From Escherichia virus TH47: DNA of 64,000 bases. Both the position numbers and the translations under genes were made by a program. How positions within the stretch are numbered: the stretch's first letter is position 1; every line of letters begins with the position of its first letter. The notes under the pieces were generated by a model, which was given only the letters and a program-made list of their open reading frames with translations, was not told the origin of the DNA and searched no databases. Below, in pieces: positions 1 through 64,000 of this stretch. The stretch lies in sequence record MT446416.1. One strand, written 5' to 3'.

Positions 1-224
1 TCGATTTCAGCATTTAGACCTGCGTCGGGTTGAACATCAAAATCTTCGTCAAGTTTTTCTTCGTCTTTGACTTCACATTCTTCTTCGTCCATGCTTTCTT
101 CTAGTTCTTTATTGATTTCTTGAGCTTGCTCAACAAAGTACTTACGCATTTTTTTATCAGCAACATCTTGTTCGCCGTTTGCAAACGCTTCAATTGCTTC
201 TTGTAGTAGTTTTAAATTCGCCAT
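1..224 (-). CDS. Partial (N-terminal part only; continues beyond window start) acidic prohead core/scaffold-like protein
   Basis: ATG at 224..222 preceded by GGAGGA RBS; translation MANLKLLQEAIEAFANGEQDV...EESMDEEECEVKDEEKLDEDFD is helical then strongly acidic, recalled as resembling T4 gp67/gp68-type prohead core proteins; lies downstream of portal gene as in T4 head cluster. Not in ORF track because no stop in window. Confidence 0.4.
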   Translation of the reverse strand, partial: MANLKLLQEAIEAFANGEQDVADKKMRKYFVEQAQEINKELEESMDEEECEVKDEEKLDEDFDVQPDAGLNAEI

Positions 225-324
225 TATATCCTCCATAGATATATTACATTCATATAAAGTATGATATTATTTAGTACTGAAAAATTTCGCCATTTTTAAA
301 AGCTTTAAAAAGTGCGATTTTTGT

Positions 325-555
325 TTACATTAATCCTGAACCATCACCGGATGGTGCTGCTGCTGCATAAACAACAGCGACAACATTTTTGCGTCGTTGT
401 TCTTCATTAGCTTTAAATTCACGGTACTTTCTTAAATTATTAAGTACTTGTAATGTTAGTTTTGGTTTTCTGGAATCAGTAATTTTATATACGTTCTGAT
501 CATCTTCAGGGTCGTATAAAGAATCACTGCTAGATTCAAAGATGTCCTTTAACAT
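325..555 (-). CDS. Small hypothetical protein in head-assembly cluster
   Basis: 76-aa ORF between portal and prohead-core-like gene, same strand, compact spacing; no recognisable motif. Confidence 0.4.
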   Translation of the reverse strand: MLKDIFESSSDSLYDPEDDQNVYKITDSRKPKLTLQVLNNLRKYREFKANEEQRRKNVVAVVYAAAAPSGDGSGLM

Positions 556-628
556 TTCATCTCCTTTGAATATGCATTATAATGAGGGCAACTAATGTAC
601 CCTCATTCTTATACATTGTTATTTATGA

Positions 629-2365
629 TTAAAAAGAATCGCCTAAATTATTCGGGTTAAAACCTGCACTTCCTTGTTGTTCTTGGTATTCAGCATCGGC
701 ACTTTCTAAGTTACCGTCACCATCAATACCCAAATCCATACCAGGATCGTTAGGAGCATCTATACCAACAGATTGCAACCCAGCAGCATCTTCTTCACCA
801 CTTGACGGAGCGGAACCATCTTGTGGATTTTCTTGGAGCCACATTTGCTCATTCTTAACAATATCAGCTTTAGAGAAGCCCATTTTTTCAAGAATAGTTT
901 GTTTTGCCATATATGGCAGATCGTTAAGTGGGAGATAGGTGTTAATTAGTTTAGCATCTAGTTCCGCTTTACGATAAGAAGCCAAGTTAATAGGTGGATT
1001 CATAATTACTTCAAAAGATGAAGTACTAATGTTATATCCATTTTTAACCATAAAACGTTTAAATTCTGCATCAAATAGTTTTGCAACCAAACGTTGATAA
1101 CGCATACATTGGTTATTAAAACGTAATTCACTTGCCATTGCTTGTGTTGCACCATCACCAAATAGTGATACACCACCATCATCTGGACCTTGCGGTAGAT
1201 ATGAAGCTGGGATTTGCAATCCACGAATCAATTTATTGTTGAAGTAACGCAAGTCATCAATCTGACCTAAGTTATCACCACCAGGAAGTGTTTGTACATC
1301 TGAACCACGACCTTCAGAAGTTTGTGGGAAGAAGTAATCTTCTAGAATACTTAATGGATTATATGCTGCATCCATTAGAGAAGTACTGCCACCTTTATTT
1401 GAAGGAATACGTCTTTGGTGAATTTCATTTTTGAATCGTTCTACGTATGCCATTGCTTGGTGAGTTTGCATATCACCAACGTCAATTTTAAATACACGAC
1501 GCTCTGGAGCACGTTGAACACGATAGATAATAATACTATCTTCAAGTAATTCTTTTTGTTTATAGACTTTGAAAACATCTTCAAGTATACTAGTACCGAA
1601 AGGCCAAACTCCATCTTGTCCTGTATTTAGGGTTAGATGAATTACGTGTTCTGCACCAACTGGAATAACATCAAGACGACCGTTAGTACTGAATGGGTCA
1701 GCAGAGTTTCCTTGGTTAGTAAAGCCAGATGCACCACCTGCTGCCACTGAACCACCGCCACCTAATGTGGTAGGGATTGCACCAGGGTATGCAGTTTTAT
1801 CAAATCCAACTTGTAAGTTACTAAACACTTTATCTTTAAGATTCAAAGATACGTCACGAATATAATAAATTACAGGGGTTTTTCCGGTTGCTTCGTTAAC
1901 GAATACTTGTTCAACGTTTTTTGGGCTTACCCAGTACCAGTCAAATGTTTCTGGGTCACGAATGAAGAATTGGTCACCGTATTTTAATAGGCCACGTACA
2001 ATTTCATACATTCGGGTTTTAAAATCATTTTGTTCAGTCCATGCATCCAAACGGTCTTCAATAGTAGAAACTTCGGTATCACCAATATCATCTTTGTATT
2101 TGATTTTATATGGAAGACCGAAATCTTCAGTACTTTGTGTACAGAAGTCAGCAATGATATTAAGTGCTGTTCTAATTTCAGGGTCTTGGTCCATCTGGTC
2201 ATACTGACTATAACGTTCAGTACGGTTAGCTAAACCATTGTATACTACTGGAAGATAGGAAGCGAAATTTGATTTCGTTCCTATTGATTTGTTGCTATTA
2301 CTGGACTGATTTGGGACGACCGATAATTTCGATCTCCCCATTGTCATATGTCGTTTCCAACTCAT
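629..2365 (-). CDS. Portal vertex protein (T4 gp20-like)
   Basis: 578-aa ORF; segment SIIIYRVQRAPERRVFKIDVGDM...TLPGGDNLGQIDDLRYF matches the remembered T4 gp20 core ([22 protein letters not shown]...TLPGADNTGNMEDIRWF); AAGGA RBS upstream of ATG at 2365. Confidence 0.85.
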   Translation of the reverse strand: MSWKRHMTMGRSKLSVVPNQSSNSNKSIGTKSNFASYLPVVYNGLANRTERYSQYDQMDQDPEIRTALNIIADFCTQSTEDFGLPYKIKYKDDIGDTEVSTIEDRLDAWTEQNDFKTRMYEIVRGLLKYGDQFFIRDPETFDWYWVSPKNVEQVFVNEATGKTPVIYYIRDVSLNLKDKVFSNLQVGFDKTAYPGAIPTTLGGGGSVAAGGASGFTNQGNSADPFSTNGRLDVIPVGAEHVIHLTLNTGQDGVWPFGTSILEDVFKVYKQKELLEDSIIIYRVQRAPERRVFKIDVGDMQTHQAMAYVERFKNEIHQRRIPSNKGGSTSLMDAAYNPLSILEDYFFPQTSEGRGSDVQTLPGGDNLGQIDDLRYFNNKLIRGLQIPASYLPQGPDDGGVSLFGDGATQAMASELRFNNQCMRYQRLVAKLFDAEFKRFMVKNGYNISTSSFEVIMNPPINLASYRKAELDAKLINTYLPLNDLPYMAKQTILEKMGFSKADIVKNEQMWLQENPQDGSAPSSGEEDAAGLQSVGIDAPNDPGMDLGIDGDGNLESADAEYQEQQGSAGFNPNNLGDSF

Positions 2366-2377
2366 TATTGTTCGTCC

Positions 2378-4579
2378 TTAACTGTTTCTCTCACCTTGGG
2401 TGTTTTCAGAGATAGTTCTTAGATAATTATTTGTCTGTTGTACAGCAGATAGTGATTGTTCATTAACATCGGCAAGCTTTTTGAGTATTTCTTTCATTTC
2501 ATCAGAAATCGGTGCTGGTGGACCAGTTCTCGATGTCACTGCACTACCATTATTTATCATCTTCTTAATTGCCTCTGTATCGTCAGGTTTTGGTGGAACT
2601 GGTGGTTCACCTGGTGCCCATGCAGTTTTATCAAAATCTTTACGAGATACAGTTATTTCTGGAGCAACGTTATTTGTTTTTTCAATAACAGGGCGAATGC
2701 GTTCTACACCTGGACGGTTGAATAAACTGTCAGCATAGTCAGATGGTAGTGGTGCTGGTTCTTTGTAGTTACGTGCGGTGTTCCATTTATTGAACTTATC
2801 CCACATTCCTGCAAAATAATCACTAACACTATTTACTCCATTGTCAATGATGCTGTTTACGCTTTCTGCTGGGGTTTCAGTACTGTTATTGAGTTTTATC
2901 TCATTATCAGAACCACCACCGAACCAACTTTTAACAGAATTCCATAGGTTACCAGGTAAATCCATTAAGTTATTCATAAAGGTATCAAATGCTTCTGACA
3001 CTTTAGTGTAACCTGAACCGAATATATCTGCACCCAATCCATCCAACCAAGCTGTAAATTCAGCACCAATACGATCAAGGTAAGCAATTGCATCTTTAGC
3101 AATAGGTACTAACCCAAATCCATCAAGAGCCAATTCCCCAATAAACTCCCATGCACCATCAGTTCTGTCTGCAATGTCAGAAAGATAATCCACAATTGAA
3201 TTTTGTGTATTAGCATACATTATATTAAATGGTTCAGTGAATTCTTTACTAATCCACATATTGAAGCGGTTGGTAAATTGAGTTAATTTATCAGCCGGAT
3301 TATTTTGTGCAGCATTGAATCTGGATTCTGCGGCTAGAAGTTCTTTAATTGCAGCAGCAGAAGCAGCCCCTTCAGAACCACGTTGTTGTTGATAATACAA
3401 CTCCATTTCCAATTCACTTTTATTCTTCTTGGTATATTCCATTATTTTGCGTTGTAAATCAACGGAACTGGTCCCAGATCTAACAAGTTCAGAAACGTAA
3501 TTACTAAGATCGAACAATTCAGGAGCTAATATATCATCAGGAAGTGCTCCAGTTGTGATTTTGGAGTTTACTATGCTTAGAAGTTTTGGTCCAAAGTCAC
3601 CCATTGCTGCGGAAGCTTCAACTATATTCTTTGCCGCAGTTGCTGCTGCATCAGAAGTTAGTCCACCTACATGTTCAAGTGATATTGCAATTGATTTTGC
3701 GTCAAGTGAATCATCAAGAGAACTAGTTTTATTCAACAGTGAATCTACCGACTCACCCATTGCTTTACTGAAAGTGGTTATTGTTTTTATAAATTGTTCA
3801 GTACTGCGTTCTTGGTTAGAACGCTGTAGTAATTCTTTACCACCCAATATTTTTTGAACTTTAATATTCCTAGCAGTGAGATCAATTAGTGTTTTTTGAG
3901 ATATGCCATATAAACCAAGTTCTTTCTGTGCAAGTTGGACATTACCAACTAAGTTTGCGAATGCCATTGTTCCATCGCCATACAACGCACCCAACTGGTT
4001 TACTGCTTGGGCATGAACTGACACTGCCTCAGAAAACTGATCAACACTCATCATCGCTGCACCAGCACCTTTCAGTACTGAACCATAACCTTCAGCCAAT
4101 GCAACACCAGCACTGTTAATTCTGGTGTATACTTCCAATTGTGCATTAAGGGCATTGTATACAGCAAGACCAGCACCAGTAACGAGTTTAAATGCTGCTG
4201 CCGCTGCACCAATTGGACCTGGCATCATTGCTAATGAACCAGCAAATGAGGATGCACTAACGCCTAATGAGTTTACTACAGTACTTACGTTGTTACTGGA
4301 GTTCATCATTGTTTTGCTTACATTAGAAACTTCAGAAGATAGTGATTTGAACAATTTACCAAATGCTTTCCCGTCATCGGCTTGTGCACTTCCACGAGTT
4401 CCACGATTACTGGAAGAACTGGAACTGGAACCATTCTTTTTACTATTTGAACCTGATTTTTTCTTATCATTCTTTATATTTTCAGCTAATAACTCACGGA
4501 TAGCAGTCAAACTATCATTGTTATCTTTAGTTTGATTAACCAACTGCTGTAGTAGGTAATCACTTGTATTGACAGCCAT
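2378..4579 (-). CDS. Large Ala/Gly/Ser-rich virion protein, tape-measure-like (function uncertain)
   Basis: ORF track start (4777) trimmed to ATG at 4579 with AAGGGA RBS; 733 aa, poly-Ser tract, long Ala/Gly-rich helical low-complexity segments typical of tape-measure/ejection proteins; immediately upstream of portal. Confidence 0.4.
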   Translation of the reverse strand: MAVNTSDYLLQQLVNQTKDNNDSLTAIRELLAENIKNDKKKSGSNSKKNGSSSSSSSNRGTRGSAQADDGKAFGKLFKSLSSEVSNVSKTMMNSSNNVSTVVNSLGVSASSFAGSLAMMPGPIGAAAAAFKLVTGAGLAVYNALNAQLEVYTRINSAGVALAEGYGSVLKGAGAAMMSVDQFSEAVSVHAQAVNQLGALYGDGTMAFANLVGNVQLAQKELGLYGISQKTLIDLTARNIKVQKILGGKELLQRSNQERSTEQFIKTITTFSKAMGESVDSLLNKTSSLDDSLDAKSIAISLEHVGGLTSDAAATAAKNIVEASAAMGDFGPKLLSIVNSKITTGALPDDILAPELFDLSNYVSELVRSGTSSVDLQRKIMEYTKKNKSELEMELYYQQQRGSEGAASAAAIKELLAAESRFNAAQNNPADKLTQFTNRFNMWISKEFTEPFNIMYANTQNSIVDYLSDIADRTDGAWEFIGELALDGFGLVPIAKDAIAYLDRIGAEFTAWLDGLGADIFGSGYTKVSEAFDTFMNNLMDLPGNLWNSVKSWFGGGSDNEIKLNNSTETPAESVNSIIDNGVNSVSDYFAGMWDKFNKWNTARNYKEPAPLPSDYADSLFNRPGVERIRPVIEKTNNVAPEITVSRKDFDKTAWAPGEPPVPPKPDDTEAIKKMINNGSAVTSRTGPPAPISDEMKEILKKLADVNEQSLSAVQQTNNYLRTISENTQGERNS

Positions 4580-4611
4580 AACATTCCCTTTTAATAGATG
4601 TATTATAGAAA

Positions 4612-4619
4612 TATTTATG
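4612..4619 (-). promoter_or_regulatory. Candidate late-promoter -10 box (cATAAATA) for gene 2378..4579
   Basis: Minus-strand CATAAATA about 33 nt upstream of ATG 4579; same ATAAATA core recurs upstream of many structural genes; phage encodes gp55-like sigma. Confidence 0.35.
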
Positions 4620-4672
4620 AATCTATAACGAATAAAAAAGACCCATCTATAACATTTGTCCCATTTTTTGGT

Positions 4673-4680
4673 AATAAATA
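4673..4680 (+). promoter_or_regulatory. Candidate late-promoter -10 box (AATAAATA) for gene 4716..5552
   Basis: AATAAATA 36 nt upstream of ATG 4716 in divergent intergenic region. Confidence 0.3.
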
Positions 4681-4715
4681 CTACAGAGACATTTATTACA
4701 TGGAGATTTAATAAA

Positions 4716-5552
4716 ATGGCAATGAACCCACTAGCTAAGTATACTAAAATTGAAGAACTTGGTACAAAATTGGTCACAAATGGCGTGATTCCTTATAAAG
4801 AAGGAGTTCTTGGCTCTAAAGGTATCAAATGTGGCATTTGTGCTCGTAGTGCACGTGATGAAATGACACTCAATACACCAGATATGCTTCTAAATGGTGA
4901 TGCAATTGCTCGTGTTATTGAAAACTGCGTACCTAACGTACTTGATGCAGATGAACTTTATGTAAATGACGTAGAGCTACTACTTATCGCTATTAAAGTA
5001 GCTTCTAAAGAAGAATCATATGATATTAATGTGACATGCCCTGAATGTAACAAAGAAGGCCGTTTTGAGCGTAGCTTATCATATCTACTAGAAACAGCAC
5101 AAACTTTCAGTGAAGTTCCTACTGTGCAATTGGATAATGGACTAAGTTTAGAGTTTAGACCACTTACTTGGAAGGAATATTCTAACTTCGCAGAAAGAAT
5201 GTTTACAGAACAACAAAAAACTAAATTCCTTGAAACTGCCGAAATGGAGCAGGAAGAAAAAGTTAAAGTGTTTGGTGAAGTATTTGAAAGTATGGCACAA
5301 CTCAACTTTGATATGATCGCAGGAGTTATTGCTAAGGTAATTACACCTGAAGGTGATGAAGTAACTGAAAACGAATTCATTTCTGAATGGCTAGGTCAGC
5401 AGTCCAAAGGAACACTTAAAATAATTCGTGAAAAAATGGATGAAGTACTTGAAATTGGTGTTTCCCATACTATGGAAGTTGAATGCAGTGACTGTAATCA
5501 TCAATGGGAAATTAATGGACTGAAATATGACCCAAGTCATTTTTTCGCATAA
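4716..5552 (+). CDS. Hypothetical protein with three CxxC pairs (possible zinc-ribbon protein)
   Basis: ORF-track start 4656 is TTG; first ATG 4716 has GGAGA RBS; contains CGIC, CPEC, CSDC motifs. Confidence 0.45.
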   Translation: MAMNPLAKYTKIEELGTKLVTNGVIPYKEGVLGSKGIKCGICARSARDEMTLNTPDMLLNGDAIARVIENCVPNVLDADELYVNDVELLLIAIKVASKEESYDINVTCPECNKEGRFERSLSYLLETAQTFSEVPTVQLDNGLSLEFRPLTWKEYSNFAERMFTEQQKTKFLETAEMEQEEKVKVFGEVFESMAQLNFDMIAGVIAKVITPEGDEVTENEFISEWLGQQSKGTLKIIREKMDEVLEIGVSHTMEVECSDCNHQWEINGLKYDPSHFFA

Positions 5553-5761
5553 TGCTTCTCCACTCATCTCCTGAAGAAATACAAGAAGTACTTAAGGAAT
5601 TTGAGTTGAATAAGTCAGATATTAAAACTGCATTAATGGAGTGTTCTGTTTATATGGAAAGTGTTGATTACGGAACACTACTTAATATGCCACTAATTGA
5701 TAGAGACTTATTAGTTAAGTCTTTTAATAAGAAAATTAAAAAACAAAACGAGAAGCACTAA
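5552..5761 (+). CDS. Small hypothetical protein
   Basis: 69-aa ORF; ATG overlaps stop of upstream gene (translational coupling). Confidence 0.4.
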   Translation: MLLHSSPEEIQEVLKEFELNKSDIKTALMECSVYMESVDYGTLLNMPLIDRDLLVKSFNKKIKKQNEKH

Positions 5762-5772
5762 CTCACAAGGAG

Positions 5773-5800
5773 CCAGCACATTGTTGCTGGTTTTTTTTTT
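5773..5800 (+). terminator. Rho-independent terminator
   Basis: Hairpin CCAGCA-cattgt-TGCTGG followed by T10 run directly after stop at 5761. Confidence 0.65.
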
Positions 5801-6562
5801 GGTTTTAAACTACAGAATTGATTGAATTGAATTTTGAAAGGAATTAATTATTTTATAGTGAACTCATCTAACTCATTTCATTCGTTAGCTGAAGAATATT
5901 CGTTACTACGTAACTCATATTCATTTCTTATAATTAATTATAAAGAACTTTAAAAGATTTAATACTTGACGGGATTTGTTGAAGACATTTTCATCCCCCC
6001 GCAGGGGAATGAAGACAATAAAAAAGAGACAATTAAGTCTCTTAATTCTTGACGCTGATGGTTTCAGCATTTATTGTATTGCGAATTTCTTAAAATTCAT
6101 TAAGAACGAAAGCGGGTTGCTCTGTTTCTCTCTATCGCAGTCATGTGCAACGGTCGTCAGTCTTAATCATCCTGACACTCACCTGAAAGTCTATACAATC
6201 AAACTTCAGGCTGTTTATTAAATCACTTAATAAACTCCCTTAGCAAATCTGGTAAGGTGCGATCCTTATACATCTATCGAGGAACTCTCTGTATGCTTAT
6301 CGGAGTTCTTTATTGAGCCGTGTCGCCGTGAGGGGTTCAAACTATGCCCACATCTAACGGGTTTCTTCTGCTCATCGCACTGTTGAACTGCTCATCTGCC
6401 ATCTACATTTTCGATAGGATCAGGTTCTAATTTATATGCATTTCTGCATTCAACAGGATTGTCATCACTACAATTAACATTATAGCACCAAATTCAAAAG
6501 TGTCTCACTATTATGGTAAAAAATTTATAAAAAGTACATAATTCTTGTTATCTGAAGTAACG

Positions 6563-6570
6563 CATAAATA
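6563..6570 (+). promoter_or_regulatory. Candidate late-type promoter -10 box (cATAAATA) for gene 6601
   Basis: CATAAATA 30 nt upstream of ATG 6601. Confidence 0.3.
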
Positions 6571-6600
6571 TTTTGATAAGAATTAGTTTAGTGGGGATTT

Positions 6601-7095
6601 ATGAAGAAAAGATTAAAAGATAGTAAAGAAGCTGCAAACTATCGAAATGAATTACTAAAGAAGCAAAAAGGAATTGATCCTATAATTAAGGAACCAATAA
6701 CTAAGCCAGTACTTGATCACTATCACTTCGAGAATCAACACTGTCGCGGGGTACTCCAGAATGAGATAAACGCCTTTGAGGGTAAGGTTTCCAACGCATG
6801 GAACCGATATGGAAAGCATTTAACTGATATGCCATTACATGAAGTACTAAGAAATCTGGCAGATTATCTTGAAAAGAACAATAACATTCCACCTGAAGAG
6901 CAAGTCATACATCACACTGCACTAACTGTGGATGTTAATAAGTTTAAAAGGCTTCCAGCAACACAGCAAAACGCGATTCTGGAAGGGTTAGGAGTTGTCC
7001 CTGGTAGTAACGTCAAGGAGAGAACTAAGCAAGCCAGAAGGCTCATTAAGGACGGTAAATTAAATATGGTAGATGTAAAAAGAGATACAAAATGA
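6601..7095 (+). CDS. Endonuclease VII-like nuclease (gp49-like His-Me finger; Zn-ligand cysteines absent)
   Basis: LDHYHFENQHCRGVLQNEINAFEG aligns by eye to remembered T4 EndoVII HLDHDHELNGPKAGKVRGLLCNLCNAAEG (D/H/H and N/E catalytic positions kept; the four Cys absent). Confidence 0.5.
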   Translation: MKKRLKDSKEAANYRNELLKKQKGIDPIIKEPITKPVLDHYHFENQHCRGVLQNEINAFEGKVSNAWNRYGKHLTDMPLHEVLRNLADYLEKNNNIPPEEQVIHHTALTVDVNKFKRLPATQQNAILEGLGVVPGSNVKERTKQARRLIKDGKLNMVDVKRDTK

Positions 7096-8114
7096 AAATA
7101 TCATTACCAAACGAAATAAACTTAAAACACATAAATTACAATACAAAAATGCCACAAGAATATTTTGATGATTTAAGTAAGAGATTATCAAAATATGACA
7201 TTATTTTTAATGGATTTATAATTGAAGATGAATGGAAAGGTAATAACACGTTAACTTCTATAGAATGTGAAGGAAACCTCTACAACAACTATCGAATTAA
7301 TAAATTATACAGATATATTAAACGTATGGATACAAAAGGATATCAGAAACCTAAAGGTTTTAACTTAACCCCTGAACTATTGGTACAAAACGTCAACGAT
7401 GAATGTATAAAACGTGGTGGTAAGATTGAATTTATTGGTTATAAACAATTTAATGGTGCAAAAACATATTTGGAATTGAAATGTAATGATTTGGAATCAC
7501 ATGATGAACCATATGAGTGGTGTTCAACGATTTATGATAGTTTTGTCGGAAACAATAGACATTTGAATGGTTGTCATAAATGTTCAGGTAGATATCATTA
7601 CACTATAGAAGAACTTAACAATAATATAAATTATTTTTGTGAAACACGTGGATTCGTAAACCCAGTATTGATAACTAATGAAACTATGAATGGTGTTAAT
7701 AGTATTGTTTCATTCACCTGTCATTGTGGTGAGAAAGCAACGATGACATATGATAGTTTATCACGTGCTCGTTTTTGTATATTATGCAGCGAAGGTAGTT
7801 ATAAACAATATATTCCTGGTTCATTGTATGTATTAGAAGTATATAAAAATGATAAACATGTGGCATATAAATTTGGTATATCAAACTATGTCCCAAAACG
7901 CCTCATGGAATATGGAAAATCTCCATGTAATGTTAAGATTATTCATCAATATGATTTTGAAGATGGTTCTATTCCATATAAAATTGAAAATAAAATAAAA
8001 AACTCATTACCAATCAGATATCTTACCAAAAATGAGTTCGGTGTAGGATATACAGAAACGATAGATACAACTTTATACGAAGATTTAATTAATATTATAA
8101 AAAAGGGAGCATAA
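7092..8114 (+). CDS. AT-rich Cys-rich protein with C-terminal GIY-YIG/T5orf172-like motif (putative homing-endonuclease-like gene)
   Basis: ATGA overlap with upstream gene; markedly lower GC than neighbours; several CxxC/HxC pairs in N-terminal half; C-terminal LYVLEVYKNDKHVAYKFGIS...PKRLMEYG resembles GIY-(10)-YIG plus conserved Arg. Confidence 0.4.
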   Translation: MKISLPNEINLKHINYNTKMPQEYFDDLSKRLSKYDIIFNGFIIEDEWKGNNTLTSIECEGNLYNNYRINKLYRYIKRMDTKGYQKPKGFNLTPELLVQNVNDECIKRGGKIEFIGYKQFNGAKTYLELKCNDLESHDEPYEWCSTIYDSFVGNNRHLNGCHKCSGRYHYTIEELNNNINYFCETRGFVNPVLITNETMNGVNSIVSFTCHCGEKATMTYDSLSRARFCILCSEGSYKQYIPGSLYVLEVYKNDKHVAYKFGISNYVPKRLMEYGKSPCNVKIIHQYDFEDGSIPYKIENKIKNSLPIRYLTKNEFGVGYTETIDTTLYEDLINIIKKGA

Positions 8115-8126
8115 GCTCCCTTTTCT
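8105..8126. terminator. Bidirectional rho-independent terminator between convergent genes
   Basis: GGGAGC-ataa-GCTCCC hairpin flanked by A-run upstream and T-run downstream; stop codon of 7092..8114 lies in loop. Confidence 0.6.
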
Positions 8127-8130
8127 GTTA

Positions 8131-10278
8131 TTAATAGATATCATCAATTGTACAGTAACTTATAGTACTAAAACCATCTTCTTTAGTTACTTTAAGTATA
8201 TGTTCAGTCTTAGAAACTAGTTCTTCTCTATGAGAGATGATATATACATTTTTATTTCTGATAGCAGCCATGTCATTGAAGATTGACCACACTTTAACAA
8301 CACCACTTGAATCAAGACCAACATCACAAGCTTCATCTAGTGCTATTAGATTGATACTTTGGTATAATGACTCATATGTATCACGGAAAGCACATGATAA
8401 AGCAATGTTTACCCTTGTACGCTCACCACGACTAAGCTGTTTATAGTCAAAGTACTGACCACTTTTCTCAATTTCTACACTCAAATCATTCAAGAACACA
8501 ACATTATGTTCAGAACCACACATATCAATGTAATATTGAAGACGTGTATTCAGATACGAAATGTTTTGTTCAATAATACGCTTACGGACATAAGAATCCT
8601 TGTTTAACAACAATTTAACCAAGAAATCTTGGTGATTTGCCATCTTATCAAGGTTATTATAGTCACTATAGTCGATTGGTACTAATGAATCGGTAGTAAG
8701 TGTATTAATTTGTCCAATAAATGTGTTAGTAGTTTTCAATTCACGATCTAATTGCTGTGATAATGAAGTTACTGTCATTTCTAACTCTTTTACTTCAGAT
8801 TTATTCAATGTATCTGGTACTTCTTGAAGAACATGTGCGTTCAGTTCTTCATATGATGACATAAGTTCATTAGCATAGATGTTAATTTGCTCTTCTTCAC
8901 TCTTTTTAATAAGTTCTTGAAGCTTATGCTCATGCATTTGTGCTTCAGTTAGTGTAGAATAGAATGTCACAGGCTTAGGTGGCATATCAAAAATCTCAAT
9001 ACTATCAATTTCCTGAAGTATTGTTTCAATTTCAGAAGTGGAACTATCAATTTTCGATTGAAGTTCATTAATAGTATTTTGAATTTTATCTTTAATAGAC
9101 GAAGTATGTTCATTATGTTCTAATTCGGACATACAAAGTGGACATTTACTACTCTCCACTGTTGCTAATTTGTCCACCTCAGCACGTAACGAACTCTCAT
9201 GACCATTTAAAGCCACCTTTAATGCGTTAAGTTTTTGTTCTTTGAAACGTTTTTGGTTATTATTCTCTTTTAGAATACCCTCCAATTGTTTCCATATCTC
9301 CAACTCATTGTGATTTTCTAATTCAGTACTGATATCAATAGTTTTTAGCTTATCAATACTTACATTTAATGCTAATTTTGCTGTTGCTAGTTCACGGTCA
9401 TATGCATCATACTTCAAAGCTAACTCTTGCACACGTCTTTCTATTTGATCACGAGCAGCATTATGAATAAGAGCTTTCTCTTTCACTTCTGCCAAATCAT
9501 AGAGATCGTTGAAGTCTAAAGTTTTGTAGATATTCAATTCTTCAGTCAACTTAGATACTCTATTATTTTTATCAATCTCAAATTGGTTAGCTTGTTCTTG
9601 TAATGATTCAATACTTTTTTGAATACGTTCATTACTTGCAGCCACAGTTTCAATTTTGAACTTTTCTTGTTCAGCTAAACGTTTAGAATCTTTATACATA
9701 TCCTTTAATAGTTCAGCTTTCTCTGTTAATTGTGTGATGCCCAGAAGTTCCTCAATCATATCACGTTGTTTCTGTGATGATAATGCAAGAAACGGCTCTA
9801 CGTTAGCATTAAGTACTACAATATGTTCAAATAGTAGTTGAGAAATCCCAAGAATCTCGTTTAGATCTTCTTGTGTATCTTTCTTCTCCCCTCTTGACTC
9901 ATCTTCGACCTTATTATCTTTACCTAATGTAATAAAGTTGAAATACGTGGGACTTCTCCCACGCTCGACGAGATATTGTACACCATCTTTCTCGAACTCA
10001 ACAGATACTTCACAGTTTTTAGCATTAGTTTTATTAACTAAGTTTGGAATTTTGATATCGTTACCAATACTTTTTCCAAACAAACCAAAAACTAAACCTT
10101 GAATGATGGCACTTTTACCAACACCATTACGGCGACCGGAACTATCACCACCTTCAATAACTGCATCATTGTTTTGACCAAGAACTAACGATATATCAGC
10201 ACCAGACAAATCAATTACTTGTGGTGCATTGCCAAATGAAAAGAAGTTCCTCATTGATATACGTGTAATGTTTAGCAC
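8131..10278 (-). CDS. SbcC/Rad50-like recombination ATPase (T4 gp46-like)
   Basis: 715 aa; N-terminal P-loop GRRNGVGKS, long coiled-coil middle, CPLC zinc-hook motif, C-terminal LIALDEACDVGLD Walker B/D-loop; GTG start with AAGGGA RBS; follows SbcD-like gene. Confidence 0.85.
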   Translation of the reverse strand: MLNITRISMRNFFSFGNAPQVIDLSGADISLVLGQNNDAVIEGGDSSGRRNGVGKSAIIQGLVFGLFGKSIGNDIKIPNLVNKTNAKNCEVSVEFEKDGVQYLVERGRSPTYFNFITLGKDNKVEDESRGEKKDTQEDLNEILGISQLLFEHIVVLNANVEPFLALSSQKQRDMIEELLGITQLTEKAELLKDMYKDSKRLAEQEKFKIETVAASNERIQKSIESLQEQANQFEIDKNNRVSKLTEELNIYKTLDFNDLYDLAEVKEKALIHNAARDQIERRVQELALKYDAYDRELATAKLALNVSIDKLKTIDISTELENHNELEIWKQLEGILKENNNQKRFKEQKLNALKVALNGHESSLRAEVDKLATVESSKCPLCMSELEHNEHTSSIKDKIQNTINELQSKIDSSTSEIETILQEIDSIEIFDMPPKPVTFYSTLTEAQMHEHKLQELIKKSEEEQINIYANELMSSYEELNAHVLQEVPDTLNKSEVKELEMTVTSLSQQLDRELKTTNTFIGQINTLTTDSLVPIDYSDYNNLDKMANHQDFLVKLLLNKDSYVRKRIIEQNISYLNTRLQYYIDMCGSEHNVVFLNDLSVEIEKSGQYFDYKQLSRGERTRVNIALSCAFRDTYESLYQSINLIALDEACDVGLDSSGVVKVWSIFNDMAAIRNKNVYIISHREELVSKTEHILKVTKEDGFSTISYCTIDDIY

Positions 10279-10290
10279 AATAAATTTCCC

Positions 10291-11322
10291 TTATAGTGAT
10301 CTGTAAATTTGGATTAGAAGATTTTTATCGAACATAGGTGAATCAATTTCCATGATTTGTTGTAACACAATCTCATCAACTGACTCAGTACTTTCAAAGC
10401 TTTCACCATCTTCAATAAGTTCTTTGATACTTTGCTTGCTAGTAACAACGTTAAACTCACGAATGTTATAAAGTTTAGTAAAAGTATCACGAATAAAACT
10501 AATCTCATCAGTAGTGATAGCAATATCAACTTGAACCTTTGAAATAGTATTGTCTTGAAGATAGTAACTTGGATCTGTTAATAGTTCTGAAAGTGTAAAT
10601 GTTCTATATTTTGGTGCTTCTGACCAAGAATGGAAAGTTGGTTCTTTACCATGTTCTAAAATCATCACACCTCTTGCATCATCCCATGTATCAGAAAAGT
10701 TATGTGGGAAACAGTTACCTGTGTAAATTACACGAGTTCCTTTAGATGTTGTTTTTGCTTGTCTCTTGTGGAAATGTCCACTAAAAACATACTCACAACC
10801 ACCAAAAGAACCTTCAGTCTCTTTACCATGATCTGGCATCTCAACCATTTTATTGAGCAAGTATCCAGGTAACTCTAAGTGACCAAAAACATACTTACTT
10901 TTAAGTTGAGGTAGAACTTTGTATTCATCTTCAATCATAAATGGAATGAAAGTACAATCATCAAATGTTGTGATTTCATTAATGAACTCGATGTTCTCAT
11001 AAACTTGTGCCATATTAATACTAGTAATGTCACGTTTATTTTTATGATACATGTCATGGTTCCCAACTAAGAAGTAAACCTTATCGAAGTTGTCATTTAG
11101 TAATTGTAGAATTTGTAAACCATAGTTTAATGTTTGAATGTTAATATTACTGCGGTTATGGAAGTAATCTCCCATAAACACGCATACAGTAATACCATTT
11201 TTCTTAGCAAGTTCAATCATAAACTTGATGAAGTTCAAACAATCTTCGTTGTGCTGCTTGCTGTTATTCTTTAATCCTAAATGAATATCAGTAAATGTAA
11301 TTGCTTTATCAAATAGAGCCAT
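10291..11322 (-). CDS. SbcD/Mre11-like nuclease (T4 gp47-like)
   Basis: Calcineurin-like phosphoesterase motifs FTDIHLG, FMGDYFHNR, LVGNHD, SGHFH; ORF-track start 11340 is TTG, ATG at 11322 (MALFDK...) used. Confidence 0.8.
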   Translation of the reverse strand: MALFDKAITFTDIHLGLKNNSKQHNEDCLNFIKFMIELAKKNGITVCVFMGDYFHNRSNINIQTLNYGLQILQLLNDNFDKVYFLVGNHDMYHKNKRDITSINMAQVYENIEFINEITTFDDCTFIPFMIEDEYKVLPQLKSKYVFGHLELPGYLLNKMVEMPDHGKETEGSFGGCEYVFSGHFHKRQAKTTSKGTRVIYTGNCFPHNFSDTWDDARGVMILEHGKEPTFHSWSEAPKYRTFTLSELLTDPSYYLQDNTISKVQVDIAITTDEISFIRDTFTKLYNIREFNVVTSKQSIKELIEDGESFESTESVDEIVLQQIMEIDSPMFDKNLLIQIYRSL

Positions 11323-12148
11323 CTTCGTTTTTCCTTTCAATCATGTTCATTTCAATTTCGATTTGACGAGTGTGTGATGGTGTAAAACCATGCATCTCAA
11401 GTAAATCGTCTCGGATGTTACGAACATTTTTCTCACTATTAAGAATCGAACGGAAACTATTGTTAACGAACGAAGTATAGTAAGAGAAAGGATTCAACTG
11501 TACTGCTGGTTTATCTTTTTTGTAAAGAATACTCTCTTTAAAGAGAAGTGCGTTTTTAACTAATTGTATTCTGGCATCACCCATCATTTCATCCAAATAT
11601 GTATAGTTTCTATAGTTGGATTTGTGTGAGATTTCCTCTGCCAGTTTAATGAACATTTTACCTAGTTCATTAGTGATTTTACCATGAACAGTACTGAATT
11701 CTCCGTCTTCAAGATCACCTTTCCAGTGAGAACGAACAACTTCGTACAGAATACCTTCTTCATCTACAATGTAATGTTTGAATGGTTCAAAATTAACTCT
11801 TGTATCTGCTGGGATATGATCATCGGTAATTACACGAATAACCACCTCATCGATAGGTACATCAGTCAGTACTAAATTGTGCTCATCTGCGTATTCCTTC
11901 GCTTTCTTCGCACTCATACCTTCTTTTTCACGAATTGCATCAAGCATTTCATTGTTGAGACGTTTAATACGTGCTGCTTTAGCTTTATCTAAAAGTTCTG
12001 CTGTAATTTCGGATTCATCAAAAACTATATAATCATACATACTGTAGCACTTATCAAGTAACCAGCAATATGAGATTTTACTTTTTTGTATCTCACGAAG
12101 TAAATCAGCATTGTTAAGATACTTTTTACGCTTCGGCCTATTTGTCAT
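11309..12148 (-). CDS. Late-transcription sigma factor, gp55-like, with an inserted/extended N-terminal region
   Basis: ORF-track start 12250 is TTG; ATG 12148 (MTNRPKRKKYLNNADLL) has GGAGAG RBS and resembles T4 gp55 N-terminus; C-terminal ELGKMFIKLAEEISHK...NPFSYYTSFVNNSFRSIL resembles gp55 GLAIMLIAEGLSKR...NPHAYITQACFNAFVQRI (from memory). Confidence 0.6.
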   Translation of the reverse strand: MTNRPKRKKYLNNADLLREIQKSKISYCWLLDKCYSMYDYIVFDESEITAELLDKAKAARIKRLNNEMLDAIREKEGMSAKKAKEYADEHNLVLTDVPIDEVVIRVITDDHIPADTRVNFEPFKHYIVDEEGILYEVVRSHWKGDLEDGEFSTVHGKITNELGKMFIKLAEEISHKSNYRNYTYLDEMMGDARIQLVKNALLFKESILYKKDKPAVQLNPFSYYTSFVNNSFRSILNSEKNVRNIRDDLLEMHGFTPSHTRQIEIEMNMIERKNEDGSI

Positions 12149-12236
12149 TATTTCAACTCTCCATGTTTTAAATCCAATAGGTACATTCCTTGTACCATCA
12201 ATGTTATTATAGCACCAAAAACGTCTTTGTCCCACG

Positions 12237-12244
12237 TATAAATA
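12237..12244 (+). promoter_or_regulatory. Candidate T4-type late promoter (TATAAATA)
   Basis: Exact TATAAATA 36 nt upstream of ATG 12280, first gene of the plus-strand baseplate block. Confidence 0.45.
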
Positions 12245-12279
12245 CATCAAATGTTCCCTTCTTATGGAGAATCAAAAAG

Positions 12280-13011
12280 ATGATTGATCGTAGAATCCGA
12301 TTAAGACCTAAAACCGCAGGTGCTAACTATGTGTATGGTGATTTTGGCAACAGTTCAGAACCAACATTGCTATCGTTTCTGCGTCCAACAAATGGTTTGG
12401 TTTGGACTGTAACCCCAACTGTAACTGAACAAAGGTCTGTTCAATATGAAACACAGTCCCCTATACATACTAACAGTAACTATAACAACTACAAGAATAC
12501 AACAAACACTGTTTTCACTATCCAAGGTGAGTTTTATGCGAACACTGCTGCTGAAGCAATGTATGCATTGGCTTGTGTTCATTTTATTCGTTCCGTGTCC
12601 TTAATGGACTTTGGTCGTCAAGCAGCATCTGCTAATAATCCCGAACTAGCAATTGCAGGTGCACCACCACCAATTTTACTATTAAGTGGGTATGGTCGTT
12701 ATACATATAATGATATTCCTGTTATTTTGAAAGCATATAATTTTACATATCCAAATGATGTGTCTTACATTCAGGTTCCATTGGATAGTAGTGATAGTAC
12801 TTTTAATTTATCTGATATGGATAGTCGTAAATTCTTCGAACAGCTTAGAAGTACTGGATATATGAATCCACAAGATGAGGTATGGGTTCCACAGAAAATA
12901 TCGGTAACGCTTCAACTTGAAGAACAACCAACATCTGATTACATGACTAAAAAGTTCAACCTAAATGCATTTAAGCGTGGTGAACTATTACGTAATGGAG
13001 GATTTATCTAA
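12280..13011 (+). CDS. Baseplate/tail structural protein (hypothetical)
   Basis: ORF-track start 12190 is TTG; first ATG 12280 with GGAGA RBS; first gene of baseplate operon; no firm family assignment. Confidence 0.4.
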   Translation: MIDRRIRLRPKTAGANYVYGDFGNSSEPTLLSFLRPTNGLVWTVTPTVTEQRSVQYETQSPIHTNSNYNNYKNTTNTVFTIQGEFYANTAAEAMYALACVHFIRSVSLMDFGRQAASANNPELAIAGAPPPILLLSGYGRYTYNDIPVILKAYNFTYPNDVSYIQVPLDSSDSTFNLSDMDSRKFFEQLRSTGYMNPQDEVWVPQKISVTLQLEEQPTSDYMTKKFNLNAFKRGELLRNGGFI

Positions 13012-13325
13012 TGTCCAATTATAGTCAATACTCTCCTTATGCAAAGGTTAAACAAACGTGGTATCTTGGTTACAATTTACCACGTGATATGGTTCCTGCT
13101 GATACTGACGACTTCTATGTAATTCCATTGAAGTATGAGCATCAACCTTGGCGTTTAGCATACGAAATGTATGGTAATGAACGTCTGTATTATGTATTTG
13201 CCCTATTGAATCCTGATATATTAGGAGAAGACCCAATATACAATTTTAATAGTGGTATCACAATTCGTGTTCCCTCAAATCAACGAGTGCAAAACTATTT
13301 GAACGGTACTCGTAACATAGGTTAA
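13011..13325 (+). CDS. Small baseplate protein, possibly LysM-like fold (gp53/protein-X-like?)
   Basis: 104 aa; GGAGG RBS; stop/start overlap with upstream gene; position before hub genes; motif DDFYVIPLKYEHQPWRLAYEMYGNERLYYVFALLNP loosely LysM-like. Confidence 0.3.
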   Translation: MSNYSQYSPYAKVKQTWYLGYNLPRDMVPADTDDFYVIPLKYEHQPWRLAYEMYGNERLYYVFALLNPDILGEDPIYNFNSGITIRVPSNQRVQNYLNGTRNIG

Positions 13326-13336
13326 TGGAGTAAAGT

Positions 13337-15592
13337 ATGGCAGATTTACAAAGTTCTGTTGATAATTTTAAAAATGATATTTCAAACATCACAAGTTCTG
13401 CAAAGGCAGCAAAAGAAACTGCAACAAGTACTATTGAAAGCTTAAAAGCCACTGCTAATACTTTGCAAAATGATCTTGAAAAAGTAAAAAACAATTTTAA
13501 AGCTAAGGTTAGTAACGTACAGTCTTTACCAAAGCAAAGTGCAAGCGTTGACCAAGTGTATGAAGACTTGGATCTAAGTGAGTTTGTTATTCCTTATGAC
13601 AATAAATTGTTAAAGTATGACAATCCAACTTGGCACTTTTCCCTTTTCGCATTAGACAAGGATGATTTCAAAAACTTCTGGCTTTACCCAGATGCTGAAG
13701 TTCAACGTCATGTCATCTCTGAAAGTGGTGTAACTGGAAAGTATAATATCACAAGTGTTCAGATGACGCAAGCTGGTCCTTCAACTCCAGGGATGACAAC
13801 CAACTATTGCTTCAACACAGCAGTACTGAACCTTTCAGAAAACAATAGTATGAGTTTATATGATGAACTAATTTCTTTAAGTAATAAACTAAGGTATCAT
13901 AAGTTCATGGACTTACCTTTAATATTAGAATTGAAATTTATTGGATTCAATACTAATGGTGTACCTGAAACTATACCAGAAACAACTCGTAAATGGTCCG
14001 TGAAGATTAACAGTGTTACCGCTAGTGCATCACAAAGTGGTAGTACTATGATGTATTCTATGAGTCTTGTTCATAACCGTACTGCTCTAGTGGATAACGT
14101 TGAATGGACTCTTAAAGAACCATTTAACTGCACAGCAGAAAACTTTGGTGATTTTTGTTTTGATTTGGAAGATAAATTGAATCAAATGGCAGACCAACAA
14201 TATGGTTATTTGCGTTATAAATTTGGTGAGTTAGCAGAAGGGAAGTTCTTTGAATTTAAAGTTGCACCAGATTTACAGGATTTGTTTATAAACTATGATT
14301 CTAAACAGATGGCAGAAGCTGGAGCTACAAAAAGTGGTGCACAGGGTTCTAAAAACTTTTCATGGAATCCAAGTACTCCAATTTCTCGAATTATCGATGA
14401 CGTAATAGATACCTGTACTGTACAGGCTGATGATAGTACTAGTGTTCGTCAATTTGTTAATATAATCCCACTTAAACAGTATGTTGGATTTGATAATTAC
14501 CGAAACACGTCAGTTTATAAAGTTGTTTTCTATATAGTTCGTTTTAAAATTGGTGATATTGTTCATGAATCCGATTTACAGCCAGAAAACTTTACATTTG
14601 AGTATTTCTTTGAAAATGCCGAGAAATATGTAGACCCAAATGACCAAAAACCAAAGATTAACATGAAAACTTACAATTATCAGTTTAGTGGACTCAATAG
14701 TGAGATTCTAGACCTTGATTTGAAGTTTGACCAGCAATTCTTTGTGGCTACAACTCGTAACCCTGGGCCAATACAGGATGTTGCTAACCACGCTGGTACT
14801 CATACCTCCCAAGAATTGAATATACAAGGGGTTCAGTACAACAGTATACCAGATGCATGGGCAAAAACAAGTGATTTACGCGTTACACGTGATCTTGGTG
14901 GTATGTTAACACAGGCTCAGGAACAACTACTCAATCAAGTTGAAACTTTAGCAAAAGAACAAATGCAAGTTGGTAATGCTGAAGAACAGGATCGTTATAA
15001 TAACTATCAAGTAAACGTTCTACCACAGTATATTGAAGATTATCTAACCACATATGAAGAAAATGACGGTGGAACCGATGGAATTGGTCATCGATATGGT
15101 GAAGTATTCACAATGCCAACTGAAGCAACCAATAATGAAACAACATTATCTGCATCATTGAACGATAACAGTAGTACATATGAAATGGACCGCCGTAAAA
15201 TTCGTGACAACTATTACAATCGTCCATTCTTGTGTAAATTGGATATGCGTGTAGTTGGTGACCCATATTGGTTAGGTTGGAGTGATTATCCATATATCCA
15301 ATATCTTGAACAGGTAATTAATGGAGAAGATATGGAAATTAATCCAGAAGATTACCATGTAGCAAACTACATTACATCTGAAGCATATCTTTTATTGAAA
15401 TTACAACCTGTAGTTTCTATAAATGATAACACTGGTGTTCTTGATATTAATACCCCAACTACATTTAACCAAACTGTTTATCGTGTAAACAAAATTGTTC
15501 ATGATTTTGGTGCAGGTGGTTCATTTACACAACAAATTCAGGCTGCAATTGTAATTCGTGCACTCAAACGTCACGATAGTATAATTGAATAA
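13337..15592 (+). CDS. Large baseplate hub-associated structural protein (gp27-like position)
   Basis: 751 aa; GGAG RBS; directly upstream of gp5-like spike gene; N-terminal coiled-coil low-complexity region. Confidence 0.4.
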   Translation: MADLQSSVDNFKNDISNITSSAKAAKETATSTIESLKATANTLQNDLEKVKNNFKAKVSNVQSLPKQSASVDQVYEDLDLSEFVIPYDNKLLKYDNPTWHFSLFALDKDDFKNFWLYPDAEVQRHVISESGVTGKYNITSVQMTQAGPSTPGMTTNYCFNTAVLNLSENNSMSLYDELISLSNKLRYHKFMDLPLILELKFIGFNTNGVPETIPETTRKWSVKINSVTASASQSGSTMMYSMSLVHNRTALVDNVEWTLKEPFNCTAENFGDFCFDLEDKLNQMADQQYGYLRYKFGELAEGKFFEFKVAPDLQDLFINYDSKQMAEAGATKSGAQGSKNFSWNPSTPISRIIDDVIDTCTVQADDSTSVRQFVNIIPLKQYVGFDNYRNTSVYKVVFYIVRFKIGDIVHESDLQPENFTFEYFFENAEKYVDPNDQKPKINMKTYNYQFSGLNSEILDLDLKFDQQFFVATTRNPGPIQDVANHAGTHTSQELNIQGVQYNSIPDAWAKTSDLRVTRDLGGMLTQAQEQLLNQVETLAKEQMQVGNAEEQDRYNNYQVNVLPQYIEDYLTTYEENDGGTDGIGHRYGEVFTMPTEATNNETTLSASLNDNSSTYEMDRRKIRDNYYNRPFLCKLDMRVVGDPYWLGWSDYPYIQYLEQVINGEDMEINPEDYHVANYITSEAYLLLKLQPVVSINDNTGVLDINTPTTFNQTVYRVNKIVHDFGAGGSFTQQIQAAIVIRALKRHDSIIE

Positions 15593-15605
15593 GGAATAAT
15601 TTAAG

Positions 15606-18272
15606 ATGGCAGATACAAGTAAGAAATATGCCCAACAACAGTTGGGTCGTTTTGACCCTTCGTATCCACAACTAGCAACCGTGATGGATAACCGTGACCC
15701 AACTAAATCCGGTAAGCTAAAAGTGTGGATTCAAGGTTCACAAAGTGATAAAAATTCAAAAGAGTCATGGATTGAAGCATCATACATGTCTCCATTCGCT
15801 GGTAAAACTCCAGGGATACCAAGTGCTGATGCTTATGGTCAATATCCAAAGGGATATGGTTTTTGGGCGGTTCCACCTGATGTCGGATGTACTGTTGTTG
15901 TTATATTTGCACAAGCAAGAACATTCCAAGCGTATTGGATTGGTTGTGTTTATGACCAACGTATGAATACGATGGTTCCTGGAATGGCTACTGAAATAAG
16001 CAACTATGCTGGTACTGATATGCCATTACCCGTAACTGATTATGACCGTAATACAATTTCTACCAGTACACAAGACAAATATGCAAACGTTCCAATTATT
16101 GCAGGTCTGAAAAAACAAAACTTACTTTATGATGAGGAAGCGGGTGTTGCTAACCGTAGCAGTACTCGCCAAACTACCAGTACGGTTTATGGTCTTTCAT
16201 CACCTCGTGGTAACAGTTTTATTATTGATGATGGTTACACAGAAGAAGAATTAACAGCACCTACATGGGATCAAGATCCAGATGGTTATCAGGATACACA
16301 ATTCAATAACCCAGTAAACGATACTCGCGTTGGTTCTCGTAAAAATGAAGGCGTTGTAATTAAAACACGTAGTGGTGCACAGTTGTTGTTATCTGAAGCC
16401 TCTGGTGATGTTCTTTTAATTAACCGTGATGGTACTGCACGTATTAAATTCACTGGTGAAGGTGACATTGAAATGCACTGTGATAAGAATATTAACATTC
16501 GTGCAGGACAAGATATTAACATGGTTGCTGGTCGCTCATATAATATTGAAAGTGGAGCAGACTTCAATGCTCGTGTTGGTGCAAACACTAAACTAGATTT
16601 GGTTGGTGCATTGGATGCTAAAGTTGGTGGTCAGGTTGTTATTAACGCTGGGGCAGATTTACGTTTAGTAACAGCAGCTTCATTACGTATGCAAAGTGGT
16701 AGCAGTACTGATATAACTGCTGGTTCTAATGCGTCAATCTCTGCTGCTACCAGTGCTAATCTTATTGGTTCTTCATCAGCTATTATTAGTGGTGGTGGTC
16801 AAACTCTTACTGTTAACAGTGGTGGTAATAGTGGTACTGCTGAATTTAATGCACCAAACTTCCGCACCCCATCTGCTGGCTTGAATGAACATATACATGA
16901 TATATCGGCTTGGGTTGATGCAGAGAATCACGGCAGTACTGTTGAACCTCCACGTCAAGGTGGTGGTAGTGGGAATAGTGAATCCCCAGTTCAACCTGAA
17001 CCTGCTAATGATGTAGCTCCAACTTTAGCTCCAGTACAGGACACTGAAGCAATTCAATATGTAAATTATACAACAGAAACAGAACAAGTTCAAACACAAG
17101 ATTTAATGACTTCTGATCCTGGCATGGCTGGTTATAGCATTACGTATGAAGGTCTTCATATGTTCATGCCGTGTAGTGGAACCATTCGCCAATACGGTTA
17201 TTGGGGGAAAGGTGTCCCGACTAGTGGTGGTGGTAAAGCTGATAGAAGTGGCTGGGAAATACAGTGCAAGGGTGATGTTGTAGCTCCAGATGGTGGTGTA
17301 GTTGTTATCACGAATGGTGCTTTATTGGTTCAACATAAGTCTGGATATAAATCTGTATTTTATAATATTCAATCAGATTTGCTCAATAAAGACGTTGTTC
17401 AAAAAGGACAAGTACTGGGGAAAGCTAATGGTGTTATTCAATTTGAAATAAGAGTTACCTCTGCCAACGTACTGGGATTTAGTGGTTCAGTTGACCCTGG
17501 ATTATTCTATGCATCGCAGACTGGTACAGGTTCTGAAGCGGGAAATAAAACATTAATTGCAGGACAAGCAACGAACCAAGCAGCACCGAAAGCTGTTGTT
17601 CAACCTTCTGTTGATAGTGATGAATTAGTTGTCTCCACTAAAATTAAAACCATCGGTACTGGATATTCACAACGTGGTTCTAGGCATGTCCCTCGTCGTA
17701 GAAGAACACAACGTTCAGGTGGTAGTACCGCAGCACCAACTGCACAAGAATCATACAATGTTGGTAATGTTGACAAGACGGCAATTGACTGGAAAGTTGT
17801 TCCTGGTGATTCACAATTTATTTCCGAATTGAAAGAATATGAAGGGACAATGGCGTATCAACAAGCTAAAGGATATTACCGAAATGGTAAATTCTGGAGA
17901 TATTTAGACAGTCGTGGGTTCCCAACCATTGGTTACGGACACTTGATTGTTGGTGGAGAAAACTTCTCTGGTGGTATTACCGAACAGGAAGCCAATGATA
18001 TGTTAGTTCGTGATAGTAGTAAAGCTATATATGATGCCAAATCAATCTACGCTTCTTATAAGATGAAAACACCTTACATGGCACAACAAGTCCTATGTCA
18101 AATGGTCTTCCAGATGGGTAAAGGTGGAGTAATGAAATTCAAGTCAATGCTATCTGAAATGGCGAAAGGAAACTATAAGCAAGCTGCTGCTCAAATCCGA
18201 AATTCTGCTTGGTATCGCCAAACAACTCGTCGTGCTGAATTAATGGCACGAAGATTAGAGGCATGTCAATAA
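15606..18272 (+). CDS. Baseplate central spike protein, gp5-like, with C-terminal T4-lysozyme-type (GH24) domain
   Basis: 888 aa; middle Gly/Ser/Ala-rich beta-repeat region; C-terminal EYEGTMAYQ...TIGYGH...MVFQMGKGG matches T4 lysozyme catalytic region (E, D, T positions present). Confidence 0.8.
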   Translation: MADTSKKYAQQQLGRFDPSYPQLATVMDNRDPTKSGKLKVWIQGSQSDKNSKESWIEASYMSPFAGKTPGIPSADAYGQYPKGYGFWAVPPDVGCTVVVIFAQARTFQAYWIGCVYDQRMNTMVPGMATEISNYAGTDMPLPVTDYDRNTISTSTQDKYANVPIIAGLKKQNLLYDEEAGVANRSSTRQTTSTVYGLSSPRGNSFIIDDGYTEEELTAPTWDQDPDGYQDTQFNNPVNDTRVGSRKNEGVVIKTRSGAQLLLSEASGDVLLINRDGTARIKFTGEGDIEMHCDKNINIRAGQDINMVAGRSYNIESGADFNARVGANTKLDLVGALDAKVGGQVVINAGADLRLVTAASLRMQSGSSTDITAGSNASISAATSANLIGSSSAIISGGGQTLTVNSGGNSGTAEFNAPNFRTPSAGLNEHIHDISAWVDAENHGSTVEPPRQGGGSGNSESPVQPEPANDVAPTLAPVQDTEAIQYVNYTTETEQVQTQDLMTSDPGMAGYSITYEGLHMFMPCSGTIRQYGYWGKGVPTSGGGKADRSGWEIQCKGDVVAPDGGVVVITNGALLVQHKSGYKSVFYNIQSDLLNKDVVQKGQVLGKANGVIQFEIRVTSANVLGFSGSVDPGLFYASQTGTGSEAGNKTLIAGQATNQAAPKAVVQPSVDSDELVVSTKIKTIGTGYSQRGSRHVPRRRRTQRSGGSTAAPTAQESYNVGNVDKTAIDWKVVPGDSQFISELKEYEGTMAYQQAKGYYRNGKFWRYLDSRGFPTIGYGHLIVGGENFSGGITEQEANDMLVRDSSKAIYDAKSIYASYKMKTPYMAQQVLCQMVFQMGKGGVMKFKSMLSEMAKGNYKQAAAQIRNSAWYRQTTRRAELMARRLEACQ

Positions 18273-18284
18273 ATATTTCAGTAC

Positions 18285-18292
18285 TATAAATA
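18285..18292 (+). promoter_or_regulatory. Candidate T4-type late promoter (TATAAATA) for lysozyme gene
   Basis: Exact TATAAATA 18 nt upstream of ATG 18310; second AATAAATA at 18268..18275. Confidence 0.4.
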
Positions 18293-18309
18293 ATAATGAG
18301 GAAATCTTT

Positions 18310-18798
18310 ATGAGTAAATGGGAAATCAAAAATACCGACGAACAATTTTTTAAAGAAATTAAAGAATTTGAAGGTACTATTGCGTATCAGAAAAAACTTG
18401 GTTATTTTAAAAATGATAAGTTTTGGGTATATAAAGACAGTCTAGGTCTTGATACCATTGGTTACGGTCACCTTGTACTTAAGGGTGAAAGTTTCAAAAA
18501 TGGACTCACTGAAGCAGAAGCTGATGCTCTCCTTATAAAAGATGCTCAGACCGCTTACAATGACGCAAAATCAATCTATGATCAATTTGGAATGACTGCT
18601 CCAGTACAGGTTCAGCGTGTATTGTGGTTTATGGTGTTCCAAATGGGTAAATCAAAAGTTTTAAATTTCAAAAAAGCGATGGCTGCTCTTGGTCGTGGTG
18701 ATTATAAAACTGCTGGTAAAGAAATGCGTGATAGTACGTGGTACAAACAAACCACATCCAGAGCGGAGAAGATGGCTCGAATCGTCGAATCCGTATAA
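18310..18798 (+). CDS. e: T4-type lysozyme (endolysin, GH24)
   Basis: 162 aa; EFEGTIAYQ...DTIGYGH...MVFQMGKS match T4 lysozyme hallmark motifs (TIGIGH, MVFQMG) with catalytic Glu/Asp/Thr positions conserved. Confidence 0.9.
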   Translation: MSKWEIKNTDEQFFKEIKEFEGTIAYQKKLGYFKNDKFWVYKDSLGLDTIGYGHLVLKGESFKNGLTEAEADALLIKDAQTAYNDAKSIYDQFGMTAPVQVQRVLWFMVFQMGKSKVLNFKKAMAALGRGDYKTAGKEMRDSTWYKQTTSRAEKMARIVESV

Positions 18799-18813
18799 TA
18801 AAGGAAACACATA

Positions 18814-19209
18814 ATGGCAATTGTTTTTAAAGGTTTTTCAACTCCAGTAGTTGGAAGAACTGAAACATTGTATGACAGTGAATTGGTTCGTCAGGATTTA
18901 ATGAATCATTTCAATACAAAAAAAGGTGAACGTGCATTTGATGCTGATTATGGGTTCATTGCGTGGGATTTGCTATTTGAATTGGATGGTTATAATACAA
19001 TCAACCTTTTGGAAGCAGATGCCCGTAGAATTATTAGCTTGGACCCACGTTTAAGCTTAAAGAAACTTCAAATATCAAGAATTGAGTACGGTTATCAGAT
19101 GGATATAGTACTTGAATATGTTGTTCTCAATACTCTTGAAGAATTAACTATAGTTTTTGATGCAAGAAGTAACAACAGAATGGCTACCTATTCTGTATCA
19201 TCTTTGTAA
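18814..19209 (+). CDS. Baseplate wedge protein gp25-like (GPW/gp25 family)
   Basis: 131 aa; KGERAFDADYGFIAWDLLFE aligns with T4 gp25 KGSRPFDPEFGCDLSDQLFE; size matches. Confidence 0.8.
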   Translation: MAIVFKGFSTPVVGRTETLYDSELVRQDLMNHFNTKKGERAFDADYGFIAWDLLFELDGYNTINLLEADARRIISLDPRLSLKKLQISRIEYGYQMDIVLEYVVLNTLEELTIVFDARSNNRMATYSVSSL

Positions 19210-19216
19210 ATTATAA

Positions 19217-19246
19217 AAGCACTCTTCGGGGTGCTTTTCTTTTTGG
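19217..19246 (+). terminator. Rho-independent terminator (likely partial, within operon)
   Basis: GC hairpin (AGCAC-tcttcgg-GGTGCT) followed by TTTTCTTTTT. Confidence 0.45.
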
Positions 19247-19279
19247 ATAAATATTTCTATATAATTCATGGAGTGATGT

Positions 19280-19987
19280 ATGAAAAGTTATTATGGTTTC
19301 ATTTATCAATGGGAAGATAGCACCAATGGTATAAAATACATAGGTTCTCATTATGGAGCAACAGATGACAATTATGTGTCATCTAATGTTATAGTTAATA
19401 GAATTTATAAGGGAAGACCACAGGATTTATCAAGAACAGTTTTAGAATATATTATAGTTGATGATAAGAAATTTTTATTGGAGAGAGAACAAAAATACTT
19501 AGATTTGATATTACCCTCTGAATTGTACACGAGTTTAAACAGAAAAAATAAAACCGTGAAATATTACAACATGAAAAGGAATGCATGTGGTGGTAACGGT
19601 GGTGTAGGAAGTAATGGTATGTTGAAAAATAAAATAAAATATTTTAACAAACATACATTTGAACAAAAATTCTTTAGTAGTACTGACATTATACCAGATG
19701 ATTGGGTTAAAGGTGTACCATCCTCAAAGGTTAGCTGTACTGGAAGCACTTGGTATCTGAATATCAAAACTGGGGAAAATAAAAGATTTAAGAATAATCC
19801 AGGTATTGAATGGATTGAAGGTAAACGTAATATTTCAACAACACCAAAAAAAGTAAACACTCCGTATGGAATTTTTGAAAGTGCATCTGAATGTGGTAGA
19901 CAGACTGGGATAAAACAAGCAACTGTAACGTTTAGGTGTCGTTCAAAATCATCTAATATGGCAAATTGGTTTTATATAGAGGAATAA
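19280..19987 (+). CDS. GIY-YIG homing endonuclease (Seg-like)
   Basis: N-terminal YGFIYQWEDSTNGIKYIGS is a canonical GIY-X10-YIG motif with downstream conserved Arg and Glu; low GC; inserted between conserved baseplate genes. Confidence 0.8.
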   Translation: MKSYYGFIYQWEDSTNGIKYIGSHYGATDDNYVSSNVIVNRIYKGRPQDLSRTVLEYIIVDDKKFLLEREQKYLDLILPSELYTSLNRKNKTVKYYNMKRNACGGNGGVGSNGMLKNKIKYFNKHTFEQKFFSSTDIIPDDWVKGVPSSKVSCTGSTWYLNIKTGENKRFKNNPGIEWIEGKRNISTTPKKVNTPYGIFESASECGRQTGIKQATVTFRCRSKSSNMANWFYIEE

Positions 19988-19990
19988 ATT

Positions 19991-22900
19991 ATGTCACAAC
20001 AAAAAAGACAATCCAATTTATACGCGGGGGAAGATTGGACCCAGGTATATGAAAGCTTTTACAAAATCAATCTCACGGCATTTGATTACGATACCATTCG
20101 TCAAAGTATGATAGACTATCTCCGAACTACATATCCAGATTCGTTTAACGACTGGATTGAGAACGACCAGTTTATTTTTATTCTAGATACAATATCTATG
20201 CTGGGGCAGAACTTAGCGTTTCGTATGGATCTTAATACACGCGAAAACTTTTTAGATACTGCAACTCGTCGTGCATCCGTACTGAAACTCGCAAAAATGA
20301 TTTCTTACTTTCCACGCCGTTCATATCCAGGTCGTGCAGTTGCTAAATTAACAGAAATAAAAACCAACCAAGACGTTCGTAATAGTTTTAACGAATCACT
20401 TAAGGATAAAATCATTCGTTGGAATGACCCAATGGACACAAACTGGTATGAGAACTTCATTCTAGTTATGAACAGTTCATTTGTCAGTACTAACCAATTT
20501 GGTAATCCGGTTAAACGTATCGATATCAATGGTGTTTCTCGTCATCTATATCGCATGAATACAATTCCAATGTCAGCCCCAAGTCTCCCATTCACTGCTA
20601 CAGTTAATGGTGAATCGATGACATTTGAAGTTGTCAACCCTGATATTACGGCAGTTGGTGTTGAAGAGCGTCACCCCGAACCACAAGAGCAAAAATATAT
20701 AGTTTATCAGAATGATGGTAATGGATTTAGTTCACCAAATACTGGTTTCTTTGTTTATTTTGTTCAAGGGACATTGACATACCAAGATTTCCAATATAAT
20801 ATTCGAGAAGAAAACCGAATTCAAGATATCAATGTTGATAATATCAACGAAACTGATGTTTGGGTTCAGGAAATCAACGAAGATGGTATTGTTCGTACTA
20901 AATGGACCAAAGTTCCATCTATGGAAAGTATCGCATACAATACTGTTAACCGTCAACTAAAAACAATCTTTGCTGTCACAACTCGTGATAAAGACCAGAT
21001 TACTATTAAGTATCCTGATTCTCGTAGTGGTGTTGTTCCTCGTGGGACGTATCGTGTATGGTATCGTGTTAGTAATGGTGAAACATACAACATTAAAACC
21101 TCTGAAATCCAGAACAAAAGTGTAAAATACACCTATAGAACCAAAACACAATCAAGCTACGAATCCAGTACTTTGGATATTCGTTTCACATTGCAATATG
21201 AGTCAGATCGTGCACAAAGTGCAGAAACAATTGAACAAATTAAGGCTCGTGCTCCACAAATGTATTATACTCAAAACCGTTTTGTTAACGGAGAAGACTA
21301 TAACATTGCTCCGTTGAGTTTGGGTAACACAGTTCTTAAATCTAAAGCAATTAACCGTTTATATAGTGGTCAGTCACGATTTATTGATATTAATGACCCA
21401 ACTGGTAAGTATCAAAACACTGATGTGTTTAGTGATGATGGTTCAATGTATCAAGAAAAAACACAATTTAATAAATCATTACAATTACCAACTACCAAAA
21501 CAAATGCTAGTATTGCAATTGATAATATTCAGCCATTGATTGGTGAGAATGCTGTAATACAACGTTATCAAGCATATCCACCGAATACAATTGGTATTGA
21601 AATTCAACAAAAATGGACACCTGAATACAATTCTAATTACGCAACTAATACGTATGGTCGTATTATGGGGGCAACAGGTAACGTATTCGTAAATTATCAA
21701 GTTGGTACGTTGATTAAGTTTTCAAATGCTGGAACTACTGTGTGGGCTAGTATTGTTAGTGTTCTTGATAATGGATATTACGTTCTAAGTACTTCAGTTT
21801 CATCAAATATGCAAGCACAAGAGTACATTTTACAATACAGAACACGTTTTAATAGTGTCGAAGTACAAGCAATCTCTGCAATGCTTGATAAAAAGACAGA
21901 TTTTGTTATTATTCATGATAAAGAAACAACTTCTTGGCTTCCATTAGAAATCAGTACTGATGAAGATACTATTTCTTATAATGGAAATGAAGTTCTTGTT
22001 ATGATTAACATCAAATATACTGCTGAAACATGGGAATTTTATGCGAATGGCGTTGAATATGTGTTCGTTGGTGGTGATAAAGTTCGTTTTTACTTCGTTT
22101 CTTCTAAAAAGATAACTGATATTAGTACTGGTAGTGTTCAGAGTGACAAAATTGAAATTTTATCATCAAATACCACAAGTAATAGTAATGCTGGGTTGAC
22201 AAGTAACATAGATTTCCAAATTTATGACACAATTCAACAAGAAAACGGGTATCTTGATGGTTCTCGTGTGGTTATCACCTCTGAAAACGTTGATAGTAAT
22301 GGAATCCCACTAGAACCTAATCAATTCAGAGAAATTGTACCAAATTGGACTGGTGAAGATTCAGTTAAATATGGTGGTATATTGGTTTTCCAAGAAAATG
22401 ATGATTTCACTATATCAGTACTGTCATTACCGAACGATACTTTCACTATTCTTGATTCTTCATGGGCTTATACAATGGAACAGGCACTTGCAGAAACTAA
22501 TGCGTATAAGAGAAGTGAATTTGTTCGCAACAATGCTATTCGCTCAACAACATTGAGTGGTATCTATAGTAAAGGTTCAGGCTTTATGGTTGGCTTTAAA
22601 TACGATGGTAAATATTACTTTATAGAACAAACTGTTGGTAATAATAATGATCGTTTAAACCAATTAATTGAGAACTTGACCTATTCTGATGACACAACTG
22701 CTGCAACTCCTGAACTTGCGTTTTATCGTGCTATTGTTAATATCGGAACTAATGCTGATGCTAACCAAAAGTTAGATTATTATGGTTATAAAGATGTAAC
22801 TTCACAATATACAGTAAAAACGAATGCAAGAACTGGTATTGATTTCCACTGGAAACATTATGCACCAGATGATAATCGCATTGACCCAAGTAGAACAAAC

Positions 22901-23452
22901 TTGATTGACATGTATGTATTAACCAATTCATACAAAACTGAAGTTGATGTATGGTTGAAGAATGGAACACAAGGTAATATGCCTAAGCCTCCAACATCTG
23001 TTGAATTGAAAGACATTTTTAAAGAAGTTGAACAAAAAATAGTCATCAGTGACAGTATTATTTGGCATAGTGCAGAATATCTACCATTATTTGGTGCGAG
23101 TGCTGATGAAGATTATAAAGCAGATTTCAAAGTCGTCAAATTGCCTAACAGTACAATGAGTGATGATGAAATTCGTCAAAATGTCGTAGCACTAACTAAC
23201 GAGTATTTTAATGTTGACAACTGGGATTTTGGTGAAAGTTTCTATTACACAGACTTGTGTACATACATTCACTCCCAATTAGGACGACATATTAGTACTA
23301 TTGTTATCGTAGCTCAAAACCCTAACTCTAAATTTGGCTCACTATTTGAAATCCCTTCACGTTCTGACCAGATTTTCTTAAGTACTGCATCAGTTGATAA
23401 CGTACAGATAGTCAATTCCTTGGCTAAGAGTAACATTAACATTGGTTCATAA
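19991..23452 (+). CDS. Baseplate wedge protein, gp6-like (baseplate J family), enlarged
   Basis: 1153 aa; N-terminal region (FDYDTIRQSMIDYL...LDTISMLGQNLAFRMDLNTRENFLDTATRRASVLKLAKMISYFP) follows gp6/baseplate-J N-terminal pattern; GAGGA RBS located inside the upstream endonuclease gene. Confidence 0.6.
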   Translation: MSQQKRQSNLYAGEDWTQVYESFYKINLTAFDYDTIRQSMIDYLRTTYPDSFNDWIENDQFIFILDTISMLGQNLAFRMDLNTRENFLDTATRRASVLKLAKMISYFPRRSYPGRAVAKLTEIKTNQDVRNSFNESLKDKIIRWNDPMDTNWYENFILVMNSSFVSTNQFGNPVKRIDINGVSRHLYRMNTIPMSAPSLPFTATVNGESMTFEVVNPDITAVGVEERHPEPQEQKYIVYQNDGNGFSSPNTGFFVYFVQGTLTYQDFQYNIREENRIQDINVDNINETDVWVQEINEDGIVRTKWTKVPSMESIAYNTVNRQLKTIFAVTTRDKDQITIKYPDSRSGVVPRGTYRVWYRVSNGETYNIKTSEIQNKSVKYTYRTKTQSSYESSTLDIRFTLQYESDRAQSAETIEQIKARAPQMYYTQNRFVNGEDYNIAPLSLGNTVLKSKAINRLYSGQSRFIDINDPTGKYQNTDVFSDDGSMYQEKTQFNKSLQLPTTKTNASIAIDNIQPLIGENAVIQRYQAYPPNTIGIEIQQKWTPEYNSNYATNTYGRIMGATGNVFVNYQVGTLIKFSNAGTTVWASIVSVLDNGYYVLSTSVSSNMQAQEYILQYRTRFNSVEVQAISAMLDKKTDFVIIHDKETTSWLPLEISTDEDTISYNGNEVLVMINIKYTAETWEFYANGVEYVFVGGDKVRFYFVSSKKITDISTGSVQSDKIEILSSNTTSNSNAGLTSNIDFQIYDTIQQENGYLDGSRVVITSENVDSNGIPLEPNQFREIVPNWTGEDSVKYGGILVFQENDDFTISVLSLPNDTFTILDSSWAYTMEQALAETNAYKRSEFVRNNAIRSTTLSGIYSKGSGFMVGFKYDGKYYFIEQTVGNNNDRLNQLIENLTYSDDTTAATPELAFYRAIVNIGTNADANQKLDYYGYKDVTSQYTVKTNARTGIDFHWKHYAPDDNRIDPSRTNLIDMYVLTNSYKTEVDVWLKNGTQGNMPKPPTSVELKDIFKEVEQKIVISDSIIWHSAEYLPLFGASADEDYKADFKVVKLPNSTMSDDEIRQNVVALTNEYFNVDNWDFGESFYYTDLCTYIHSQLGRHISTIVIVAQNPNSKFGSLFEIPSRSDQIFLSTASVDNVQIVNSLAKSNINIGS

Positions 23453-23460
23453 CACATTAA

Positions 23461-23486
23461 GGCGTTCTTCGGAACGTCTTTTTTAT
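23461..23486 (+). terminator. Rho-independent terminator
   Basis: Short GC hairpin (CGTTC-ttcg-GAACG) followed by TCTTTTTT after stop at 23452. Confidence 0.45.
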
Positions 23487-23488
23487 AT

Positions 23489-23496
23489 CATAAATA
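23489..23496 (+). promoter_or_regulatory. Candidate late promoter -10 box (cATAAATA) for giant gene
   Basis: CATAAATA 37 nt upstream of ATG 23533. Confidence 0.35.
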
Positions 23497-23532
23497 AATC
23501 AAATGAATGAACGAATTATATGGAGTCCAAAA

Positions 23533-26500
23533 ATGACTAATAATTTTAAGTTTCAACCTACACAGATGGCTGAAGCAGTACAGAAGAAGCTTTTCATAAA
23601 AAGATTGCCTGAGTGGATGCAAGGCTTAGAAGATATTCAGAAAGTCAGTGATGATGTTATCCAACAATGGTTTAATCCGGCTGAAAACGAATTAGTTGAC
23701 GGCTACATTGGTGACATGGGTTCTCCGGCAGCAGCAGGGAACATCTTCTTACACGAGTCAACAGTCGCACGTCAACTATATCAGTTGTCCACTGCGTATG
23801 TCTCAAGAAATAATGACTCCAGCATTCGTTCAATTCAATTTTATGATGATCTAGTTGGCTATATGAATCATTACGGTGCACTAACCGAAAATGAAAGCCG
23901 TTTGTTTAATGGTAAGTTCTATTCATGGACCCCACCAATTAACCCAAATAAAATGAACAACTACAGTTCATACCTATGGGATTCCAAGAATAGCTATAAT
24001 ATCACAACTCCAGATTATATTGTTATGGAACGTGGTGCAGAAAATGGTAACACTTGGTCACTACAAAACTTCTGGTACACATTAGGTGAAACTTTAGAAG
24101 ATGGTACTATCCTAACTGAAGAACTAATGCAAGATTCCCGTTTTGTTCGTGCTCGTGCACCAATTATCGAATACAATAAAAATATCGAACTAATGAACTA
24201 CGGTACTAAATTCCGTGGAACAGTTGATTTGTTCTCTGATATTATTAAACCAGAAGATATCGTACAAAAAGATATTAACAGCGGTATACGTATCGATGGT
24301 ATTATTCCACAAGATGGTATGCGTATACTTTTCACCAGTATTGGTAACAATGGTGAAAACAACAGAATTTATAAAGTATATGTTAAACGTATGCAAGATG
24401 GAACACGTGTGTATGGTCTAGCATTAGATCCAGACGAAGAATCTGAAAGCCGTCCGAGTGGTGAACCACAAGATGGTGACGTAGTTCTTATTATCAAAGG
24501 TAATGAATTTGGTAACAGTTCCATGTATTGGAACGGTTCTCATTGGATTCAAGCACAGTCTAAAACTTCTGTGAACGTATTTCCACAATTCCAATTGTAT
24601 GACCGTAATGGTGTTAAACTAAACAACACTACTACCTATCCATCAAGTACTTTTACTGGTTCTTCACTATTTGGTTTTAAAATTAACTATAATTATGCAA
24701 CTGATAGCGTTTATGGTTATAACATTGAACTAGGTGATTACAATTATTACACATATGAGAATTTCCTACAATCAACTCGTTATACTTACGAGCATTTGGG
24801 TGTGGAAGTTGAAATTGATGGACTATATTACTATAACGTAATTGGTGAAGGTAATACAATGAACCTAGAAACTGATTGGGTTCGTAGTACTGAATACTCC
24901 AAACAATATGTTAAACAAACTCCACAGGTTGAACGTACAGTAATGTTTCGCGTGTTCAGTACTGTTTATGACATGGAAAGTTTCAAAGATCCAGTTGAAG
25001 GAATGTATGCTTATGTAATTGAAGTTGATAGAACATATCAATATTACAAAGCAGAACGTGAAACATATCTTGATTGGCATGTTATCGTTGGTGATGGTGT
25101 ACAAAGCGTTAAGTACAATCACACATTTGAATTGGCACAAAAAGTACTAGATAATTCTGATGATATTATTGAACTAGTTGTTGATGGTGTGGAAATAAAA
25201 GAATACACCAAAACTGTAGTTAATAATCAAGTACAAAGTATTACAATTGATAGCTCTGTTGATTTGGATGAAGATTCTGTTGTACAAATCAGAACTTATA
25301 GTAGCACTATCACTCCAAATAAAGAATTGGGTGCATATGAAGTTCCAATTAACCTACAAAATAACCCATATAATTCAAACATTGAATACATCAACCAAGG
25401 TGATTACACCCAGCACTTCCAAGATATTATTCAAAAGAATATTACATCTGGTTCTGCTGATGACTTTAACAATTACGAAGAACGTTTGGCTTCTGGTTTG
25501 GTTAATAATGGTGTAGGCACTAAAATTATTCAAAACGAAGCGTCCATGTTACCACTAATGGCACATACCGCTAATGAAGATATTGATTTGTTTGAATCAA
25601 TCATGTTTATGCAAGCAGAATACTTCCGCTTCATTAACAAGTTCAACACTCAAATGCTTCGTTTGTATGAAGAAGATCCAAGTGCTTTTCTTGGTAATAG
25701 TGCATCAAACATCGTAGATGCGATTCTAACAGCTATTAATATGGGACGTGATAGTACATTCCCATTCTACTATGACAACGTTGCAAGCACTGCTGGGTTT
25801 ATTCGTGCATTTGTCCCACCAACTCCACAGTTCTTGGGTATTTTGCAAGCTTATACACCACAAAAAGCAACATTCTTAACTGCTGGTAGTAAATCTAGCT
25901 GGTATAATATCAGTCATACTGGTATTATTTCAAAAGCATACCGTGTTATCAATGGTGTTGATAAAATGGATGACGTTGTTTTCGAATTGGAGAATCGTAT
26001 CTTTAATAGTATCGATCTTACTTTCAAGGATATTGATTATAAACCAGTACTAAACAGTGAAGATCTATTCCCAACTCCATATTTCACTGGTACTGATTAT
26101 AGTGCAGAAGAAAAGAAAACTCTATTGCTACGTGGTTACATTAACTTCACAGCAACCAATGGTATTAGTAACAGTACTCATGATTATGATGCAAATAACT
26201 GGAGAACTTGGAACTATACTGGTAGTTATTATGTTGTTGATGGTCAACGTACTGAAATTCCTGCTCGTGGTTCATGGCGTGCAATCTATACTGACCAATA
26301 CGGCACATATCGTCCAGCAACCCATCCGTGGGAAATGATGGGCTTCTCTCAACGTCCTACTTGGTGGAACCAAGAATACGAACCAACCGCAGTTCAAGTT
26401 GGTGAACGTGAAGGTGATGTTGTTTATGTGTATGAAGCACTAGTAATGAATGAAAGTGGTGATTTGGTCCCAAGTGGTTTGTGGGATATTGATGGTACTA

Positions 26501-29500
26501 TCGGTGACAGCAGTACTGGTACTATTTTGTCAGGTGAACGCCGTGGTCAATATGACAAATACAAGCGTTTCGGTGTACAGCCATTTAAAATCACTAAGAC
26601 TGGCGAGAAAACCAGCACTGGTATTGATATTTGTGAAGTTGAGTATATTGCACCTGAAGTTTTAGGTCTTGTTAGTGGTAATTTGGATCATCGTGCAGAA
26701 CCGTGGGCTTATGGTGACATGGGTGACATGGAATTCACTTACATGAACACTGCGATGTTTGCTTATGACCAAATGCTTCTTCTATACAAAGCAAAACCAG
26801 CACAGTTTGCAAACTATTACTGGGATACCCGTAATGATAACCTTAAACCAGTTTATACTGATGGTTCACAGTTCCTTTATGGTGAAACCCGTAAGCGTCT
26901 AAACTTTGACAGTACTACATTAGTACATGGTGAGAAAAATACCCGTACTATCGGTTATCAAATGTTTGTTAGTGACTATTTGATGTATCAGAACAAGAAC
27001 ATTACCACCAAATACGGTGACGTTGTTCGTTCTTCTTATGTCAATGTCGCTCACAAAATTGGTGGCTTTACTAAAGCAGACCAATTGACATTCACTGCTA
27101 AATCTTTCGGTTTGATTTCACAAGAAAACCAAACTATCGGTCTAGTTCGTTCCAATAACATTCTCGATGAGCAAATGAGTGCAGTAAAAATTACTTGGAA
27201 TGGTAGTGCATATCAAATTGATGGTTATGATTTAGTTGGTGCTAAATTTAAATATAAAATTCCAGTTAAAAATGGAAGAAAAGTAACTCTTAAATTGGAA
27301 GACAGAACTGTTGTTCATTACAATGAATGGAAATCTGAAGGTACATTAGAATATGGTAAAATATTCAATACATACCAAGAAGTTTATACTTTCATTTGTG
27401 GATATGGTGAATATCTAAAAGAACATGGCTGGATTTTTGAAGATGTAAATGATAGTGGTGCTCAACAAGACTGGACAACTATTGCTAAAGACTTTGTTAT
27501 TTGGAGTCAGAATAGTTTAAGTACTGGCGAGTTCATCTCCTGTACTCCAAGTGCAGCTAATGCTAAATTTGGTGCAGATTTTGGTTCAGTTCAATCTGTT
27601 ACACAGAACAGTGGTGGTGTTTGGTCATTACTTGATGATGAAAACCAAGGTATCCGTCAATATGAAATCGAAACTTCGCGTATCGGTAACGTATTCACAG
27701 TGAGAACTACATCCGAATCACAAAAACGTATGGCGTTGATTCGTTTGAGCCTAAGTTCATATGAACACGCAGTTGTTTTTGATGATAAAACTATCTTTGG
27801 TGATTTCATTTACCAACCAACTTATGGTGCTATTCAAGAATTGATTAAAATGTATGGTTACATTACTGGGTCATGGACTGGTCGCCTACAAGCACCTGGT
27901 TTCATTATCCTAGAAGCAGGAACTTTACCATCATTTGAAAAATTAGTAACTGATTTTGATTTATATTATAATAGTGAAACTCCTGTGAGTGATGTTCAGC
28001 TTCAAGAGTTATCAAATCACTTGATTGGCTATCAAACTCGTGATTATCTACAACGTATGATTAGTAGTGATGTTAGTCGTGTTGATTTCTATAAAGGATT
28101 CATTCATGACAAAGGTACTAACCAAGTAATGGAAAAAGTACTACGTGTTTCTAAATCTTACGACACTGATGAATATAAAGCACTTCAGGAATGGGCATTT
28201 AAGATTGGTACTTATGGTAATATCAATGGTAAGAAAAATCTACAATTTAAACTAATCAATGACCAATTTAAACAACAACCACAGATGGTTTCGTTTGATG
28301 TTAATGCTACATCAAATGGTACTGGTAATGGTATTGTTTATTACGGTGAACAAGGGGTTGACCCACGCTGGATTACTCGCCCAAATGGTAAGTTTTCATT
28401 CCCAATGCGTAGTGGAAGAAGTGAGAACATTCAACTTCCAGACATTGGCCCTGTAACACTAGATGAAATTTCATATGTTACTAAAGATTTCAGTACTGCA
28501 TATAATGATCGTATCAATTATATGAATAACAGTGGTGAAATCCCAGATTCTGTATGGATGTTTAAAGATGGTAATGATTTGTGGAATATTTTCGAACTAG
28601 TAGACACTGAAGTTGAGATGCTCTCTATCGTTCCAATTGAAAATACCGATGTATATGCAGAACAATTCTGTAAAGTAACTCTAAGTGATGATATCCCACT
28701 AAATGATGGTGATTATTATTACTTTGTTGATGAAACTAACTTTATGCCAGATACATTGACTATAGAAAGTCAATATTATACTGCGGGTAATGACCCTAGA
28801 GTTATGGTAGTTCCGTTTGACACTTCAATCACTATTGACTTCACTGATCCTGATACTCGCCCACGCTTGTATCGTTATGTTTCACGATTCAGTACTGAAG
28901 AGATGCGTCAGGAATACATTGACAGAAAATATAGTTTTAAAGCTCCACAAAGTACTTTGTTTGACCGCCCAACCACATATGATGAGCGTACTAACATTAC
29001 TGCGTTGTACCTAAACGTGTTTGACCCAATCAACGGTGTTATTCCTGGTGCAGCGATGCAGAACGTTACCTACACATCTCCAGTTGACCCAGCACAATAC
29101 AACAGCAATGGTGAATTGATTCAAGCATGGGGTGCTGATAAAGTTGGTCAGGTTTGGTGGAACACCAGCACTGCTTTCTACTTAGATTACACTCGTGCAA
29201 TCTATGATGCTGATGGTAATGTGGATGTTGATGCAACAAATGAATATAAACGTTATAACTGGGGCAGATTGCTACCGCACAGTACTGTTGATGTTCTTGA
29301 ATGGGTATGTTCGCCAGTTGAACCATATAACTGGGACAAATACTGCAAAGACGTTGCTAACAAAAATAAAAACAACACTATGTACCTACCAAGCGGAACC
29401 GCATTGGAAGATAATTATAGTACGTTCTTAGAATATGATAGCACAACTGATACTTATGTTACAAAATACTATTTCTGGGTGCGTGATACAATCTATGTGC

Positions 29501-32500
29501 CACCATTGCATTCCAGAACTAAATCTTGTACTGATATTGCTCGTATTATTAAAGAACCAGCACAGCTTAACATTCCTTGGTTTGCACCAATCAATGAAAG
29601 CTCGTTCATTCTAAGTAATATGCAATTTGAAGTCAACGATGACACAAGTATTTTAACTGTTTCTTATTACATGGATAATACTGAAGTTATTAAACATGAC
29701 CAGTATCAATTATGTAAAGAAGGTGATAGCTATAACTTCAATCCATCAATCTGGACTTCTATGTGGAATTCTATGATTGGTCAAGAAACTACTGAATCAG
29801 GAACTGTTATTGATTTACTATATCCTTTAGTACCAAACGGTTTAGGTTCTAATAAGACTTGGTTCCAAGATGTAATTGAAGCTCGTAGAAACTTTGTAGA
29901 AAGTGCAAATAACTATTATCGCTCACAGAATATAACAACTAACACTGTTCTAATGGACGAAGTGTTTAATGTTAAAACTACTGAAGTTAACCCGAATGAA
30001 GTATCATATCGTGTACTAACTTACAATAGTGAATTAGTCATTGCACCTGAAAGTGACAAGTTCAAAGAAAACGACGCAGTACTAGTAAGTACTAGTGGTG
30101 TATTACCTAACCCACTATCAACTAGCTCTGTATATTTTGTGCATATTGATGCTAATGGTTATATTCATCTAATGAATAGCCCATCAAGTGCTGGTAGTGT
30201 GGTTACCATTACATTGGAAAACCGTGGTGAAGGTCAACAGAAAATGATTAAACAATCAGACTATGTTGAAGCACTAGGAACTTCATTGGACATGACCCAG
30301 TACTGGTCACTAGCAGATTGGTATGATATTGGCTACGATAAAAATACTGCATATACACAAGAATCCAGCCTAGAAGATGCAAACACTAAGAACTATCAAG
30401 TTGGTGACATTATCAGAATTACAGATGTTGATGGCATCTGGACATTGTACATTAAAGCACAATCACGTGATTCAGTTTACTGGAAAGCAATTGGTCGTGA
30501 AAATAGTACAGTTGAATTGAATGATATGTTATACGCTGACTATACAGTTCGTGATGCTAATGGTTCGTTGAGTAATCGTGAGATTAACGTTCGTAAAGCA
30601 CTAGCTTTATTGAAGAACTCATTCGATTTACATCAGAGTGAAATTGTGTTTGATATGGTTAAGTATGTTCACGTAGAACAAAGCGTTGTTGATTGGGTAT
30701 TCAAAACATCTTACATTTATATTGTAGGTTTAGAACAATCATTAGTACAGAACTATTCCAACGACAACTTGATTAATCAAATCGTTGAGTACTTTGAAGA
30801 AGTTAAACCATATAGAACTAAGATTCGTTCCCAGATTGAACAGAAAACTTCAGATGATGATTTAATTAAAGGTTTGTGTAATGATTTAGATCCTAATGGC
30901 TATATATTTGCAGATGGGACTTGGGTTAAAACGGAAAAAGACATTTGGGATTATGAATATGCTCAATTCAATGAGGTAACTCAACGTTGGGAGCAAGTTG
31001 GTGAATTGCCAAGTGATTTCGTAACACCTAATCGCCGTTTCCAAGAAATTGATGTTATCATGCACTACGACAACACTCAATGTAAACCAAATGATAATTT
31101 GGCAAGTGTTGATGTATTGGAAGAAGTGAATAAAAAATATCAATCTAATGCACAAGATGTTGTTAGTGATTTTGAATTACAACGTTACAAATATACATTC
31201 CCAGAATACAGTGATGAAGATTTCGACCTATTGGTTGCTTATCAGATGCAATTGTATTACCCAGAATTGAACGTAACTCTAGGGATTGCTTATGGTGTTA
31301 ACCAATGGTATGCAGAACATGCAGATGATTTGGTAGCAACCGCAGAATTCACAGAAACGTTGAATCGTGTATATAAAGAATCAACACAGAATGAAATGTT
31401 TAATGACGTAAATCATTATGTTCAGTATAACACACTCTCTAACCGTTTGAAATTGTACACAGGTGCAGATGATGAAGTAATTCATGATGAGGTTGGATGT
31501 GGATTTAGTGGGTTAACTTACGATGATAATCCAAGCACCAGACTACCGTTTGGTTACGCATCCAGTACTGATTATAACTTTGGTTACTTTGAAGTTAGTA
31601 GTGAGTTGTATAATAAGTATGTTTCTTTAATTAAAGAAAACAATACTACTGCAACTGATGATGAAGTTAGAATTATACTTGAAGTTGAATATGGTGTTTA
31701 TTCATATCGCCATGTAGATGAAGATGGAAATCAACGATTCTACAATGACGCAATTCATGTATTGTCCGGTATGCGTGGTTTGTATGACAAAGATGCTACC
31801 GACCATTATGAAAAGGCTGAAGAAATACTAAGTAGAATGCCTATTGATATTCATGCATTTACTATGATGCCACGAAAATATGTTTATGTTAATGTTAATG
31901 GTGTATACGAGAGTATCCCAGATGACCAAAGCATTGATGATTTCATGGAAGACAAATTCATAACTGACGGTCAACTAGTTCAATTGGCAGAAATAAATCT
32001 TGATGACTTACCTCTTGATAGAAATAACCCAATGTACAGTGATTATCAGCACATCCTAGATAGCATCACCAATGCTAAGTACTACGATGATATGAATGCA
32101 TTTGATAACCTAGCACTTGAATCACAAACTTCCGAGTTAAAATGGGAAGTTGAAGGTGACGAAGTAGATCCGTACATAATCGACATTTCTGATATTAACC
32201 CATCAGGAAGAAAGATTGGTCAGATTCGCTTCACAGTTGATGGTTATGGATTCAATAGTGTTTCACGAGTTCAATTGAGAGACAATAGTAGATATAAAAC
32301 TGAAGGTATGGTTATTATCAACCCTTATAAAACAACAGAAGCAATTGTTAGTATTCCTTCTTACGCTAAGATTGAAAATGATATTAGTAAATCATACAGT
32401 AAGTATGATGAAAAATACTTCTATAAAATTAAATCAATTGTTAGTGATACAGAAGCTGAAGTAATTGACAATACCCTATCTGATGGTGATAAGGTTATGA

Positions 32501-33501
32501 TATTCACAACTGATGGTGAAGATTATGTGAGATACCAAAACAATGCATGGGAAACCATCTTGAGTGTATCAAAAATCAAAACTGACACCACACCAACCTT
32601 GTACACAGTAAGAAACACTGCGAACGGAACTGTAGAACTACTAGATAGTACTGGAGTTGTACTTCGTTATGATAACATCACTAAACAACAGAATGAACCA
32701 GCAATACCTCTAGCATTGAACATCGTTCGTATTAGAACCTTTGCTGATCCAGAATTCTTGGTTGATGGTGTTAAGTTGTATGAAACAAATAGAAATTATG
32801 CTATCGACGCAATGAACTATGAAGTATTCTACGACACAACACTATACGGTGGTTCTTATAATGATGGAATTACACCAGATGACGTTGATGTTTGGGTAGT
32901 GTCTAACGAGATATTTGAAGTTGATGGTGTTACCATTGATAACGGATATAACTTACCAATTACTGGTGCAGGTGTTCTTAGTGAGTTAGTGAGAACAAAA
33001 ATGACTGATAGTGTGGAAATTAACGTGTTCGAGTATGATGTTGGTATTATTCAACCTGTACTGAATGCTGAAGGGGTATGGGAATATGCATATCCACTAG
33101 TTAGTGATACATATATTGGTGTAGTTGGTGGAACAGTAACTAACATTACTGCTATCAGTGAAGAAAATGCTACTTATGTTTCACAACCAGATTCAGTTAG
33201 TCCATATAGTGTTACTAATAATGTTCTATCTGGTGCTGGTGCAAGTATGAATGATATTATTTCTCTTGGTTTTGAAAAAGTTGAAGTACGATTTGCAAAT
33301 AACTTACTCCGTGGGGTAATGTATAGTGCAGAACACGACTTTAAAGAGAATGTGACATATTCATTTAATGGATTGAACTTAGGTAAAGTTAATTTACTAA
33401 AACGTTATAGTGTTAACAGTTATCCAATCGAACTATCGGTTTACTCCGATAGTTTGCAAATAAGTGGTAATGACATTAAAAATCTATTAGAAGTTAAATA
33501 A
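23533..33501 (+). CDS. Giant (3322-aa) virion structural protein in baseplate position (gp7-like position; function unknown)
   Basis: Uninterrupted ORF of about 10 kb; start placed at ATG 23533 (GGAG RBS) rather than 23503; follows gp6-like gene; typical phage structural-protein composition. Confidence 0.5.
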   Translation: MTNNFKFQPTQMAEAVQKKLFIKRLPEWMQGLEDIQKVSDDVIQQWFNPAENELVDGYIGDMGSPAAAGNIFLHESTVARQLYQLSTAYVSRNNDSSIRSIQFYDDLVGYMNHYGALTENESRLFNGKFYSWTPPINPNKMNNYSSYLWDSKNSYNITTPDYIVMERGAENGNTWSLQNFWYTLGETLEDGTILTEELMQDSRFVRARAPIIEYNKNIELMNYGTKFRGTVDLFSDIIKPEDIVQKDINSGIRIDGIIPQDGMRILFTSIGNNGENNRIYKVYVKRMQDGTRVYGLALDPDEESESRPSGEPQDGDVVLIIKGNEFGNSSMYWNGSHWIQAQSKTSVNVFPQFQLYDRNGVKLNNTTTYPSSTFTGSSLFGFKINYNYATDSVYGYNIELGDYNYYTYENFLQSTRYTYEHLGVEVEIDGLYYYNVIGEGNTMNLETDWVRSTEYSKQYVKQTPQVERTVMFRVFSTVYDMESFKDPVEGMYAYVIEVDRTYQYYKAERETYLDWHVIVGDGVQSVKYNHTFELAQKVLDNSDDIIELVVDGVEIKEYTKTVVNNQVQSITIDSSVDLDEDSVVQIRTYSSTITPNKELGAYEVPINLQNNPYNSNIEYINQGDYTQHFQDIIQKNITSGSADDFNNYEERLASGLVNNGVGTKIIQNEASMLPLMAHTANEDIDLFESIMFMQAEYFRFINKFNTQMLRLYEEDPSAFLGNSASNIVDAILTAINMGRDSTFPFYYDNVASTAGFIRAFVPPTPQFLGILQAYTPQKATFLTAGSKSSWYNISHTGIISKAYRVINGVDKMDDVVFELENRIFNSIDLTFKDIDYKPVLNSEDLFPTPYFTGTDYSAEEKKTLLLRGYINFTATNGISNSTHDYDANNWRTWNYTGSYYVVDGQRTEIPARGSWRAIYTDQYGTYRPATHPWEMMGFSQRPTWWNQEYEPTAVQVGEREGDVVYVYEALVMNESGDLVPSGLWDIDGTIGDSSTGTILSGERRGQYDKYKRFGVQPFKITKTGEKTSTGIDICEVEYIAPEVLGLVSGNLDHRAEPWAYGDMGDMEFTYMNTAMFAYDQMLLLYKAKPAQFANYYWDTRNDNLKPVYTDGSQFLYGETRKRLNFDSTTLVHGEKNTRTIGYQMFVSDYLMYQNKNITTKYGDVVRSSYVNVAHKIGGFTKADQLTFTAKSFGLISQENQTIGLVRSNNILDEQMSAVKITWNGSAYQIDGYDLVGAKFKYKIPVKNGRKVTLKLEDRTVVHYNEWKSEGTLEYGKIFNTYQEVYTFICGYGEYLKEHGWIFEDVNDSGAQQDWTTIAKDFVIWSQNSLSTGEFISCTPSAANAKFGADFGSVQSVTQNSGGVWSLLDDENQGIRQYEIETSRIGNVFTVRTTSESQKRMALIRLSLSSYEHAVVFDDKTIFGDFIYQPTYGAIQELIKMYGYITGSWTGRLQAPGFIILEAGTLPSFEKLVTDFDLYYNSETPVSDVQLQELSNHLIGYQTRDYLQRMISSDVSRVDFYKGFIHDKGTNQVMEKVLRVSKSYDTDEYKALQEWAFKIGTYGNINGKKNLQFKLINDQFKQQPQMVSFDVNATSNGTGNGIVYYGEQGVDPRWITRPNGKFSFPMRSGRSENIQLPDIGPVTLDEISYVTKDFSTAYNDRINYMNNSGEIPDSVWMFKDGNDLWNIFELVDTEVEMLSIVPIENTDVYAEQFCKVTLSDDIPLNDGDYYYFVDETNFMPDTLTIESQYYTAGNDPRVMVVPFDTSITIDFTDPDTRPRLYRYVSRFSTEEMRQEYIDRKYSFKAPQSTLFDRPTTYDERTNITALYLNVFDPINGVIPGAAMQNVTYTSPVDPAQYNSNGELIQAWGADKVGQVWWNTSTAFYLDYTRAIYDADGNVDVDATNEYKRYNWGRLLPHSTVDVLEWVCSPVEPYNWDKYCKDVANKNKNNTMYLPSGTALEDNYSTFLEYDSTTDTYVTKYYFWVRDTIYVPPLHSRTKSCTDIARIIKEPAQLNIPWFAPINESSFILSNMQFEVNDDTSILTVSYYMDNTEVIKHDQYQLCKEGDSYNFNPSIWTSMWNSMIGQETTESGTVIDLLYPLVPNGLGSNKTWFQDVIEARRNFVESANNYYRSQNITTNTVLMDEVFNVKTTEVNPNEVSYRVLTYNSELVIAPESDKFKENDAVLVSTSGVLPNPLSTSSVYFVHIDANGYIHLMNSPSSAGSVVTITLENRGEGQQKMIKQSDYVEALGTSLDMTQYWSLADWYDIGYDKNTAYTQESSLEDANTKNYQVGDIIRITDVDGIWTLYIKAQSRDSVYWKAIGRENSTVELNDMLYADYTVRDANGSLSNREINVRKALALLKNSFDLHQSEIVFDMVKYVHVEQSVVDWVFKTSYIYIVGLEQSLVQNYSNDNLINQIVEYFEEVKPYRTKIRSQIEQKTSDDDLIKGLCNDLDPNGYIFADGTWVKTEKDIWDYEYAQFNEVTQRWEQVGELPSDFVTPNRRFQEIDVIMHYDNTQCKPNDNLASVDVLEEVNKKYQSNAQDVVSDFELQRYKYTFPEYSDEDFDLLVAYQMQLYYPELNVTLGIAYGVNQWYAEHADDLVATAEFTETLNRVYKESTQNEMFNDVNHYVQYNTLSNRLKLYTGADDEVIHDEVGCGFSGLTYDDNPSTRLPFGYASSTDYNFGYFEVSSELYNKYVSLIKENNTTATDDEVRIILEVEYGVYSYRHVDEDGNQRFYNDAIHVLSGMRGLYDKDATDHYEKAEEILSRMPIDIHAFTMMPRKYVYVNVNGVYESIPDDQSIDDFMEDKFITDGQLVQLAEINLDDLPLDRNNPMYSDYQHILDSITNAKYYDDMNAFDNLALESQTSELKWEVEGDEVDPYIIDISDINPSGRKIGQIRFTVDGYGFNSVSRVQLRDNSRYKTEGMVIINPYKTTEAIVSIPSYAKIENDISKSYSKYDEKYFYKIKSIVSDTEAEVIDNTLSDGDKVMIFTTDGEDYVRYQNNAWETILSVSKIKTDTTPTLYTVRNTANGTVELLDSTGVVLRYDNITKQQNEPAIPLALNIVRIRTFADPEFLVDGVKLYETNRNYAIDAMNYEVFYDTTLYGGSYNDGITPDDVDVWVVSNEIFEVDGVTIDNGYNLPITGAGVLSELVRTKMTDSVEINVFEYDVGIIQPVLNAEGVWEYAYPLVSDTYIGVVGGTVTNITAISEENATYVSQPDSVSPYSVTNNVLSGAGASMNDIISLGFEKVEVRFANNLLRGVMYSAEHDFKENVTYSFNGLNLGKVNLLKRYSVNSYPIELSVYSDSLQISGNDIKNLLEVK

Positions 33502-33507
33502 CAAAAA

Positions 33508-33536
33508 GGAGAGCAAATGCTCTCCTTTTCTTTTTT
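33508..33536. terminator. Bidirectional rho-independent terminator between convergent genes
   Basis: GGAGAGC-aaat-GCTCTCC hairpin with A-run upstream and T-run downstream. Confidence 0.65.
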
Positions 33537-35823
33537 ACGCAATAACTTTTTCTACTGCTTTAGTTCGTTTAGGTTTGATTGCCAATTTACCATCAATCAC
33601 ATCAAACGTTACGTTACCACCATTAACCAGAGAACCACACAACATCTCTTTAGCTAGTGGGACACGGATGTTTTGCTCAATAGTGCGTTTCATTGGACGT
33701 GCACCCATTCCAACTTTAACACCATTTGTTGCCAACCACTCACGAGCCGCTTTGGTCAGTGAAACTTTAACTTTGCGGTCTTTGATTTGTTCATTCAAAC
33801 TTCCCATGAACTTATCAATGATGCTGTCAATCGCTTCGCTGCTTAGGTCTTTGAATGTCACAATACTATCGATACGGTTGATGAATTCAGGTGGCAAGAA
33901 TGCTTTAATCGCTTTATCTTGTGCTGTATCACTACCGCTCATCCCAATACTACGCTTGGTTGAATCTGCTGCACCAAGGTTAGTCGTCATAATAACAGTT
34001 ACGTTATTGAAGTAAACAGTTTTACCTTGTGAACCAGTCAAACGTCCTTCGTCCAGAACCTGTAGGAAGGTTAGTAGTACTTTACGATCAGCTTTTTCGA
34101 TTTCATCGAGCAACAGTACTGCATTCGGGAACTGCTCAATCTTGTCGAGTAGCAGACCGTTACCAGAATCGTGACCAACATAGCCTGGAGGTGAACCAAT
34201 CAGTTTAGCAACAGTATGTTCCTGTGAAAACTCGGACATATCGAAACGAATCAGTTCAGAACCAGTTGCATCAGCCAGTGCTTTGGTAATTTCAGTTTTA
34301 CCAGTACCAGATGGCCCAACAAACATGAATGCACCTTGAACACTTGATTTATCACGCAGACCAGCACGAGCTACCATCACGTTATCAACCAGTTTCTGTA
34401 CTGCTTCTTCTTGACCGTATACACGAGAACGGAGTGCATCTGGTAGATTACGCATACGTTCACTTTCAGTGCAAGCAACCACGTTAATATCTAGGTTTGC
34501 GATACCTGCAACAACTTCTTGAATCAGTGCAACAGTGATGATGTTATCATCAGTTTCACGAGAACGTACTTTCGCTGCCGCCGCATCCATTAGGTCGATT
34601 GCTTTGTCAGGGAAGTGTTTGTTCTTCAGGAACTTATCACTTAGTGTAATAACTGCATCCATTGCTTCAGTACTGAACTCTACGTTATGGAAAGTTTCAT
34701 AAGTAGATTTCAAACCATTCACAATCGCACGGGTTTCATCAATTGATGGCTCAACTACATCAATTTTCATGAAACGACGAGTTAGTGCACTATCTTTTTC
34801 GATGTTTTTACGATATTCATCGTAAGTTGTTGCACCGATTACACGAATCTCACCACGAGATAGTGCAGGTTTGAGCATGTTGCTCATATCCATAGAACCG
34901 TTGCTTGCTGAACCAGCACCAACCATAATATGGATTTCATCGATGAACACAATAGTGTTTTCACGTTTCTTCAGTTCTTTTAGTAGGTTATCGATACGTT
35001 CTTCGAACTCACCACGGTACTTAGTACCAGCAGTCAGTGCACCTACGTTCAGAGACAGAATTTCAACATCTTTAAGATGCTCTGGTACTTCACCATCAGC
35101 GATTGCCTGTGCTAGACCATCAATGATTTGAGTTTTACCAACACCAGCTTCACCAGTCAGGATGGCATTCTTCTTAGTCTTACGGGCCAGAGTTTCAATC
35201 AGTGCAGAAAGCTCTTTCTGGCGACCAATCATTGGGTCAAGTTTACCTTCTTTTGCAAGTGCTGTTAGGTTAGTGGTGTAATCTTCTAAACCTTTTTGTT
35301 TGGACGATGGTTGCTGTTGTGCCACTTTTTTCTCCCCAGTTGGCTCATCACTAATGCTTTGAAGGTTGATTCCGTTGTCGATTGCTTCTACGTGCTTCTG
35401 TAGAGTTCGTGCTGCTTCAGTACAAGTGATACCCTCTTCACGCAATGCTGCTTCTAGTGCAGTATTTGGGAAGGACAAACACTCAAACAGTACAAAATAA
35501 GCATCAATTGAGAAATCATCACGTTTAAGTTGCTCAATTACTGATTTCTTAGAAAGTTCCTGAACTACACGGTTCACGAGAAGTGATGTGCGGTTCGCTT
35601 CATCACCATCAGCACTTTTAGGTGCATGTGGGAATGTTGTATTCTTCAGATATGCAATCAAACGACCGTGTAGGTTGTCTGCATCGATGTTCATATCTTC
35701 AAATACTGCTTTGATGCTATCGATTGTCAGTACTGTAGCACTTAGATGGTCAATAGTCAAGAAGGTATGACCCAGAGAAGTTGCCAGTTCGTCGCTTTTT
35801 TTGAATAATTGGGTAAGATTCAT
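33535..35823 (-). CDS. ClpA-like double-AAA+ unfoldase (Clp ATPase family)
   Basis: 762 aa from ATG 35823 (AGGAGA RBS; ORF-track start is GTG); N-domain begins like ClpA; two Walker A motifs GEAGVGKT and GPSGTGKT, Walker B FIDEIH and LLDEIEKA, GARPMKR sensor; no long ClpB M-domain; KRSIGM at the position of the ClpA IGL ClpP-docking loop. Confidence 0.85.
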   Translation of the reverse strand: MNLTQLFKKSDELATSLGHTFLTIDHLSATVLTIDSIKAVFEDMNIDADNLHGRLIAYLKNTTFPHAPKSADGDEANRTSLLVNRVVQELSKKSVIEQLKRDDFSIDAYFVLFECLSFPNTALEAALREEGITCTEAARTLQKHVEAIDNGINLQSISDEPTGEKKVAQQQPSSKQKGLEDYTTNLTALAKEGKLDPMIGRQKELSALIETLARKTKKNAILTGEAGVGKTQIIDGLAQAIADGEVPEHLKDVEILSLNVGALTAGTKYRGEFEERIDNLLKELKKRENTIVFIDEIHIMVGAGSASNGSMDMSNMLKPALSRGEIRVIGATTYDEYRKNIEKDSALTRRFMKIDVVEPSIDETRAIVNGLKSTYETFHNVEFSTEAMDAVITLSDKFLKNKHFPDKAIDLMDAAAAKVRSRETDDNIITVALIQEVVAGIANLDINVVACTESERMRNLPDALRSRVYGQEEAVQKLVDNVMVARAGLRDKSSVQGAFMFVGPSGTGKTEITKALADATGSELIRFDMSEFSQEHTVAKLIGSPPGYVGHDSGNGLLLDKIEQFPNAVLLLDEIEKADRKVLLTFLQVLDEGRLTGSQGKTVYFNNVTVIMTTNLGAADSTKRSIGMSGSDTAQDKAIKAFLPPEFINRIDSIVTFKDLSSEAIDSIIDKFMGSLNEQIKDRKVKVSLTKAAREWLATNGVKVGMGARPMKRTIEQNIRVPLAKEMLCGSLVNGGNVTFDVIDGKLAIKPKRTKAVEKVIA

Positions 35824-35861
35824 GTATTCTCCTAAATGAGTAGTCACTCTAATTAATAAAC

Positions 35862-35889
35862 ATTATATCACATTCTTTGCGTTTGTCAA
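35862..35889 (-). promoter_or_regulatory. Near-consensus sigma70-type promoter (TTGACA-N16-TGaTATAAT) for ClpA-like gene
   Basis: Minus strand reads gTTGACAaacgcaaagaatgtgaTATAATg; about 30 nt upstream of ATG 35823; same motif recurs twice at 59336-59457. Confidence 0.5.
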
Positions 35890-35931
35890 CAAGGTAAATA
35901 AAGATATACCCGATTTATTTTGGAGACAAAC

Positions 35932-37428
35932 ATGACATACAGAATGTGGAAAAAAGGTAGAACCAATGATTACAAGTTCATTGACTCTGCCATAGCAGAA
36001 CAATACAACATCGGTGGTGTTGACATGTGGCTTTATGCCTATGTCGGACCAAAACAAGTCGCTGATAACACTGATTTATCATATGGCGGTGATTATTATG
36101 GTTCAGATAGTACCGTTGTGTCAAGCATTGGTGATTTAATTTTTGGTGACACTCCAAGTCGTAACTATAATCTCGAAGCTATCACCTTAAGTTGCGTCTA
36201 CCAAGTCCAAGAAGCAACTCCTGACTTGAAAATCCCAGGATTGTTCTTCAACTTTAACACTATGGACATCACAATTCATTATAACACAATGATTCAGCGT
36301 TTGGGAAGAAAAATTATGCCAGGTGACGTAATCGAACTCCCTAACTTACGTGATTTTGATGTACTTGGTAAAGATTCTGGTTTAAATCGCTTCTATGTAG
36401 TACAAGATGGGTTTAGAACATCAGAAGGTTACTCAGTTACATGGCAACATCACATTTACAAACTCCGTGTTAAACCTCTTACTGATTCACCAGAGTATTC
36501 AGACCTTCTAGGTAACAATAACTACCCTGATGACCCAGATGAACCAAACAACGGCAATGGTAATACTGATGATGGCTCTTCAGAGAACAGCAGCTATGGT
36601 AATGAAATGGACATTATGAACCGTATCATTATGCAAGCTGATGATGAAGTACCATACATTCATTTTACTAACGAACACTTGTTCGATGACAGACCAGATA
36701 CCGTTGATTTGTCTAAGTATATGCTAAATGGATACGAATTACCAGAGGAACCAGCAAATAAAATGTATTTCCTCAAGAAAACTTACCCAGTACTGAAAGA
36801 ACTATCTAATGATACATGGATTTCTGTAGAAGTCAAGCGTGGAACAATCTTTCCTCGCAAACCGATGGATGGTGACTTCTTCTTTAAAGAAAACGAGGCT
36901 GATGTCACTGGCTTCTCATTGTATCAATACGATAAATCTGCCAAAAAGTGGCTAAATTGTGATGTTGAGTATACTACAGAAAGCACACCACCACAAGGGG
37001 TTGATGATTTTTATATTGAATACAAAGAACCACACATTTATCAGTACTTAAATGGTAAATGGGGAGAACCAGAAGTAACTTACGTTAATGACCCATTCAC
37101 TTCTAATAGTGTTTATGGAAATATCGATTCACAACAAGATTATCGTCCTAAGATTCCTCCAGCACGAGGTACAGTTCCTGAAGGTAATATGTTCCCAAGT
37201 GATGCAGTTGATGGTGATTACTACTATCGTACCGATTATACACCAGTAACCCTATGGGAATACAGTGCATCCAAGAATTCTTGGGTGATTTTCGATTACG
37301 GTGGTAGAAAACCGTGGGAAGGTGCAGATCTTGCTCTAACAGAATTTGTTAATAGCCCGAACCGTGTACCATTACATGATGCAGTTAAACCTAATACAGC
37401 GTATCGTATACATAAGGATTCAGAATGA
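35932..37428 (+). CDS. Putative neck/virion protein (gp13/gp14-like position)
   Basis: ORF-track start 35920 is TTG; ATG 35932 with GGAGA RBS; directly upstream of and overlapping gp15-like gene. Confidence 0.35.
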   Translation: MTYRMWKKGRTNDYKFIDSAIAEQYNIGGVDMWLYAYVGPKQVADNTDLSYGGDYYGSDSTVVSSIGDLIFGDTPSRNYNLEAITLSCVYQVQEATPDLKIPGLFFNFNTMDITIHYNTMIQRLGRKIMPGDVIELPNLRDFDVLGKDSGLNRFYVVQDGFRTSEGYSVTWQHHIYKLRVKPLTDSPEYSDLLGNNNYPDDPDEPNNGNGNTDDGSSENSSYGNEMDIMNRIIMQADDEVPYIHFTNEHLFDDRPDTVDLSKYMLNGYELPEEPANKMYFLKKTYPVLKELSNDTWISVEVKRGTIFPRKPMDGDFFFKENEADVTGFSLYQYDKSAKKWLNCDVEYTTESTPPQGVDDFYIEYKEPHIYQYLNGKWGEPEVTYVNDPFTSNSVYGNIDSQQDYRPKIPPARGTVPEGNMFPSDAVDGDYYYRTDYTPVTLWEYSASKNSWVIFDYGGRKPWEGADLALTEFVNSPNRVPLHDAVKPNTAYRIHKDSE

Positions 37429-38768
37429 AAATAGATTATTATTATGATGGTCAATTTCGTCGAGTACTGAAACATCTTATCAGAGTGTTTGGTGAATTTC
37501 AAGTACAAAATGGTGTTGATGCTGACGGAAAACCAAAATATAAGAAAGTTCCTTGCCGCTATGCAGATATTTCACGTATGGCAGCAGCAATTATTAATGG
37601 TAACAGTGAGAACGTGCTTCCAACAGCACCAATCATGACCATTAGTGTAAACCAACTTAAACTAGATCGCAAGTCAGTTCGTTCAAACGCAAATGAAACA
37701 TTAGTTATGGGGACTAACAAGTCCCCTGGAATTAACGAATATACTAAAGACTTAGATAAACAGTATAAAGTAACTCGTCATAACCCAGTACCTTGGACAT
37801 TTACGTTTGATGTTAATATTTGGGTTACACAAACACAAACTAAAATGGAACTATTTGAGCAAATTTCAACATTGTTTGCTCCTAGTATTCAATTACAACT
37901 CTCCGAGAACCCACTGGATTGGACATCATTGAGTGATGTGGAGTTGATTGACTGTCAATTTACTACTCGTGGTTTCCCACAAGGAACCGATAGTGATTTG
38001 GATATAATGGTATTGACATTTGAAACCACAATTTGGTTCTCTTTGCCAGCTATTGTTGAGAAACCAAAACTTATCCAACAAATCACCACCAATATTAAAG
38101 GTGCTCGTGATGAACTTGATTTTGAAATTGGTAATTACTCGGATATCATTACTGATGTATTCACACCAAAGAACTTATGTATTAAAGTTGATGAAATAAC
38201 AAACTCTGAACTTAATATCCCAGATACTTACCAACTCACTCTTGTTAGTCAATCACTATCAGAAACATCACCAAATGGTGGGATTTATTCATGGGAAAAA
38301 TACCTTAAGTACTTGGACCCAGAATATGAAGACAAGACTGTAGGTATTAAATTCCAACAAGCTATAGAAGAGGATAACCCACTAAAAGGACATATCTCTT
38401 CATTTGGGGAAGGGGCTGATTCTAACAAGATTGTAGTTCAGCTTGATAATAGTAATTATACTGTTGATTATACAATACATGGATTCATTAGTAAAGACTC
38501 TTTGTTATATAACGCACTACCTGAACAATATTATGTAAATAATAGCATACATAACATCATTTACAAAGAGACTGAAATCCCAGCGAACTATTTGTTTAAA
38601 ATTACCAATGATGGAGCAGAACTTATTGAGCCATCGCGAGTACACCACTATGTTTATAATATGGAAGATAGTGGATATTATAGATATAATGACAAATTCA
38701 AATGGCATAAGAGTATTATGTCAGTATATCGTCAGGGATATTGGAAAATAACTTTCACTGACAAATAA
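37425..38768 (+). CDS. Tail sheath stabiliser/tail terminator, gp15-like, with long C-terminal extension
   Basis: N-terminus MKIDYYYDGQFRRVLKHL resembles T4 gp15 MFGYFYNSSFRRYATLMG; PWTFTFDVNIWV resembles gp15 EWSLTFEVNGWM; 447 aa versus about 270 in T4. Confidence 0.65.
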   Translation: MKIDYYYDGQFRRVLKHLIRVFGEFQVQNGVDADGKPKYKKVPCRYADISRMAAAIINGNSENVLPTAPIMTISVNQLKLDRKSVRSNANETLVMGTNKSPGINEYTKDLDKQYKVTRHNPVPWTFTFDVNIWVTQTQTKMELFEQISTLFAPSIQLQLSENPLDWTSLSDVELIDCQFTTRGFPQGTDSDLDIMVLTFETTIWFSLPAIVEKPKLIQQITTNIKGARDELDFEIGNYSDIITDVFTPKNLCIKVDEITNSELNIPDTYQLTLVSQSLSETSPNGGIYSWEKYLKYLDPEYEDKTVGIKFQQAIEEDNPLKGHISSFGEGADSNKIVVQLDNSNYTVDYTIHGFISKDSLLYNALPEQYYVNNSIHNIIYKETEIPANYLFKITNDGAELIEPSRVHHYVYNMEDSGYYRYNDKFKWHKSIMSVYRQGYWKITFTDK

Positions 38769-38780
38769 GGAGGTGTTGTT

Positions 38781-39245
38781 ATGAATGAAGCAGTAGGTGC
38801 TATATTTTTATCTAAAAGTACTGGACACATGATGTTAAACTTGAGATCAGAAAGAAGTACGTATTCTAACAACTGGGCATTTGTTGGTGGGAAGCTTGAG
38901 TATAATGAAACTCCGTTACAGGGTCTTATGCGTGAGATTAAAGAAGAGCTAGGTGATTCTATTCCAACGATAATAGATATTATACCATTTGATGTATTTT
39001 GTACGAAGAATGGTAAATTTAAATATTATTCATTTGTCATTGTAGTTGAAAATGAATTCGTACCTACTTTAAATCATGAGAGTTCTGGTTATGCATGGGT
39101 TAAGATTGGCTCATGGCCCAAACCATTACATCCTGGTGCAAAAAACACATTACTTAACACAAATTTAATGAAGGATTTCTATTCATTGTGGGAAAGTATA
39201 CGACAAGGTACACAGTTTGTCAACAGCTTACCATATCGATATTAA
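38781..39245 (+). CDS. NUDIX hydrolase
   Basis: Canonical Nudix box GGKLEYNETPLQGLMREIKEELG (G-x5-E-x7-REUxEExGU). Confidence 0.85.
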   Translation: MNEAVGAIFLSKSTGHMMLNLRSERSTYSNNWAFVGGKLEYNETPLQGLMREIKEELGDSIPTIIDIIPFDVFCTKNGKFKYYSFVIVVENEFVPTLNHESSGYAWVKIGSWPKPLHPGAKNTLLNTNLMKDFYSLWESIRQGTQFVNSLPYRY

Positions 39246-39253
39246 TAAAAAAA

Positions 39254-39280
39254 GGAGCCAATGGCTCCTTTTTTCTTTTT
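39254..39280. terminator. Bidirectional rho-independent terminator between convergent genes
   Basis: GGAGCC-a-a-TGGCTCC palindrome flanked by A8 and T-rich runs. Confidence 0.6.
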
Positions 39281-40379
39281 ATACCCCAATTAGTGGGATA
39301 CCTGTTATATTAAGTAGAACAGATACTTGAAGCTTAACTGACTCACCTGCCGAAAGGTTGTTTACTATACCATCTACGCGGAACCCTAAGTTTTTATTAG
39401 AGTTAAGAGAGTTAATCACCCAGTTTTCGTAATCCGCTTTTGTAATACCATTCGGATTTGGGAGAGTTGGGTCAACACCATTAATTACCATAGATACATC
39501 CCAATTAGGGCGACTACTTGTAATTACATCCTTGATTGATTCTAGTTGTGTAATGCGACGTGGGTCTGGAATCTGACTTGCACCAATTGAACCAGGAACA
39601 AATTTACCTTGGTTATCAACATAGAACTGACCTTTAATGAAAAATGTTTTTGAATTATACGGAAGAGAAACAATTTCACCTGATGAATCACTAACTTCAC
39701 GAATCATAATTTTCAATTCATAAAAATAGTTACTACCAAATTCAAACACACCAGTACCATTTGTGAATGTTGTCCAGTTATTTGAATCAACCTGTGAAGT
39801 ACCACCCATATTGAAGTAAGCTAATGGCTTAGTACTGTTACTTTGTGTAAATTCAATATATTTCTTACCTGTATCATAGTTGATATCAAGTAGTGTGGAG
39901 TACTCTTTATTTTCTGGACGAGATGTTTGAATTTCACGCCATTCTTTATTTTTCATTAGGACACGAAGGGAATCACCATTACTGGTAAGAACCATACGAC
40001 CCATAATACTATTTTCACCATCTGGTACGGTGTTGAAAATTGAAATCATTGGGATAGATGCCCAGTCAGCTTCAGATGCAGTATCTACTGGCTGACGAGC
40101 ATTATCAACTAATGCAAGAAGTAGTTCGCCAGTGTTGCCAGTATTTCTGTACCAAATCTGACCATTAACGTTACCACGAGGTGCAGTTGCTCCACTGAAG
40201 TTCTCAACCAAGTGGAGGAAGTTTTCGTTCCATGCTTGACCGTAACCAACTTTATTTCGACCTGCAAAGTTTAACGGTACTGGGTTACTACCAGGTTGGT
40301 TTGGTCCTAATATTACGTTATTTGGAATGGTAGCATAAACGCTACCATTACTTCTATAAATTGTATAACTTACACTCAT
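39279..40379 (-). CDS. Hypothetical virion (baseplate/fibre-associated?) protein
   Basis: 366-aa ORF in minus-strand three-gene operon divergent from tail-fibre locus. Confidence 0.4.
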   Translation of the reverse strand: MSVSYTIYRSNGSVYATIPNNVILGPNQPGSNPVPLNFAGRNKVGYGQAWNENFLHLVENFSGATAPRGNVNGQIWYRNTGNTGELLLALVDNARQPVDTASEADWASIPMISIFNTVPDGENSIMGRMVLTSNGDSLRVLMKNKEWREIQTSRPENKEYSTLLDINYDTGKKYIEFTQSNSTKPLAYFNMGGTSQVDSNNWTTFTNGTGVFEFGSNYFYELKIMIREVSDSSGEIVSLPYNSKTFFIKGQFYVDNQGKFVPGSIGASQIPDPRRITQLESIKDVITSSRPNWDVSMVINGVDPTLPNPNGITKADYENWVINSLNSNKNLGFRVDGIVNNLSAGESVKLQVSVLLNITGIPLIGV

Positions 40380-40391
40380 ATCATCACCTTA

Positions 40392-41000
40392 TTATTGTAG
40401 TTGGACACGAACTGTGTATTTGATTTGCAAAACACGGTTAGCACTTTTCTCAACTGGGTGAAAAATAATATGGGTAAGTGGAATACCGCTATCACCATTT
40501 GTATATAAACCCAATTCGTCAAATACATATGTCCCATCCATGCTAGTACCAGAGCTAACACCTTGGTCAGATGGCTCACCTAAACCTAATGTACAAATAC
40601 AGACGATATCAGTGTAAGCTTGGCCTGGAATGTGAACAGTTGTAATGTTGTTATATTGTGAATCAATACCAGCAGAGATACGTGGGTTGATTTTTTTCAG
40701 ATAAGTCTGAGAATATAGACCACCGAAAGAAGTAACGCGTGGTTTCTTGTATGTGATACGACCAGTACTCAAAACTACTGTTCCACCATTACCAAAACGC
40801 ATCTCACTAATAGATCCAATAGGAATACCAGTACTATCTTGATTATAAGCCAACGCATTAGCAATAGCAGTACTCATATTTTCAGGGTGAATTGCGTTTG
40901 ATTTATCCAAAACGATTTTTTGGTTAGATGGATCAGTAACGTCAGTAATTAGTACATGACCCTTAACAAATAGTTTTGGTTGTTCTGTTTCTAATTTCAT
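40392..41000 (-). CDS. Hypothetical structural protein
   Basis: 202-aa ORF, tight spacing with neighbours. Confidence 0.4.
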   Translation of the reverse strand: MKLETEQPKLFVKGHVLITDVTDPSNQKIVLDKSNAIHPENMSTAIANALAYNQDSTGIPIGSISEMRFGNGGTVVLSTGRITYKKPRVTSFGGLYSQTYLKKINPRISAGIDSQYNNITTVHIPGQAYTDIVCICTLGLGEPSDQGVSSGTSMDGTYVFDELGLYTNGDSGIPLTHIIFHPVEKSANRVLQIKYTVRVQLQ

Positions 41001-41009
41001 TTCTAATCC

Positions 41010-41507
41010 TTAGTAGTTAATTAAAATTTGTTCTAACTTACCAGCTAAACTTTTTTGTACATCAGATGGATACTTGCTAATGTAATCACGGTCAATACCA
41101 ACTTTCAGATAGGTAAAGTTTCCGGTTAAGGTTTCAGCGAATGTACCAGTTGTACCTTGTTCTCTAATAAGGTCACCACCATTTGGGTTAAGAATGACAT
41201 TATCAGTAAATTCAAGATAGAAGTTGCAGCTTTCGGTAAATTTAATTGGGAACCAATCATCGTCCGATGGATTACTTGCCAGTGTAGCGAGTACGTAAAT
41301 TCTACCAATGAAGTTACGTAGGGTAAAGGATATTGTATGTAATCCTGTAGTACTACCATAATAGCCGCCACTAGCTAATGATAATGTTTGTTCGTTCCAA
41401 TGATAATCTAAGTTAGCAGGATACCAGCTATCTGATTCAGGAAATTCTTGCCATGAACCATCTTTAGTTTTTCTTTTGAAGAGGAAGTCTTTTGATCTTA
41501 ATGCCAT
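41010..41507 (-). CDS. Hypothetical structural protein
   Basis: 165-aa ORF, first gene of minus-strand operon. Confidence 0.4.
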   Translation of the reverse strand: MALRSKDFLFKRKTKDGSWQEFPESDSWYPANLDYHWNEQTLSLASGGYYGSTTGLHTISFTLRNFIGRIYVLATLASNPSDDDWFPIKFTESCNFYLEFTDNVILNPNGGDLIREQGTTGTFAETLTGNFTYLKVGIDRDYISKYPSDVQKSLAGKLEQILINY

Positions 41508-41573
41508 TGTTAAGCCCTTTTAGTAGTGAACTTTCATTTATTTATTAATGGCAACGAAATGTATTTTGTACTG

Positions 41574-41580
41574 ATAAATA
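41574..41580 (+). promoter_or_regulatory. Candidate late promoter -10 box (gATAAATA) for tail-fibre locus
   Basis: ATAAATA 37 nt upstream of ATG 41617. Confidence 0.35.
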
Positions 41581-41616
41581 TTGGTATATGACATTAACTC
41601 ATACAAGGGAAATATT

Positions 41617-42744
41617 ATGACAATTTCATTCAACAATGGGTCAGGTGGTTCATGTAATAATTCTGGCATCAAAAGTTTAGTTATTAACGCTGCTGGACAT
41701 TTAATTGTAACCTATTCCGACAATACAATCCAAGACCTAGGTCTAGTGGTTGGACAAAATGGTGCTAACGGTAGAAACTTTTATCCAAATGAGATAGGTT
41801 TTGAAGTTCCTAATGAACTCTTCCGTGTTGGTGAAGAACTAGGGTGGTGTTATCTTAGTCTTGCAAATGGCACTAGTACTTTATATTTTAAATCAAACGA
41901 TGCACAAGAAGAAATTAGTACTTGGAACCGTGTAGAGTTTGGTAAAGGTGATACTGGCGAAACTGGTAAACCATTCCACATTGACAGTTCTGGTACGGTG
42001 TTTCCAACAACTGGTCTTTTCAATAATTACACATTCTATAATACTGAAGATGGTAAATTATATTTCTATCAAAGCGTAACTGCAACATGGAGTGATGGTA
42101 TTCCTTTCCGTGGTGAACAAGGTCTACGTGGTCGTTTCCATATTGATAGTACTGGTAGTCAATTCCCAAGTATTGATAATCTACCACAAGATTATTGCTT
42201 CTATAACACTACTGATGGTAATTTGTATTATGTTGATATCGTAACTACATCATCAACCCCAACTAAAGAGTGGAGTGCTGGAATCTTATTCCGTGGTAAA
42301 GACGGTGAAGAAGGTAAGCAAGGTGAGCAAGGTGTTCAGGGTGAACCTGGTAAAGACACAGTTGTTATCATCAACACTATTGATCATTCATGGACTAACG
42401 CATTGTTAGTTATTGGTACATGCCCTGCTGGATACCTAGTAACTAATATCGAAGTTGACATTAATCAAGCATATGATGAACCAGTAAATGAAATGTTTGT
42501 ACGTTTCGGTGGTGAAGCACAAGAAGATATTGGTGGTACTGTAATTGCACCTGTTGATTATTTCGATATCAACCGCAAAATGCGTTACATTGTTAACGAA
42601 ACCAACCACGAAGTATCAAGTAAAGATGAAATCATTTCTTGTGTATTCAATGATTCCGTAAACAACAGTTCATTTGGTGAAATGAAGATCGTTTGTACTT
42701 TATCATGGCAAGCACCTATTCAGCCTATTCAAGATAACATTTAA
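41617..42744 (+). CDS. Tail-fibre-like protein with collagen-like G-X-Y stretch and internal module duplication
   Basis: ORF-track start 41581 is TTG; ATG 41617 with AAGGGA RBS; GKDGEEGKQGEQGVQGEPGKD collagen-like run; two homologous modules (FHIDSSGTVFP...FYNTEDGKLYFY and FHIDSTGSQFP...FYNTTDGNLYYV). Confidence 0.5.
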   Translation: MTISFNNGSGGSCNNSGIKSLVINAAGHLIVTYSDNTIQDLGLVVGQNGANGRNFYPNEIGFEVPNELFRVGEELGWCYLSLANGTSTLYFKSNDAQEEISTWNRVEFGKGDTGETGKPFHIDSSGTVFPTTGLFNNYTFYNTEDGKLYFYQSVTATWSDGIPFRGEQGLRGRFHIDSTGSQFPSIDNLPQDYCFYNTTDGNLYYVDIVTTSSTPTKEWSAGILFRGKDGEEGKQGEQGVQGEPGKDTVVIINTIDHSWTNALLVIGTCPAGYLVTNIEVDINQAYDEPVNEMFVRFGGEAQEDIGGTVIAPVDYFDINRKMRYIVNETNHEVSSKDEIISCVFNDSVNNSSFGEMKIVCTLSWQAPIQPIQDNI

Positions 42745-42758
42745 AAGAGGGTTGATAC

Positions 42759-44900
42759 ATGGCAGTTTTTTCCAATTTAGAAGGGACCATGATGCCAACA
42801 TTCAAGTTGGGTAAACGTGGTGCTTCTATTAATTTTGTAAACGATTCTGTCGCAATCAAAGACTTTTTAGGTGAAACGTTCCTACCTGTTAAGGTGGGAA
42901 CTCCTAATGACGATGATTCCGCAGTAAACGTTATGTATCTTGAAGATAACCCAAATGCTTTATTTGGCGTACTTCCACCAACAAATGACATTGGTAAAAA
43001 TAACAACACTTATTTTCAAGTTGATTCTGAGGGTATTGTTGATATCTTTGCAAAAACAAATGATGTTTGGGTAAAATCATTATACATTAATAAAAATGTC
43101 CTTTCCAGTGTTAACGGTGCTGATTATATCGGACTTATTACTGGAGGAACACTCCAACAGGCACAGTTTTACATAACTCCAGAAGAGTTTGGTGCAAAAG
43201 GTGATGGCATCACTGATGACACGGCAGCGGTTAACGCATGTGCAGTTTATGCAAAAGAACACCAAATCCAAATTCAAGCTGGTGGTAATTATCGTATCAG
43301 AACTGCTGTTTATTTGAATGATATTCAATGGTTTGGTGGAACAATCACTGGCAACGGTGGCACAATGGTATCAGTACTGAATAGTACAATCCAACAAGCA
43401 ACATTAACAGGATGTTATTTAAAATTCTTTGGTGGTGATGGTAAATTTTATTTTAATAAATTTATTAATATTACAAGTACTGCTACATTTCTAATGCAAG
43501 GTATGACTGAATCAGGTACTATCGACTTTTGCTTTAATGAAATGACACAATGTAAGTACGGTGTTCTTCAGCAAGGCACTGGTGAGAAAATGACAGTTGG
43601 GCGTTATTCATACAACCACATCCATGATATATATGGTGATGCAATTGAATTGAACGTAGTCAACTCACATTACCCAGACGGTTTTGTAATAGAAGGTAAC
43701 TTGATTGAAAACGTAGATGGTACAGATGCACCAATTCCTCTTTCAAACTGGGGTATTGGTATCGGCGTTGCTGGTTCTGGTCCTTATGATGTGAATGCTG
43801 ATGATTCACAATATGTAAAAAAATTCGTTATAAAAAATAACCGCTTGTACAATGTCCGTCAATGTATTCACGTTGAGTTGGGTAAAGACTTTAAAATTCT
43901 CAATAATGAAGTTTATCCATCAACGTTGGTATCAATTGGTACTGGTTTGACAACCGCTGGTGTAATTACTTATGGTTCTGTTGATTTTATTATTGATGGC
44001 CTATCTGGGCATCTATTAAATGATCCATCAGTAACTAACCGTATGGTTTCTATTAACTGGGGTGTAACATCTGGTAAATTTGCTGGTCCTCCACGTAACT
44101 TTAAATTATGTAATCTCCACATTCCTGAGTCGTCTATTATTGTGTATACTTCAGGCTCTGATAATTGGCTAAATACTACTGAACTTTCTAATATTACATG
44201 TAGTAGAATTCAATGGCGTGGATTGCCGTCATCTTCCAAGTTTAATAATATCAGTACTAAAGAACTTGATGTTATTGGACAACACCTTGCAACTGAAGGT
44301 GAAGGAGGGGGCTTATATACTCGCTCTAAATATACATATACCAACTGGACTAATTGTGTTGTTCAAGATGATTGTAACATATCAAAATATAGTTTCTCAA
44401 GAATGTATGTTGACCGTATTGACCAATCATCTAATAACTTTAAAGTAACCACTGCAATTGATGGAACTGGACATCGTGGACCTGTAGTAATACCTGTAGT
44501 TGAACAGTATTACGTGCCTTATGATGTTTTTCCTGGTGGGAGATATTTCCCAGAAGGAACAATTATCCATAAACAATCAGGTGGAAAATTTATTGTTACA
44601 GTAGGTGGTTCTTTCTTTGGTCGATATGACACAATTAGACAAACAGTTGCAGGACAAACTTATATCGAAGCATTGGGTGTATCATGGGGTGATAATCAAT
44701 ATGCTAAAGCTGCTGGAACCGAAATCCTAATCACAGGAGCAGGGGAAAACGGCGAAGATTTAAAAACATATATCACTAGAGCAGTTTATGTTGTTAATAA
44801 TGCGTATCGTATCGATATTGCCGATCCGATTGTTACTGCTACCGCAGCAGGGGCATTATTGAAAGCTGCTCAACCAATAACATATATCACCCTATCTTAA
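42759..44900 (+). CDS. Tailspike/depolymerase-like protein with pectate-lyase-type beta-helix domain
   Basis: 713 aa; EEFGAKGDGITDDTAAVNA hallmark of right-handed beta-helix polysaccharide lyase/hydrolase tailspikes; N-terminal MAVFSNLEGTM module shared with next gene. Confidence 0.65.
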   Translation: MAVFSNLEGTMMPTFKLGKRGASINFVNDSVAIKDFLGETFLPVKVGTPNDDDSAVNVMYLEDNPNALFGVLPPTNDIGKNNNTYFQVDSEGIVDIFAKTNDVWVKSLYINKNVLSSVNGADYIGLITGGTLQQAQFYITPEEFGAKGDGITDDTAAVNACAVYAKEHQIQIQAGGNYRIRTAVYLNDIQWFGGTITGNGGTMVSVLNSTIQQATLTGCYLKFFGGDGKFYFNKFINITSTATFLMQGMTESGTIDFCFNEMTQCKYGVLQQGTGEKMTVGRYSYNHIHDIYGDAIELNVVNSHYPDGFVIEGNLIENVDGTDAPIPLSNWGIGIGVAGSGPYDVNADDSQYVKKFVIKNNRLYNVRQCIHVELGKDFKILNNEVYPSTLVSIGTGLTTAGVITYGSVDFIIDGLSGHLLNDPSVTNRMVSINWGVTSGKFAGPPRNFKLCNLHIPESSIIVYTSGSDNWLNTTELSNITCSRIQWRGLPSSSKFNNISTKELDVIGQHLATEGEGGGLYTRSKYTYTNWTNCVVQDDCNISKYSFSRMYVDRIDQSSNNFKVTTAIDGTGHRGPVVIPVVEQYYVPYDVFPGGRYFPEGTIIHKQSGGKFIVTVGGSFFGRYDTIRQTVAGQTYIEALGVSWGDNQYAKAAGTEILITGAGENGEDLKTYITRAVYVVNNAYRIDIADPIVTATAAGALLKAAQPITYITLS

Positions 44901-44914
44901 AGGAGATTATAAAA

Positions 44915-45814
44915 ATGGCAGTTTTTTCTAATTTAGAAGGAACCATGAAGAAGACCTTCATACTTGGTAAAAATGGTGCACAAATTGCCACTAATGGTAA
45001 TGTTGTTCAAATCCAGAACTACACGGGTACACAACTTCTTCCTGTTTCAGCAGGTGACCCAACCGCAAATACACACTTGGTTACATTGGGTTATTTGAAT
45101 ACACATAGCGGTGGTGGTGGCGGTTCCGGTATTTTACGTGGAACTATTGCACCATCTGAATCAATTGGTGTAGATGGTGACGCTTACTTCTTAGTTGACA
45201 GTACTAATATTATTCAGATCTATATTAAAGACCTTGGTGTTTGGAAACCTCTCCAAAGCACAACTCCAGGTACTGATAGTTCTTACGTTACTACTGAAAT
45301 CGTTCCTGTATCGGCATTTACATTAGTTCCTGGAACAACAGATCAATATACTTATTCTTTACCTGAATCAGTACATGGTCGTGGTCCAGATATTATGGTT
45401 CAGCTACAGGGTGACCCTGGTAACATCCCACTTGACACTGTATTCCAAACTAACGTCACTGTGAGTGGTATTGGTGACATTACGATTGATGTTATTGGTC
45501 AAATCACTGATTATACAAGTGTCAAAGTCAACATCATAGGAGCAACAACAATGACAGTACCTTATAGTAAATTAATTAACCAAGCGGATTGGGTAGTATC
45601 TAGTGATGAATACACCATTACTATCCCAGCGTCTGAACATAACCAAACACCTGATAATTTGTATATTTCAATTTATTCAAATAAAACTCCAGGTAGCACA
45701 GCAGCATCACCATTTGAACTGGTAATAACCGAAACTCAAATTGATGCAAGTGGTAATGTTACATTCACTTCTGACGAAGCGTTTAGTGGTAAAATAGTAA
45801 TTTCTGGTAAATAA
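44915..45814 (+). CDS. Tail fibre/spike protein paralog sharing N-terminal anchor domain
   Basis: Same N-terminal MAVFSNLEGTM...LGK.GA...LPV motif (first 33 nt nearly identical to 42759) with unrelated C-terminal region; AAGGAG RBS. Confidence 0.55.
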   Translation: MAVFSNLEGTMKKTFILGKNGAQIATNGNVVQIQNYTGTQLLPVSAGDPTANTHLVTLGYLNTHSGGGGGSGILRGTIAPSESIGVDGDAYFLVDSTNIIQIYIKDLGVWKPLQSTTPGTDSSYVTTEIVPVSAFTLVPGTTDQYTYSLPESVHGRGPDIMVQLQGDPGNIPLDTVFQTNVTVSGIGDITIDVIGQITDYTSVKVNIIGATTMTVPYSKLINQADWVVSSDEYTITIPASEHNQTPDNLYISIYSNKTPGSTAASPFELVITETQIDASGNVTFTSDEAFSGKIVISGK

Positions 45815-45822
45815 AAAAAATA

Positions 45823-45857
45823 GTCCAGACTACGATTCATCGAGTCTGGATTTTTTA
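45823..45857 (+). terminator. Rho-independent terminator
   Basis: TCCAGACT-acgattcatcg-AGTCTGGA hairpin followed by T6. Confidence 0.6.
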
Positions 45858-45932
45858 TATCAATAACTAAATATATGTATATTAACAAGGTCAAATGTAT
45901 TTTATGCTTTTTGCCTATTTGGAGGGAACTAA

Positions 45933-48900
45933 ATGTACTCGATTAAAACAGATCTCGATATAACTGGTGGTGCAACGGTTGGTAAAGATCTTCTTGTGAA
46001 AGGCGATGCAGTATTCAATAAAAATCTAACAGTTAATGGAACCGTAACTTTTGCTGACGCTGTATTCACTGCGATTGAAGCAGGAACTGTAGACATTTCA
46101 TCTACACTAGATGTTGCTGGTAAAGCATCATTGAATGGTGGGATTGAAGTTCATGGTAATTCCGTAATTGGTAATTTACCAGTTGGCTCTGATACTGCAA
46201 CGATTAATTCTAATGCACAATTCCAAAGCCCAGTATCAATGGCAGGTAACCTAACACAAACGGCTGGCACTGCTGTACTAAAAGATACCCAAGTGGCATC
46301 AATGGATGTTCTTGGAACTTCTTCATTTAAAGGTAATATTACTGCTGAAACTGGCACTACCGCAGCATTTGACAAAATAACTGCAACTGATGCAACATTC
46401 ACAAACACTGCAACTACTGATATCACATCAACTGGAACTGCAAACTTTAAAGATGTGAATATTTCCGGTACACTAGGTGGAACATTTAGTCTATCTGATG
46501 TTAATGCAACAACTCTAACTGTTTCTGGTTTAACCAGTCTACAAGGTGGTGTTACATTAGGTTCCAACATTACTGGTGTGAATAGTAGTGCAAACTTCCG
46601 TGATATTAAAATTGGTTCCAATGCTGCAAACACTAACTACCGTTTGAGCTTTAACTATTCTGCTCCAAGTCTTCGTCCAACTGTAATTCTACAGAACGAA
46701 ATCCAATCAGAATTGATGTCTCCAGCTACCCTAAGTGTATTGAAAACTGCATCTTTTGGTGATTCGTCATTATCCACTTTTGGTATTACTGGTAATGGTC
46801 TAAACAAACTAGATTACCTAACAGTATCTGGTAACTCTGTTCAAGATCCAACAACTCCACTATTACAAGTAACTTCAGGTAAAACTAAAGTTCATGATTT
46901 CGAAGTAACAGGAACTGCAACTATTCCTAACATTGAAAGTACTGGAACTGCTAATTTTAATAACATCAACGTATCTGGTACACTCGGCGGTACTTTCAGT
47001 CTTGATGATATTGAAGCAAACACTCTAACTGTTTCTGGATTAACTAGCCTTGTTGGTGGTGTAACTTTGGGTGCTGATATTTCCGGTGCTAATAGTACTG
47101 CTAATTTTAAAGCAGTAAGTTTAGGACAAAACGCAGCCGATGCTAACGTTAAGTATGGTTTTGCTTATTCTGCCCCTGGTGCACGTCCAACTGTAATTCT
47201 ACAAAATGAAATTCAGTCTGAACTAGTATCTCCAGCAGTACTAAATGTACAAAAAACTGCTACCTTCGGTGATGCATCTCTTGCAACCTATGGTATCACA
47301 GGTAACGGTCTAAACAAACTAGATTATCTATCTATTACTGGTAATGGTACACAAAGTCCAGCAACGCCACAACTACAAGTAGCTGGTAAATCAGTACTAA
47401 ATGATGTTGAATTCACTGGTACTGTAACTGGCCTAACAGTTGATGTAAGTGGTCAAGACCTAACTCCTAAATCTGTTGTTGCTGCTGAAGCAATCAAAGG
47501 ACAAACCCTTGAATCTGTTGGTCAAACCACCGTAGGAACTAACCTACAAGTTGGTGGAACAGCTAATGTTGTTGGTGCACTAACTGGTACTGCTGCAACC
47601 TTTACTGGTGACGTAAGTGCTGCTAAAGGTACTTTCAGTGGTGATGTTAGCGTTACTGGGCAAACTGTAACTGTACGTGATTTAGTAGTAACTGGCACAA
47701 CTACTGGTGTAACTGCCCAAGCTGACGTTGATGGTCTTGATATCGCCCCAAATAAAGTTGATGTTACAACAACACTATCTGTTGCTGGGGACACTACTTT
47801 AGCTGGTCTAACTGCTAGTTCAGTAACAAGTACTGGTGATGTTACTGGTGCGTCTGTATCTGGTAATACAGTAACTGCGGCTGGTGCACTATCTGGTGGT
47901 TCTCTTGCAGTAACTGGTGCTGGTTCTATGGCTTCACTAACTGTTCCAAGTATTACTGGGGACACTACTTTTGCTAATAACGTAACTATTACTGGAACAC
48001 TAACTCCGAGTAGTATAGATTTAAGCACTACTGATGTAAGTGCTGCTTCTTTAACAACTACTGGTAACGTAACTGTTGGTGGTTCTCTTGCAGTAACTGG
48101 TGCTATTGATTTGTCTGCTGCTGATGTAGTAACAAAATCAGTTAGTGCAACTAACCCAAGTACATTTGGTGTAATTAATGCATCTTCTGTTGCCGCAACT
48201 GGTGACGTTTCAGGTGGCACTCTAACTACTACTGGTGCAGCGAAAGTAGGAACACTAACTAGTACTGGTGTAGTATCTGGTTCGCGTTTGTCTTCTGGTA
48301 CTGCAACAATCTCAACTTCTGTAACAGTTCCAACTTTACAAGCTGAAGCTGCTGGTGCTGGTACACTAAATCTAGCAAGTAATGTTGTCGCGGCAAAAGA
48401 TCTAACTGTCACTGGTGTATTCAAACCTGAAGGTGGTCTTGACCTAACAACTGTTGATATTACTGCAAACTCACTAACTACTACTGCTGATGTTAATGTT
48501 GGTGGAAACTTAGTAGTTGATGGTACTTTTGACCTAAGTGCTGCTGATGTATCAGTTAAATCTCTTGTAAGTGCAGAGGCAATTACTAGTGGTGGTGTGA
48601 TTACCGTTACCGATTCAACCAATACTAGTTCGTTCCCTAAAATTACTTCAACTGATGCAACACTCTTTACAGTAAATGCAGGTACTATTAATGCAACTGG
48701 CAACAGTGTACTACAAAGTGTATCAGCTACTCAAGTAACTGCTACTAGTGCTGAATTTTCTGGTAGTGGCCTTGGTCTTCAAGTTGATAATGATGCAAAC
48801 GTTGGTGGTGCATTATCTGTTGGTGGCATTGCAACTGTTGGTTCTTTAACAACAACTGCTGCTTCTCTTAATATTGCAAAAAATACTGCAATCAATGGTG

Positions 48901-50891
48901 ATTTAGCTGTATCTGGTACACTAACTGCTGGTTCAATCGACCTAAGCAATACTGATGTAACCGTTAAATCTCTTGATTCACTAGGTAACGCACACATTGC
49001 TGGTAACCTAACTGTTGATGGTGCATTCGACTTAAGTGCAACTAACCTTGTAGCTGCAAGTCTAGCAAGTACTGGTTCTACTACTGTTGGAACTGATCTA
49101 GTACTAACAACTGGTGTTGTGACTGGTAGCCCAGCTATCTCTGGTAATACAACAATCGGTGGAACTCTTGGTGTAACTGGTGCTGTTAACCTAACTGATA
49201 TTGTTAATATCGGTAAGAAAGTAACAGTGAGTACTGGTGGTATTCAGGTAGTTGATGGTGGTATCAATACTAACACAATTAACGTTTCTGGTGCTACTAC
49301 TCTAGCAGGAACTTCCATTACTGGAACTTTAGGTGTAACTGGTGCTTCTACTCTAGCAGGTGTATCTGCAACATCACTAACAGTTTCTGGTGACAGTACT
49401 GTTCAGAAACTAACTGTCCAAGGTGAATTGATCCCACAAGGTGGTCTTGACCTAAGCGGTGCAGACATTACTGCTAATAGTCTAACTACTGCAACAACTA
49501 TCAATGCAACTGGCCTAAGTACTCTAAGTGGTGGTGTTAGTACTTCTACTGTGACTGCATCTGGTCTAGCAACTGTTGGAAGTTTAACTTCTACTGCAAA
49601 CGCATCAGTTGGTGGTAATTTGGGTGTAACTGGAACTCTAGGTGTTACTGGTGCAACTACTGTATCTTCACTAACAGCTACTGGTGCAGTGAAAACTGGT
49701 ACAACCCTAACTGTTGGTACTCCAGTTGGTGAACAACCTGAAACTGTACAGATCATTCCAGATACTTATATTGCTGGTAAATTGCGTGTAATCGGCGGTA
49801 TTAACGCTGATATTGATGTTAGTGGTCAAACACTAGAACCATATGCAATTGAAGCTGCTGCAACACTATCTGCTGTTGGTAACATTACTTCTGGTGCAAC
49901 CATCGTTTCTAAAGCTGCAACAATTGGTGATGTTGGTTCACAAAACAACAACCTAACTGTTAATGGTAACGTAGTAACTAATGGTGACTTCACAGTTACT
50001 GGGGTACTAAATGCACAATTGAACCAAGCAGATTCCGATGTAGCTGTTAAATCTTTAACTGCAACTAATAACGTTGCGGCTGGTACTTCAATCACTGCTG
50101 GTACTTCCATCACTGCAACTGGATTACTTAAAGGTAATACTTTAGAAGTTACTACTACTGGTTCATTTGGTGGTGCAGTAACTATGTCAAGTGGTGCAAA
50201 CATCACTGGTACAGTGGGTATTACTGCTGGTGACCTAACAGTAGGTGGTAATATCTCTGCAACTGGCACTGCTGGATTCGGTGCAACAACCGTTTCTACA
50301 ATTACAACATCAGGTTTGGCTACACTTGCAAGTACATCCGTTACTGGTAACGCAACAGTAGGTGGAACACTAGCAGTAACAGGAGCACTAACTGCGAATG
50401 GTAACGTAACATTAGGTGACGCAGCGGCTGACGTTCTAACCGTTAATGCAACTTCATCATTTAAAGAAAATGCTGTGTTTGATAAGGCAGTAACAGTAAC
50501 TGGTGAACTAACCACTACTAATGCTAACTTAACTACTACAACAGTAACTACCAAAAAGTATGATGTAATCCCAACTCAAGTTACATCATCAGTAATTGCT
50601 CCAACCGGAACATGGACTCCAGATGGTACAAGTAACGTGTACTTCATCACTCTAGACCAAGATACCACGTTGGCTCCAATTACTGGCCTAATTGGTGGCG
50701 GTAAAGCTGCATCAGTATACATCTATGTTAAACAAGATACAACTGGTAACAGAAACTTTACAACTGATGGTACTTATGCTGTTGTTGATGGTGAACTAAA
50801 CAAAACTGCTGGTAGCGTGACCATTTACCAAGTAATTTATGATGGTGTAAGTCCAGTTACTGATTTGTTCATTGCACAACGTACTGCTTAA
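45933..50891 (+). CDS. Giant repetitive fibrous protein (1652 aa), long tail fibre or whisker-like
   Basis: GGAGGG RBS; extremely Thr/Gly/Ala/Val/Ser/Asn-rich beta-type low complexity with repeated about 35-aa modules and a 170-aa tandem duplication; followed by chaperone-like gene. Confidence 0.6.
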   Translation: MYSIKTDLDITGGATVGKDLLVKGDAVFNKNLTVNGTVTFADAVFTAIEAGTVDISSTLDVAGKASLNGGIEVHGNSVIGNLPVGSDTATINSNAQFQSPVSMAGNLTQTAGTAVLKDTQVASMDVLGTSSFKGNITAETGTTAAFDKITATDATFTNTATTDITSTGTANFKDVNISGTLGGTFSLSDVNATTLTVSGLTSLQGGVTLGSNITGVNSSANFRDIKIGSNAANTNYRLSFNYSAPSLRPTVILQNEIQSELMSPATLSVLKTASFGDSSLSTFGITGNGLNKLDYLTVSGNSVQDPTTPLLQVTSGKTKVHDFEVTGTATIPNIESTGTANFNNINVSGTLGGTFSLDDIEANTLTVSGLTSLVGGVTLGADISGANSTANFKAVSLGQNAADANVKYGFAYSAPGARPTVILQNEIQSELVSPAVLNVQKTATFGDASLATYGITGNGLNKLDYLSITGNGTQSPATPQLQVAGKSVLNDVEFTGTVTGLTVDVSGQDLTPKSVVAAEAIKGQTLESVGQTTVGTNLQVGGTANVVGALTGTAATFTGDVSAAKGTFSGDVSVTGQTVTVRDLVVTGTTTGVTAQADVDGLDIAPNKVDVTTTLSVAGDTTLAGLTASSVTSTGDVTGASVSGNTVTAAGALSGGSLAVTGAGSMASLTVPSITGDTTFANNVTITGTLTPSSIDLSTTDVSAASLTTTGNVTVGGSLAVTGAIDLSAADVVTKSVSATNPSTFGVINASSVAATGDVSGGTLTTTGAAKVGTLTSTGVVSGSRLSSGTATISTSVTVPTLQAEAAGAGTLNLASNVVAAKDLTVTGVFKPEGGLDLTTVDITANSLTTTADVNVGGNLVVDGTFDLSAADVSVKSLVSAEAITSGGVITVTDSTNTSSFPKITSTDATLFTVNAGTINATGNSVLQSVSATQVTATSAEFSGSGLGLQVDNDANVGGALSVGGIATVGSLTTTAASLNIAKNTAINGDLAVSGTLTAGSIDLSNTDVTVKSLDSLGNAHIAGNLTVDGAFDLSATNLVAASLASTGSTTVGTDLVLTTGVVTGSPAISGNTTIGGTLGVTGAVNLTDIVNIGKKVTVSTGGIQVVDGGINTNTINVSGATTLAGTSITGTLGVTGASTLAGVSATSLTVSGDSTVQKLTVQGELIPQGGLDLSGADITANSLTTATTINATGLSTLSGGVSTSTVTASGLATVGSLTSTANASVGGNLGVTGTLGVTGATTVSSLTATGAVKTGTTLTVGTPVGEQPETVQIIPDTYIAGKLRVIGGINADIDVSGQTLEPYAIEAAATLSAVGNITSGATIVSKAATIGDVGSQNNNLTVNGNVVTNGDFTVTGVLNAQLNQADSDVAVKSLTATNNVAAGTSITAGTSITATGLLKGNTLEVTTTGSFGGAVTMSSGANITGTVGITAGDLTVGGNISATGTAGFGATTVSTITTSGLATLASTSVTGNATVGGTLAVTGALTANGNVTLGDAAADVLTVNATSSFKENAVFDKAVTVTGELTTTNANLTTTTVTTKKYDVIPTQVTSSVIAPTGTWTPDGTSNVYFITLDQDTTLAPITGLIGGGKAASVYIYVKQDTTGNRNFTTDGTYAVVDGELNKTAGSVTIYQVIYDGVSPVTDLFIAQRTA
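46431..47450 (+). repeat. Tandem direct duplication (2 x about 510 bp) inside fibre gene
   Basis: Units begin at 46431 and 46941 with the same ACTGGAACTGC...TTTAA...ACACT.GG.GG.AC.TT.AGTCT...GAAGCAAACACTCTAACTGTTTCTGG pattern; protein repeats TGTANFKDVNISGTLGGTFSL... / TGTANFNNINVSGTLGGTFSL... Confidence 0.6.
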
Positions 50892-50911
50892 TAATTATAA
50901 TAAAAAAAACG

Positions 50912-50935
50912 GTGTCATCAATTATGGTGACACCA
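50912..50935 (+). terminator. Possible terminator hairpin (weak U tract)
   Basis: GGTGTCA-tcaattatgg-TGACACC stem-loop after stop at 50891; T-run weak. Confidence 0.3.
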
Positions 50936-50957
50936 TCTTAACAAGTGAGGTAGTTAT

Positions 50958-51737
50958 ATGTTTACATATGTAAAAGGTAGTTCTAAAGAAAATTATGAAT
51001 TGGGTAACATCATCTCCAACCCAGTTGGTGTTAAGGGTTTAAAAGAACGCCCTGGGGCAACTCCAGATGATGAACAAACATATCGTTATTTGTACAGTGA
51101 TATTCGTGCACTTTATGGTATTTCAAGTAAAGATGGTTCTGAAATTGAACCTAATAACGCTGTTCGCAAAGAAGAGGGTTTCTGGTGGTTGGAATATAAG
51201 AATGTTGGTAATGTGAACGCAATTAATGAGAATTTGGAATATATTAAACTACAAGATAGTAATCAACCAGTCATCACATTCTTAGAAGAAGCAGAAGGTG
51301 AATATAAAGAGTTAACAGTACTGAAAACTTATAATTATGTTGATATGGACATTGCAGCAGTTAAATCTGATCTGAAAGCACGCACAGTATCATCTCGTAG
51401 TGATCGTATTAATGCTGGTTATATGTTTAACGGTCATCGTTATAGTACTGATCTAGCTGGTCGTCAAATGCTTCTTAATTATTATACACAAGTAACTTCC
51501 GGTTCTGATAGCGTTTCGATTTTCCTTGATGACGCAATTGTAAAACTATCTGCTGCTGAAATGACTCAACTATACACTGAAGCATTTGCTATGGTTGAAT
51601 CCCTATTTGCAGAGTGTAATAAGCAATGTGCTGACATTGATGCAGTTCCTGATGCTGATGAAGATGCAATTTATAAAGCACAACAGGCGGCTGTATGGGT
51701 ATATGAAGGTATTGATATTCCTGAGCGTACTCGTTAA
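50958..51737 (+). CDS. Putative tail-fibre assembly/chaperone-like protein
   Basis: 259 aa immediately downstream of giant fibre gene; C-terminal region reminiscent of tail-fibre-assembly-like proteins; weak assignment. Confidence 0.35.
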   Translation: MFTYVKGSSKENYELGNIISNPVGVKGLKERPGATPDDEQTYRYLYSDIRALYGISSKDGSEIEPNNAVRKEEGFWWLEYKNVGNVNAINENLEYIKLQDSNQPVITFLEEAEGEYKELTVLKTYNYVDMDIAAVKSDLKARTVSSRSDRINAGYMFNGHRYSTDLAGRQMLLNYYTQVTSGSDSVSIFLDDAIVKLSAAEMTQLYTEAFAMVESLFAECNKQCADIDAVPDADEDAIYKAQQAAVWVYEGIDIPERTR

Positions 51738-51753
51738 TTTATATTTTTTTTAA

Positions 51754-51781
51754 AGGTCAACTATGGTTGGCCTTTTCTTTT
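51754..51781 (+). terminator. Rho-independent terminator
   Basis: AGGTCAAC-tatg-GTTGGCCT hairpin (one G-U pair) followed by TTTTCTTTT. Confidence 0.5.
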
Positions 51782-51788
51782 ATCTAAA

Positions 51789-51795
51789 ATAAATA
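51789..51795 (+). promoter_or_regulatory. Candidate late promoter -10 box (aATAAATA)
   Basis: ATAAATA 35 nt upstream of ATG 51830. Confidence 0.3.
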
Positions 51796-51829
51796 CTTAA
51801 TATATAATCTATTCTGAGGAAATATTTAA

Positions 51830-53794
51830 ATGAGTATAAATCGAATTAGAGGTGATGGTGGTGTAATTATAGATAGTCAGGCATTTCTAGAATTACCTAA
51901 AGCACCGACTAAAGAAACCGCTGATGTGGTTAGATCAGGGATGATTAGATACAATAAAGGATGGAAAGCATTTGAAGGTGTACTAGACTTTGAAGATGGT
52001 TCAATGGCATATCGACGTTTTGCAAACCTAGATGCGAACGGTAAACTTCTTACTTCCCAATTACCAGATTCAGTAACTAGTGGTTTACAATTTGTTGGTA
52101 CATATAATCCCATCCCAGATGATATCGATCCACCTTTAGCACAAACTCCACTACCAGCACCATCACCATCGCTTAATGGTGATTATTATGTCGTTCGTGG
52201 TATAATGGATGCCGCACAAGCACATTATGAAGCAAATAATCCACAAACAAGTCCTGTTACATTTACACCTACAAATCCAACTGGACAAGGTAATTGGATT
52301 GAAATTTTATATTATGTTGACTCTAATCCAAATATATCTGGTGCTAAACTAGTAACATACGCTTTTGCTAGAATTATTACTGCATCTATTCCCAGTACTG
52401 GACATGATGGCCTTGAAAATTTAGCAACAGATACTGACTTGACCAAACCATTTGCATCTGGTGTTCCAATGAACCAAACTGCACTTTCAGATGGCGATTG
52501 GATTATTATAACTGAAGATAAGAATATACGTCTTCGTCAGTCAAGAACAAGCATTTCCGCTGCTTCAGTATTATATGACAATACTGTAATGATTGCAAAT
52601 CATCGTCAATTTAGAACAAACGCAGGGACCGTTCAAACATCCATAGATAACGTTGTGATTGAGTGTTTACGTAGAACTGGCGATTCCATGTATAATGATG
52701 GAACAGACGGCTCTGGGCGTTTTGGGGTGGTGTATGGCAGTGCAGCAGCACCAGCATTGACATTTAATAATAATCCGTTTGACCCAACGAATAACCCAGG
52801 TAATGACCCAACTAAGTGGTCCGATGCTAATACTGGTATATTTCATCCATCCGATGACGCAATTGGGTTCAGCACTGCTGGCACAGAACGTGTTCGAATT
52901 AATAATGGAACACTAACATTATTCCAAACTACCGCTACACCAGCAGCTACGCCAGTAATACGTTTTGATAATGCATCAAACACAAACGTAGGGATAAGTG
53001 CAAGTAGTAATATTATTTCTTTAAGTTCAATGAATAAAGTTCAAGTTGAATTTAAAAATGGTGAATCACATTTTCATGGAAATATTATTGTAGATGGTTC
53101 AACATCACTAACTGGTGATTTAGACGCAGGTAACATCAATGCCAGCGGGAATTTAGTTGTTAAAGGTAATACAACACTAGGTGACACTACTGGTGACACT
53201 ATTACAGTTAATGGTGTTAGTACTTATAATGCAAATACTAATTTCAATGGAACTAATAACAAATTCAAAAACATAAACTTACTAGAGAATGGTGTATTCA
53301 CATTAGAAAGTACTACAAACCAAAGTGATATAAAACTACTTGGTGCAGACTTACGTTTCACTATGGGAAGTTATGCTGATGTAAGTATATATGATAACGG
53401 TGTTATTCGTACTCGTTTCAACCGATATGGTATTCAATTACCAGTACTGGCTACAATTGATAACTCGGTTGGTGTTGATGGTATGATTGCATACTCAAAT
53501 ACCGAACGTACATCGATGCAGAAGGTTCAAGGACAATGGGTTCCAATTGGTTCTGGTTCTGTTCGTACTGACCCGTTTGTTGCGTCAGCGTGGGTTTTAA
53601 ACGGCTCATATTACACATTAACAGTAACTGCTAGTAACATAGTAACTGCTGAAATTCAAGAACTCGTAAGTACTGGTGTTTACACTCGTGTTGAAGTTGA
53701 TAGTGTTACATTCAATGGAACAAGCGTAGTGTTCAGTATCCCTGCAACTCCTGATGTGAGATTTGCCGGACGTACACTGGTTACATTAAGATAA
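51830..53794 (+). CDS. Tail fibre protein
   Basis: 654 aa; N-terminal LELPKAPTKETADVVRSGMIRYNKGWKAFEG resembles conserved phage tail-fibre N-terminal motif; Gly/Asn/Thr-rich C-terminal region; GAGGA RBS. Confidence 0.5.
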   Translation: MSINRIRGDGGVIIDSQAFLELPKAPTKETADVVRSGMIRYNKGWKAFEGVLDFEDGSMAYRRFANLDANGKLLTSQLPDSVTSGLQFVGTYNPIPDDIDPPLAQTPLPAPSPSLNGDYYVVRGIMDAAQAHYEANNPQTSPVTFTPTNPTGQGNWIEILYYVDSNPNISGAKLVTYAFARIITASIPSTGHDGLENLATDTDLTKPFASGVPMNQTALSDGDWIIITEDKNIRLRQSRTSISAASVLYDNTVMIANHRQFRTNAGTVQTSIDNVVIECLRRTGDSMYNDGTDGSGRFGVVYGSAAAPALTFNNNPFDPTNNPGNDPTKWSDANTGIFHPSDDAIGFSTAGTERVRINNGTLTLFQTTATPAATPVIRFDNASNTNVGISASSNIISLSSMNKVQVEFKNGESHFHGNIIVDGSTSLTGDLDAGNINASGNLVVKGNTTLGDTTGDTITVNGVSTYNANTNFNGTNNKFKNINLLENGVFTLESTTNQSDIKLLGADLRFTMGSYADVSIYDNGVIRTRFNRYGIQLPVLATIDNSVGVDGMIAYSNTERTSMQKVQGQWVPIGSGSVRTDPFVASAWVLNGSYYTLTVTASNIVTAEIQELVSTGVYTRVEVDSVTFNGTSVVFSIPATPDVRFAGRTLVTLR

Positions 53795-53801
53795 TAAAAA
53801 A

Positions 53802-53826
53802 GGGAGACATAAGTCTCCCTTTTCTT
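53802..53826. terminator. Bidirectional rho-independent terminator between convergent genes
   Basis: GGGAGAC-ataa-GTCTCCC hairpin flanked by A-run and T-run. Confidence 0.65.
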
Positions 53827-54756
53827 TTATACAGCCATTGGTGCTTTGATTGTTGGCATTGGATCGTAATTAACTAATTTGAAAGAATCCATAGTGAAAT
53901 CTTCAATATCAGTAATAGTAGGATCTAACCATAATTCTGGTAATGTACGTGGTTCACGTTGGAGTTGCTCTTTTACTTGTTCAATATGGTTTTGATAGAT
54001 ATGGCAGTCGCCACCATTCCAAATAAATTCACCAACATCTAACCCAGTAATTTGTGCAATCATATGAGTTAGTAGTGAGTAACTACTAATGTTAAATGGT
54101 ACACCAAGGAATAAATCAGCACTGCGTTGATGAAGAATACAACTTAGTTTACCCTGTACAACACAAAACTGCACAAAGCTATGACAGGGTGGCAAAGTCA
54201 TAGCATCAAGCTCACCAACGTTCCATGCACTTAGAATGTGACGACGACCGTATGGATCAGTATTGATACCTTCAATAACTTGTTTTAGCTGGTCAGTTAC
54301 ACGACGCATAATAACACCATGTGAACCAGTATAATCAATAACTTTATACCCTTTATCTTTTAGTTCTTGAATTTCTTCAGTACTGGAACTGAATTTATAA
54401 TCTTCCCATTCACGCCATTGTTTACCATAAACTGGGCCAAGCTCACCATCAGAATACCCAAGGCTTACACCTTGATTAAGGTAGTTGTCTGTCCAAATTG
54501 TTTTCTTTTCTACATCACGTGTCCCGTGTAAAATTTCACACAGACGACGCTCATCGTGAGAACCTTCAATAAACCATAACAATTCTGAAGTCATTGCTTT
54601 CCAAGCCAAACGTTTAGTAGTTACTGCTGGGAAACCTTCTTTTAGGTCAAAACGCATTTGTTGTCCGATTAGCTTGATAGTGCCAACACCAGTACGATCA
54701 ACGCTTTCGACACCTTGATCCAGAATTCTTTGATATAGTTCTTGTAGTTGTTTCAT
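53827..54756 (-). CDS. thyA: Thymidylate synthase (ThyA/Td family)
   Basis: Near-collinear similarity to E. coli ThyA: DRTGVGT, GPVYGKQWR, RRHILSAWNVGELDAMTLPPCH (catalytic Cys), QFCVVQGKLSC, HQRSADLFLGVPFNISSYSLLTHMIA, KAPMAV C-terminus; one about 25-aa insertion. Confidence 0.9.
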   Translation of the reverse strand: MKQLQELYQRILDQGVESVDRTGVGTIKLIGQQMRFDLKEGFPAVTTKRLAWKAMTSELLWFIEGSHDERRLCEILHGTRDVEKKTIWTDNYLNQGVSLGYSDGELGPVYGKQWREWEDYKFSSSTEEIQELKDKGYKVIDYTGSHGVIMRRVTDQLKQVIEGINTDPYGRRHILSAWNVGELDAMTLPPCHSFVQFCVVQGKLSCILHQRSADLFLGVPFNISSYSLLTHMIAQITGLDVGEFIWNGGDCHIYQNHIEQVKEQLQREPRTLPELWLDPTITDIEDFTMDSFKLVNYDPMPTIKAPMAV

Positions 54757-55349
54757 TTTACGTCCTTGAAAAATGTAATAAAGTGTTCCATGTGTTTTTG
54801 TGTAGCATTACGTGAACCAATCCCAGTCCAGTTACCGTGTGGTGCTGGTATTGAGAATGTTTCAGTAAACTCTTTCAGTACTGTATCATAATAAAATACA
54901 GAGCGAGTGTTCATATCATAACAATATATTTCTGGATTATCAACTGAATCCATATACATCTGTACTGCCCATGCAGTTCCACCTGAAACTTGCGTAGGTG
55001 ATGTAATATTTGCAATACAATATACTCTTTTAGTATTAAGTATCTGATAACTATTTCTTGCAAGTAATTTATATACATACGAACCGGGCTTCGGAACTGT
55101 TCGGCGTAAAGAGTAACATGCAATGTTTAATTGTTTTAATATTGAACTATCACAAAGGATATTGGATGGAATTTCTAATATAGTATTTTCATCTACGCTG
55201 CTTTGGTGACCCTTGAATGAAAAATTTATTACTTCAAATCCATTGTCTTTTGCATAGATAGAAAAAAGGCGGTCAGCACCTGCTGCCCCGCCACTGAAAC
55301 ATACATTAGATAAACCATTGATTGCTTCATCTAATTCTATTTTATTCAT
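54753..55349 (-). CDS. Hypothetical Rossmann-like protein (GGAAGAD motif; SLOG/DprA-like?) co-transcribed with thyA
   Basis: 198 aa; ATGA overlap with thyA start; N-terminal VCFSGGAAGADRLF nucleotide-binding-like motif; no DHFR similarity. Confidence 0.35.
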   Translation of the reverse strand: MNKIELDEAINGLSNVCFSGGAAGADRLFSIYAKDNGFEVINFSFKGHQSSVDENTILEIPSNILCDSSILKQLNIACYSLRRTVPKPGSYVYKLLARNSYQILNTKRVYCIANITSPTQVSGGTAWAVQMYMDSVDNPEIYCYDMNTRSVFYYDTVLKEFTETFSIPAPHGNWTGIGSRNATQKHMEHFITFFKDVK

Positions 55350-55354
55350 TTATA

Positions 55355-56008
55355 TTATTTTGCTTTACGTTCTGCAAATGCCTGTTTAACTTTCTCAATT
55401 GCTTTGGTTTGTGAAATTCCTTCTGGGATTTCAATATAGAAAGTTTTGCTATCAGGTGCTACAGGTGTTGCTTGAACTTGTGGACGTAGAGATGGTTCTA
55501 AGTTGTAAGCACGTTCAAAGTGCTCTTTAGCCAACTGCTCATAACGTTGTGCATCTTTAAGTAGTTGCTCAACAATGGTAGCTTCTTCAACAGAAGTATC
55601 AACTTCTTGTGGCTTGAATGGGTTGTATTCTTTAACTTTACCATCTTCATGTTTTTTAGTATCATTATCATTGATTGCGTTGTTTAGAACATCAAGAGAA
55701 ATCTTACTGTTTCCGCCAACATGCATATCAATATCACAAGTACGTGCACGACGCAAATGTTGTAGATTATGAAGAACATCTAGCATTTTGCGACCGTCTA
55801 GATGACCAATCTTATGCATAACTTCCCACAAATCTACATTCGATTGACCTTGATTCATTACTAAATCTGCAACAGATTGAGCATATGCTTCAGGAAGTGA
55901 GTCGCGATAAACAATGAGACAATGTTCTGGATCATCAGGGAGTGAACGCCATACCACAAATACTCGTGAACCCGTATTACGTACTACACCAACGTGACGA
56001 ATAGCCAT
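55355..56008 (-). CDS. Hypothetical protein
   Basis: 217-aa ORF with strong AAGGAG RBS; no recognisable motif. Confidence 0.4.
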   Translation of the reverse strand: MAIRHVGVVRNTGSRVFVVWRSLPDDPEHCLIVYRDSLPEAYAQSVADLVMNQGQSNVDLWEVMHKIGHLDGRKMLDVLHNLQHLRRARTCDIDMHVGGNSKISLDVLNNAINDNDTKKHEDGKVKEYNPFKPQEVDTSVEEATIVEQLLKDAQRYEQLAKEHFERAYNLEPSLRPQVQATPVAPDSKTFYIEIPEGISQTKAIEKVKQAFAERKAK

Positions 56009-56010
56009 TA

Positions 56011-56241
56011 TTATTCTCCTTTATTTTGTTCAGCAGCAGCTTGTGCAGCATCAGCTTCTTCTTGTGCTTTGATATCTTCGAGTGCAGAGTTAGCAAACTC
56101 AACAAACTTAGATACGACTGGAGCAACATCAACAAGTTCTTCGACTTTAAATGAATTACGAGCAACAGCAGCTTCCATGATTTTAGCAGCGTTGATTAGG
56201 TCGATTAGGGTTAGTTGAATTTTTTCTGGTTCTTGTTCCAT
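56011..56241 (-). CDS. Small acidic hypothetical protein
   Basis: ATG 56241 with GGAGAG RBS (ORF-track N-terminal extension rejected); 76 aa, acidic C-terminus (EDIKAQEEADAAQAAAEQ). Confidence 0.4.
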   Translation of the reverse strand: MEQEPEKIQLTLIDLINAAKIMEAAVARNSFKVEELVDVAPVVSKFVEFANSALEDIKAQEEADAAQAAAEQNKGE

Positions 56242-56273
56242 TTTAATACTCTCCATGTATGTTGTTACAAATA

Positions 56274-56302
56274 TAATTATATCACCTTTTTCCAAGCTGT
56301 CC
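56274..56302 (-). promoter_or_regulatory. Candidate promoter (GGGACA-N16-TGaTATAAT) for small acidic gene
   Basis: Minus strand reads GGGACAgcttggaaaaaggtgaTATAAT about 30 nt upstream of ATG 56241; a similar GGGACA-spacer-TGcTATAAT arrangement is upstream of the sigma-factor gene (about 12190-12220). Confidence 0.3.
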
Positions 56303-56304
56303 CG

Positions 56305-56338
56305 CTGAAAAAAGTAGAGAACGGAATTTTCCGTTCTC
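56305..56338 (-). terminator. Rho-independent terminator after vWA gene
   Basis: GAGAACGG-aatttt-CCGTTCTC hairpin followed on the minus strand by TACTTTTTT. Confidence 0.6.
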
Positions 56339-56350
56339 ATTATTTAGTAC

Positions 56351-57760
56351 TTAGCTACGTTGACGCTTTTTGTCAGCTTCATATTCGTAGTGTACAGTTT
56401 CGCCAAATGGTGCTTGTTTGTTAGGATTACTGTGGATAACAAACAGTGTCTTACAGTAATCAGGATCACCCCATGACTGCCACGGCTCACCATCGGTAAA
56501 CATAATAAGCTGTTTAGGCTTATAGTTGTCATGCTTCATATGAACCCATACTGCTTCAAAGTCAGTACCACCACCACCTTTCACTGGATATTCGAGAATC
56601 TTACTCTCTTCACCAGTTTTGTAATCTTTAACAGTATAAACTTCAGTATCGAACGTCATGATACGGATTTTAAATTGTTTAAACTGCTTAGTGATACCCA
56701 GTACTTCACTGATGAAATCACGGAGCATATCTTCAGAGATAGAACCGGATGCATCTAGTGCAATTGCAATATCAATATCATCATCTGGTTTCATGCCTGG
56801 GAAGATTGGATTCCCGTAGAATGAACCAGTACTACCAAAACCAGCACCCCATGAACGACGATTAGGACTTTGATAAGTTGCGTCAGACTTCAACCAGCTA
56901 CGCAGTGTGCGGTGAAGTTTGGAACGCCAGTCAATCTTAGGTTCTTTGAAGTTGTTAATCATACGTGCGATTTCAGCAGGAGTACCACCTGCACGAGCAG
57001 CATTCATCATTGCTGTTTTGAAATCATCCATATAATCACGTTTTTGTTTATCACTTGAACCACCTTCTTGACCTTCTTGTGGAACGTCATGCTGGTCGAT
57101 TGTTGTACCTTTGCCTTTACCATCTTTGATATCACCAAAAGTACCGCGTGATTTACCTTCACCCTCACCACTACCAGCCTGTGGATTTCCTTCACCTTCC
57201 CCGTCTTGATCCTGTTTATCTTCTTCTTCGAGAATGTTATAAATCTCTTCAGCAGTCATACCATCGTACTTTTTATCGTACAGCCATTGGCTTTGGATTT
57301 TACCAATTTTATCACGAACAAGAATCTGGTTAATTGCATAGTCAGCAGCACGGTTATAACGCTGCGGGTCACGCATACCACGACGCAAGAAGTGGTCATA
57401 TGCACAGTGAAGAATCTCATGACAGATAACTGCAATCAGGTTTTCATCAGTCAAACCTTCTGTCATTTCTTTAAGTTGTTCTTCAGTTACTTCAGGATGT
57501 TTCTCACGAATTGCTTCTTCGTATGCGGACTTTTTGGATTGGTCCTGAATACCCATGATGAATTCTACGTTGTAGAATAAATGCTTACCATCTACTGCCA
57601 AAGTACGACACCATGTATTGTTTGCAACTGGACGCAGACGAGAAGCCAGTACACCAAAGAATGGGAATGTTAGCATTAAAGATGTGCGAGCTAAGATCAG
57701 ACGATCTTGACATTCTTTCTGGAGAGCCGGAGTAACATCACTGAAACGTTTATCTGACAT
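56351..57760 (-). CDS. HExxH metallopeptidase-like / von Willebrand factor A (vWA) domain protein, partner of MoxR-like ATPase
   Basis: 469 aa; N-terminal AVICHEILHCAYDH (HExxH); C-terminal vWA with MIDAS DASGS and MFTDGEP; immediately downstream of AAA+ ATPase on same strand. Confidence 0.8.
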   Translation of the reverse strand: MSDKRFSDVTPALQKECQDRLILARTSLMLTFPFFGVLASRLRPVANNTWCRTLAVDGKHLFYNVEFIMGIQDQSKKSAYEEAIREKHPEVTEEQLKEMTEGLTDENLIAVICHEILHCAYDHFLRRGMRDPQRYNRAADYAINQILVRDKIGKIQSQWLYDKKYDGMTAEEIYNILEEEDKQDQDGEGEGNPQAGSGEGEGKSRGTFGDIKDGKGKGTTIDQHDVPQEGQEGGSSDKQKRDYMDDFKTAMMNAARAGGTPAEIARMINNFKEPKIDWRSKLHRTLRSWLKSDATYQSPNRRSWGAGFGSTGSFYGNPIFPGMKPDDDIDIAIALDASGSISEDMLRDFISEVLGITKQFKQFKIRIMTFDTEVYTVKDYKTGEESKILEYPVKGGGGTDFEAVWVHMKHDNYKPKQLIMFTDGEPWQSWGDPDYCKTLFVIHSNPNKQAPFGETVHYEYEADKKRQRS

Positions 57761-57792
57761 TTGTATTTCCTCGTTTAGTTAAGATAAAAGAA

Positions 57793-57810
57793 GGATACCA
57801 TGTGGTATCC
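57793..57810 (-). other. Intercistronic stem-loop between ATPase and vWA genes
   Basis: GGATACCA-tg-TGGTATCC palindrome in the 75-nt gap, followed on minus strand by a T-rich stretch; possible attenuator or processing site. Confidence 0.4.
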
Positions 57811-57835
57811 TCCTTGTCAACACTCTTTTTAATTA

Positions 57836-59164
57836 TTAACCAAGAGAGCGTGCTTTACGTACTAGGTCAGAGTACTTCATAACGAAGTCTTTAAACGCTG
57901 GTACATCTTTAATCGTAATCGCTACTTTATGAAGCGTGATGGTACGAATCGCCAGTACTGCCAGTTCTGCTTGAGTTGCAGAGAAGTTATGGTCTAGGAA
58001 GGTGATGAAGTTGTTGCACAGCTTACCCCAATCTTCCACTGGTAGACGTTGTTCTTGCTTCTCATTGTAGAGGTCGATAATTTTGTAAACCAGATTCAGA
58101 GTGATGAAGTAGTTCGCGGAAATATCAAGCGAAGCATCAATCTCTTTAATCTCACCCTGTAGGATGGACATGGTATCTGGTAGTTTAGCTACGTTATCAA
58201 CATACTCGATGTATTCAGTTGCTACGCCTTCACCAACACGACCTGCAATCATCGCACGGAACACTTCTTTATCAATGTTCTTAACTTTCTTCAGATCTTC
58301 GTAGCGTGCTACTGCTTCCCATGAACGTGGAGAAGTACCACCACAGTGAGAAGGATCTTGTGGGCTAAGGGTGTTGAAGTGTTTAGCACCAGTGTTGTTG
58401 ATGAACGCAACAGTTGCTGGGTTCAAACGCTTGCCAATCGCATAATCGTTAATCCAATCTTGATGATAAGGAATCATTTCGATGTGGGTCATACGGTCAC
58501 GCAGTGGTGTAGCTAGAGAGAACGTTACACCGCCATCAGTTTCACGGTTACCTGCTGCGAGAATCAGTGCAGTCTTAGGTAGCTTCATCTCACCAACACA
58601 ACGGTCGAGGATTAGCTGGTAAGACGCTGCCTGTACAATCGGCATTGCAGAGTTGATTTCGTCAAACAGGATAACACCTTTCCAATCATCGGGCAATTTC
58701 AGTACTTTTGGTGCTGCCCACACAACTGCTGTTTCAGCGATGTAATCTTGTGCACTAGCCAGTTCAGATTCAATCAGTTGCTTACCATCCATATCAAGGA
58801 ACACTTTCTCTGGAACTGGAATACCACGAAGGTCACTTGGTTCAATCTGAGACAAACGGAAATCGATAAAGTTAGTGTCTTGGTCGATTAGTTTGGCTTC
58901 AAACGCTGCCAGTTCACGGCGAAGTTGATCGGCATTTTCAGTATCAGCTTCGATTTGTTGTTTCATGAACTCAATTTTTGCCACGTTATCTTTACGCAGT
59001 GGGTAGTTCTCATCAGCGTATTGACGTGCGATAGCAGATTTACCGATACCAGGGCTACCCCAAATCATCAGGCTATCTTGAATCATGTCAGCCAGTGCCA
59101 TTGCTTCTTTAGCTTTCTTAGGAGTCAGTTTTACGTTCAGGATATCGTTGTTTTGAGTAGACAT
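57836..59164 (-). CDS. MoxR-like AAA+ ATPase
   Basis: 442 aa; Walker A GSPGIGKS, Walker B ILFDEIN, AAGNRE sensor, RDR motif; IDFRLSQIEPSDLRG resembles the MoxR post-Walker-A signature; about 45-aa coiled-coil insertion. Confidence 0.85.
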   Translation of the reverse strand: MSTQNNDILNVKLTPKKAKEAMALADMIQDSLMIWGSPGIGKSAIARQYADENYPLRKDNVAKIEFMKQQIEADTENADQLRRELAAFEAKLIDQDTNFIDFRLSQIEPSDLRGIPVPEKVFLDMDGKQLIESELASAQDYIAETAVVWAAPKVLKLPDDWKGVILFDEINSAMPIVQAASYQLILDRCVGEMKLPKTALILAAGNRETDGGVTFSLATPLRDRMTHIEMIPYHQDWINDYAIGKRLNPATVAFINNTGAKHFNTLSPQDPSHCGGTSPRSWEAVARYEDLKKVKNIDKEVFRAMIAGRVGEGVATEYIEYVDNVAKLPDTMSILQGEIKEIDASLDISANYFITLNLVYKIIDLYNEKQEQRLPVEDWGKLCNNFITFLDHNFSATQAELAVLAIRTITLHKVAITIKDVPAFKDFVMKYSDLVRKARSLG

Positions 59165-59335
59165 GTATATTTTCCTTTTGTTGGATAAAATCGTTTAGGT
59201 TTCTATTATAGCCAATCCGTGGGCAAAAGTAAAGGAACTGTGTTAAAAGAATTTTTAACTTATCAGTTCCTTTGTTACTTCATGAATCATCCGTGTATTT
59301 AAAAAGGCATTTCTCTTTGCCGTCTTGATGTGGTC

Positions 59336-59363
59336 ATTATATCACATCGTTCAGGCTTGTCAA
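59336..59363 (-). promoter_or_regulatory. Near-consensus sigma70-type promoter, copy 1 (TTGACA-N16-TGaTATAAT with upstream A-tract)
   Basis: Minus strand reads aaaaaaaagttgTTGACAagcctgaacgatgtgaTATAATgacc; directs transcription toward MoxR gene (start 59164). Confidence 0.5.
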
Positions 59364-59429
59364 CAACTTTTTTTTATTTCTTTTTCAATCTCACATCTTG
59401 TGATTTTGAAAACTTGCTTCGTGGTGGTC

Positions 59430-59457
59430 ATTATATCACATCATTCGGCGTTGTCAA
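59430..59457 (-). promoter_or_regulatory. Near-consensus sigma70-type promoter, copy 2 (tandem duplicate)
   Basis: Minus strand reads aaaaaaaaagatgTTGACAacgccgaatgatgtgaTATAATgacc; about 94 bp upstream of copy 1. Confidence 0.5.
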
Positions 59458-59484
59458 CATCTTTTTTTTTCTTTATTTTCGAAG

Positions 59485-59862
59485 CTACATGTGCATCGAA
59501 ATTAACATTCTAAAATCATCACCACACAATGTTAACTCTGTAACTATCATTGCGTCAGAGAGGTATATGTACTGCCCTTCAACATAGTAGGGTGAAGTAC
59601 ATATCCTATCAAGCGATGTAAAGATTATAGAACTTTTGAACTCTCTTTGCAAGGGGATTTTTGTAAATTCGTAAAGAATGTTTTCTTTACAAATTGTATA
59701 TCCAAACTTGCTAAGTCTTAAACCACCGCCAGTTCTGAAATTTTCAAAAATTGACATCAGAAGCATACGGTCTGTTAATTCAGCGTCTGATCCATGTACT
59801 TCTCTAACTTTTAAAAGTACATCGTTTTGAAATTCAGTACTGTTGTGTGGTTCAGGGATCAT
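59485..59862 (-). CDS. Hypothetical protein
   Basis: 125-aa ORF ending just upstream of the tandem promoters; no motif recognised. Confidence 0.4.
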   Translation of the reverse strand: MIPEPHNSTEFQNDVLLKVREVHGSDAELTDRMLLMSIFENFRTGGGLRLSKFGYTICKENILYEFTKIPLQREFKSSIIFTSLDRICTSPYYVEGQYIYLSDAMIVTELTLCGDDFRMLISMHM

Positions 59863-59865
59863 ATA

Positions 59866-60258
59866 TTACATCCCCACAAAACCCTGTCTTGCTGCATATG
59901 AAGGAGCATCTTTAACTTTATAGTCTTGGACACCATCTTTACCAATTTTCGGACCCATATCTTTGGTTCCGAAGCAGCAATCAGTGGATTCATCAACTTC
60001 TTCAGTACTTTCATCATTATATCGAACATCCGATAAAATGTCACACGCTTTTTGAAGCTTTTCTACGATTTCTTTTTGATCTTCACCTGATTTAACCTTA
60101 TCCACAATGTGGATAAGGCATTCGGTGATATCTTTAAGTAAATCGGTGGCTACAGCATCAGAAGGAGTCTCAACTGCAAAACTTTCTTCTTCAGTAGATT
60201 CTTCACTAGAAGTGATTTCATCTAATGCTTCAACCAATTCACGATAATTATATCCCAT
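59866..60258 (-). CDS. Acidic hypothetical protein
   Basis: 130 aa, Glu/Asp-rich (SSEESTEEESF..., DESTEEVDESTD); GGGGA RBS. Confidence 0.4.
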   Translation of the reverse strand: MGYNYRELVEALDEITSSEESTEEESFAVETPSDAVATDLLKDITECLIHIVDKVKSGEDQKEIVEKLQKACDILSDVRYNDESTEEVDESTDCCFGTKDMGPKIGKDGVQDYKVKDAPSYAARQGFVGM

Positions 60259-60259
60259 C

Positions 60260-61249
60260 TTATTTGTCCCCTAGAAATTGTTGATATTTCTTCTGGAGAC
60301 TTTCGAAAATGTCTTCGACTTCTTCATCGCTTTCATCTTCTAGTTCTTCGTTACCTTCCACGGACTCATCACTCTCATTAACATTGAGTGGGTTGTCACC
60401 TAGAGCAGTACCTGGAAACTTAGGTTCAAATTTGTGAACACGGTTCTCGTTACCGTCATTGTCATAGTACTCTGGTTCAGGACGATTGTCAACATCTTCA
60501 TCAACGACACGTCTCCAGTAGAACTTGTTACCCTTGGTAATAACAACAAAGTGGTCACCTTCTACACCATTAGTTTTAGCTTGACCGTCACGAACGGCAT
60601 CAGCTTCAGTGTTGTAAGGTCCAAAATCAGTACTGTCACCTTGTTCTTCATCTTCAGAGATGGTTAGGTCTGGTAGGAAAGTGTTTTCTTCAACTTTAAC
60701 TTCAGTATCTGGGTTACCTTCTACTGAATATTCATCTTCTGGTTCGTCTTGAAGACCAGCTAGAGATAGCATACGACTGAAATCGAATTCTTCTTCGATG
60801 ATTTCTTCTTCTTCCTCTTCTTCAACTGATTCTAGTTGAGGTTGACCGGAAAGATCTAAAGAAAACTCTTCTTCATCTGCAACCCCAGGCTCTTCGAACT
60901 CTGCATCCATACTTACTTCTTCAGAATCACCACCAAAATCACCAGCTTCAGCAGATAGTGAGTCAGCAGCTACTTCCAATGGGTCTTCAACTGGTGCATC
61001 AATCGCACCATCCATTGCACCACCAACTTCTTCTTCAGCACCAGCACCAATGGAATCCATGTCGAGTGGAGCGATTGGTGGTAGAGAAGGGGTCATAGAC
61101 CCCATAGAAGGAACTGGAGCAGCAACAGGAGAAGCTTGACGCTCTGCTTGACCAGCTAATGCAAGCATACGAGATAGTGTTTCTAGATCTTCAGATTCTA
61201 GACCTGCGATATCGATTTTAACTTGTGCTTCATTAATTTTTTTAGCCAT
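60260..61249 (-). CDS. Highly acidic hypothetical protein with duplicated SRML(A/S)LAG motif
   Basis: 329 aa, long poly-Glu/Asp tracts (EEEEEEEIIEEEFDF), repeated LSRMLALAGQAE / FSRMLSLAGLQDE motif. Confidence 0.45.
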   Translation of the reverse strand: MAKKINEAQVKIDIAGLESEDLETLSRMLALAGQAERQASPVAAPVPSMGSMTPSLPPIAPLDMDSIGAGAEEEVGGAMDGAIDAPVEDPLEVAADSLSAEAGDFGGDSEEVSMDAEFEEPGVADEEEFSLDLSGQPQLESVEEEEEEEIIEEEFDFSRMLSLAGLQDEPEDEYSVEGNPDTEVKVEENTFLPDLTISEDEEQGDSTDFGPYNTEADAVRDGQAKTNGVEGDHFVVITKGNKFYWRRVVDEDVDNRPEPEYYDNDGNENRVHKFEPKFPGTALGDNPLNVNESDESVEGNEELEDESDEEVEDIFESLQKKYQQFLGDK

Positions 61250-61271
61250 TTTAAATAAATCCTTTTAGTTA

Positions 61272-62774
61272 TCAATCATTCTTATTTAATGATTTTAAAA
61301 TTTGCACTGTTTCATCCTTTTTACCAGATAGTAAAATGTCAGCAGCAATTAGAGAAACCTCATCACCACGCGTTAATAGTACTGTAATTTTCTTAGCGTA
61401 AGGTGATTCTTTAATTCGTGAAGCTAATGATTGAACTTCATCCCCAGCAGCAGGAACTTCAGGTTCTGGCTCTGCAACAGGTTCTGGTTCTTTAGTAGGC
61501 TCAGCTTTTGGCTCAACTACATCAGTACTTGATACTTCAGCATCTACTTTCTCTTCAGGTTCTTCTTCTTTCTTATCAGCACGTTCTGCATCATAACGAG
61601 CAAGAATGTTATCAGCAGTTGATTTTGGAATCAATTTACCATCAGCACTAATAAAGCGGTTACCACCGATATAAGAATACTCTGTGCCTTTCTTAGATTT
61701 TACTTTAGTTCCGATTTTCATTGCACCAGAACTGTTATGGCGAATTATATCACGTTGTGCAGCACGTTCAACACTTTTTGCAGCACTAACATTTAGTTGT
61801 TTTTTAGTTTCTACATCAAACCATGCATCTTTTTGTTTAATGTATGTTTTACCTTTATTTGAAGTAATGCGGTAACCATTTGGAACCACAACAGATTCAG
61901 TTTCTTCAATCTCTTCATCTGCTTCATTAATGGATTCTTTTGTTGCGAATACTGGCTGTTTTACTGGTTGTTTAGGTTTTTCACCTGAACCAAAACGTTG
62001 TTCACCTGATTCATGATCACCAGTTAGTGAAGGGAAATCACCAGGGTTAGCCTTAACAAATTTCTGATATGCATTAAAGATTGCATGTGCATTTTGTTCT
62101 GGAATTACAACATTACCATCATTATCACAAAATTCTTTACCATTCCATTCGGAACGAGTATTACCTTGTACTAAAGTAGATTTAATTGGAATTAGTTTGT
62201 TTTTTGGTGCTAATTGGCGAGCAATACGCATACCTTCATCGGAAAGTTTACGAGTCATTGCTGGGTCAACTGGACGTCCAGATTTTGCATCAACAAAACG
62301 GTGATTTTTAGGGATGAATTTAAATCCACTAACTTCCATACCTGCTGGAATAGAAATATCATCAGCATATGGTGGAAGGATATAGAATTTTAGTGAGTTC
62401 CATTCTTTTTGTAGAGTTTCTTTTGAAACATTATATACACGGTGGTCATCTGCCATTAGTTCAGTGATAATTTCACTTTCAGTTAGTAGAATTCCATCTT
62501 TAGAATTGAAACGATTTTCACCAAGAAATGTACACTCTTTACCTTCAAGAATATATTTGTTACCAATTTTATATTCACTAGAAGATAGATTGTGCTCAAC
62601 AATCTGTTGTCGAGCACTTGCGTACATGGATGGGTATTTTTTAGGGTCTACCATTAACATATTATTGTCGTTAAACCAGAAACCTTCTAGAAATACATAT
62701 TTGCCACCAGTGTGAGAAGTATATACATATCCATTAGGTACTGTGGTAGTTTCAGTACTGAAAAAATTATCCAT
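61272..62774 (-). CDS. Hypothetical protein with internal duplicated modules
   Basis: ORF-track start 62816 is GTG; ATG 62774 with AAGGAG RBS; two copies each of VPNGY.(Y/R)TS..G..Y and KIG.K...(E/K)G.E.(T/S)..G.NRF.S.DG.L modules; Pro/Glu-rich linker near C-terminus. Confidence 0.45.
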   Translation of the reverse strand: MDNFFSTETTTVPNGYVYTSHTGGKYVFLEGFWFNDNNMLMVDPKKYPSMYASARQQIVEHNLSSSEYKIGNKYILEGKECTFLGENRFNSKDGILLTESEIITELMADDHRVYNVSKETLQKEWNSLKFYILPPYADDISIPAGMEVSGFKFIPKNHRFVDAKSGRPVDPAMTRKLSDEGMRIARQLAPKNKLIPIKSTLVQGNTRSEWNGKEFCDNDGNVVIPEQNAHAIFNAYQKFVKANPGDFPSLTGDHESGEQRFGSGEKPKQPVKQPVFATKESINEADEEIEETESVVVPNGYRITSNKGKTYIKQKDAWFDVETKKQLNVSAAKSVERAAQRDIIRHNSSGAMKIGTKVKSKKGTEYSYIGGNRFISADGKLIPKSTADNILARYDAERADKKEEEPEEKVDAEVSSTDVVEPKAEPTKEPEPVAEPEPEVPAAGDEVQSLASRIKESPYAKKITVLLTRGDEVSLIAADILLSGKKDETVQILKSLNKND

Positions 62775-62787
62775 GTGTTGATTCTCC

Positions 62788-63333
62788 TTAAGAAAGCATA
62801 CGCAAAAGTTGTTCACGCTGTTCTGGACTTAATTTTTGTAGAACATCAGGGATACTAGAACCTTGTGCTTTTGGCTGTTCCTGTGGTGCTGGTTGTGGAG
62901 CATTGTCAGGTTGAGCTTGTGGTGCAGGACGTTGTTGTTCTTCACCTTTATCATCTTCACGATAATCATTCATCAAGTCACGGGATGCTGCCAATAGAGC
63001 AGAACCAACATCTTTAGGAGTAAAAGTACGACGACTGTTATTACCCAAGTGTTTTATATCAAGGTTATTTCCTTTGAAGAATTGTGCAACATCAGCATAT
63101 GGTACTGATGGCTGTGCTTTACCGTATTTGCGGCCAACATAGCGTTTAAATTCAGCCCAAAGACGGTTTGCTTCTGCACCAACTTCTTGTGCACCTTGTT
63201 CTACTTGACCACTACCGAAAAAGCCTTTTACTTTTCCTTTTGCACTATCTACTGCACTTTGTGAACGACTATATGGACGAGCTTCATTTAGCTCTTCATC
63301 ATTATAGTCTAACATTTCATTAAGTATACTCAT
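62788..63333 (-). CDS. Hypothetical protein
   Basis: 181-aa ORF; Gln/Pro-rich low-complexity tail. Confidence 0.4.
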   Translation of the reverse strand: MSILNEMLDYNDEELNEARPYSRSQSAVDSAKGKVKGFFGSGQVEQGAQEVGAEANRLWAEFKRYVGRKYGKAQPSVPYADVAQFFKGNNLDIKHLGNNSRRTFTPKDVGSALLAASRDLMNDYREDDKGEEQQRPAPQAQPDNAPQPAPQEQPKAQGSSIPDVLQKLSPEQREQLLRMLS

Positions 63334-63336
63334 GTC

Positions 63337-63870
63337 TCAATCCTTTTTACCAAAACCAGCACTCATATATTGAGAGTATTTATTGTCACTTTTAACTGCT
63401 TCAATCGCATCTTTAACTGCGGTTACAGCACGTTCTTCACCAGCTAAATCATGGCTGTCTTCTGGTTTGCCAAAATCAACACCAATTACTGGTTCGTAAT
63501 CGTCAAAGTCAATATCATCTTCGAGTTCGGTCATTTCTTGTTGACGTGGTTCATCTTTACTACGTACACGGATTAGAGCTTCAGTCATACTTAGTAGGTT
63601 ACCAATTTCATACATTAGTACGTTTGATTGAACACCACGGTGGCATTTGAAATCAAACATCCAAATTTCACCACAATCTAATTCATAAAAATCTAGTGGT
63701 TTTTCCATGAAAATAGTTTTCTTGAGTGCCCCAATATCAAATGCATCATAACGATCCATTAGGCGTTGTGATACTTTACTAAGTTGTTCGTTAGTAGGTT
63801 CAACTGCAAACTTGACTCGGTATTCAAAAACTGGTTTTTTATCTGTTAGGATTTGTTGTAATCTATTCAT
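63337..63870 (-). CDS. Hypothetical protein
   Basis: 177-aa ORF with GGAG RBS. Confidence 0.4.
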   Translation of the reverse strand: MNRLQQILTDKKPVFEYRVKFAVEPTNEQLSKVSQRLMDRYDAFDIGALKKTIFMEKPLDFYELDCGEIWMFDFKCHRGVQSNVLMYEIGNLLSMTEALIRVRSKDEPRQQEMTELEDDIDFDDYEPVIGVDFGKPEDSHDLAGEERAVTAVKDAIEAVKSDNKYSQYMSAGFGKKD

Positions 63871-63897
63871 TTTAATAACTCCATAAGGTCGTTTAAG

Positions 63898-64000
63898 TTA
63901 TTTATTTCTGTTCATTGCTGCAAGCATTTCATTGCGGGTTTTATGTGCTACCGCCTGTCCTTCGATGGCTGTTGGGTCACCAACTGGTTCAACTTTCTTA
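63898..64000 (-). CDS. Partial CDS (C-terminal end; gene starts beyond window)
   Basis: Open minus-strand frame from window edge to TAA at 63900..63898 (...AIEGQAVAHKTRNEMLAAMNRNK*). Confidence 0.3.
   Translation of the reverse strand, partial: KKVEPVGDPTAIEGQAVAHKTRNEMLAAMNRNK

What the first reader, a model, noticed from the sequence alone, without database searches (positions are those of the whole stretch)
15606..18798. Adjacent paralogous lysozyme domains: gp5-like spike with C-terminal lysozyme plus free endolysin
The central spike protein ends in a T4-lysozyme-type domain that is clearly paralogous to the stand-alone lysozyme encoded immediately downstream (shared TIGYGH and MVFQMGK motifs). 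This suggests local duplication or domain shuffling between the lysis and injection machineries. The lysozyme lies at the extreme C-terminus after a Gly/Ser-rich beta-repeat region, unlike T4 gp5 where lysozyme precedes the C-terminal beta-helix, implying different spike architecture or processing.
Basis: partly seen in the sequence, partly recalled or inferred. Interest (0 to 1): 0.45.

Follow-up and report, generated by a model that had tools for sequence, protein, structure and literature searches.

The report
Jumbo-phage tail spike lysozyme and its free paralog
A giant E. coli phage carries a cell-wall-cutting lysozyme on the far end of its tail spike protein and encodes a related free lysozyme in the next gene; the pair is real and ancient, but it was already described for this phage group in 2013 and 2017.

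Summary
ORF 15606-18272 (888 aa) is a central spike protein and ORF 18310-18798 (162 aa) is a free GH24 lysozyme. Spike residues 729-887 match the free protein at 50% identity without gaps (E=1e-56).

The window is a 121Q/PBECO4/RaK2-type jumbo coliphage, about 97% identical to Ecwhy_1, BF17 and fEgEco12. The gene pair is conserved across that group.

It is not new. The RaK2 paper (2013) and the CBB paper (2017) already describe the C-terminal lysozyme, the central M23-like domain, the adjacent free lysozyme and a third paralog (TM-LysM-lysozyme) predicted to be the endolysin. The free enzyme's ortholog LysUE1 was cloned in 2025 and lyses cells in vitro.

What I add:
- The two copies are each other's nearest relatives among 1.84 billion representative proteins.
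- The split is old: about 56% nucleotide identity and no within-genome sister pairs in the tree.
- The M23 domain lacks all zinc and catalytic residues family-wide, so it is a degenerate LytM domain.
- An invariant HxH motif follows the beta-helix, so the LytM and lysozyme domains hang beyond the spike on flexible linkers, like an evolved T6SS VgrG.

Calling the free copy "the endolysin" is unproven.

The parts
15606..18272 (+). Central spike / tail lysozyme gene (888 aa), ortholog of RaK2 gp078, CBB_240, phAPEC6 gp241 and 121Q gp587
   Evidence: ORF. [quoted passage not shown] About 97% nt identity to annotated Asteriusvirus-type phages. Orthologs were detected in virions by MS (phAPEC6 gp241; CBB_240).
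15672..15953 (+). OB-fold domain (residues 23-116) of gp5/gpV/VgrG type
   Evidence: PF04717, 29.8 bits against a cut-off of 23.8. Present in 22/22 aligned homologs. Matches a T6SS VgrG chain in the PDB, E=1e-5.
16338..16865 (+). Beta-helix (about residues 245-420): the 'Gly/Ser-rich beta-repeat region' of the finding
16878..16913 (+). Invariant HxH motif (GLNEHIHDISAW; H429, H431) directly after the beta-helix; putative spike apex or metal site
   Evidence: H429 and H431 are invariant in 22 full-length homologs and present in 66 of 87 rows when distant N-terminal homologs are included. Distant members read HxHPxG. The only PDB hit is weak: the C-terminus of a 207-aa 'puncture apparatus' protein, 9ndy_G, E=1.5. 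The apex role is inferred.
16923..17120 (+). Linker region (about residues 440-505): a Pro/Gly/Ser-rich stretch, then a short predicted strand (478-486) and helix (490-500), then a disordered stretch
   Evidence: Low or variable conservation. Block-mean pLDDT 57-68 for 440-470 and about 78-81 for 470-500; residues 503-509 below 50.
17133..17525 (+). Degenerate LytM / M23-fold domain (about residues 510-640) without zinc ligands or catalytic histidines
17613..17789 (+). Conserved strand motif (ELVVSTKIKTIGTGYSQRGS..P) followed by a disordered basic linker (RRRRTQRSGGS...); candidate hinge or processing site
   Evidence: V675, I683, G691 and P696 are invariant. Predicted strand at 675-682; residues 702-716 have pLDDT below 50. 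Cleavage is not shown.
17790..18272 (+). C-terminal GH24 (T4-type) lysozyme domain, residues 729-888, with catalytic E746, D768 and T774
18285..18292 (+). TATAAATA, a T4-late-promoter-like box 18 nt upstream of the free lysozyme ATG
   Evidence: Only two copies in the window, both just upstream of baseplate gene starts. Conserved at the same place in phAPEC6 and fEgEco12, and found upstream of baseplate genes in distant contigs. Promoter function is inferred.
18298..18304 (+). Ribosome-binding site GAGGAAA, 5 nt before the ATG at 18310
   Evidence: Read directly from the sequence.
18310..18798 (+). Free 162-aa GH24 lysozyme (catalytic E21, D43, T49); ortholog of RaK2 gp073, CBB_239, phAPEC6 gp242 and LysUE1
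   Evidence: ORF. PF00959, 37.5 bits. 50% identical to spike 729-887. The LysUE1 primers encode MSKWEIK... and ...RIVESV, and that enzyme was lytic with EDTA. The ortholog is absent from the virion MS lists of phAPEC6 and CBB.
18814..19209 (+). gp25-like baseplate wedge gene (context: the free lysozyme is embedded in the baseplate operon)
   Evidence: PF04965, 34.7 bits. The same order, spike then [lysozyme] then gp25 then a large wedge protein, holds in distant contigs.
13337..15592 (+). Upstream 751-aa virion structural protein (context; possibly the hub partner of the spike)
   Evidence: PHROG 11190 'virion structural protein', 1210 bits. Conserved immediately upstream of the spike gene in all contigs examined. 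The hub role is inferred, not tested.

Best explanation
This is the conserved baseplate gene pair of RaK2/121Q-type (Asteriusvirus-like) jumbo myoviruses.

Gene 1 encodes the central spike. It has an OB fold, then a VgrG-like beta-helix, then an invariant HxH motif. Two flexible linkers follow, carrying a catalytically dead LytM (M23-fold) domain and finally an intact T4-type GH24 muramidase. By analogy with gp5 and VgrG the spike is presumably a trimer.

When the tail contracts, the spike crosses the outer membrane. The tethered muramidase then opens the peptidoglycan locally so the tube can reach the inner membrane. The dead LytM domain most likely binds peptidoglycan or holds and regulates the lysozyme. 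This arrangement resembles an 'evolved' T6SS VgrG with a C-terminal effector more than it resembles T4 gp5, where the lysozyme is inserted before the helix.

Gene 2, 37 bp downstream, has its own late-promoter-like box and a strong RBS. It encodes a soluble, signal-less 162-aa paralog of that muramidase. It is enzymatically active in vitro (ortholog LysUE1) and has not been found in virions. It is therefore most likely a late, non-structural muramidase that contributes to lysis, alongside the TM-LysM-GH24 paralog encoded elsewhere in these genomes.

The two copies stem from one ancient duplication or fusion event at this locus, before the group radiated.

Shown: the domain identities, the retained or lost catalytic residues, the paralogy, the age of the split and the synteny. 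Inferred: the delivery mechanism, the LytM role, the lysis role of the free copy and the direction of the duplication.
For: - ORFs and pairwise identity.
- Phage group and conserved pair. 85 full-length spike clusters down to 36% identity.
- Catalytic residues: GH24 E/D/T kept; M23 His/Asp ligands absent family-wide.
- Paralogy: quartets 90% spike+free, bootstrap 196/200. Exhaustive search: the free-lysozyme cluster is the top non-spike hit, and the LytM+GH24 module occurs only in these spikes.
- Age: about 56% nt identity; the pair is present in distant lineages; the NJ tree has separate spike and free clades.
- Late-promoter-like TATAAATA conserved upstream.
- Literature: spike ortholog in virions, free ortholog not detected; LysUE1 activity; the nearest non-jumbo relatives are prophage endolysins in lysis-cassette position.
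Against: - No holin or spanin lies near the free lysozyme. A different paralog with a signal-anchor is the published endolysin candidate, so a lysis role for the free copy is not demonstrated.
- Non-detection of a small, possibly low-copy protein by MS is weak evidence.
- NJ bootstrap support for the spike clade (23%), the free clade (about 20-23%) and their sister grouping (21-28%) is low on 160 columns.
- Some lineages (P0079, P0080, P0085) have the spike lysozyme but no free copy at this locus, so the free copy is dispensable there.
- The apex reading of the HxH motif rests on a motif and one non-significant PDB hit (E=1.5).
- Trimer geometry and the position of the C-terminal domains in the virion were not modelled.
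Confidence: 0.72

Rival explanations
1. The free 162-aa lysozyme is a low-copy baseplate or assembly component, a second tail lysozyme or a partner of the spike, and not a lysis enzyme. The real endolysin is only the TM-LysM-GH24 paralog.
For: The gene sits between the spike and gp25 genes in the baseplate operon. This position is conserved even in lineages with spikes only 38-43% identical. There are no lysis genes nearby. The signal-anchored LysM paralog is the published endolysin candidate. [quoted passage not shown]
Against: It was not detected in virion proteomes of phAPEC6 or CBB although the spike was. Its closest relatives outside jumbo phages are prophage endolysins. It is missing from the locus in several related lineages whose baseplate module is otherwise the same. 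The 'tail lysozyme' annotations are homology transfers from the spike family (PHROG 13211).
Confidence: 0.22
2. The pair arose from a recent local tandem duplication, or is kept similar by ongoing gene conversion between spike and lysis genes.
For: The genes are directly adjacent, and the homology begins exactly at the domain boundary (W729 aligns with W4). Within-genome identity varies from 35% to 65% between lineages.
Against: The two coding segments are only about 56% identical at the nucleotide level. No genome's spike and free copies are sisters in the tree. The pair is present in deeply diverged lineages. The pairing of proteins to genomes relied on matching contig lengths.
Confidence: 0.04
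3. The two lysozymes were acquired independently from a common pool of enterobacterial phage GH24 endolysins, and their adjacency is coincidental.
For: The free lysozyme is as similar to 150-aa prophage lysozymes of Serratia, Yersinia and Erwinia (mean 47%) as to spike domains (mean 47%). Deep nodes in the NJ tree have weak bootstrap support.
Against: The quartet and four-point tests favour spike+free (90%; 196/200). The exhaustive search ranks the free family first for the spike domain by a 50-bit margin. Spike and free copies share an N-terminal W-x-[IV]...D extension and a C-terminal RAE.MAR..E motif that the prophage enzymes lack. The adjacency is conserved.
Confidence: 0.08
4. The spike is proteolytically processed at the conserved motif or basic linker (about residues 684-716). 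The lysozyme would be released or held non-covalently, as with T4 gp5* and gp5C. This rival is not exclusive of the best explanation.
For: An invariant motif (I683, G691, P696) is followed by a disordered Arg-rich stretch. T4 gp5 is a precedent for cleavage (my knowledge of Kanamaru et al. 2002).
Against: There is no direct evidence. The phAPEC6 table lists gp241 with its full predicted mass and only 10% coverage, and RaK2 gp078 was not detected at all. The motif has no similarity to known cleavage sites that I could test.
Confidence: 0.25

Closest known systems
Orthologous pairs in RaK2-like jumbo phages: RaK2 gp078/gp073, CBB_240/CBB_239, phAPEC6 gp241/gp242, 121Q 587/586, UE-S1 LysUE1
   Same: Same genes, same order and same domain architecture, at 83-97% nt identity for the E. 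coli phages. The C-terminal lysozyme, the central M23-like domain, the adjacent free T4-type lysozyme and the third lysozyme are all described in PMC3622015 and PMC5259590. LysUE1 was shown to be lytic in PMC12805682.
   Different: Nothing substantive. Those papers did not note the degeneracy of the M23 domain, the HxH motif or the phylogenetic relation of the copies.
Phage T4 gp5 (tail lysozyme) and gene e lysozyme
   Same: A central spike with an OB fold, a GH24 lysozyme and a beta-helix, plus a paralogous soluble lysozyme in the same genome (about 43% identity in T4, from my knowledge of Kanamaru et al. 2002). PDB sequence hits to gp5 and T4L at E about 1e-11 to 1e-9.
   Different: In T4 the lysozyme is inserted between the OB fold and the helix; here it is the last domain after the helix, the HxH motif, the LytM domain and the linkers. 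T4 has no LytM domain. T4 genes 5 and e are unlinked (my knowledge); here the genes are adjacent.
Evolved T6SS VgrG spikes with C-terminal peptidoglycan-targeting effectors (e.g. V. cholerae VgrG3 lysozyme/pesticin-like domain, P. aeruginosa VgrG2b)
   Same: An OB fold and beta-helix followed by a C-terminal enzymatic cargo that acts in the target periplasm. The N-terminal part aligns to VgrG structures. The concept is documented in PMC9927483 and PMC6899460.
   Different: VgrG carries a fused gp27-like module and belongs to a secretion system. Here the cargo is LytM + GH24 and the protein is a phage virion component.
Phage phi29 gp13 tail-tip enzyme (lysozyme-like + M23 endopeptidase joined by a linker)
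   Different: In gp13 the M23 domain is an active endopeptidase (my knowledge of Xiang et al. 2008) and the domain order is reversed. gp13 has no spike OB fold or helix. Here the M23 motifs are lost.
Degenerate LytM factors EnvC, NlpD, DipM and SpoIIQ
   Same: M23 fold without catalytic metal ligands. They are the best structural and profile matches.
   Different: Those are bacterial regulators or scaffolds (amidase activators, sporulation channel). A role in a phage spike is unknown.
P2 gpV / phi92 gp138-type spikes with an HxH iron-binding apex
   Same: An OB fold, a beta-helix and then a conserved HxH motif. Distant family members read HxHPxG.
   Different: gpV and gp138 end at the apex (my knowledge of Browning et al. 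2012); this protein continues for about 450 more residues. No significant sequence match to solved apex domains was found.

Membership tests
GH24 / T4-type phage lysozyme (both proteins) | Pfam PF00959 above the gathering threshold | tested here: met
   41.7 bits (spike 766-883) and 37.5 bits (free 40-147) against a cut-off of 22.3.
GH24 / T4-type phage lysozyme (both proteins) | Catalytic Glu, Asp and Thr equivalent to T4L E11, D20 and T26 | tested here: met
   Spike E746, D768 and T774 align with free E21, D43 and T49. They are conserved in 66, 65 and 49 (T/S) of 69 spike homologs.
GH24 / T4-type phage lysozyme (both proteins) | T4-lysozyme fold | tested here: met
GH24 / T4-type phage lysozyme (both proteins) | Muramidase activity | not testable with these tools
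   The ortholog LysUE1 was lytic on EDTA-treated cells (PMC12805682). The spike domain has not been assayed.
gp5 / gpV / VgrG central spike | N-terminal OB-fold (PF04717) followed by a beta-helix | tested here: met
gp5 / gpV / VgrG central spike | Component of the virion baseplate, encoded in the baseplate module | tested here: met
   The gene is flanked by gp48-, gp53-, gp25- and gp6-like genes. Orthologs were found in virions by MS (literature).
gp5 / gpV / VgrG central spike | Homotrimer with an intertwined helix | not testable with these tools
   Only a monomer model could be made.
T4 gp5 architecture specifically | Lysozyme inserted between the OB fold and the C-terminal beta-helix | tested here: not met
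   The order here is OB (23-116), helix (about 245-420), HxH (429-431), LytM (510-640), lysozyme (729-888).
Active M23 (LytM/lysostaphin) metallopeptidase | M23 fold | tested here: met
Active M23 (LytM/lysostaphin) metallopeptidase | Zn ligands HxxxD and HxH plus catalytic histidines | tested here: not met
   The corresponding columns are R/E, N, V and Q in this protein, and non-His/Asp in nearly all of 69 homologs. It is a degenerate LytM domain, not a peptidase.
gpV/gp138-type iron-loaded apex | Conserved HxH after the helix that coordinates a metal at the tip | tested here: inconclusive
   The HxH motif is invariant. There is no significant match to solved apex domains (E=1.5). Metal binding is not testable here.
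Canonical endolysin of a lysis cassette (free 162-aa protein) | Encoded next to holin or spanin genes | tested here: not met
   Its neighbours are the spike and gp25 genes. No holin is annotated in the equivalent about 60 kb of fEgEco12.
Canonical endolysin of a lysis cassette (free 162-aa protein) | Soluble muralytic enzyme that is not part of the virion | not testable with these tools
   The sequence has no signal peptide or TM segment. The ortholog is absent from published virion proteomes.

The most novel reading that the evidence does not exclude
The conserved but catalytically dead LytM domain on the spike may work like EnvC, NlpD or DipM. It would recruit or activate host periplasmic amidases, or gate the tethered GH24, at the entry site. 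The adjacent free paralog would then be a soluble partner of this entry machinery rather than a lysis enzyme. That would be a phage spike that hijacks the host's own cell-wall hydrolase control.
Probability: 0.08. Interest if true: 0.6.

Novelty: already known. Interest (0 to 1): 0.2.

Why it matters
The pair shows how contractile injection machines reuse one muramidase module in two contexts, tethered to the spike and free in the cell. It also shows that phage spikes can carry C-terminal cargo the way evolved T6SS VgrGs do. Related spikes appear to swap that cargo: one distant homolog has a weak, sub-threshold GH19-like hit where GH24 sits here. These enzymes are also being explored as antibacterials (LysUE1). 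The core facts were already published for RaK2, CBB and their relatives, so the finding mainly confirms known biology. The only modestly new points are the family-wide inactivation of the M23 domain, the HxH motif before the cargo, and the nearest-relative status and age of the two lysozyme copies.

Tried and rejected
- I looked for a third GH24 copy in the window by tblastn and found none. The third paralog lies elsewhere in related genomes (phAPEC6 gp293c).
- NCBIfam gave only a far sub-threshold gene-transfer-agent endolysin hit.
- The NJ tree with 200 bootstraps had the expected topology but weak support, so I added quartet and four-point tests and the exhaustive representative search.
- Within-genome identity of the two copies paired proteins by equal contig length. 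That is a heuristic, and it showed no sign of recent conversion.
- A profile of the HxH region against the PDB returned one non-significant hit, so the apex claim stays an inference.
- The sigma-70 promoter and terminator scan was at chance level. TATAAATA is not enriched overall (2 found, 6.8 expected) but is well positioned and conserved.
- Long proteins with C-terminal GH24 from the representative search showed no Pfam spike domains, so I did not count them as further examples of this architecture.
- Distant N-terminal homologs have diverse C-termini, and most lack a consistently placed post-helix HxH.
- I did not use the second structure-prediction job or two of the three fold-search jobs. 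They were not needed for the verdict.
Full report
**Observation**

The window holds two adjacent + strand ORFs at the reported coordinates: 15606-18272 (888 aa) and 18310-18798 (162 aa). BLASTP aligns spike residues 729-887 with residues 4-162 of the small protein. There are 80/159 identities (50%), no gaps, and E=1e-56. The cited motifs TIGYGH and MVFQMGK occur in both.

Pfam assigns three domains to the large protein: an OB domain (PF04717, residues 23-116), a VgrG-type beta-helix (DUF2345) and Phage_lysozyme (766-883). It assigns Phage_lysozyme to the small protein.

**Where it comes from**

The 3.2-kb region is 96.8-97.6% identical to nine jumbo coliphages, including Ecwhy_1, BF17, fEgEco12 and CMSTMSU. 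It is about 83% identical to 121Q, PBECO4, phAPEC6 and others. The spike matches PHROG 13211 end to end.

The genes lie in a baseplate module: a gp48-like gene, a gp53-like gene, a 751-aa virion protein, the spike, the free lysozyme, a gp25-like gene and a large wedge protein. About 85 protein clusters share the full-length spike architecture down to 36% identity. They include GAP32, Erwinia and Yersinia jumbo phages and Xanthomonas phage XaC1.

**Anatomy of the spike**

- OB fold, residues 23-116.
- A highly conserved segment, about 120-245.
- An invariant HxH motif (H429, H431, in LNxHxH).
- A linker region, about 440-505: a Pro/Gly/Ser-rich stretch (block pLDDT 57-68 up to 470), a short predicted strand and helix (478-500) and a disordered stretch at 503-509.
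- An M23/LytM-fold domain, about 510-640, pLDDT about 90.
- A conserved strand motif at 675-696.
- A disordered Arg-rich linker at 702-716.

The metal and catalytic positions are gone throughout the family. The HxxxD pair reads R...E here (family R 52/69, I 37/69). The catalytic His column is N/D/G. The HxH columns hold no histidine. It is therefore a degenerate LytM domain, not a peptidase.

*The lysozyme.* The catalytic Glu, Asp and Thr are retained in 66, 65 and 49 (T/S) of 69 homologs. This argues for an active enzyme.

*The HxH motif.* It resembles the apex motif of P2 gpV and phi92 gp138 spikes (my knowledge). The only PDB match was non-significant: the C-terminus of a 207-aa 'puncture apparatus' protein, E=1.5. 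I treat the apex reading as an inference.

**Relation between the two lysozymes**

The two coding segments share only about 56% nucleotide identity. A neighbour-joining tree of 70 GH24 domains puts all spike domains in one clade. All free lysozymes from genomes that also carry a spike fall in a sister clade. The 150-aa lysozymes from Serratia, Yersinia and Erwinia chromosomes lie outside, and the LysM-linked paralog and T4 e lie further out. Bootstrap support is weak.

Two further tests are clearer:

- 90% of spike/free/prophage quartets, and 196 of 200 bootstrap replicates of a group-mean four-point test, join spike with free.
- An exhaustive phmmer search of 1.84 billion representatives was run with spike residues 505-888. 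After the spikes themselves, the free-lysozyme cluster ranks first (186 bits, 55% identity). The next hit scores 133 bits.

The same search finds the LytM+GH24 combination only in spikes of about 870-985 aa.

Mean identities are spike-free 47%, free-prophage 47% and spike-prophage 40%. The free copy has therefore stayed closer to ordinary endolysins. One of those relatives (Y. enterocolitica) sits after the tail-tip genes of a siphovirus-like prophage, a typical endolysin position.

**Age and distribution**

The free gene lies between the spike and gp25 genes even in lineages whose spikes are only 38-43% identical. It is missing at that spot in three other lineages that keep the spike lysozyme. 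A more distant 766-aa spike homolog has a sub-threshold GH19-like C-terminus and no free lysozyme.

I found no lineage with the free copy but without the spike domain. This mildly favours origin of the free gene by partial tandem duplication of the spike's 3' end. The direction is not resolved.

No genome shows its two copies as sister sequences. Within-genome identity ranges from 35% to 65% (pairing there is heuristic).

**What the free lysozyme does**

It has no signal peptide or TM segment and a strong RBS. A TATAAATA box lies 18 nt upstream of its ATG. That box occurs only twice in the window, both times before baseplate gene starts, and it is conserved in relatives.

Its ortholog LysUE1 was cloned and lysed EDTA-treated cells (PMC12805682). 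Virion proteomics found the spike ortholog but not the free one in phAPEC6 and CBB (PMC7247149; PMC5259590).

These genomes also encode a third paralog with an N-terminal membrane anchor and a LysM domain (phAPEC6 gp293c). The CBB authors predict it to be a signal-anchored endolysin. No holin is annotated near the free gene.

A soluble late muramidase that contributes to lysis is the most likely role. It is not demonstrated, and a low-copy structural role remains possible.

**Comparison with what is known**

The RaK2 paper (2013) already reported three lysozymes. It described an 886-aa baseplate lysozyme with 'very unusual domain composition' and a C-terminal lysozyme. The CBB paper (2017) described the gp25-like gene, the free T4-type lysozyme and the gp5-OB/M23/C-terminal-lysozyme protein side by side. 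It noted the difference from T4 gp5.

The finding is therefore already known. Functionally, the closest analogues are:

- T4 gp5 plus gene e: a paralogous spike-borne and free lysozyme.
- Evolved T6SS VgrGs with C-terminal peptidoglycan-targeting effectors.
- phi29 gp13: a muramidase and an M23 domain on a tail tip.

**Verdict**

The 'recent duplication' and 'endolysin' parts of the interpretation are not supported as stated. The feature is a conserved, previously described trait of RaK2-like jumbo phages.

The incremental points are the dead LytM domain, the HxH motif preceding the cargo, the nearest-relative status of the two copies and the patchy presence of the free gene. These are of modest specialist interest.

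Noticed in passing
window 19280-19987 (+): A 235-aa homing-endonuclease ORF lies between the gp25-like gene and the large wedge gene (PHROG 314 E=1.9e-14; weak I-TevI DNA-binding hit). It is absent from that position in fEgEco12 and phAPEC6, where the two genes are about 100 bp apart. A terminator-like hairpin sits just before it at 19215-19238.
   Followed up: partly
window 12237-12244 and 18285-18292 (+): TATAAATA, the T4 late-promoter consensus, occurs only twice in 64 kb (6.8 expected by chance). Both copies lie about 18-30 nt upstream of baseplate gene starts. The box is conserved at the same sites in fEgEco12 and phAPEC6 and lies upstream of baseplate genes in distant metagenomic relatives. 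It is probably the late promoter of this phage group, which encodes its own sigma-like factor.
   Followed up: partly
window 12190-13011 (+): The listed TTG start is probably wrong. PHROG 12050 matches only residues 29-273, and an ATG (MIDRR...) at 12281 follows the TATAAATA box and a GGAG. The gp48-like gene most likely starts there.
   Followed up: no
protein P0176 (JGI metagenome, 236 aa): This is a chimeric sequence: the first ~43 residues are gp25-like and the rest is the spike's C-terminal linker plus lysozyme. It is either a misassembly or a natural recombinant that deleted the free lysozyme and joined neighbouring genes.
   Followed up: no
L009 5001-7301 (protein P0097, 766 aa; carried on contigs up to 330 kb): A distant spike homolog has a C-terminal GH19 (chitinase/lysozyme-like) hit (PF00182, E=6e-5, below the cut-off) instead of LytM+GH24. 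There is no free lysozyme before its gp25 gene. This suggests the muralytic cargo at the spike's C-terminus is exchangeable.
   Followed up: partly
L003 11101-12027 (-) (phAPEC6 gp293c; not in the window): The third GH24 paralog of these phages has an N-terminal hydrophobic anchor and a LysM-like segment. It shares the same insertion between the catalytic Glu and Asp. It is flanked by a ribosome-hibernation-factor-like gene rather than by obvious lysis genes.
   Followed up: partly
L010/L011 6001-6453 (Yersinia enterocolitica chromosome): 150-aa GH24 lysozymes about 50% identical to the free jumbo-phage lysozyme are widespread in Serratia, Yersinia, Erwinia and Raoultella chromosomes. The Yersinia gene sits after the tail-tip genes of a siphovirus-like prophage, next to a GIY-YIG (SegE-like) gene.
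   Followed up: partly

Follow-up and report, generated by a model that had tools for sequence, protein, structure and literature searches.

A free-standing Seg-type GIY-YIG gene, probably a homing endonuclease, at the gp25-gp6 baseplate junction of a jumbo coliphage

What is the AT-rich gene that stands between two baseplate wedge genes of this phage, and how did it come to lie there? We analysed a 64,000-nucleotide stretch of DNA (hereafter the window; record MT446416.1, Escherichia virus TH47) from an Asteriusvirus-type jumbo coliphage. A first-pass annotation, made from the letters alone, had proposed a GIY-YIG homing endonuclease gene, and the ORF was found exactly where it had been placed. 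Pfam and PHROG matches of its neighbours agreed with the gp25-like and gp6-like identities given to them. The main features are as follows.

18814..19209, + strand: gp25-like baseplate wedge gene, upstream (Pfam GPW_gp25, 1.5e-8, above the cut-off; PHROG 43 'baseplate wedge subunit', 2.2e-15)
19280..19987, + strand: free-standing gene for a probable Seg-type GIY-YIG homing endonuclease (235 aa, ATG start)
Layout of its protein: catalytic domain, residues 1 to ~107; linker, ~118-190, with two IPxxWxKG-type motifs; I-TevI-like helix-turn-helix, ~192-235
19991..23452, + strand: gp6-like baseplate wedge gene, downstream (PHROG 10646 over its full length; PHROG 219 'baseplate wedge subunit')

The 121Q homologue of the downstream gene carries a T4 gp6-like annotation, and its N-terminal ~60 residues are highly conserved in all relatives. 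GC content of the ORF is 30.6%, compared with 36.8% for the window, 33.6% for gp25 and 34.8% for gp6, which places it in the lowest 2% among 708-nt windows; it had been called markedly lower, and it is indeed lower, though "markedly" was somewhat generous. Public records label members of this gene family only as "hypothetical" or "uncharacterised" proteins. We conclude that the ORF probably encodes a free-standing Seg-type GIY-YIG homing endonuclease that homes as proposed below; its cleavage activity and target site are inferred by analogy.

The N-terminus reads Y-G-F-I-Y(9)-QWEDSTNGIK-Y(20)-I-G(22), with the 10-residue spacing of I-TevI, and the GIY-x10-YIG motif that had been claimed is therefore present. 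Its two halves (G6-F7-I8-Y9, x10, Y20-I21-G22) keep the 10-11 residue separation and the adjacent beta-strands of GIY-YIG proteins, and the beta-beta-alpha-beta-alpha core fold was also found; the structure model was of low-to-moderate confidence (mean pLDDT 62). In an alignment of 50 subfamily sequences G22, Y32, E70, Y96 and N97 were invariant, while G6, Y9, H24 and R46 were at least 90% conserved; the catalytic residues (GIY tyrosine, YIG tyrosine and glycine, E70 and N97) are thus all retained. When aligned by hhalign with an I-TevI sequence whose C-terminal part agrees with the PDB chain, the protein matched across the full length (E 3.6e-7), with E70 paired to E75 and Y96-N97 to Y89-N90. 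T4 SegE was matched too (probability 97.5%, E 7.8e-12, 160 columns), in keeping with the Seg family against which a comparison had been suggested. PHROG 314 'homing endonuclease' also matched (1.9e-14), and relatives of the N-terminal domain bear NUMOD1, NUMOD3 and I-TevI DNA-binding modules.

Matches to Pfam domain models were poorer. PF01541 (GIY-YIG) reached 15.3 bits where its cut-off is 22.6, and PF19835 reached 13.8 bits where 25 are required. At E up to 1, PF19835 found 7 of the 9 close homologues (best 6.2e-5), and PF01541 found 4 of 50 relatives (best 1.8e-5), indicating a divergent subfamily that these models capture poorly. With scores below the cut-offs, the assignment is based on evidence from profiles and fold, and the description of the motif as "textbook" was too strong. 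In the alignments no counterpart was found of the alpha-1 helix that carries Arg27 in I-TevI; its segment AKDFEKRWKR aligns to a gap. The same segment falls in a gap in T4 SegB, SegC, SegD and SegE, and SegB, SegC and SegE are listed as active (PMC2988022). The conserved R46 could substitute for R27. The dN/dS ratio of the gene is 0.1-0.3, a value that indicates purifying selection.

We next consider the C-terminal end. A profile of nine homologues matched the DNA-binding domain of I-TevI (PDB 1I3J) at residues 167-234 (E 9e-5). PF20987 (I-TevI_DNA-bd) matched 8 of 9 homologues (best 4.1e-6) and scored 17.4 bits, below its cut-off of 27, with the window protein alone. In the linker no conserved CxC/CxxC pattern of a zinc finger was seen, C220 being the only invariant cysteine. 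An intron-encoded gene or another RNA element was considered and rejected, since nothing in 18300-20600 matched Rfam or an intron at E up to 1, and gp25 and gp6 are both intact as genes in their own right, a terminator and a promoter-like block lying between them. A tblastn search of the window gave no additional copy of this endonuclease, nor of the unrelated one described below.

The expression signals around the gene are these.

19215..19244, + strand: intrinsic-terminator-like hairpin and T-run after gp25 (terminator scan)
19247..19253, + strand: ATAAATA, putative late promoter, inside the conserved block GATAAATATTTCTATAT
19270..19273, + strand: GGAG, the endonuclease Shine-Dalgarno sequence (its ATG, at 19280, follows after 6 nt)
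19979..19983, + strand: Shine-Dalgarno GAGGA for gp6, within the last endonuclease codons (ATA GAG GAA TAA)

The terminator stem has 10 pairs (AAAAGCACTC-TTCG-GGGTGCTTTT, then CTTTTT), RNA folding gives the same hairpin, and it is kept in every allele of the junction, whether occupied or unoccupied. In alleles of all four types, never-occupied, scar, gp584-type and GIY, the GATAAATATTTCTATAT block stands ahead of whichever ORF comes next behind gp25. ATAAATA has been proposed as a late-promoter consensus of Rak2-like jumbo phages (PMC5259590), and copies related to the block occur 9 times in the window against 3.1 in shuffled sequence, suggesting that it may act as a promoter; a scan for sigma-70-type promoters gave no enrichment over shuffles. 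The leader TCATGGAGTGATGTATGAAA is common to the window endonuclease and to the unrelated gp584 gene of 121Q, and it occurs once in the window. In never-occupied alleles (L021, L024, L025) an equivalent leader, from promoter to Shine-Dalgarno sequence, leads straight into gp6. At the other end, the ribosome-binding site of gp6 had been said to lie inside the 3' end of the inserted gene, and this was read directly from the sequence: GAGGA stands 7 nt before the gp6 ATG at 19991 and overlaps the codons that precede the endonuclease stop (19985-19987). All GIY and gp584 alleles end in (G/A)AGGA(A/T)TAA, 0-4 nt from the gp6 ATG. Since the insertion falls exactly at the gp6 translation start, the endonuclease gene takes over the gp6 leader and donates a new ribosome-binding site.

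We then looked at the same junction in relatives. The gene was found in none of 34 related Asteriusvirus GenBank records and at one of ~70 metagenomic gp25-gp6 junctions sampled through gp25, all loci at which gp25-like and gp6-like genes are neighbours. It is therefore sporadic and not universally conserved at the junction, as expected of the mobile gene that had been suggested. The position of eight homologues (51-84% identity) was looked up, and every one was flanked by gp25 and gp6. These carriers were found through the intact protein, by which degenerate copies would have been missed. A search of IMG/VR through gp25 returned only 121Q itself and one distant locus, and a further one solely relatives of the N-terminal domain at ~40% identity; a search of GTDB genomes gave no match.

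The site has a history of its own. At the gp25-gp6 junction three phages hold an unrelated endonuclease gene (gp584 of 121Q). Comparison of the window with EC.P1, Turkey3 and PBECO4 defined the inserted segment:

19268..19979, + strand: 712-bp segment specific to the window, in place of which its closest relatives have a 31-bp scar of the gp584 gene

The window and scar alleles differ in length by 679 bp, consistent with the BLAST spans. The "empty" alleles proved to be deletion scars of the gp584 gene: the 31 bp match the gp584 3' end and the remnant at locus L027, whereas their similarity to the GIY-YIG gene is at chance level (p ~0.5), and we rejected the scar as a GIY-YIG remnant. (A resemblance between the C-terminal KYFY of gp584 and DKYFY in the translated promoter block was weak, E 0.07-0.4, and was taken as chance.) All nine closest relatives of the window carry this gp584-type scar and not a GIY-YIG scar. 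The window endonuclease gene, then, did not enter a pristine site; it took the place of a scar left by another endonuclease gene. Four allele states thus occur in nature, namely never-occupied, GIY-YIG-occupied, gp584-occupied and degraded scar.

An alternative is that the gene is an old resident of the junction, passed down by vertical descent and since lost from most lineages, perhaps kept for a benefit to the phage after homing had ceased. In distant carriers the divergence of the endonuclease is much like that of its flanks (53-67% identity, tracking the 52-71% of gp25 and lysozyme), which fits long vertical residence too, and the low dN/dS and the unvarying site point the same way. The gp584-type scar of the nine closest relatives argues against it, as does the search through intact proteins, by which decayed copies escape. 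We consider this explanation quite unlikely, also on account of the flanking sequences, to which we now turn.

19991..20310, + strand: mosaic tract of co-conversion type at the 5' end of gp6 (comparison with Turkey3 and JNE01)

The gp25-like gene is 100% identical to that of Turkey3 up to the insert, and on both sides the window is ~98-100% identical to its closest relatives apart from this foreign tract of 320 nt, which borders directly on the gene. Here, at the beginning of gp6, 46 of 321 nt differ between the window and Turkey3, whereas the background measured across 58.8 kb is 2.05% (binomial P ~1e-24). Of these 46 variant sites, 33 have the JNE01 base in the window, and in 20076-20250 identity is 97.7% to JNE01 and 81.7% to Turkey3. 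The endonuclease gene brought ~320 nt of foreign gp6 sequence with it. Upstream, the crossover lies at most ~20 nt from the gene, an unusually short homology and a point against homing.

A second carrier, L007, gave a similar picture. Outside the cassette and the stretches beside it, ~150 nt upstream and ~115 nt downstream, it matches 121Q at 99-100% identity; on this 121Q-like backbone the same cassette stands in place of an intact gp584 gene. Synonymous divergence between the window and L007 is 0.54 for the endonuclease and 1.0-1.3 for the flanking genes, that is, the endonucleases of these two Asteriusvirus carriers are about half as diverged as their flanks. The mapped flanking tracts indicate two independent replacement events, in the window and in L007. 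The foreign tract beside the gene, the cassette in a different backbone and the lower synonymous divergence of the endonuclease speak against vertical inheritance. The mobile gene that the first-pass annotation had read here is supported by the recombination footprints, and likewise by its sporadic presence, its Seg-like profile and its catalytic residues.

The tracts demonstrate recombination, however, and not recombination started by a break. The cassette could have been moved by ordinary homologous recombination during co-infection, its own product being uninvolved and the gene a passenger or inactive. Jumbo and T4-like phages recombine freely, and the equivalent of I-TevI Arg27 was not identifiable in the alignments. 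The ORF, however, is full-length and under purifying selection, and it keeps every other catalytic and DNA-binding motif. When 60 kb were set against Turkey3, sharp divergence was seen only beside this insert, beside a second nuclease-gene insert and in a rearranged region at ~50-51 kb, so that with this one exception the diverged patches coincide with nuclease genes. The repeated presence of two nuclease families and their remnants at one site is also the pattern expected from nuclease-driven homing. Passive transfer is accordingly an unlikely explanation.

For the homing that we prefer, the steps are modelled on the T4 Seg enzymes and I-TevI. In the late phase of a mixed infection the enzyme would use its two IPxxWxKG motifs and its C-terminal helix-turn-helix to bind endonuclease-less genomes at or near the junction, or at the conserved 5' end of gp6. 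A double-strand break would then be made by the tethered GIY-YIG domain, and the recipient would acquire the gene with its neighbouring markers through recombinational repair from the carrier genome. The outcome would be intronless homing with localised marker exclusion, the latter also expected by analogy, and the carrier genome would presumably escape cutting because its target sequence differs. A speculative candidate for such protection is ACC CAG in place of ACT CAA at gp6 codons 17-18, common to both Asteriusvirus carriers. As an immunity polymorphism it is not established, since it separates Asteriusviruses only, distant carriers and non-carriers being identical there; across distant lineages no nucleotide difference was found that consistently splits carrier from non-carrier gp6.

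I-TevI also acts as an autorepressor, and the protein might instead bind DNA to regulate the late transcript of gp6, or serve as a nuclease against competitors or host DNA. It has the I-TevI-type helix-turn-helix, its gene lies directly behind the late-promoter-like block and is putatively co-transcribed with gp6, and there are precedents for secondary roles of homing endonucleases (PMC2988022; PMC13096335). An operator of the I-TevI kind was sought and rejected: the promoter and leader (19240-19295) scored no better than shuffled sequence (p 0.3-0.96) against the 5' end of endonuclease-less gp6 or the 3' end of gp25. Most relatives do not have the endonuclease gene, so it is dispensable for gp6 expression. 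A role of this kind is very improbable.

Among known systems, the Seg family of T4 (SegA-G) resembles the probable homing endonuclease most. Like SegE, it is encoded by a free-standing intergenic gene between conserved genes, and it has a Seg-type catalytic domain (YIGxH...DDxYxxS, with no alpha-1 insertion of the I-TevI kind) and, behind it, two IPxG(W/F)xKG motifs. T4 segC likewise lies within the gp5-gp6 baseplate module. The sporadic presence of the window gene in related phages and its co-conversion-like flanks are as described for intronless homing (PMC2988022). Identity to SegE is only ~31%, however, and the window protein has an extra C-terminal helix-turn-helix of the I-TevI type, which SegE lacks. 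The host here is a ~350-kb Asteriusvirus jumbo phage and not a T-even phage, and the gene is inserted at the gp6 translation start; activity and marker exclusion are ascribed to it by analogy with T4. I-TevI itself differs in being encoded within the td intron of T4, whereas the window gene lies outside any intron, its protein has neither the zinc-finger cysteine pattern nor, in the alignment, the Arg27-bearing alpha-1 helix, and operator-like similarity between promoter and target was not detected.

The gene is a further case of a known kind, a clear but ordinary example, and it leaves established concepts unchanged. It extends Seg-type intronless homing, if our reading is right, from T-even phages to ~350-kb Asteriusvirus coliphages, which are in development for therapy. 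The gene marks the gp25-gp6 junction as a recombination hot spot that will blur baseplate-gene phylogenies, and the junction offers a ready-made system for target choice, marker exclusion in structural-gene modules and displacement of one endonuclease by another.

At this locus, every stage in the life cycle of a homing endonuclease can also be seen in nature. In the cyclical model, homing endonucleases are gained, decay and are lost, and in T4-related phages SegH/Hef reportedly replace mobC/mobE. The gp25-gp6 junction is alike in that one site holds a GIY-YIG gene, a gp584-type gene, remnants or nothing. It differs in that both occupants share an identical 5' leader and end inside the gp6 ribosome-binding site. 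We tentatively suggest, as a possibility somewhat short of even, that the gp6 start-codon junction is a long-lived landing pad used by turns by two unrelated endonuclease families, each of which swaps the gp6 leader for the ribosome-binding site in its own 3' end. If so, the GIY-YIG gene can oust a resident rival endonuclease, which would amount to competition between them and possibly to a weapon in co-infection. Translation of an essential baseplate gene would also depend on the 3' end of the invader, and such dependence would account for the survival of just this piece in every deletion scar: the scar retained here, unlike the situation with SegH/Hef and mob genes, is precisely the part that now supplies the ribosome-binding site of gp6.

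We found that the GIY-YIG gene lies, as the first-pass annotation had proposed, between two baseplate genes, which were identified by Pfam and PHROG matches:

18814-19209, + strand: gp25-like baseplate gene (Pfam GPW_gp25, 1.5e-8)
19280..19987, + strand: GIY-YIG endonuclease ORF, ATG start, 235 aa (ORF listing)
19991-23452, + strand: gp6-like baseplate gene (PHROG baseplate-wedge families; homologue in the related phage 121Q annotated as T4 gp6-like)

The N-terminus of the encoded protein is MKSYYGFIYQWEDSTNGIKYIGSH, in which GFIY and YIG are separated by ten residues. The ribosome-binding site of gp6 was also found where it had been placed, inside the 3' end of the endonuclease gene: GAGGA (19979-19983) falls within the last codons (ATA GAG GAA TAA) and the gp6 ATG (19991) follows 7 nt on. 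The claim of markedly lower GC held in direction but not in degree, since the contrast is real yet moderate (30.6% for the ORF vs 36.8% for the window, 33.6% for gp25 and 34.8% for gp6; lowest 2% among equally sized windows). A single ORF of 3,332 aa (23503-33501), annotated in PBECO4 as a virion structural protein and kept in all related loci, follows gp6. The hub protein (888 aa, 15606-18272) has a C-terminal lysozyme domain (residues ~726-888) paralogous to a stand-alone 162-aa lysozyme encoded immediately downstream of it (18310-18798); both match PHROG 13211 and Pfam Phage_lysozyme.

Searched alone, the window protein gave sub-threshold Pfam matches (GIY-YIG, E 0.026; SegE_GIY-YIG, 0.071; I-TevI_DNA-bd, 0.0042) and matched PHROG 314 'homing endonuclease' at 1.9e-14. 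Nine full-length homologues (51-100% identity) were found. When 1.84 billion representatives were searched with a profile, over 1,100 relatives matched the N-terminal domain at E<=1e-10, and some of these carry NUMOD1, NUMOD3 or I-TevI DNA-binding modules. In an alignment of 50 sequences W11, G22, Y32, E70, L74, Y96 and N97 were invariant and G6, Y9, H24, R46 and others at least 90% conserved. Profile comparison with I-TevI (probability 93%, E 3.6e-7) extended over the full protein and matched E70 to catalytic E75 and Y96-N97 to Y89-N90. The suggested relationship to Seg-family endonucleases was supported: T4 SegE is the closest characterised protein (probability 97.5%, E 7.8e-12), and the aligned region takes in two IPxx(W/F)xKG motifs C-terminal to the catalytic domain. 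The C-terminus resembles the DNA-binding end of I-TevI, the last ~45 residues aligning with domain 1I3J (E 9e-5) as far as the terminal WFYI. The I-TevI helix bearing Arg27 aligns to a gap, which is shared by T4 SegB, SegC, SegD and SegE; of these, the review PMC2988022 lists SegB, SegC and SegE as active. No intron or other RNA family was detected around the gene. Together with the profile matches, this identifies the predicted protein as a free-standing GIY-YIG endonuclease of the Seg type, to which a helix-turn-helix of the I-TevI type is added, the same kind of gene as the T4 Seg family by homology and, in its predicted homing activity, functionally.

The window belongs to an Asteriusvirus-type jumbo coliphage of the 121Q/PBECO4 group and is 97.95% identical to Turkey3 over 58.8 kb. 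A 2.7-kb query around the ORF matched 34 phage records, 9 at ~96.5% (EC.P1, Turkey3 and others) and 25 at ~86%. None of the 34 carries the endonuclease ORF, the aligned span being ~2,020 bp vs 2,701 bp; the gene is thus variable at the gp25-gp6 junction, not universally conserved. When 50,697 phage records were searched with the protein (tblastn), only distant relatives were found, in Rhizobium, Sinorhizobium and Vibrio phages (<=41% identity, mostly N-terminal domain). All 8 homologue-bearing contigs looked up, which are progressively more distant jumbo-phage relatives, have the gene between gp25 and gp6. In a sample drawn via gp25, not via the endonuclease, no intact gene intervened at any of the 69 resolved junctions; an additional contig (L036) terminates within a GIY-YIG copy. 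The gene is therefore sporadic yet strictly site-specific. One carrier, L007 (contig CABVOQ010000005.1, 348 kb, GCA_902500125.1), is the complete genome of a 121Q-like jumbo phage, present as a contig of an assembly labelled Escherichia coli; the endonuclease copy in it has no annotation beyond 'Uncharacterised protein [Escherichia coli]'.

121Q, JP4 and JNE01 carry an unrelated gene of 254 aa at this site (gp584 of 121Q), remnants of which were found elsewhere:

121Q (L002) 2480-3244 and JNE01 (L004) 3978-4742: gp584-type gene, annotated HNH endonuclease
Related junction loci L020 1087-1339, L026 2887-3080 and L027 2875-3048, and the Turkey3/PBECO4/EC.P1 intergenic region: gp584-type remnants

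The gp584 protein matches PHROG 559 'HNH endonuclease' at 1.6e-57, and Pfam gave no HNH match in it, only the zinc-finger-like DUF723 and, below threshold, the nuclease-like DUF2726; HNH may not be an accurate family label. It carries the motif IEYDGEQH. The other Asteriusviruses have a specific 39 nt, CCA GTA CTG AAC TAG TAC TTT ACT GAT TTA AAG GAA TAA, translating as PVLN*YFTDLKE*, where gp584 ends in SVLKKYFYDNFNILLKD*. This aligned with the gp584 3' end at p = 0.0025 and with the longer remnant in the metagenomic locus L027 at a score of 41 (shuffled, 14.7 +/- 2.6; 0/2,000 shuffles reach it), and tblastn with the gp584 C-terminus recovered the L020 and L027 remnants (E 2e-8 and 3e-5). The 'empty' intergenic region is not pristine but a gp584 scar. 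Degraded remnants persist in several divergent jumbo-phage lineages, for example as the L027 mini-ORF MTKKKTYDEDHISVLKEYFINIELKE*. In never-occupied alleles gp6 starts within ~6-100 nt of gp25 (L021, L024, L025 and dozens of more distant loci), and in the three closer loci the spacer contains a terminator, a conserved GATAAATATTTCTATA block and a Shine-Dalgarno. Two nuclease families have occupied this site over its history.

The leader TCATGGAGTGATGTATGAAA of the gp584-type gene is identical to that of the GIY-YIG gene. In every allele gp25 is followed by a hairpin and the block GATAAATATTTCTATAT:

19215-19244: intrinsic-terminator-like hairpin after the gp25 stop
19247-19253: ATAAATA core of the GATAAATATTTCTATAT block, putative late promoter
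4603(-), 6564, 18269, 19247, 41574: copies of ATAAATATTT(C)

ATAAATA is the consensus that has been proposed for late promoters in Rak2-like jumbo phages (PMC5259590). The window holds 9 matches to ATAAATATTT(C) at <=3 mismatches vs 3.1 expected, consistent with a phage late-promoter motif; one copy precedes the start of the lysozyme gene by 26 nt. The Shine-Dalgarno and ATG after the promoter-like block are those of gp6 in never-occupied alleles and those of the endonuclease in occupied ones, and both kinds of endonuclease gene terminate in (G/A)AGGA(A/T)TAA, 0-4 nt before the gp6 ATG. The invader thus lies between gp6 and its leader and donates a new ribosome-binding site. Scars keep exactly the 3' piece bearing this site, and every gp584-type remnant retains it, presumably because it supplies gp6.

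One site alternating GIY-YIG and other endonuclease genes has precedent in T4-related phages (SegH/Hef replacing mobC/mobE, cited in PMC2988022). T4 segC (L098, 10197-10619) has an analogous neighbourhood: it is flanked by genes 5.1 and 5.3 in the gp5-gp6 baseplate module. The gain-decay-loss cycle of homing endonucleases is established theory; new here are a previously unannotated subfamily, the Asteriusvirus jumbo phages as host group, and a single locus whose natural record is unusually complete and extends to the capture of a host-gene leader and the supply of a substitute ribosome-binding site.

Compared with Turkey3, the window is 98-100% identical up to the junction and ~98-100% again from ~20311 on. 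The first 321 nt of gp6 contain 46 differences (background 2.05%; binomial P about 1e-24), at 33 of which the window has the JNE01 base; 20076-20250 is 97.7% identical to JNE01 vs 81.7% to Turkey3. L007 is 99-100% identical to 121Q with the GIY-YIG cassette in place of gp584, and its differences cluster at 8 sites within ~150 nt upstream and 12 within 115 nt downstream of the cassette. Synonymous divergence between window and L007 is 0.54 for the endonuclease and roughly twice as high (1.0-1.3) for lysozyme, gp25 and gp6, with an endonuclease dN/dS of 0.16. Together these data show that recombination brought the cassette, with short tracts on its flanks, into two different backbones, and that selection keeps it functional. 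On their own they do not establish that the nuclease of the cassette initiated these events.

By analogy with T4 intronless homing (PMC2988022), the endonuclease would be expressed late, using the promoter and leader captured from gp6, bind through its C-terminal modules, and cut genomes that lack the gene, at or close to the junction or the 5' end of gp6, which is highly conserved among the relatives compared. The break would be resected and repaired off the carrier genome, copying gene and flanking markers into the recipient. We place the break most likely between the insertion point and ~+115, because both natural tracts take in gp6 nt 1-115. The sole carrier-specific bases among Asteriusviruses, ACC CAG vs ACT CAA in gp6 codons 17-18, do not hold in distant lineages, and a search for operator similarity of the I-TevI kind found none. 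With cleavage and target argued from analogy, we consider a Seg-type homing endonuclease acquired by recombination the probable explanation; vertical residence, passive recombination and a non-homing role share the smaller remainder of our confidence.

Identity to Turkey3 fell below 93% in four places only of the 60 kb compared:

beside the GIY-YIG gene (19280..19987)
beside 7092..8114, + strand: second nuclease-like ORF, 340 aa, CxxC-rich repeats, C-terminal MUG113/T5orf172 domain
~50-51 kb: rearranged region
~17.5-18.0 kb: marginal, 92.7%

The second ORF lies in a ~1.0 kb insertion relative to Turkey3 (7085-8114), with an endonuclease VII-like gene and an SbcC-like gene, one on each side. 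Its MUG113/T5orf172 match (GIY-YIG superfamily; Pfam 5.9e-5) is above cut-off and its flanks (6600-7084, 8099-8550) are 72-89% identical against a background of ~98%; it resembles a further homing-endonuclease gene flanked by co-conversion tracts. Towards its 3' end (~17500-18300) the hub gene matches Turkey3 slightly less well (92-94%) than the sequence around it does. At ~49950-51000 identity is 59-78%, Turkey3 has ~4.6 kb extra and internal repeats cross-match at 68-76%; this is probably a variable, repeat-containing structural or tail-fibre region.

Follow-up and report, generated by a model that had tools for sequence, protein, structure and literature searches.

The baseplate module of Escherichia virus TH47 raises the question of what role a protein of more than 3,300 residues plays in the place where phage T4 encodes gp7. 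The virus is an Asteriusvirus, that is, a RaK2-like E. coli jumbo phage, and the window referred to below is the whole 64,000-nucleotide stretch of its DNA that was analyzed (sequence record MT446416.1). An original prediction described a single uninterrupted reading frame of about 10 kb directly following a gp6-like gene and took its product for a gp7-equivalent virion protein of a giant, rare, and usually multi-domain kind. The reading favored here, with a probability of roughly 0.6, is that the protein serves as the third baseplate wedge subunit and corresponds in position and function to T4 gp7, P2 gpI, XM1 gp17, P1 gp16, and TssG.

The Giant Gene and Its Start Site

The uninterrupted frame was correctly described. 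It extends from 23503 to 33501 on the plus strand, encodes 3,332 residues counted from the first ATG, and is translated without an internal stop. At ∼35% GC, stop codons make up ∼7% of random codons, and arithmetic from this composition gives 3,300 open codons a probability of about e^-240, which excludes an open frame by chance. Overlapping ORFs in the other frames and on the antisense strand are scattered and do not exceed 93 residues, in agreement with the predicted short, scattered antisense ORFs. Compared with the phAPEC6 gene (82% identical), dN/dS is 0.083 overall and 0.03-0.14 per 250-codon bin, and the gene is under purifying selection along its whole length. The gene is 99% identical to those of WPEC5, fEgEco12, and Ecwhy_1 and 82% identical to those of PBECO4 and 121Q, as it is to that of phAPEC6. 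The features discussed in the text are collected in Table 1.

Table 1. Positions of the giant gene, its upstream neighbors, and the regions of its product
Feature	Position	Strand	Evidence or properties
gp25-like sheath-initiator gene	18814..19209	+	Pfam PF04965, 1.5e-8; PHROG 43
gp6-like baseplate wedge gene	19991..23452	+	1,153 aa; PHROG 10646, E = 0; PHROG 219, 2e-20
Terminator-like hairpin and T run	23459..23480	+	between the gp6-like and giant genes; 1 site versus 0.2 expected
Near-match to T4 late-promoter motif (CATAAATA)	23490-23497	+	read in sequence
Giant virion protein CDS	23533..33501	+	3,322 aa plus stop; 380 kDa; pI 4.5
Family-wide conserved core, aa 1-2450	23533..30882	+	BLAST coverage, conservation profile, tblastn, Foldseek BFVD
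Modeled N-terminal block, aa 1-1200	23533..27132	+	compact, multi-domain
N-terminal conserved helices, aa 10-47	23560..23673	+	motif LPxxxQT...KFF...FxP; AlphaFold, alignment
Modeled middle block, aa 1250-2449	27280..30879	+	several small beta-barrel or Ig-like and alpha/beta domains
Most conserved family stretch, aa ∼1410-1549	27760..28179	+	2.5-2.8 bits; pLDDT 32-57
Main insertion hot spot, aa ∼1700-1815	28630..28977	+	coverage map, conservation profile
Last conserved block, aa 2361-2440	30613..30852	+	VDWVFKTSYI...EVKPYRTKIR; end of family core
Lineage-specific C-terminal region, aa 2451-3322	30883..33498	+	faster-evolving; without counterpart in distant homologues

The likely start is the ATG at 23533 rather than the upstream ATG at 23503, which would add 10 residues. 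It is preferred because a GGAG ribosome-binding site at 23522-23525 lies 7 nt 5' of it, Met1 at this position is almost invariant in the family alignment, and the phAPEC6 orthologue, gp245, is annotated with a start at the equivalent ATG. From this start, the gene directly follows the gp6-like gene, as predicted, across an 80-nt spacer. The spacer contains a terminator-like hairpin and a near-match to the T4 late-promoter motif, which may act as late promoter of the giant gene; the motif itself, TATAAATA, is not enriched in the window (2 sites versus 6.8 expected).

A Family of Giant Virion Proteins

Residues 1-3319 match PHROG 10938, annotated as “virion structural protein,” with E = 0. Orthologues of 3,310-3,361 residues are 50-99% identical across 100% of the length, and the gene takes the one-ORF form in 34 phage records. 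More than 100 metagenomic homologues, with identities down to ∼25%, are likewise single ORFs, of 2,780-5,638 residues. A large clade of RaK2-like and marine jumbo phages universally carries giant proteins of the PHROG 10938 type, and IMG/VR contains at least 365 relatives. The expectation that such proteins are rare does not hold.

The true homologues include RaK2 ORF070w, phAPEC6 gp245, CBB_236, RsoM2USA ORF361, the Atu_ph07 “structural protein,” and probably PA5oct gp128. They are 25-99% identical to the TH47 protein and share its gene context, and they differ from it in the C-terminal region and in insertions. The literature on these homologues annotates them only as hypothetical or structural proteins, and no functional role was found there. 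That the giant protein belongs to the virion, as originally proposed, is borne out by its orthologues, which are virion components: mass spectrometry of virions detected 17 peptides of phAPEC6 gp245 (381.9 kDa; PMC7247149) and 21 peptides of CBB_236 (PMC5259590). A check of gene identity confirmed gp245 as the orthologue of the giant gene.

Conserved Core and Variable Regions

A core of 2,450 residues is common to the proteins of RaK2-like, PA5oct-like, Atu_ph07, SCTP-2, Vibrio, and uncultured marine jumbo phages. Two AlphaFold models, both built on an alignment of 23 sequences, cover 2,400 residues (1-1200 and 1250-2449), about two thirds of the protein. The N-terminal block is predicted to comprise a beta-rich part (residues 57-600), a helical bundle (606-735), and a mixed alpha/beta part (777-1175); in the middle block, the relative orientation of the domains is uncertain. 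Foldseek against BFVD superposes models of family members on the giant model with TM scores of 0.6-0.83, and the modeled two thirds bears no likeness to any solved structure. Across its full length, the protein matches nothing in Pfam, NCBIfam, or PHROG except its own PHROG family, and PDB sequences give chance-level matches only, whether searched with the sequence alone, with a profile of the N-terminus, or with one of the full length. A GNAT-like stretch at residues 2232-2291 (E 0.14 in the PDB search) was rejected as noise. Neither internal repeats nor membrane-like hydrophobic segments were found in the protein. The multi-domain character expected of such a giant is thus present in the models, but the enzymatic or ejection domains expected with it are found neither in the 2,400 residues modeled nor by any profile search.

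The N-terminal helices predicted by AlphaFold (residues 10-16, 21-24, 27-30, and 33-47) have a low pLDDT (32-71) although they are conserved. The most conserved stretch of the family carries the motif EHAxxFDNxTIFGDxIYxP...WNGRLxAPGF...FYxGFIxxKGT, and its conserved helices at residues 1468-1543 are again predicted at low pLDDT. In the middle-block model, pLDDT falls below 50 from residue 2398 onward. AlphaFold does not fold residues 10-47, 1410-1549, and 2398-2449 on their own although they are conserved, as would be expected of interfaces. By analogy with XM1 gp17 (see below), residues 10-47 are a candidate helix-turn-helix that would join two gp6-like chains to form the core bundle of the wedge. 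Residues ∼1410-1549, where the lowest model confidence coincides with the highest conservation, are a candidate inter-subunit interface.

Insertions cluster at a few sites. At the main hot spot, marine homologues add up to ∼1,200 residues, FG-GAP repeats among them. Smaller hot spots lie at residues ∼150-160, ∼1245-1272, and ∼2130-2250, and marine homologues carry a CBM5/12 at ∼1245-1272; both kinds of insertion were identified by Pfam scans of two marine homologues (P0094 and P0096). The C-terminal region is 72-82% identical to that of phAPEC6 and, with dN/dS of 0.09-0.14, is still under purifying selection. A search of these C-terminal 873 residues against 1.84 billion representative proteins gave only 8 matches, all to the same family or its fragments, so that other contexts offer no functional clue. 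This region, which lies beyond the modeled range, may contain an enzymatic or receptor-binding domain.

The Baseplate Module

The genes of the module are ordered gp53-like, a 751-residue protein, gp5-like, lysozyme, gp25-like, homing endonuclease, gp6-like, and giant. In the window as in RaK2, phAPEC6, and WPEC3, the giant gene shares its strand with the gp6 homologue and comes directly 3' of it, and the gp25-like/gp6-like/giant order recurs in these three phages and in RsoM2USA. The same holds for environmental phages: in 75 of 80 IMG/VR loci, the gp25-like, gp6-like, and giant genes abut on one strand. Counted singly, a gp6-like gene adjoins the giant gene in 75 of these loci, and a gp25-like or gp5-like gene lies upstream in 73 and 55, respectively. 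The gp6-like protein, as the constant upstream neighbor, is the presumed partner of the giant protein. A ClpA-like protease gene downstream of the giant gene was also checked as a conserved partner and is missing from distant loci.

Relation to T4 gp7 and Other Third Wedge Subunits

T4 gp7 and two gp6 chains make up the wedge core. Like gp7, the giant protein is a large multi-domain structural protein encoded directly after a gp6 homologue, in the T4-like order 53 - 5 - ... - 6 - 7, and no other gp7 candidate is recognized in its clade. Its length is 3.2 times that of gp7 (3,322 versus 1,032 residues), close to the factor of three first estimated. The likeness does not extend to sequence or fold. 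With hhalign, family profiles (A1 and A6) align to T4 gp7 at a probability of ≤0.5%, and family profiles align to T4 gp5-gp12, gp53, and wac at ≤4%. A tblastn search of the window with T4 gp7 gives E ≥0.6, and no fold similarity was found between the giant models and the solved gp7 structure. Similarity to T4 gp7-gp12 was sought across the window and not found, and none is listed for CBB either (PMC5259590). The proposed gp7 equivalence thus stands as a position in a T4-like baseplate module but not as sequence or fold similarity, and the giant protein is not a demonstrable gp7 homologue.

The third wedge subunits of XM1 and P1 also have no sequence similarity to T4 gp7 (PMC10457771; bioRxiv 10.1101/2025.07.21.665459). 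[quoted passage not shown] P1 gp16, like XM1 gp17, is encoded after the gp6 homologue, and its N-terminus has only weak similarity to the gp6-type domain I (bioRxiv 10.1101/2025.07.21.665459). XM1 gp17, P1 gp16, P2 gpI, and T6SS TssG are all encoded beside a gp6/J/TssF homologue, as is the giant protein. In each, a helical segment at the N-terminus links a pair of gp6-type chains, and the rest of the subunit binds spikes or fibers; the giant protein has conserved predicted N-terminal helices but is 10-15 times longer. Comparison of its profiles with the N-terminal profile of the gp6-like family by hhalign revealed no similarity for any part (probability ≤4%). For the variable loops and C-terminus, the gp7-like part of Afp12, Pvc12, and Alg12 in extracellular contractile injection systems provides a good analogy. 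This part extends the wedge, is laterally exposed, and binds tail fibers, and it has been described as an evolutionary hot spot (PMC8894135). In those proteins, the extension spans a few hundred residues and is fused to the gp6-like protein, whereas the giant is a separate protein of 3,322 residues.

Alternative Explanations

The giant protein could instead be mainly a host-recognition protein, an adhesin or fiber-like receptor-binding protein mounted on the baseplate, with a small, separate, and so far unrecognized protein filling the gp7/TssG position. This is unlikely, although the Foldseek matches that follow the family members are to tail-fiber proteins (the Mtd N-terminal domain and lambda Stf), marine homologues contain carbohydrate-binding and FG-GAP insertions, and the C-terminus is variable and lineage-specific. 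The fiber-like matches have query TM-scores below 0.1, and the protein models as globular alpha/beta rather than fibrous; it has no internal repeats, and Pfam finds no fiber, beta-helix, or chaperone domain in it. Divergence according to host is the norm among receptor-binding proteins, whereas phages of hosts ranging from E. coli to marine bacteria share the conserved 2,450-residue core, which weakens the case for an adhesin. Strict adjacency to the gp6-like gene and the lack of any sign of diversifying selection in dN/dS point the same way.

An internal or ejected virion protein, whether tape-measure-like or a cargo or enzyme like the 3,500-residue virion RNA polymerase of N4, would make the baseplate-gene neighborhood a coincidence. 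Such a protein would be consistent with the very large size and with virion mass spectrometry, in which peptide coverage is low, but it is improbable given that the gp25-gp6-giant synteny is kept in 75 of 80 loci. Structures of the N4 polymerase are present in the PDB, and the full-length profile search against all PDB sequences finds nothing. Moreover, Pfam, NCBIfam, and PHROG scans reveal no enzyme domain, hydrophobic membrane-like segments are absent, and the predicted structure is multi-domain and mixed alpha/beta rather than a long tape-measure helix. Identity as the tape measure itself, a long and mostly alpha-helical protein whose gene lies between tail chaperones and hub, was rejected, as the giant gene follows the wedge genes instead of preceding the hub and its product is mixed alpha/beta. 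The chance that the ORF is an artefact, with adjacent genes fused by an assembly or sequencing error, is negligible. The closely related CMSTMSU record does annotate the region as 11 separate ORFs, and in one metagenomic locus (L025) the family protein is spread over at least three. However, CMSTMSU is flagged UNVERIFIED, and tblastn over residues 1-2450 takes 9 joined pieces there against one in 99%-identical relatives, so its ORFs are read as the result of indels within a single gene. The fusion raised in the original prediction as a possible refutation is ruled out by conservation of the single ORF across the 34 phage records and >100 metagenomic homologues and by uniform purifying selection in this frame. 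In addition, phAPEC6 mass spectrometry lists a ∼382-kDa product (PMC7247149).

Proposed Organization of the Wedge

For a giant third wedge subunit, the baseplate location, stoichiometry, partners, and signaling role that we infer are as follows. Each of the six wedges of a virion would contain one copy, which would bind two gp6-like chains through a segment that is conserved, helical, and folded only within the complex; the N-terminal helices at residues 10-47 or the helical part of residues 1410-1549 are the candidates. With the gp6-like, gp25-like, and gp53-like proteins, it would build a conserved inner wedge. The outer rim would be formed by the compact domains that follow one another along the other ∼2,400 conserved residues; in T4, individual proteins make up this rim (gp8-gp11 and what remains of gp7), and they have no recognizable homologues in this clade. 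The loops, whose hot spots receive CBM5/12 and FG-GAP insertions in marine homologues, and the lineage-specific C-terminal 870 residues are probably exposed. They may provide fiber docking sites or contact the host surface, and attachment would then be signaled from them to gp6, gp25, and the sheath further inside.

A bolder and quite tentative version of the third-subunit reading is that one 380-kDa chain per wedge replaces the entire intermediate and peripheral baseplate of T4 (gp7, gp8, gp9, gp10, and gp11). The 2,450-residue core might then form a baseplate architecture of its own in a very large, mostly uncultured jumbo-phage clade, with residues 1410-1549 and 2398-2449 possibly acting as a wedge-to-wedge latch that triggers contraction.

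Implications

The general understanding of contractile tails is unchanged by the giant protein, which is not a new kind of system. RaK2-like phages, Asteriusvirus, PA5oct-like phages, and many marine jumbo phages are under development for therapy and abundant in nature. In such virions, the giant protein would probably account for ∼2.3 MDa per baseplate (six × 380 kDa) and is likely the attachment platform of hyperbranched fiber systems. With constant gp25 and gp6 partners, a 2,450-residue core that has no structural relative, and variable exposed sites that can be mapped, it offers a defined target for cryo-EM and for the engineering of fiber attachment.

A single gene for a virion protein

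A single uninterrupted ORF spans 23503..33501 (+), with 3,332 aa counted from its first ATG in the ORF listing and translation. ATG 23533 is the better start, because a GGAG ribosome-binding site lies seven nt 5' of it, Met1 at the equivalent position is nearly invariant in the family alignment, and the annotation of the phAPEC6 orthologue begins at the same ATG; the original prediction had placed the start there. The resulting protein has 3,322 aa, 380 kDa and a pI of 4.5, and neither internal repeats nor membrane-like segments were found in it. Arithmetic from the window composition gives an open frame of this length a chance probability of ~e^-240, so chance origin of the ORF at 35% GC is ruled out. 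The expectation of real coding is confirmed by ORFs of 93 aa at most in the other frames of the gene and by dN/dS against the 82%-identical phAPEC6 gene (0.083 overall; 0.03-0.14 in every 250-codon bin).

Assembly error had been named as what could have fused several genes into this ORF. That explanation is refuted by dN/dS, by 34 phage records that hold at least 80% of the giant gene in one place, and by complete uninterrupted family ORFs of 2,457-4,589 aa in 30 IMG/VR loci. A protein-database search gave 237 homologues; the matches listed, 120 of them, span 2,780-5,638 aa. In the UNVERIFIED GenBank record of phage CMSTMSU (MH494197.1, 385-10257), the annotation breaks the orthologous gene, 98.9% nucleotide-identical, into 11 small hypothetical ORFs, and nine joined tblastn pieces are needed to cover aa 1-2450. 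To judge from its sequence, this fragmentation almost certainly reflects indel errors in the record of a single gene; the fragments are present as separate BFVD/UniProt entries (A0A2Z5H...). Two metagenomic relatives depart from the single-ORF rule, by either a real split or assembly error. Locus L025 (2840-16764) spreads the family protein over at least three consecutive ORFs (2,613 aa, 1,419 aa and at least 459 aa), with the break at the aa 2083-2253 hot spot, and the 2,457-aa ORF of locus L006 (9977-17347) stops after the equivalent of aa ~2146.

Orthologues also bear out the predicted presence in virions. Mass spectrometry of purified particles detected phAPEC6 gp245 (381.88 kDa, 17 peptides; PMC7247149) and CBB_236 (21 peptides; PMC5259590). 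No role is assigned to the family protein in these two papers or in the others consulted.

The baseplate gene neighbourhood

The region has 99% identity with Escherichia phages WPEC5, EC.P1, fEgEco12, Ecwhy_1, WPEC3 and BF17 and 82% identity with PBECO4, 121Q and phAPEC6. By these identities the window phage is classed as an Asteriusvirus, a jumbo phage with a genome of about 380 kb (PMC13070987). The module keeps the T4 order 53 - 5 - ... - 6 - 7. An 80-nt gap holding a terminator-like hairpin separates the gp6-like and giant genes.

Genes of the baseplate module and its 3' neighbour, in 5' to 3' order
Feature	Coordinates (strand)	Match or placement
gp53-like	13011-13325	Pfam PF11246, just under cut-off
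Virion protein, 751 aa		Between gp53-like and gp5-like genes
gp5-like hub and lysozyme	15606-18272 (+)	
Stand-alone lysozyme, 162 aa	18310-18798 (+)	Between gp5-like and gp25-like genes
gp25-like	18814-19209	PF04965
Homing endonuclease, 235 aa	19280-19987 (+)	PHROG 314, E 2e-14
gp6-like, 1,153 aa	19991..23452 (+)	
Giant gene	23533..33501 (+)	
ClpA-like AAA+ ATP-dependent protease	33535-35847 (-)	Converges on giant gene's 3' end

Several neighbours have features of their own. The stand-alone lysozyme and the C-terminal lysozyme domain of the gp5-like hub match the same phrog_13211 region (positions 727-885), which identifies the former as a putative duplicated module beside the hub gene. The homing-endonuclease gene looks like a recent mobile insertion within the wedge operon, because WPEC3 and phAPEC6 (~100 bp in each) and RaK2 (~250 bp) have no annotated gene between gp25-like and gp6-like. 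The gp6-like protein is also oversized (660 aa in T4), is mostly 1,100-1,220 aa in 75 related loci, and is matched by the general wedge-protein profile PHROG 219 only over its N-terminal ~125 aa. RaK2, phAPEC6 and WPEC3 share the convergent ClpA-like gene; in 30 distant loci with complete giant ORFs, the 0.4-6 kb of sequence covered 3' of those ORFs has no homologue of it. The T4 late-promoter motif TATAAATA has two sites in the window against 6.8 expected by chance, 12237-12244 (+) and 18285-18292 (+), both 18-36 nt upstream of structural-gene starts (12280 for a 243-aa virion protein and 18310 for the lysozyme). At 23490-23497, 36 nt 5' of the giant gene's start, stands CATAAATA, which differs from the motif by one mismatch.

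Family and architecture

Among isolated phages the family (PHROG 10938) occurs in Asteriusvirus, Alcyoneusvirus (RaK2 ORF070w), Eneladusvirus, GAP32, CBB, Serratia BF, Xanthomonas XaC1, PA5oct-like Pseudomonas phages, Atu_ph07, Salicola SCTP-2 and Vibrio phage 2.275.O (P0069 in the protein search). In Ralstonia RsoM2USA the version next to the wedge genes is 2,541 aa long (PMC8504454). An IMG/VR scan adds at least 365 relatives on contigs of up to 453 kb. Synteny was counted in 80 of these: gp25-like, gp6-like and giant genes abut in this order on one strand in 75, and a gp5-like gene also lies upstream in 55.

Residues 1 to ~2450 are conserved in all members, whereas the last ~870 aa align only inside the RaK2-like lineage; exhaustive HMMER searching with the C-terminal 873 aa against 1.84 billion representative proteins gave only eight hits, all to the same family. 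This region is 72-82% identical to phAPEC6, as against 85-95% elsewhere in the protein, and so evolves faster yet is still constrained. Many distant homologues (e.g. P0074, P0079, P0081, P0089, P0091, P0092, P0096) share a C-terminal motif, …GLQxSxxxxAxFLxxxP…, preceded shortly in some by an INGExIxY…RGxxG element; in the window protein the counterpart, at aa ~3247-3267, is degenerate (EKVEVRFANNLLRGVMYSAEH). Insertion hot spots fall at aa ~150-160, ~1245-1272, ~1700-1815 and ~2130-2250. Marine homologues carry a CBM5/12 module at the second and FG-GAP repeats in the third, which argues for solvent exposure of these loops.

AlphaFold2 models cover aa 1-1200 (23 sequences; pLDDT 84.8, pTM 0.79) and aa 1250-2449 (pLDDT 74.1, pTM 0.47). 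The first comprises low-confidence N-terminal helices (aa 10-47), a beta-rich part (57-600), a helical bundle (606-735) and mixed alpha/beta domains (777-1175), and independent BFVD models of family members superpose on it at TM 0.6-0.83, including Atu_ph07 at 22% identity. The models agree with the predicted multi-domain protein; its suggested enzymatic part found no counterpart, as no catalytic fold was found in the modelled residues. A GCN5-type acetyltransferase motif A (RGEGQ...ADWYDxGY; aa 2232-2291, window 30226-30405) reached E 0.14-0.34 with the full-length family profile and was taken as chance. Likenesses listed with the models are small adaptor domains (N-termini of CBA120 TSP4, T7 gp17 and tailspikes) and generic beta-barrel or Ig-like domains. 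Full-length profile searches against PDB sequences were negative, and the 2026 PDB, with its T4, phiKZ, P1 and phi812 baseplates, contains no structural relative of the 2,400 modelled residues. Confidence is lowest at aa ~1410-1549 (the family's most conserved stretch), the N-terminal helices and aa 2398-2449. Such a pairing of conservation and low prediction confidence is usual where a segment needs a partner chain to fold.

A candidate wedge subunit

To our knowledge, every solved contractile system has its third wedge subunit encoded after the gp6/J/TssF homologue, and this subunit usually lacks sequence similarity to T4 gp7. Through its helical N-terminal part it joins two gp6-type chains in a bundle, and its remainder points outward and carries spikes or fibres. 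Examples are XM1 gp17 (PMC10457771), P1 gp16 (bioRxiv 10.1101/2025.07.21.665459) and the gp7-like part of Alg12 (PMC8894135). By analogy, the giant protein is probably an enlarged third wedge subunit, one chain that would also build the baseplate rim and fibre-docking periphery (probability roughly 0.6). This is the best-supported reading, because gp25-gp6-giant synteny is strict, orthologues are detected in virions, and nothing similar to gp7-gp12 turns up in the window or in the list of CBB's T4 homologues. The predicted gp7 position stands. Sequence and fold tests against gp7 were negative, and the T4 gp7 chain was not found for the models. The giant protein shares the position of gp7 and probably its function, rather than a demonstrated common ancestry.

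An unlikely alternative, a giant adhesin or receptor-binding protein, sits poorly with a core conserved regardless of host, with the globular shape of the models and with the lack of diversifying selection. An internal or ejected protein or an enzyme is more doubtful still, as no domain or fold in the searches or in the models (aa 1-1200 and 1250-2449) supports it.

The ORF itself is not new, because the family is already in databases and virion proteomes as a 'structural protein'. What is new is a domain map of the giant protein, 2,400 modelled residues without a structural relative in the 2026 PDB, and the proposal that, throughout a very large clade, this family belongs to the wedge module.
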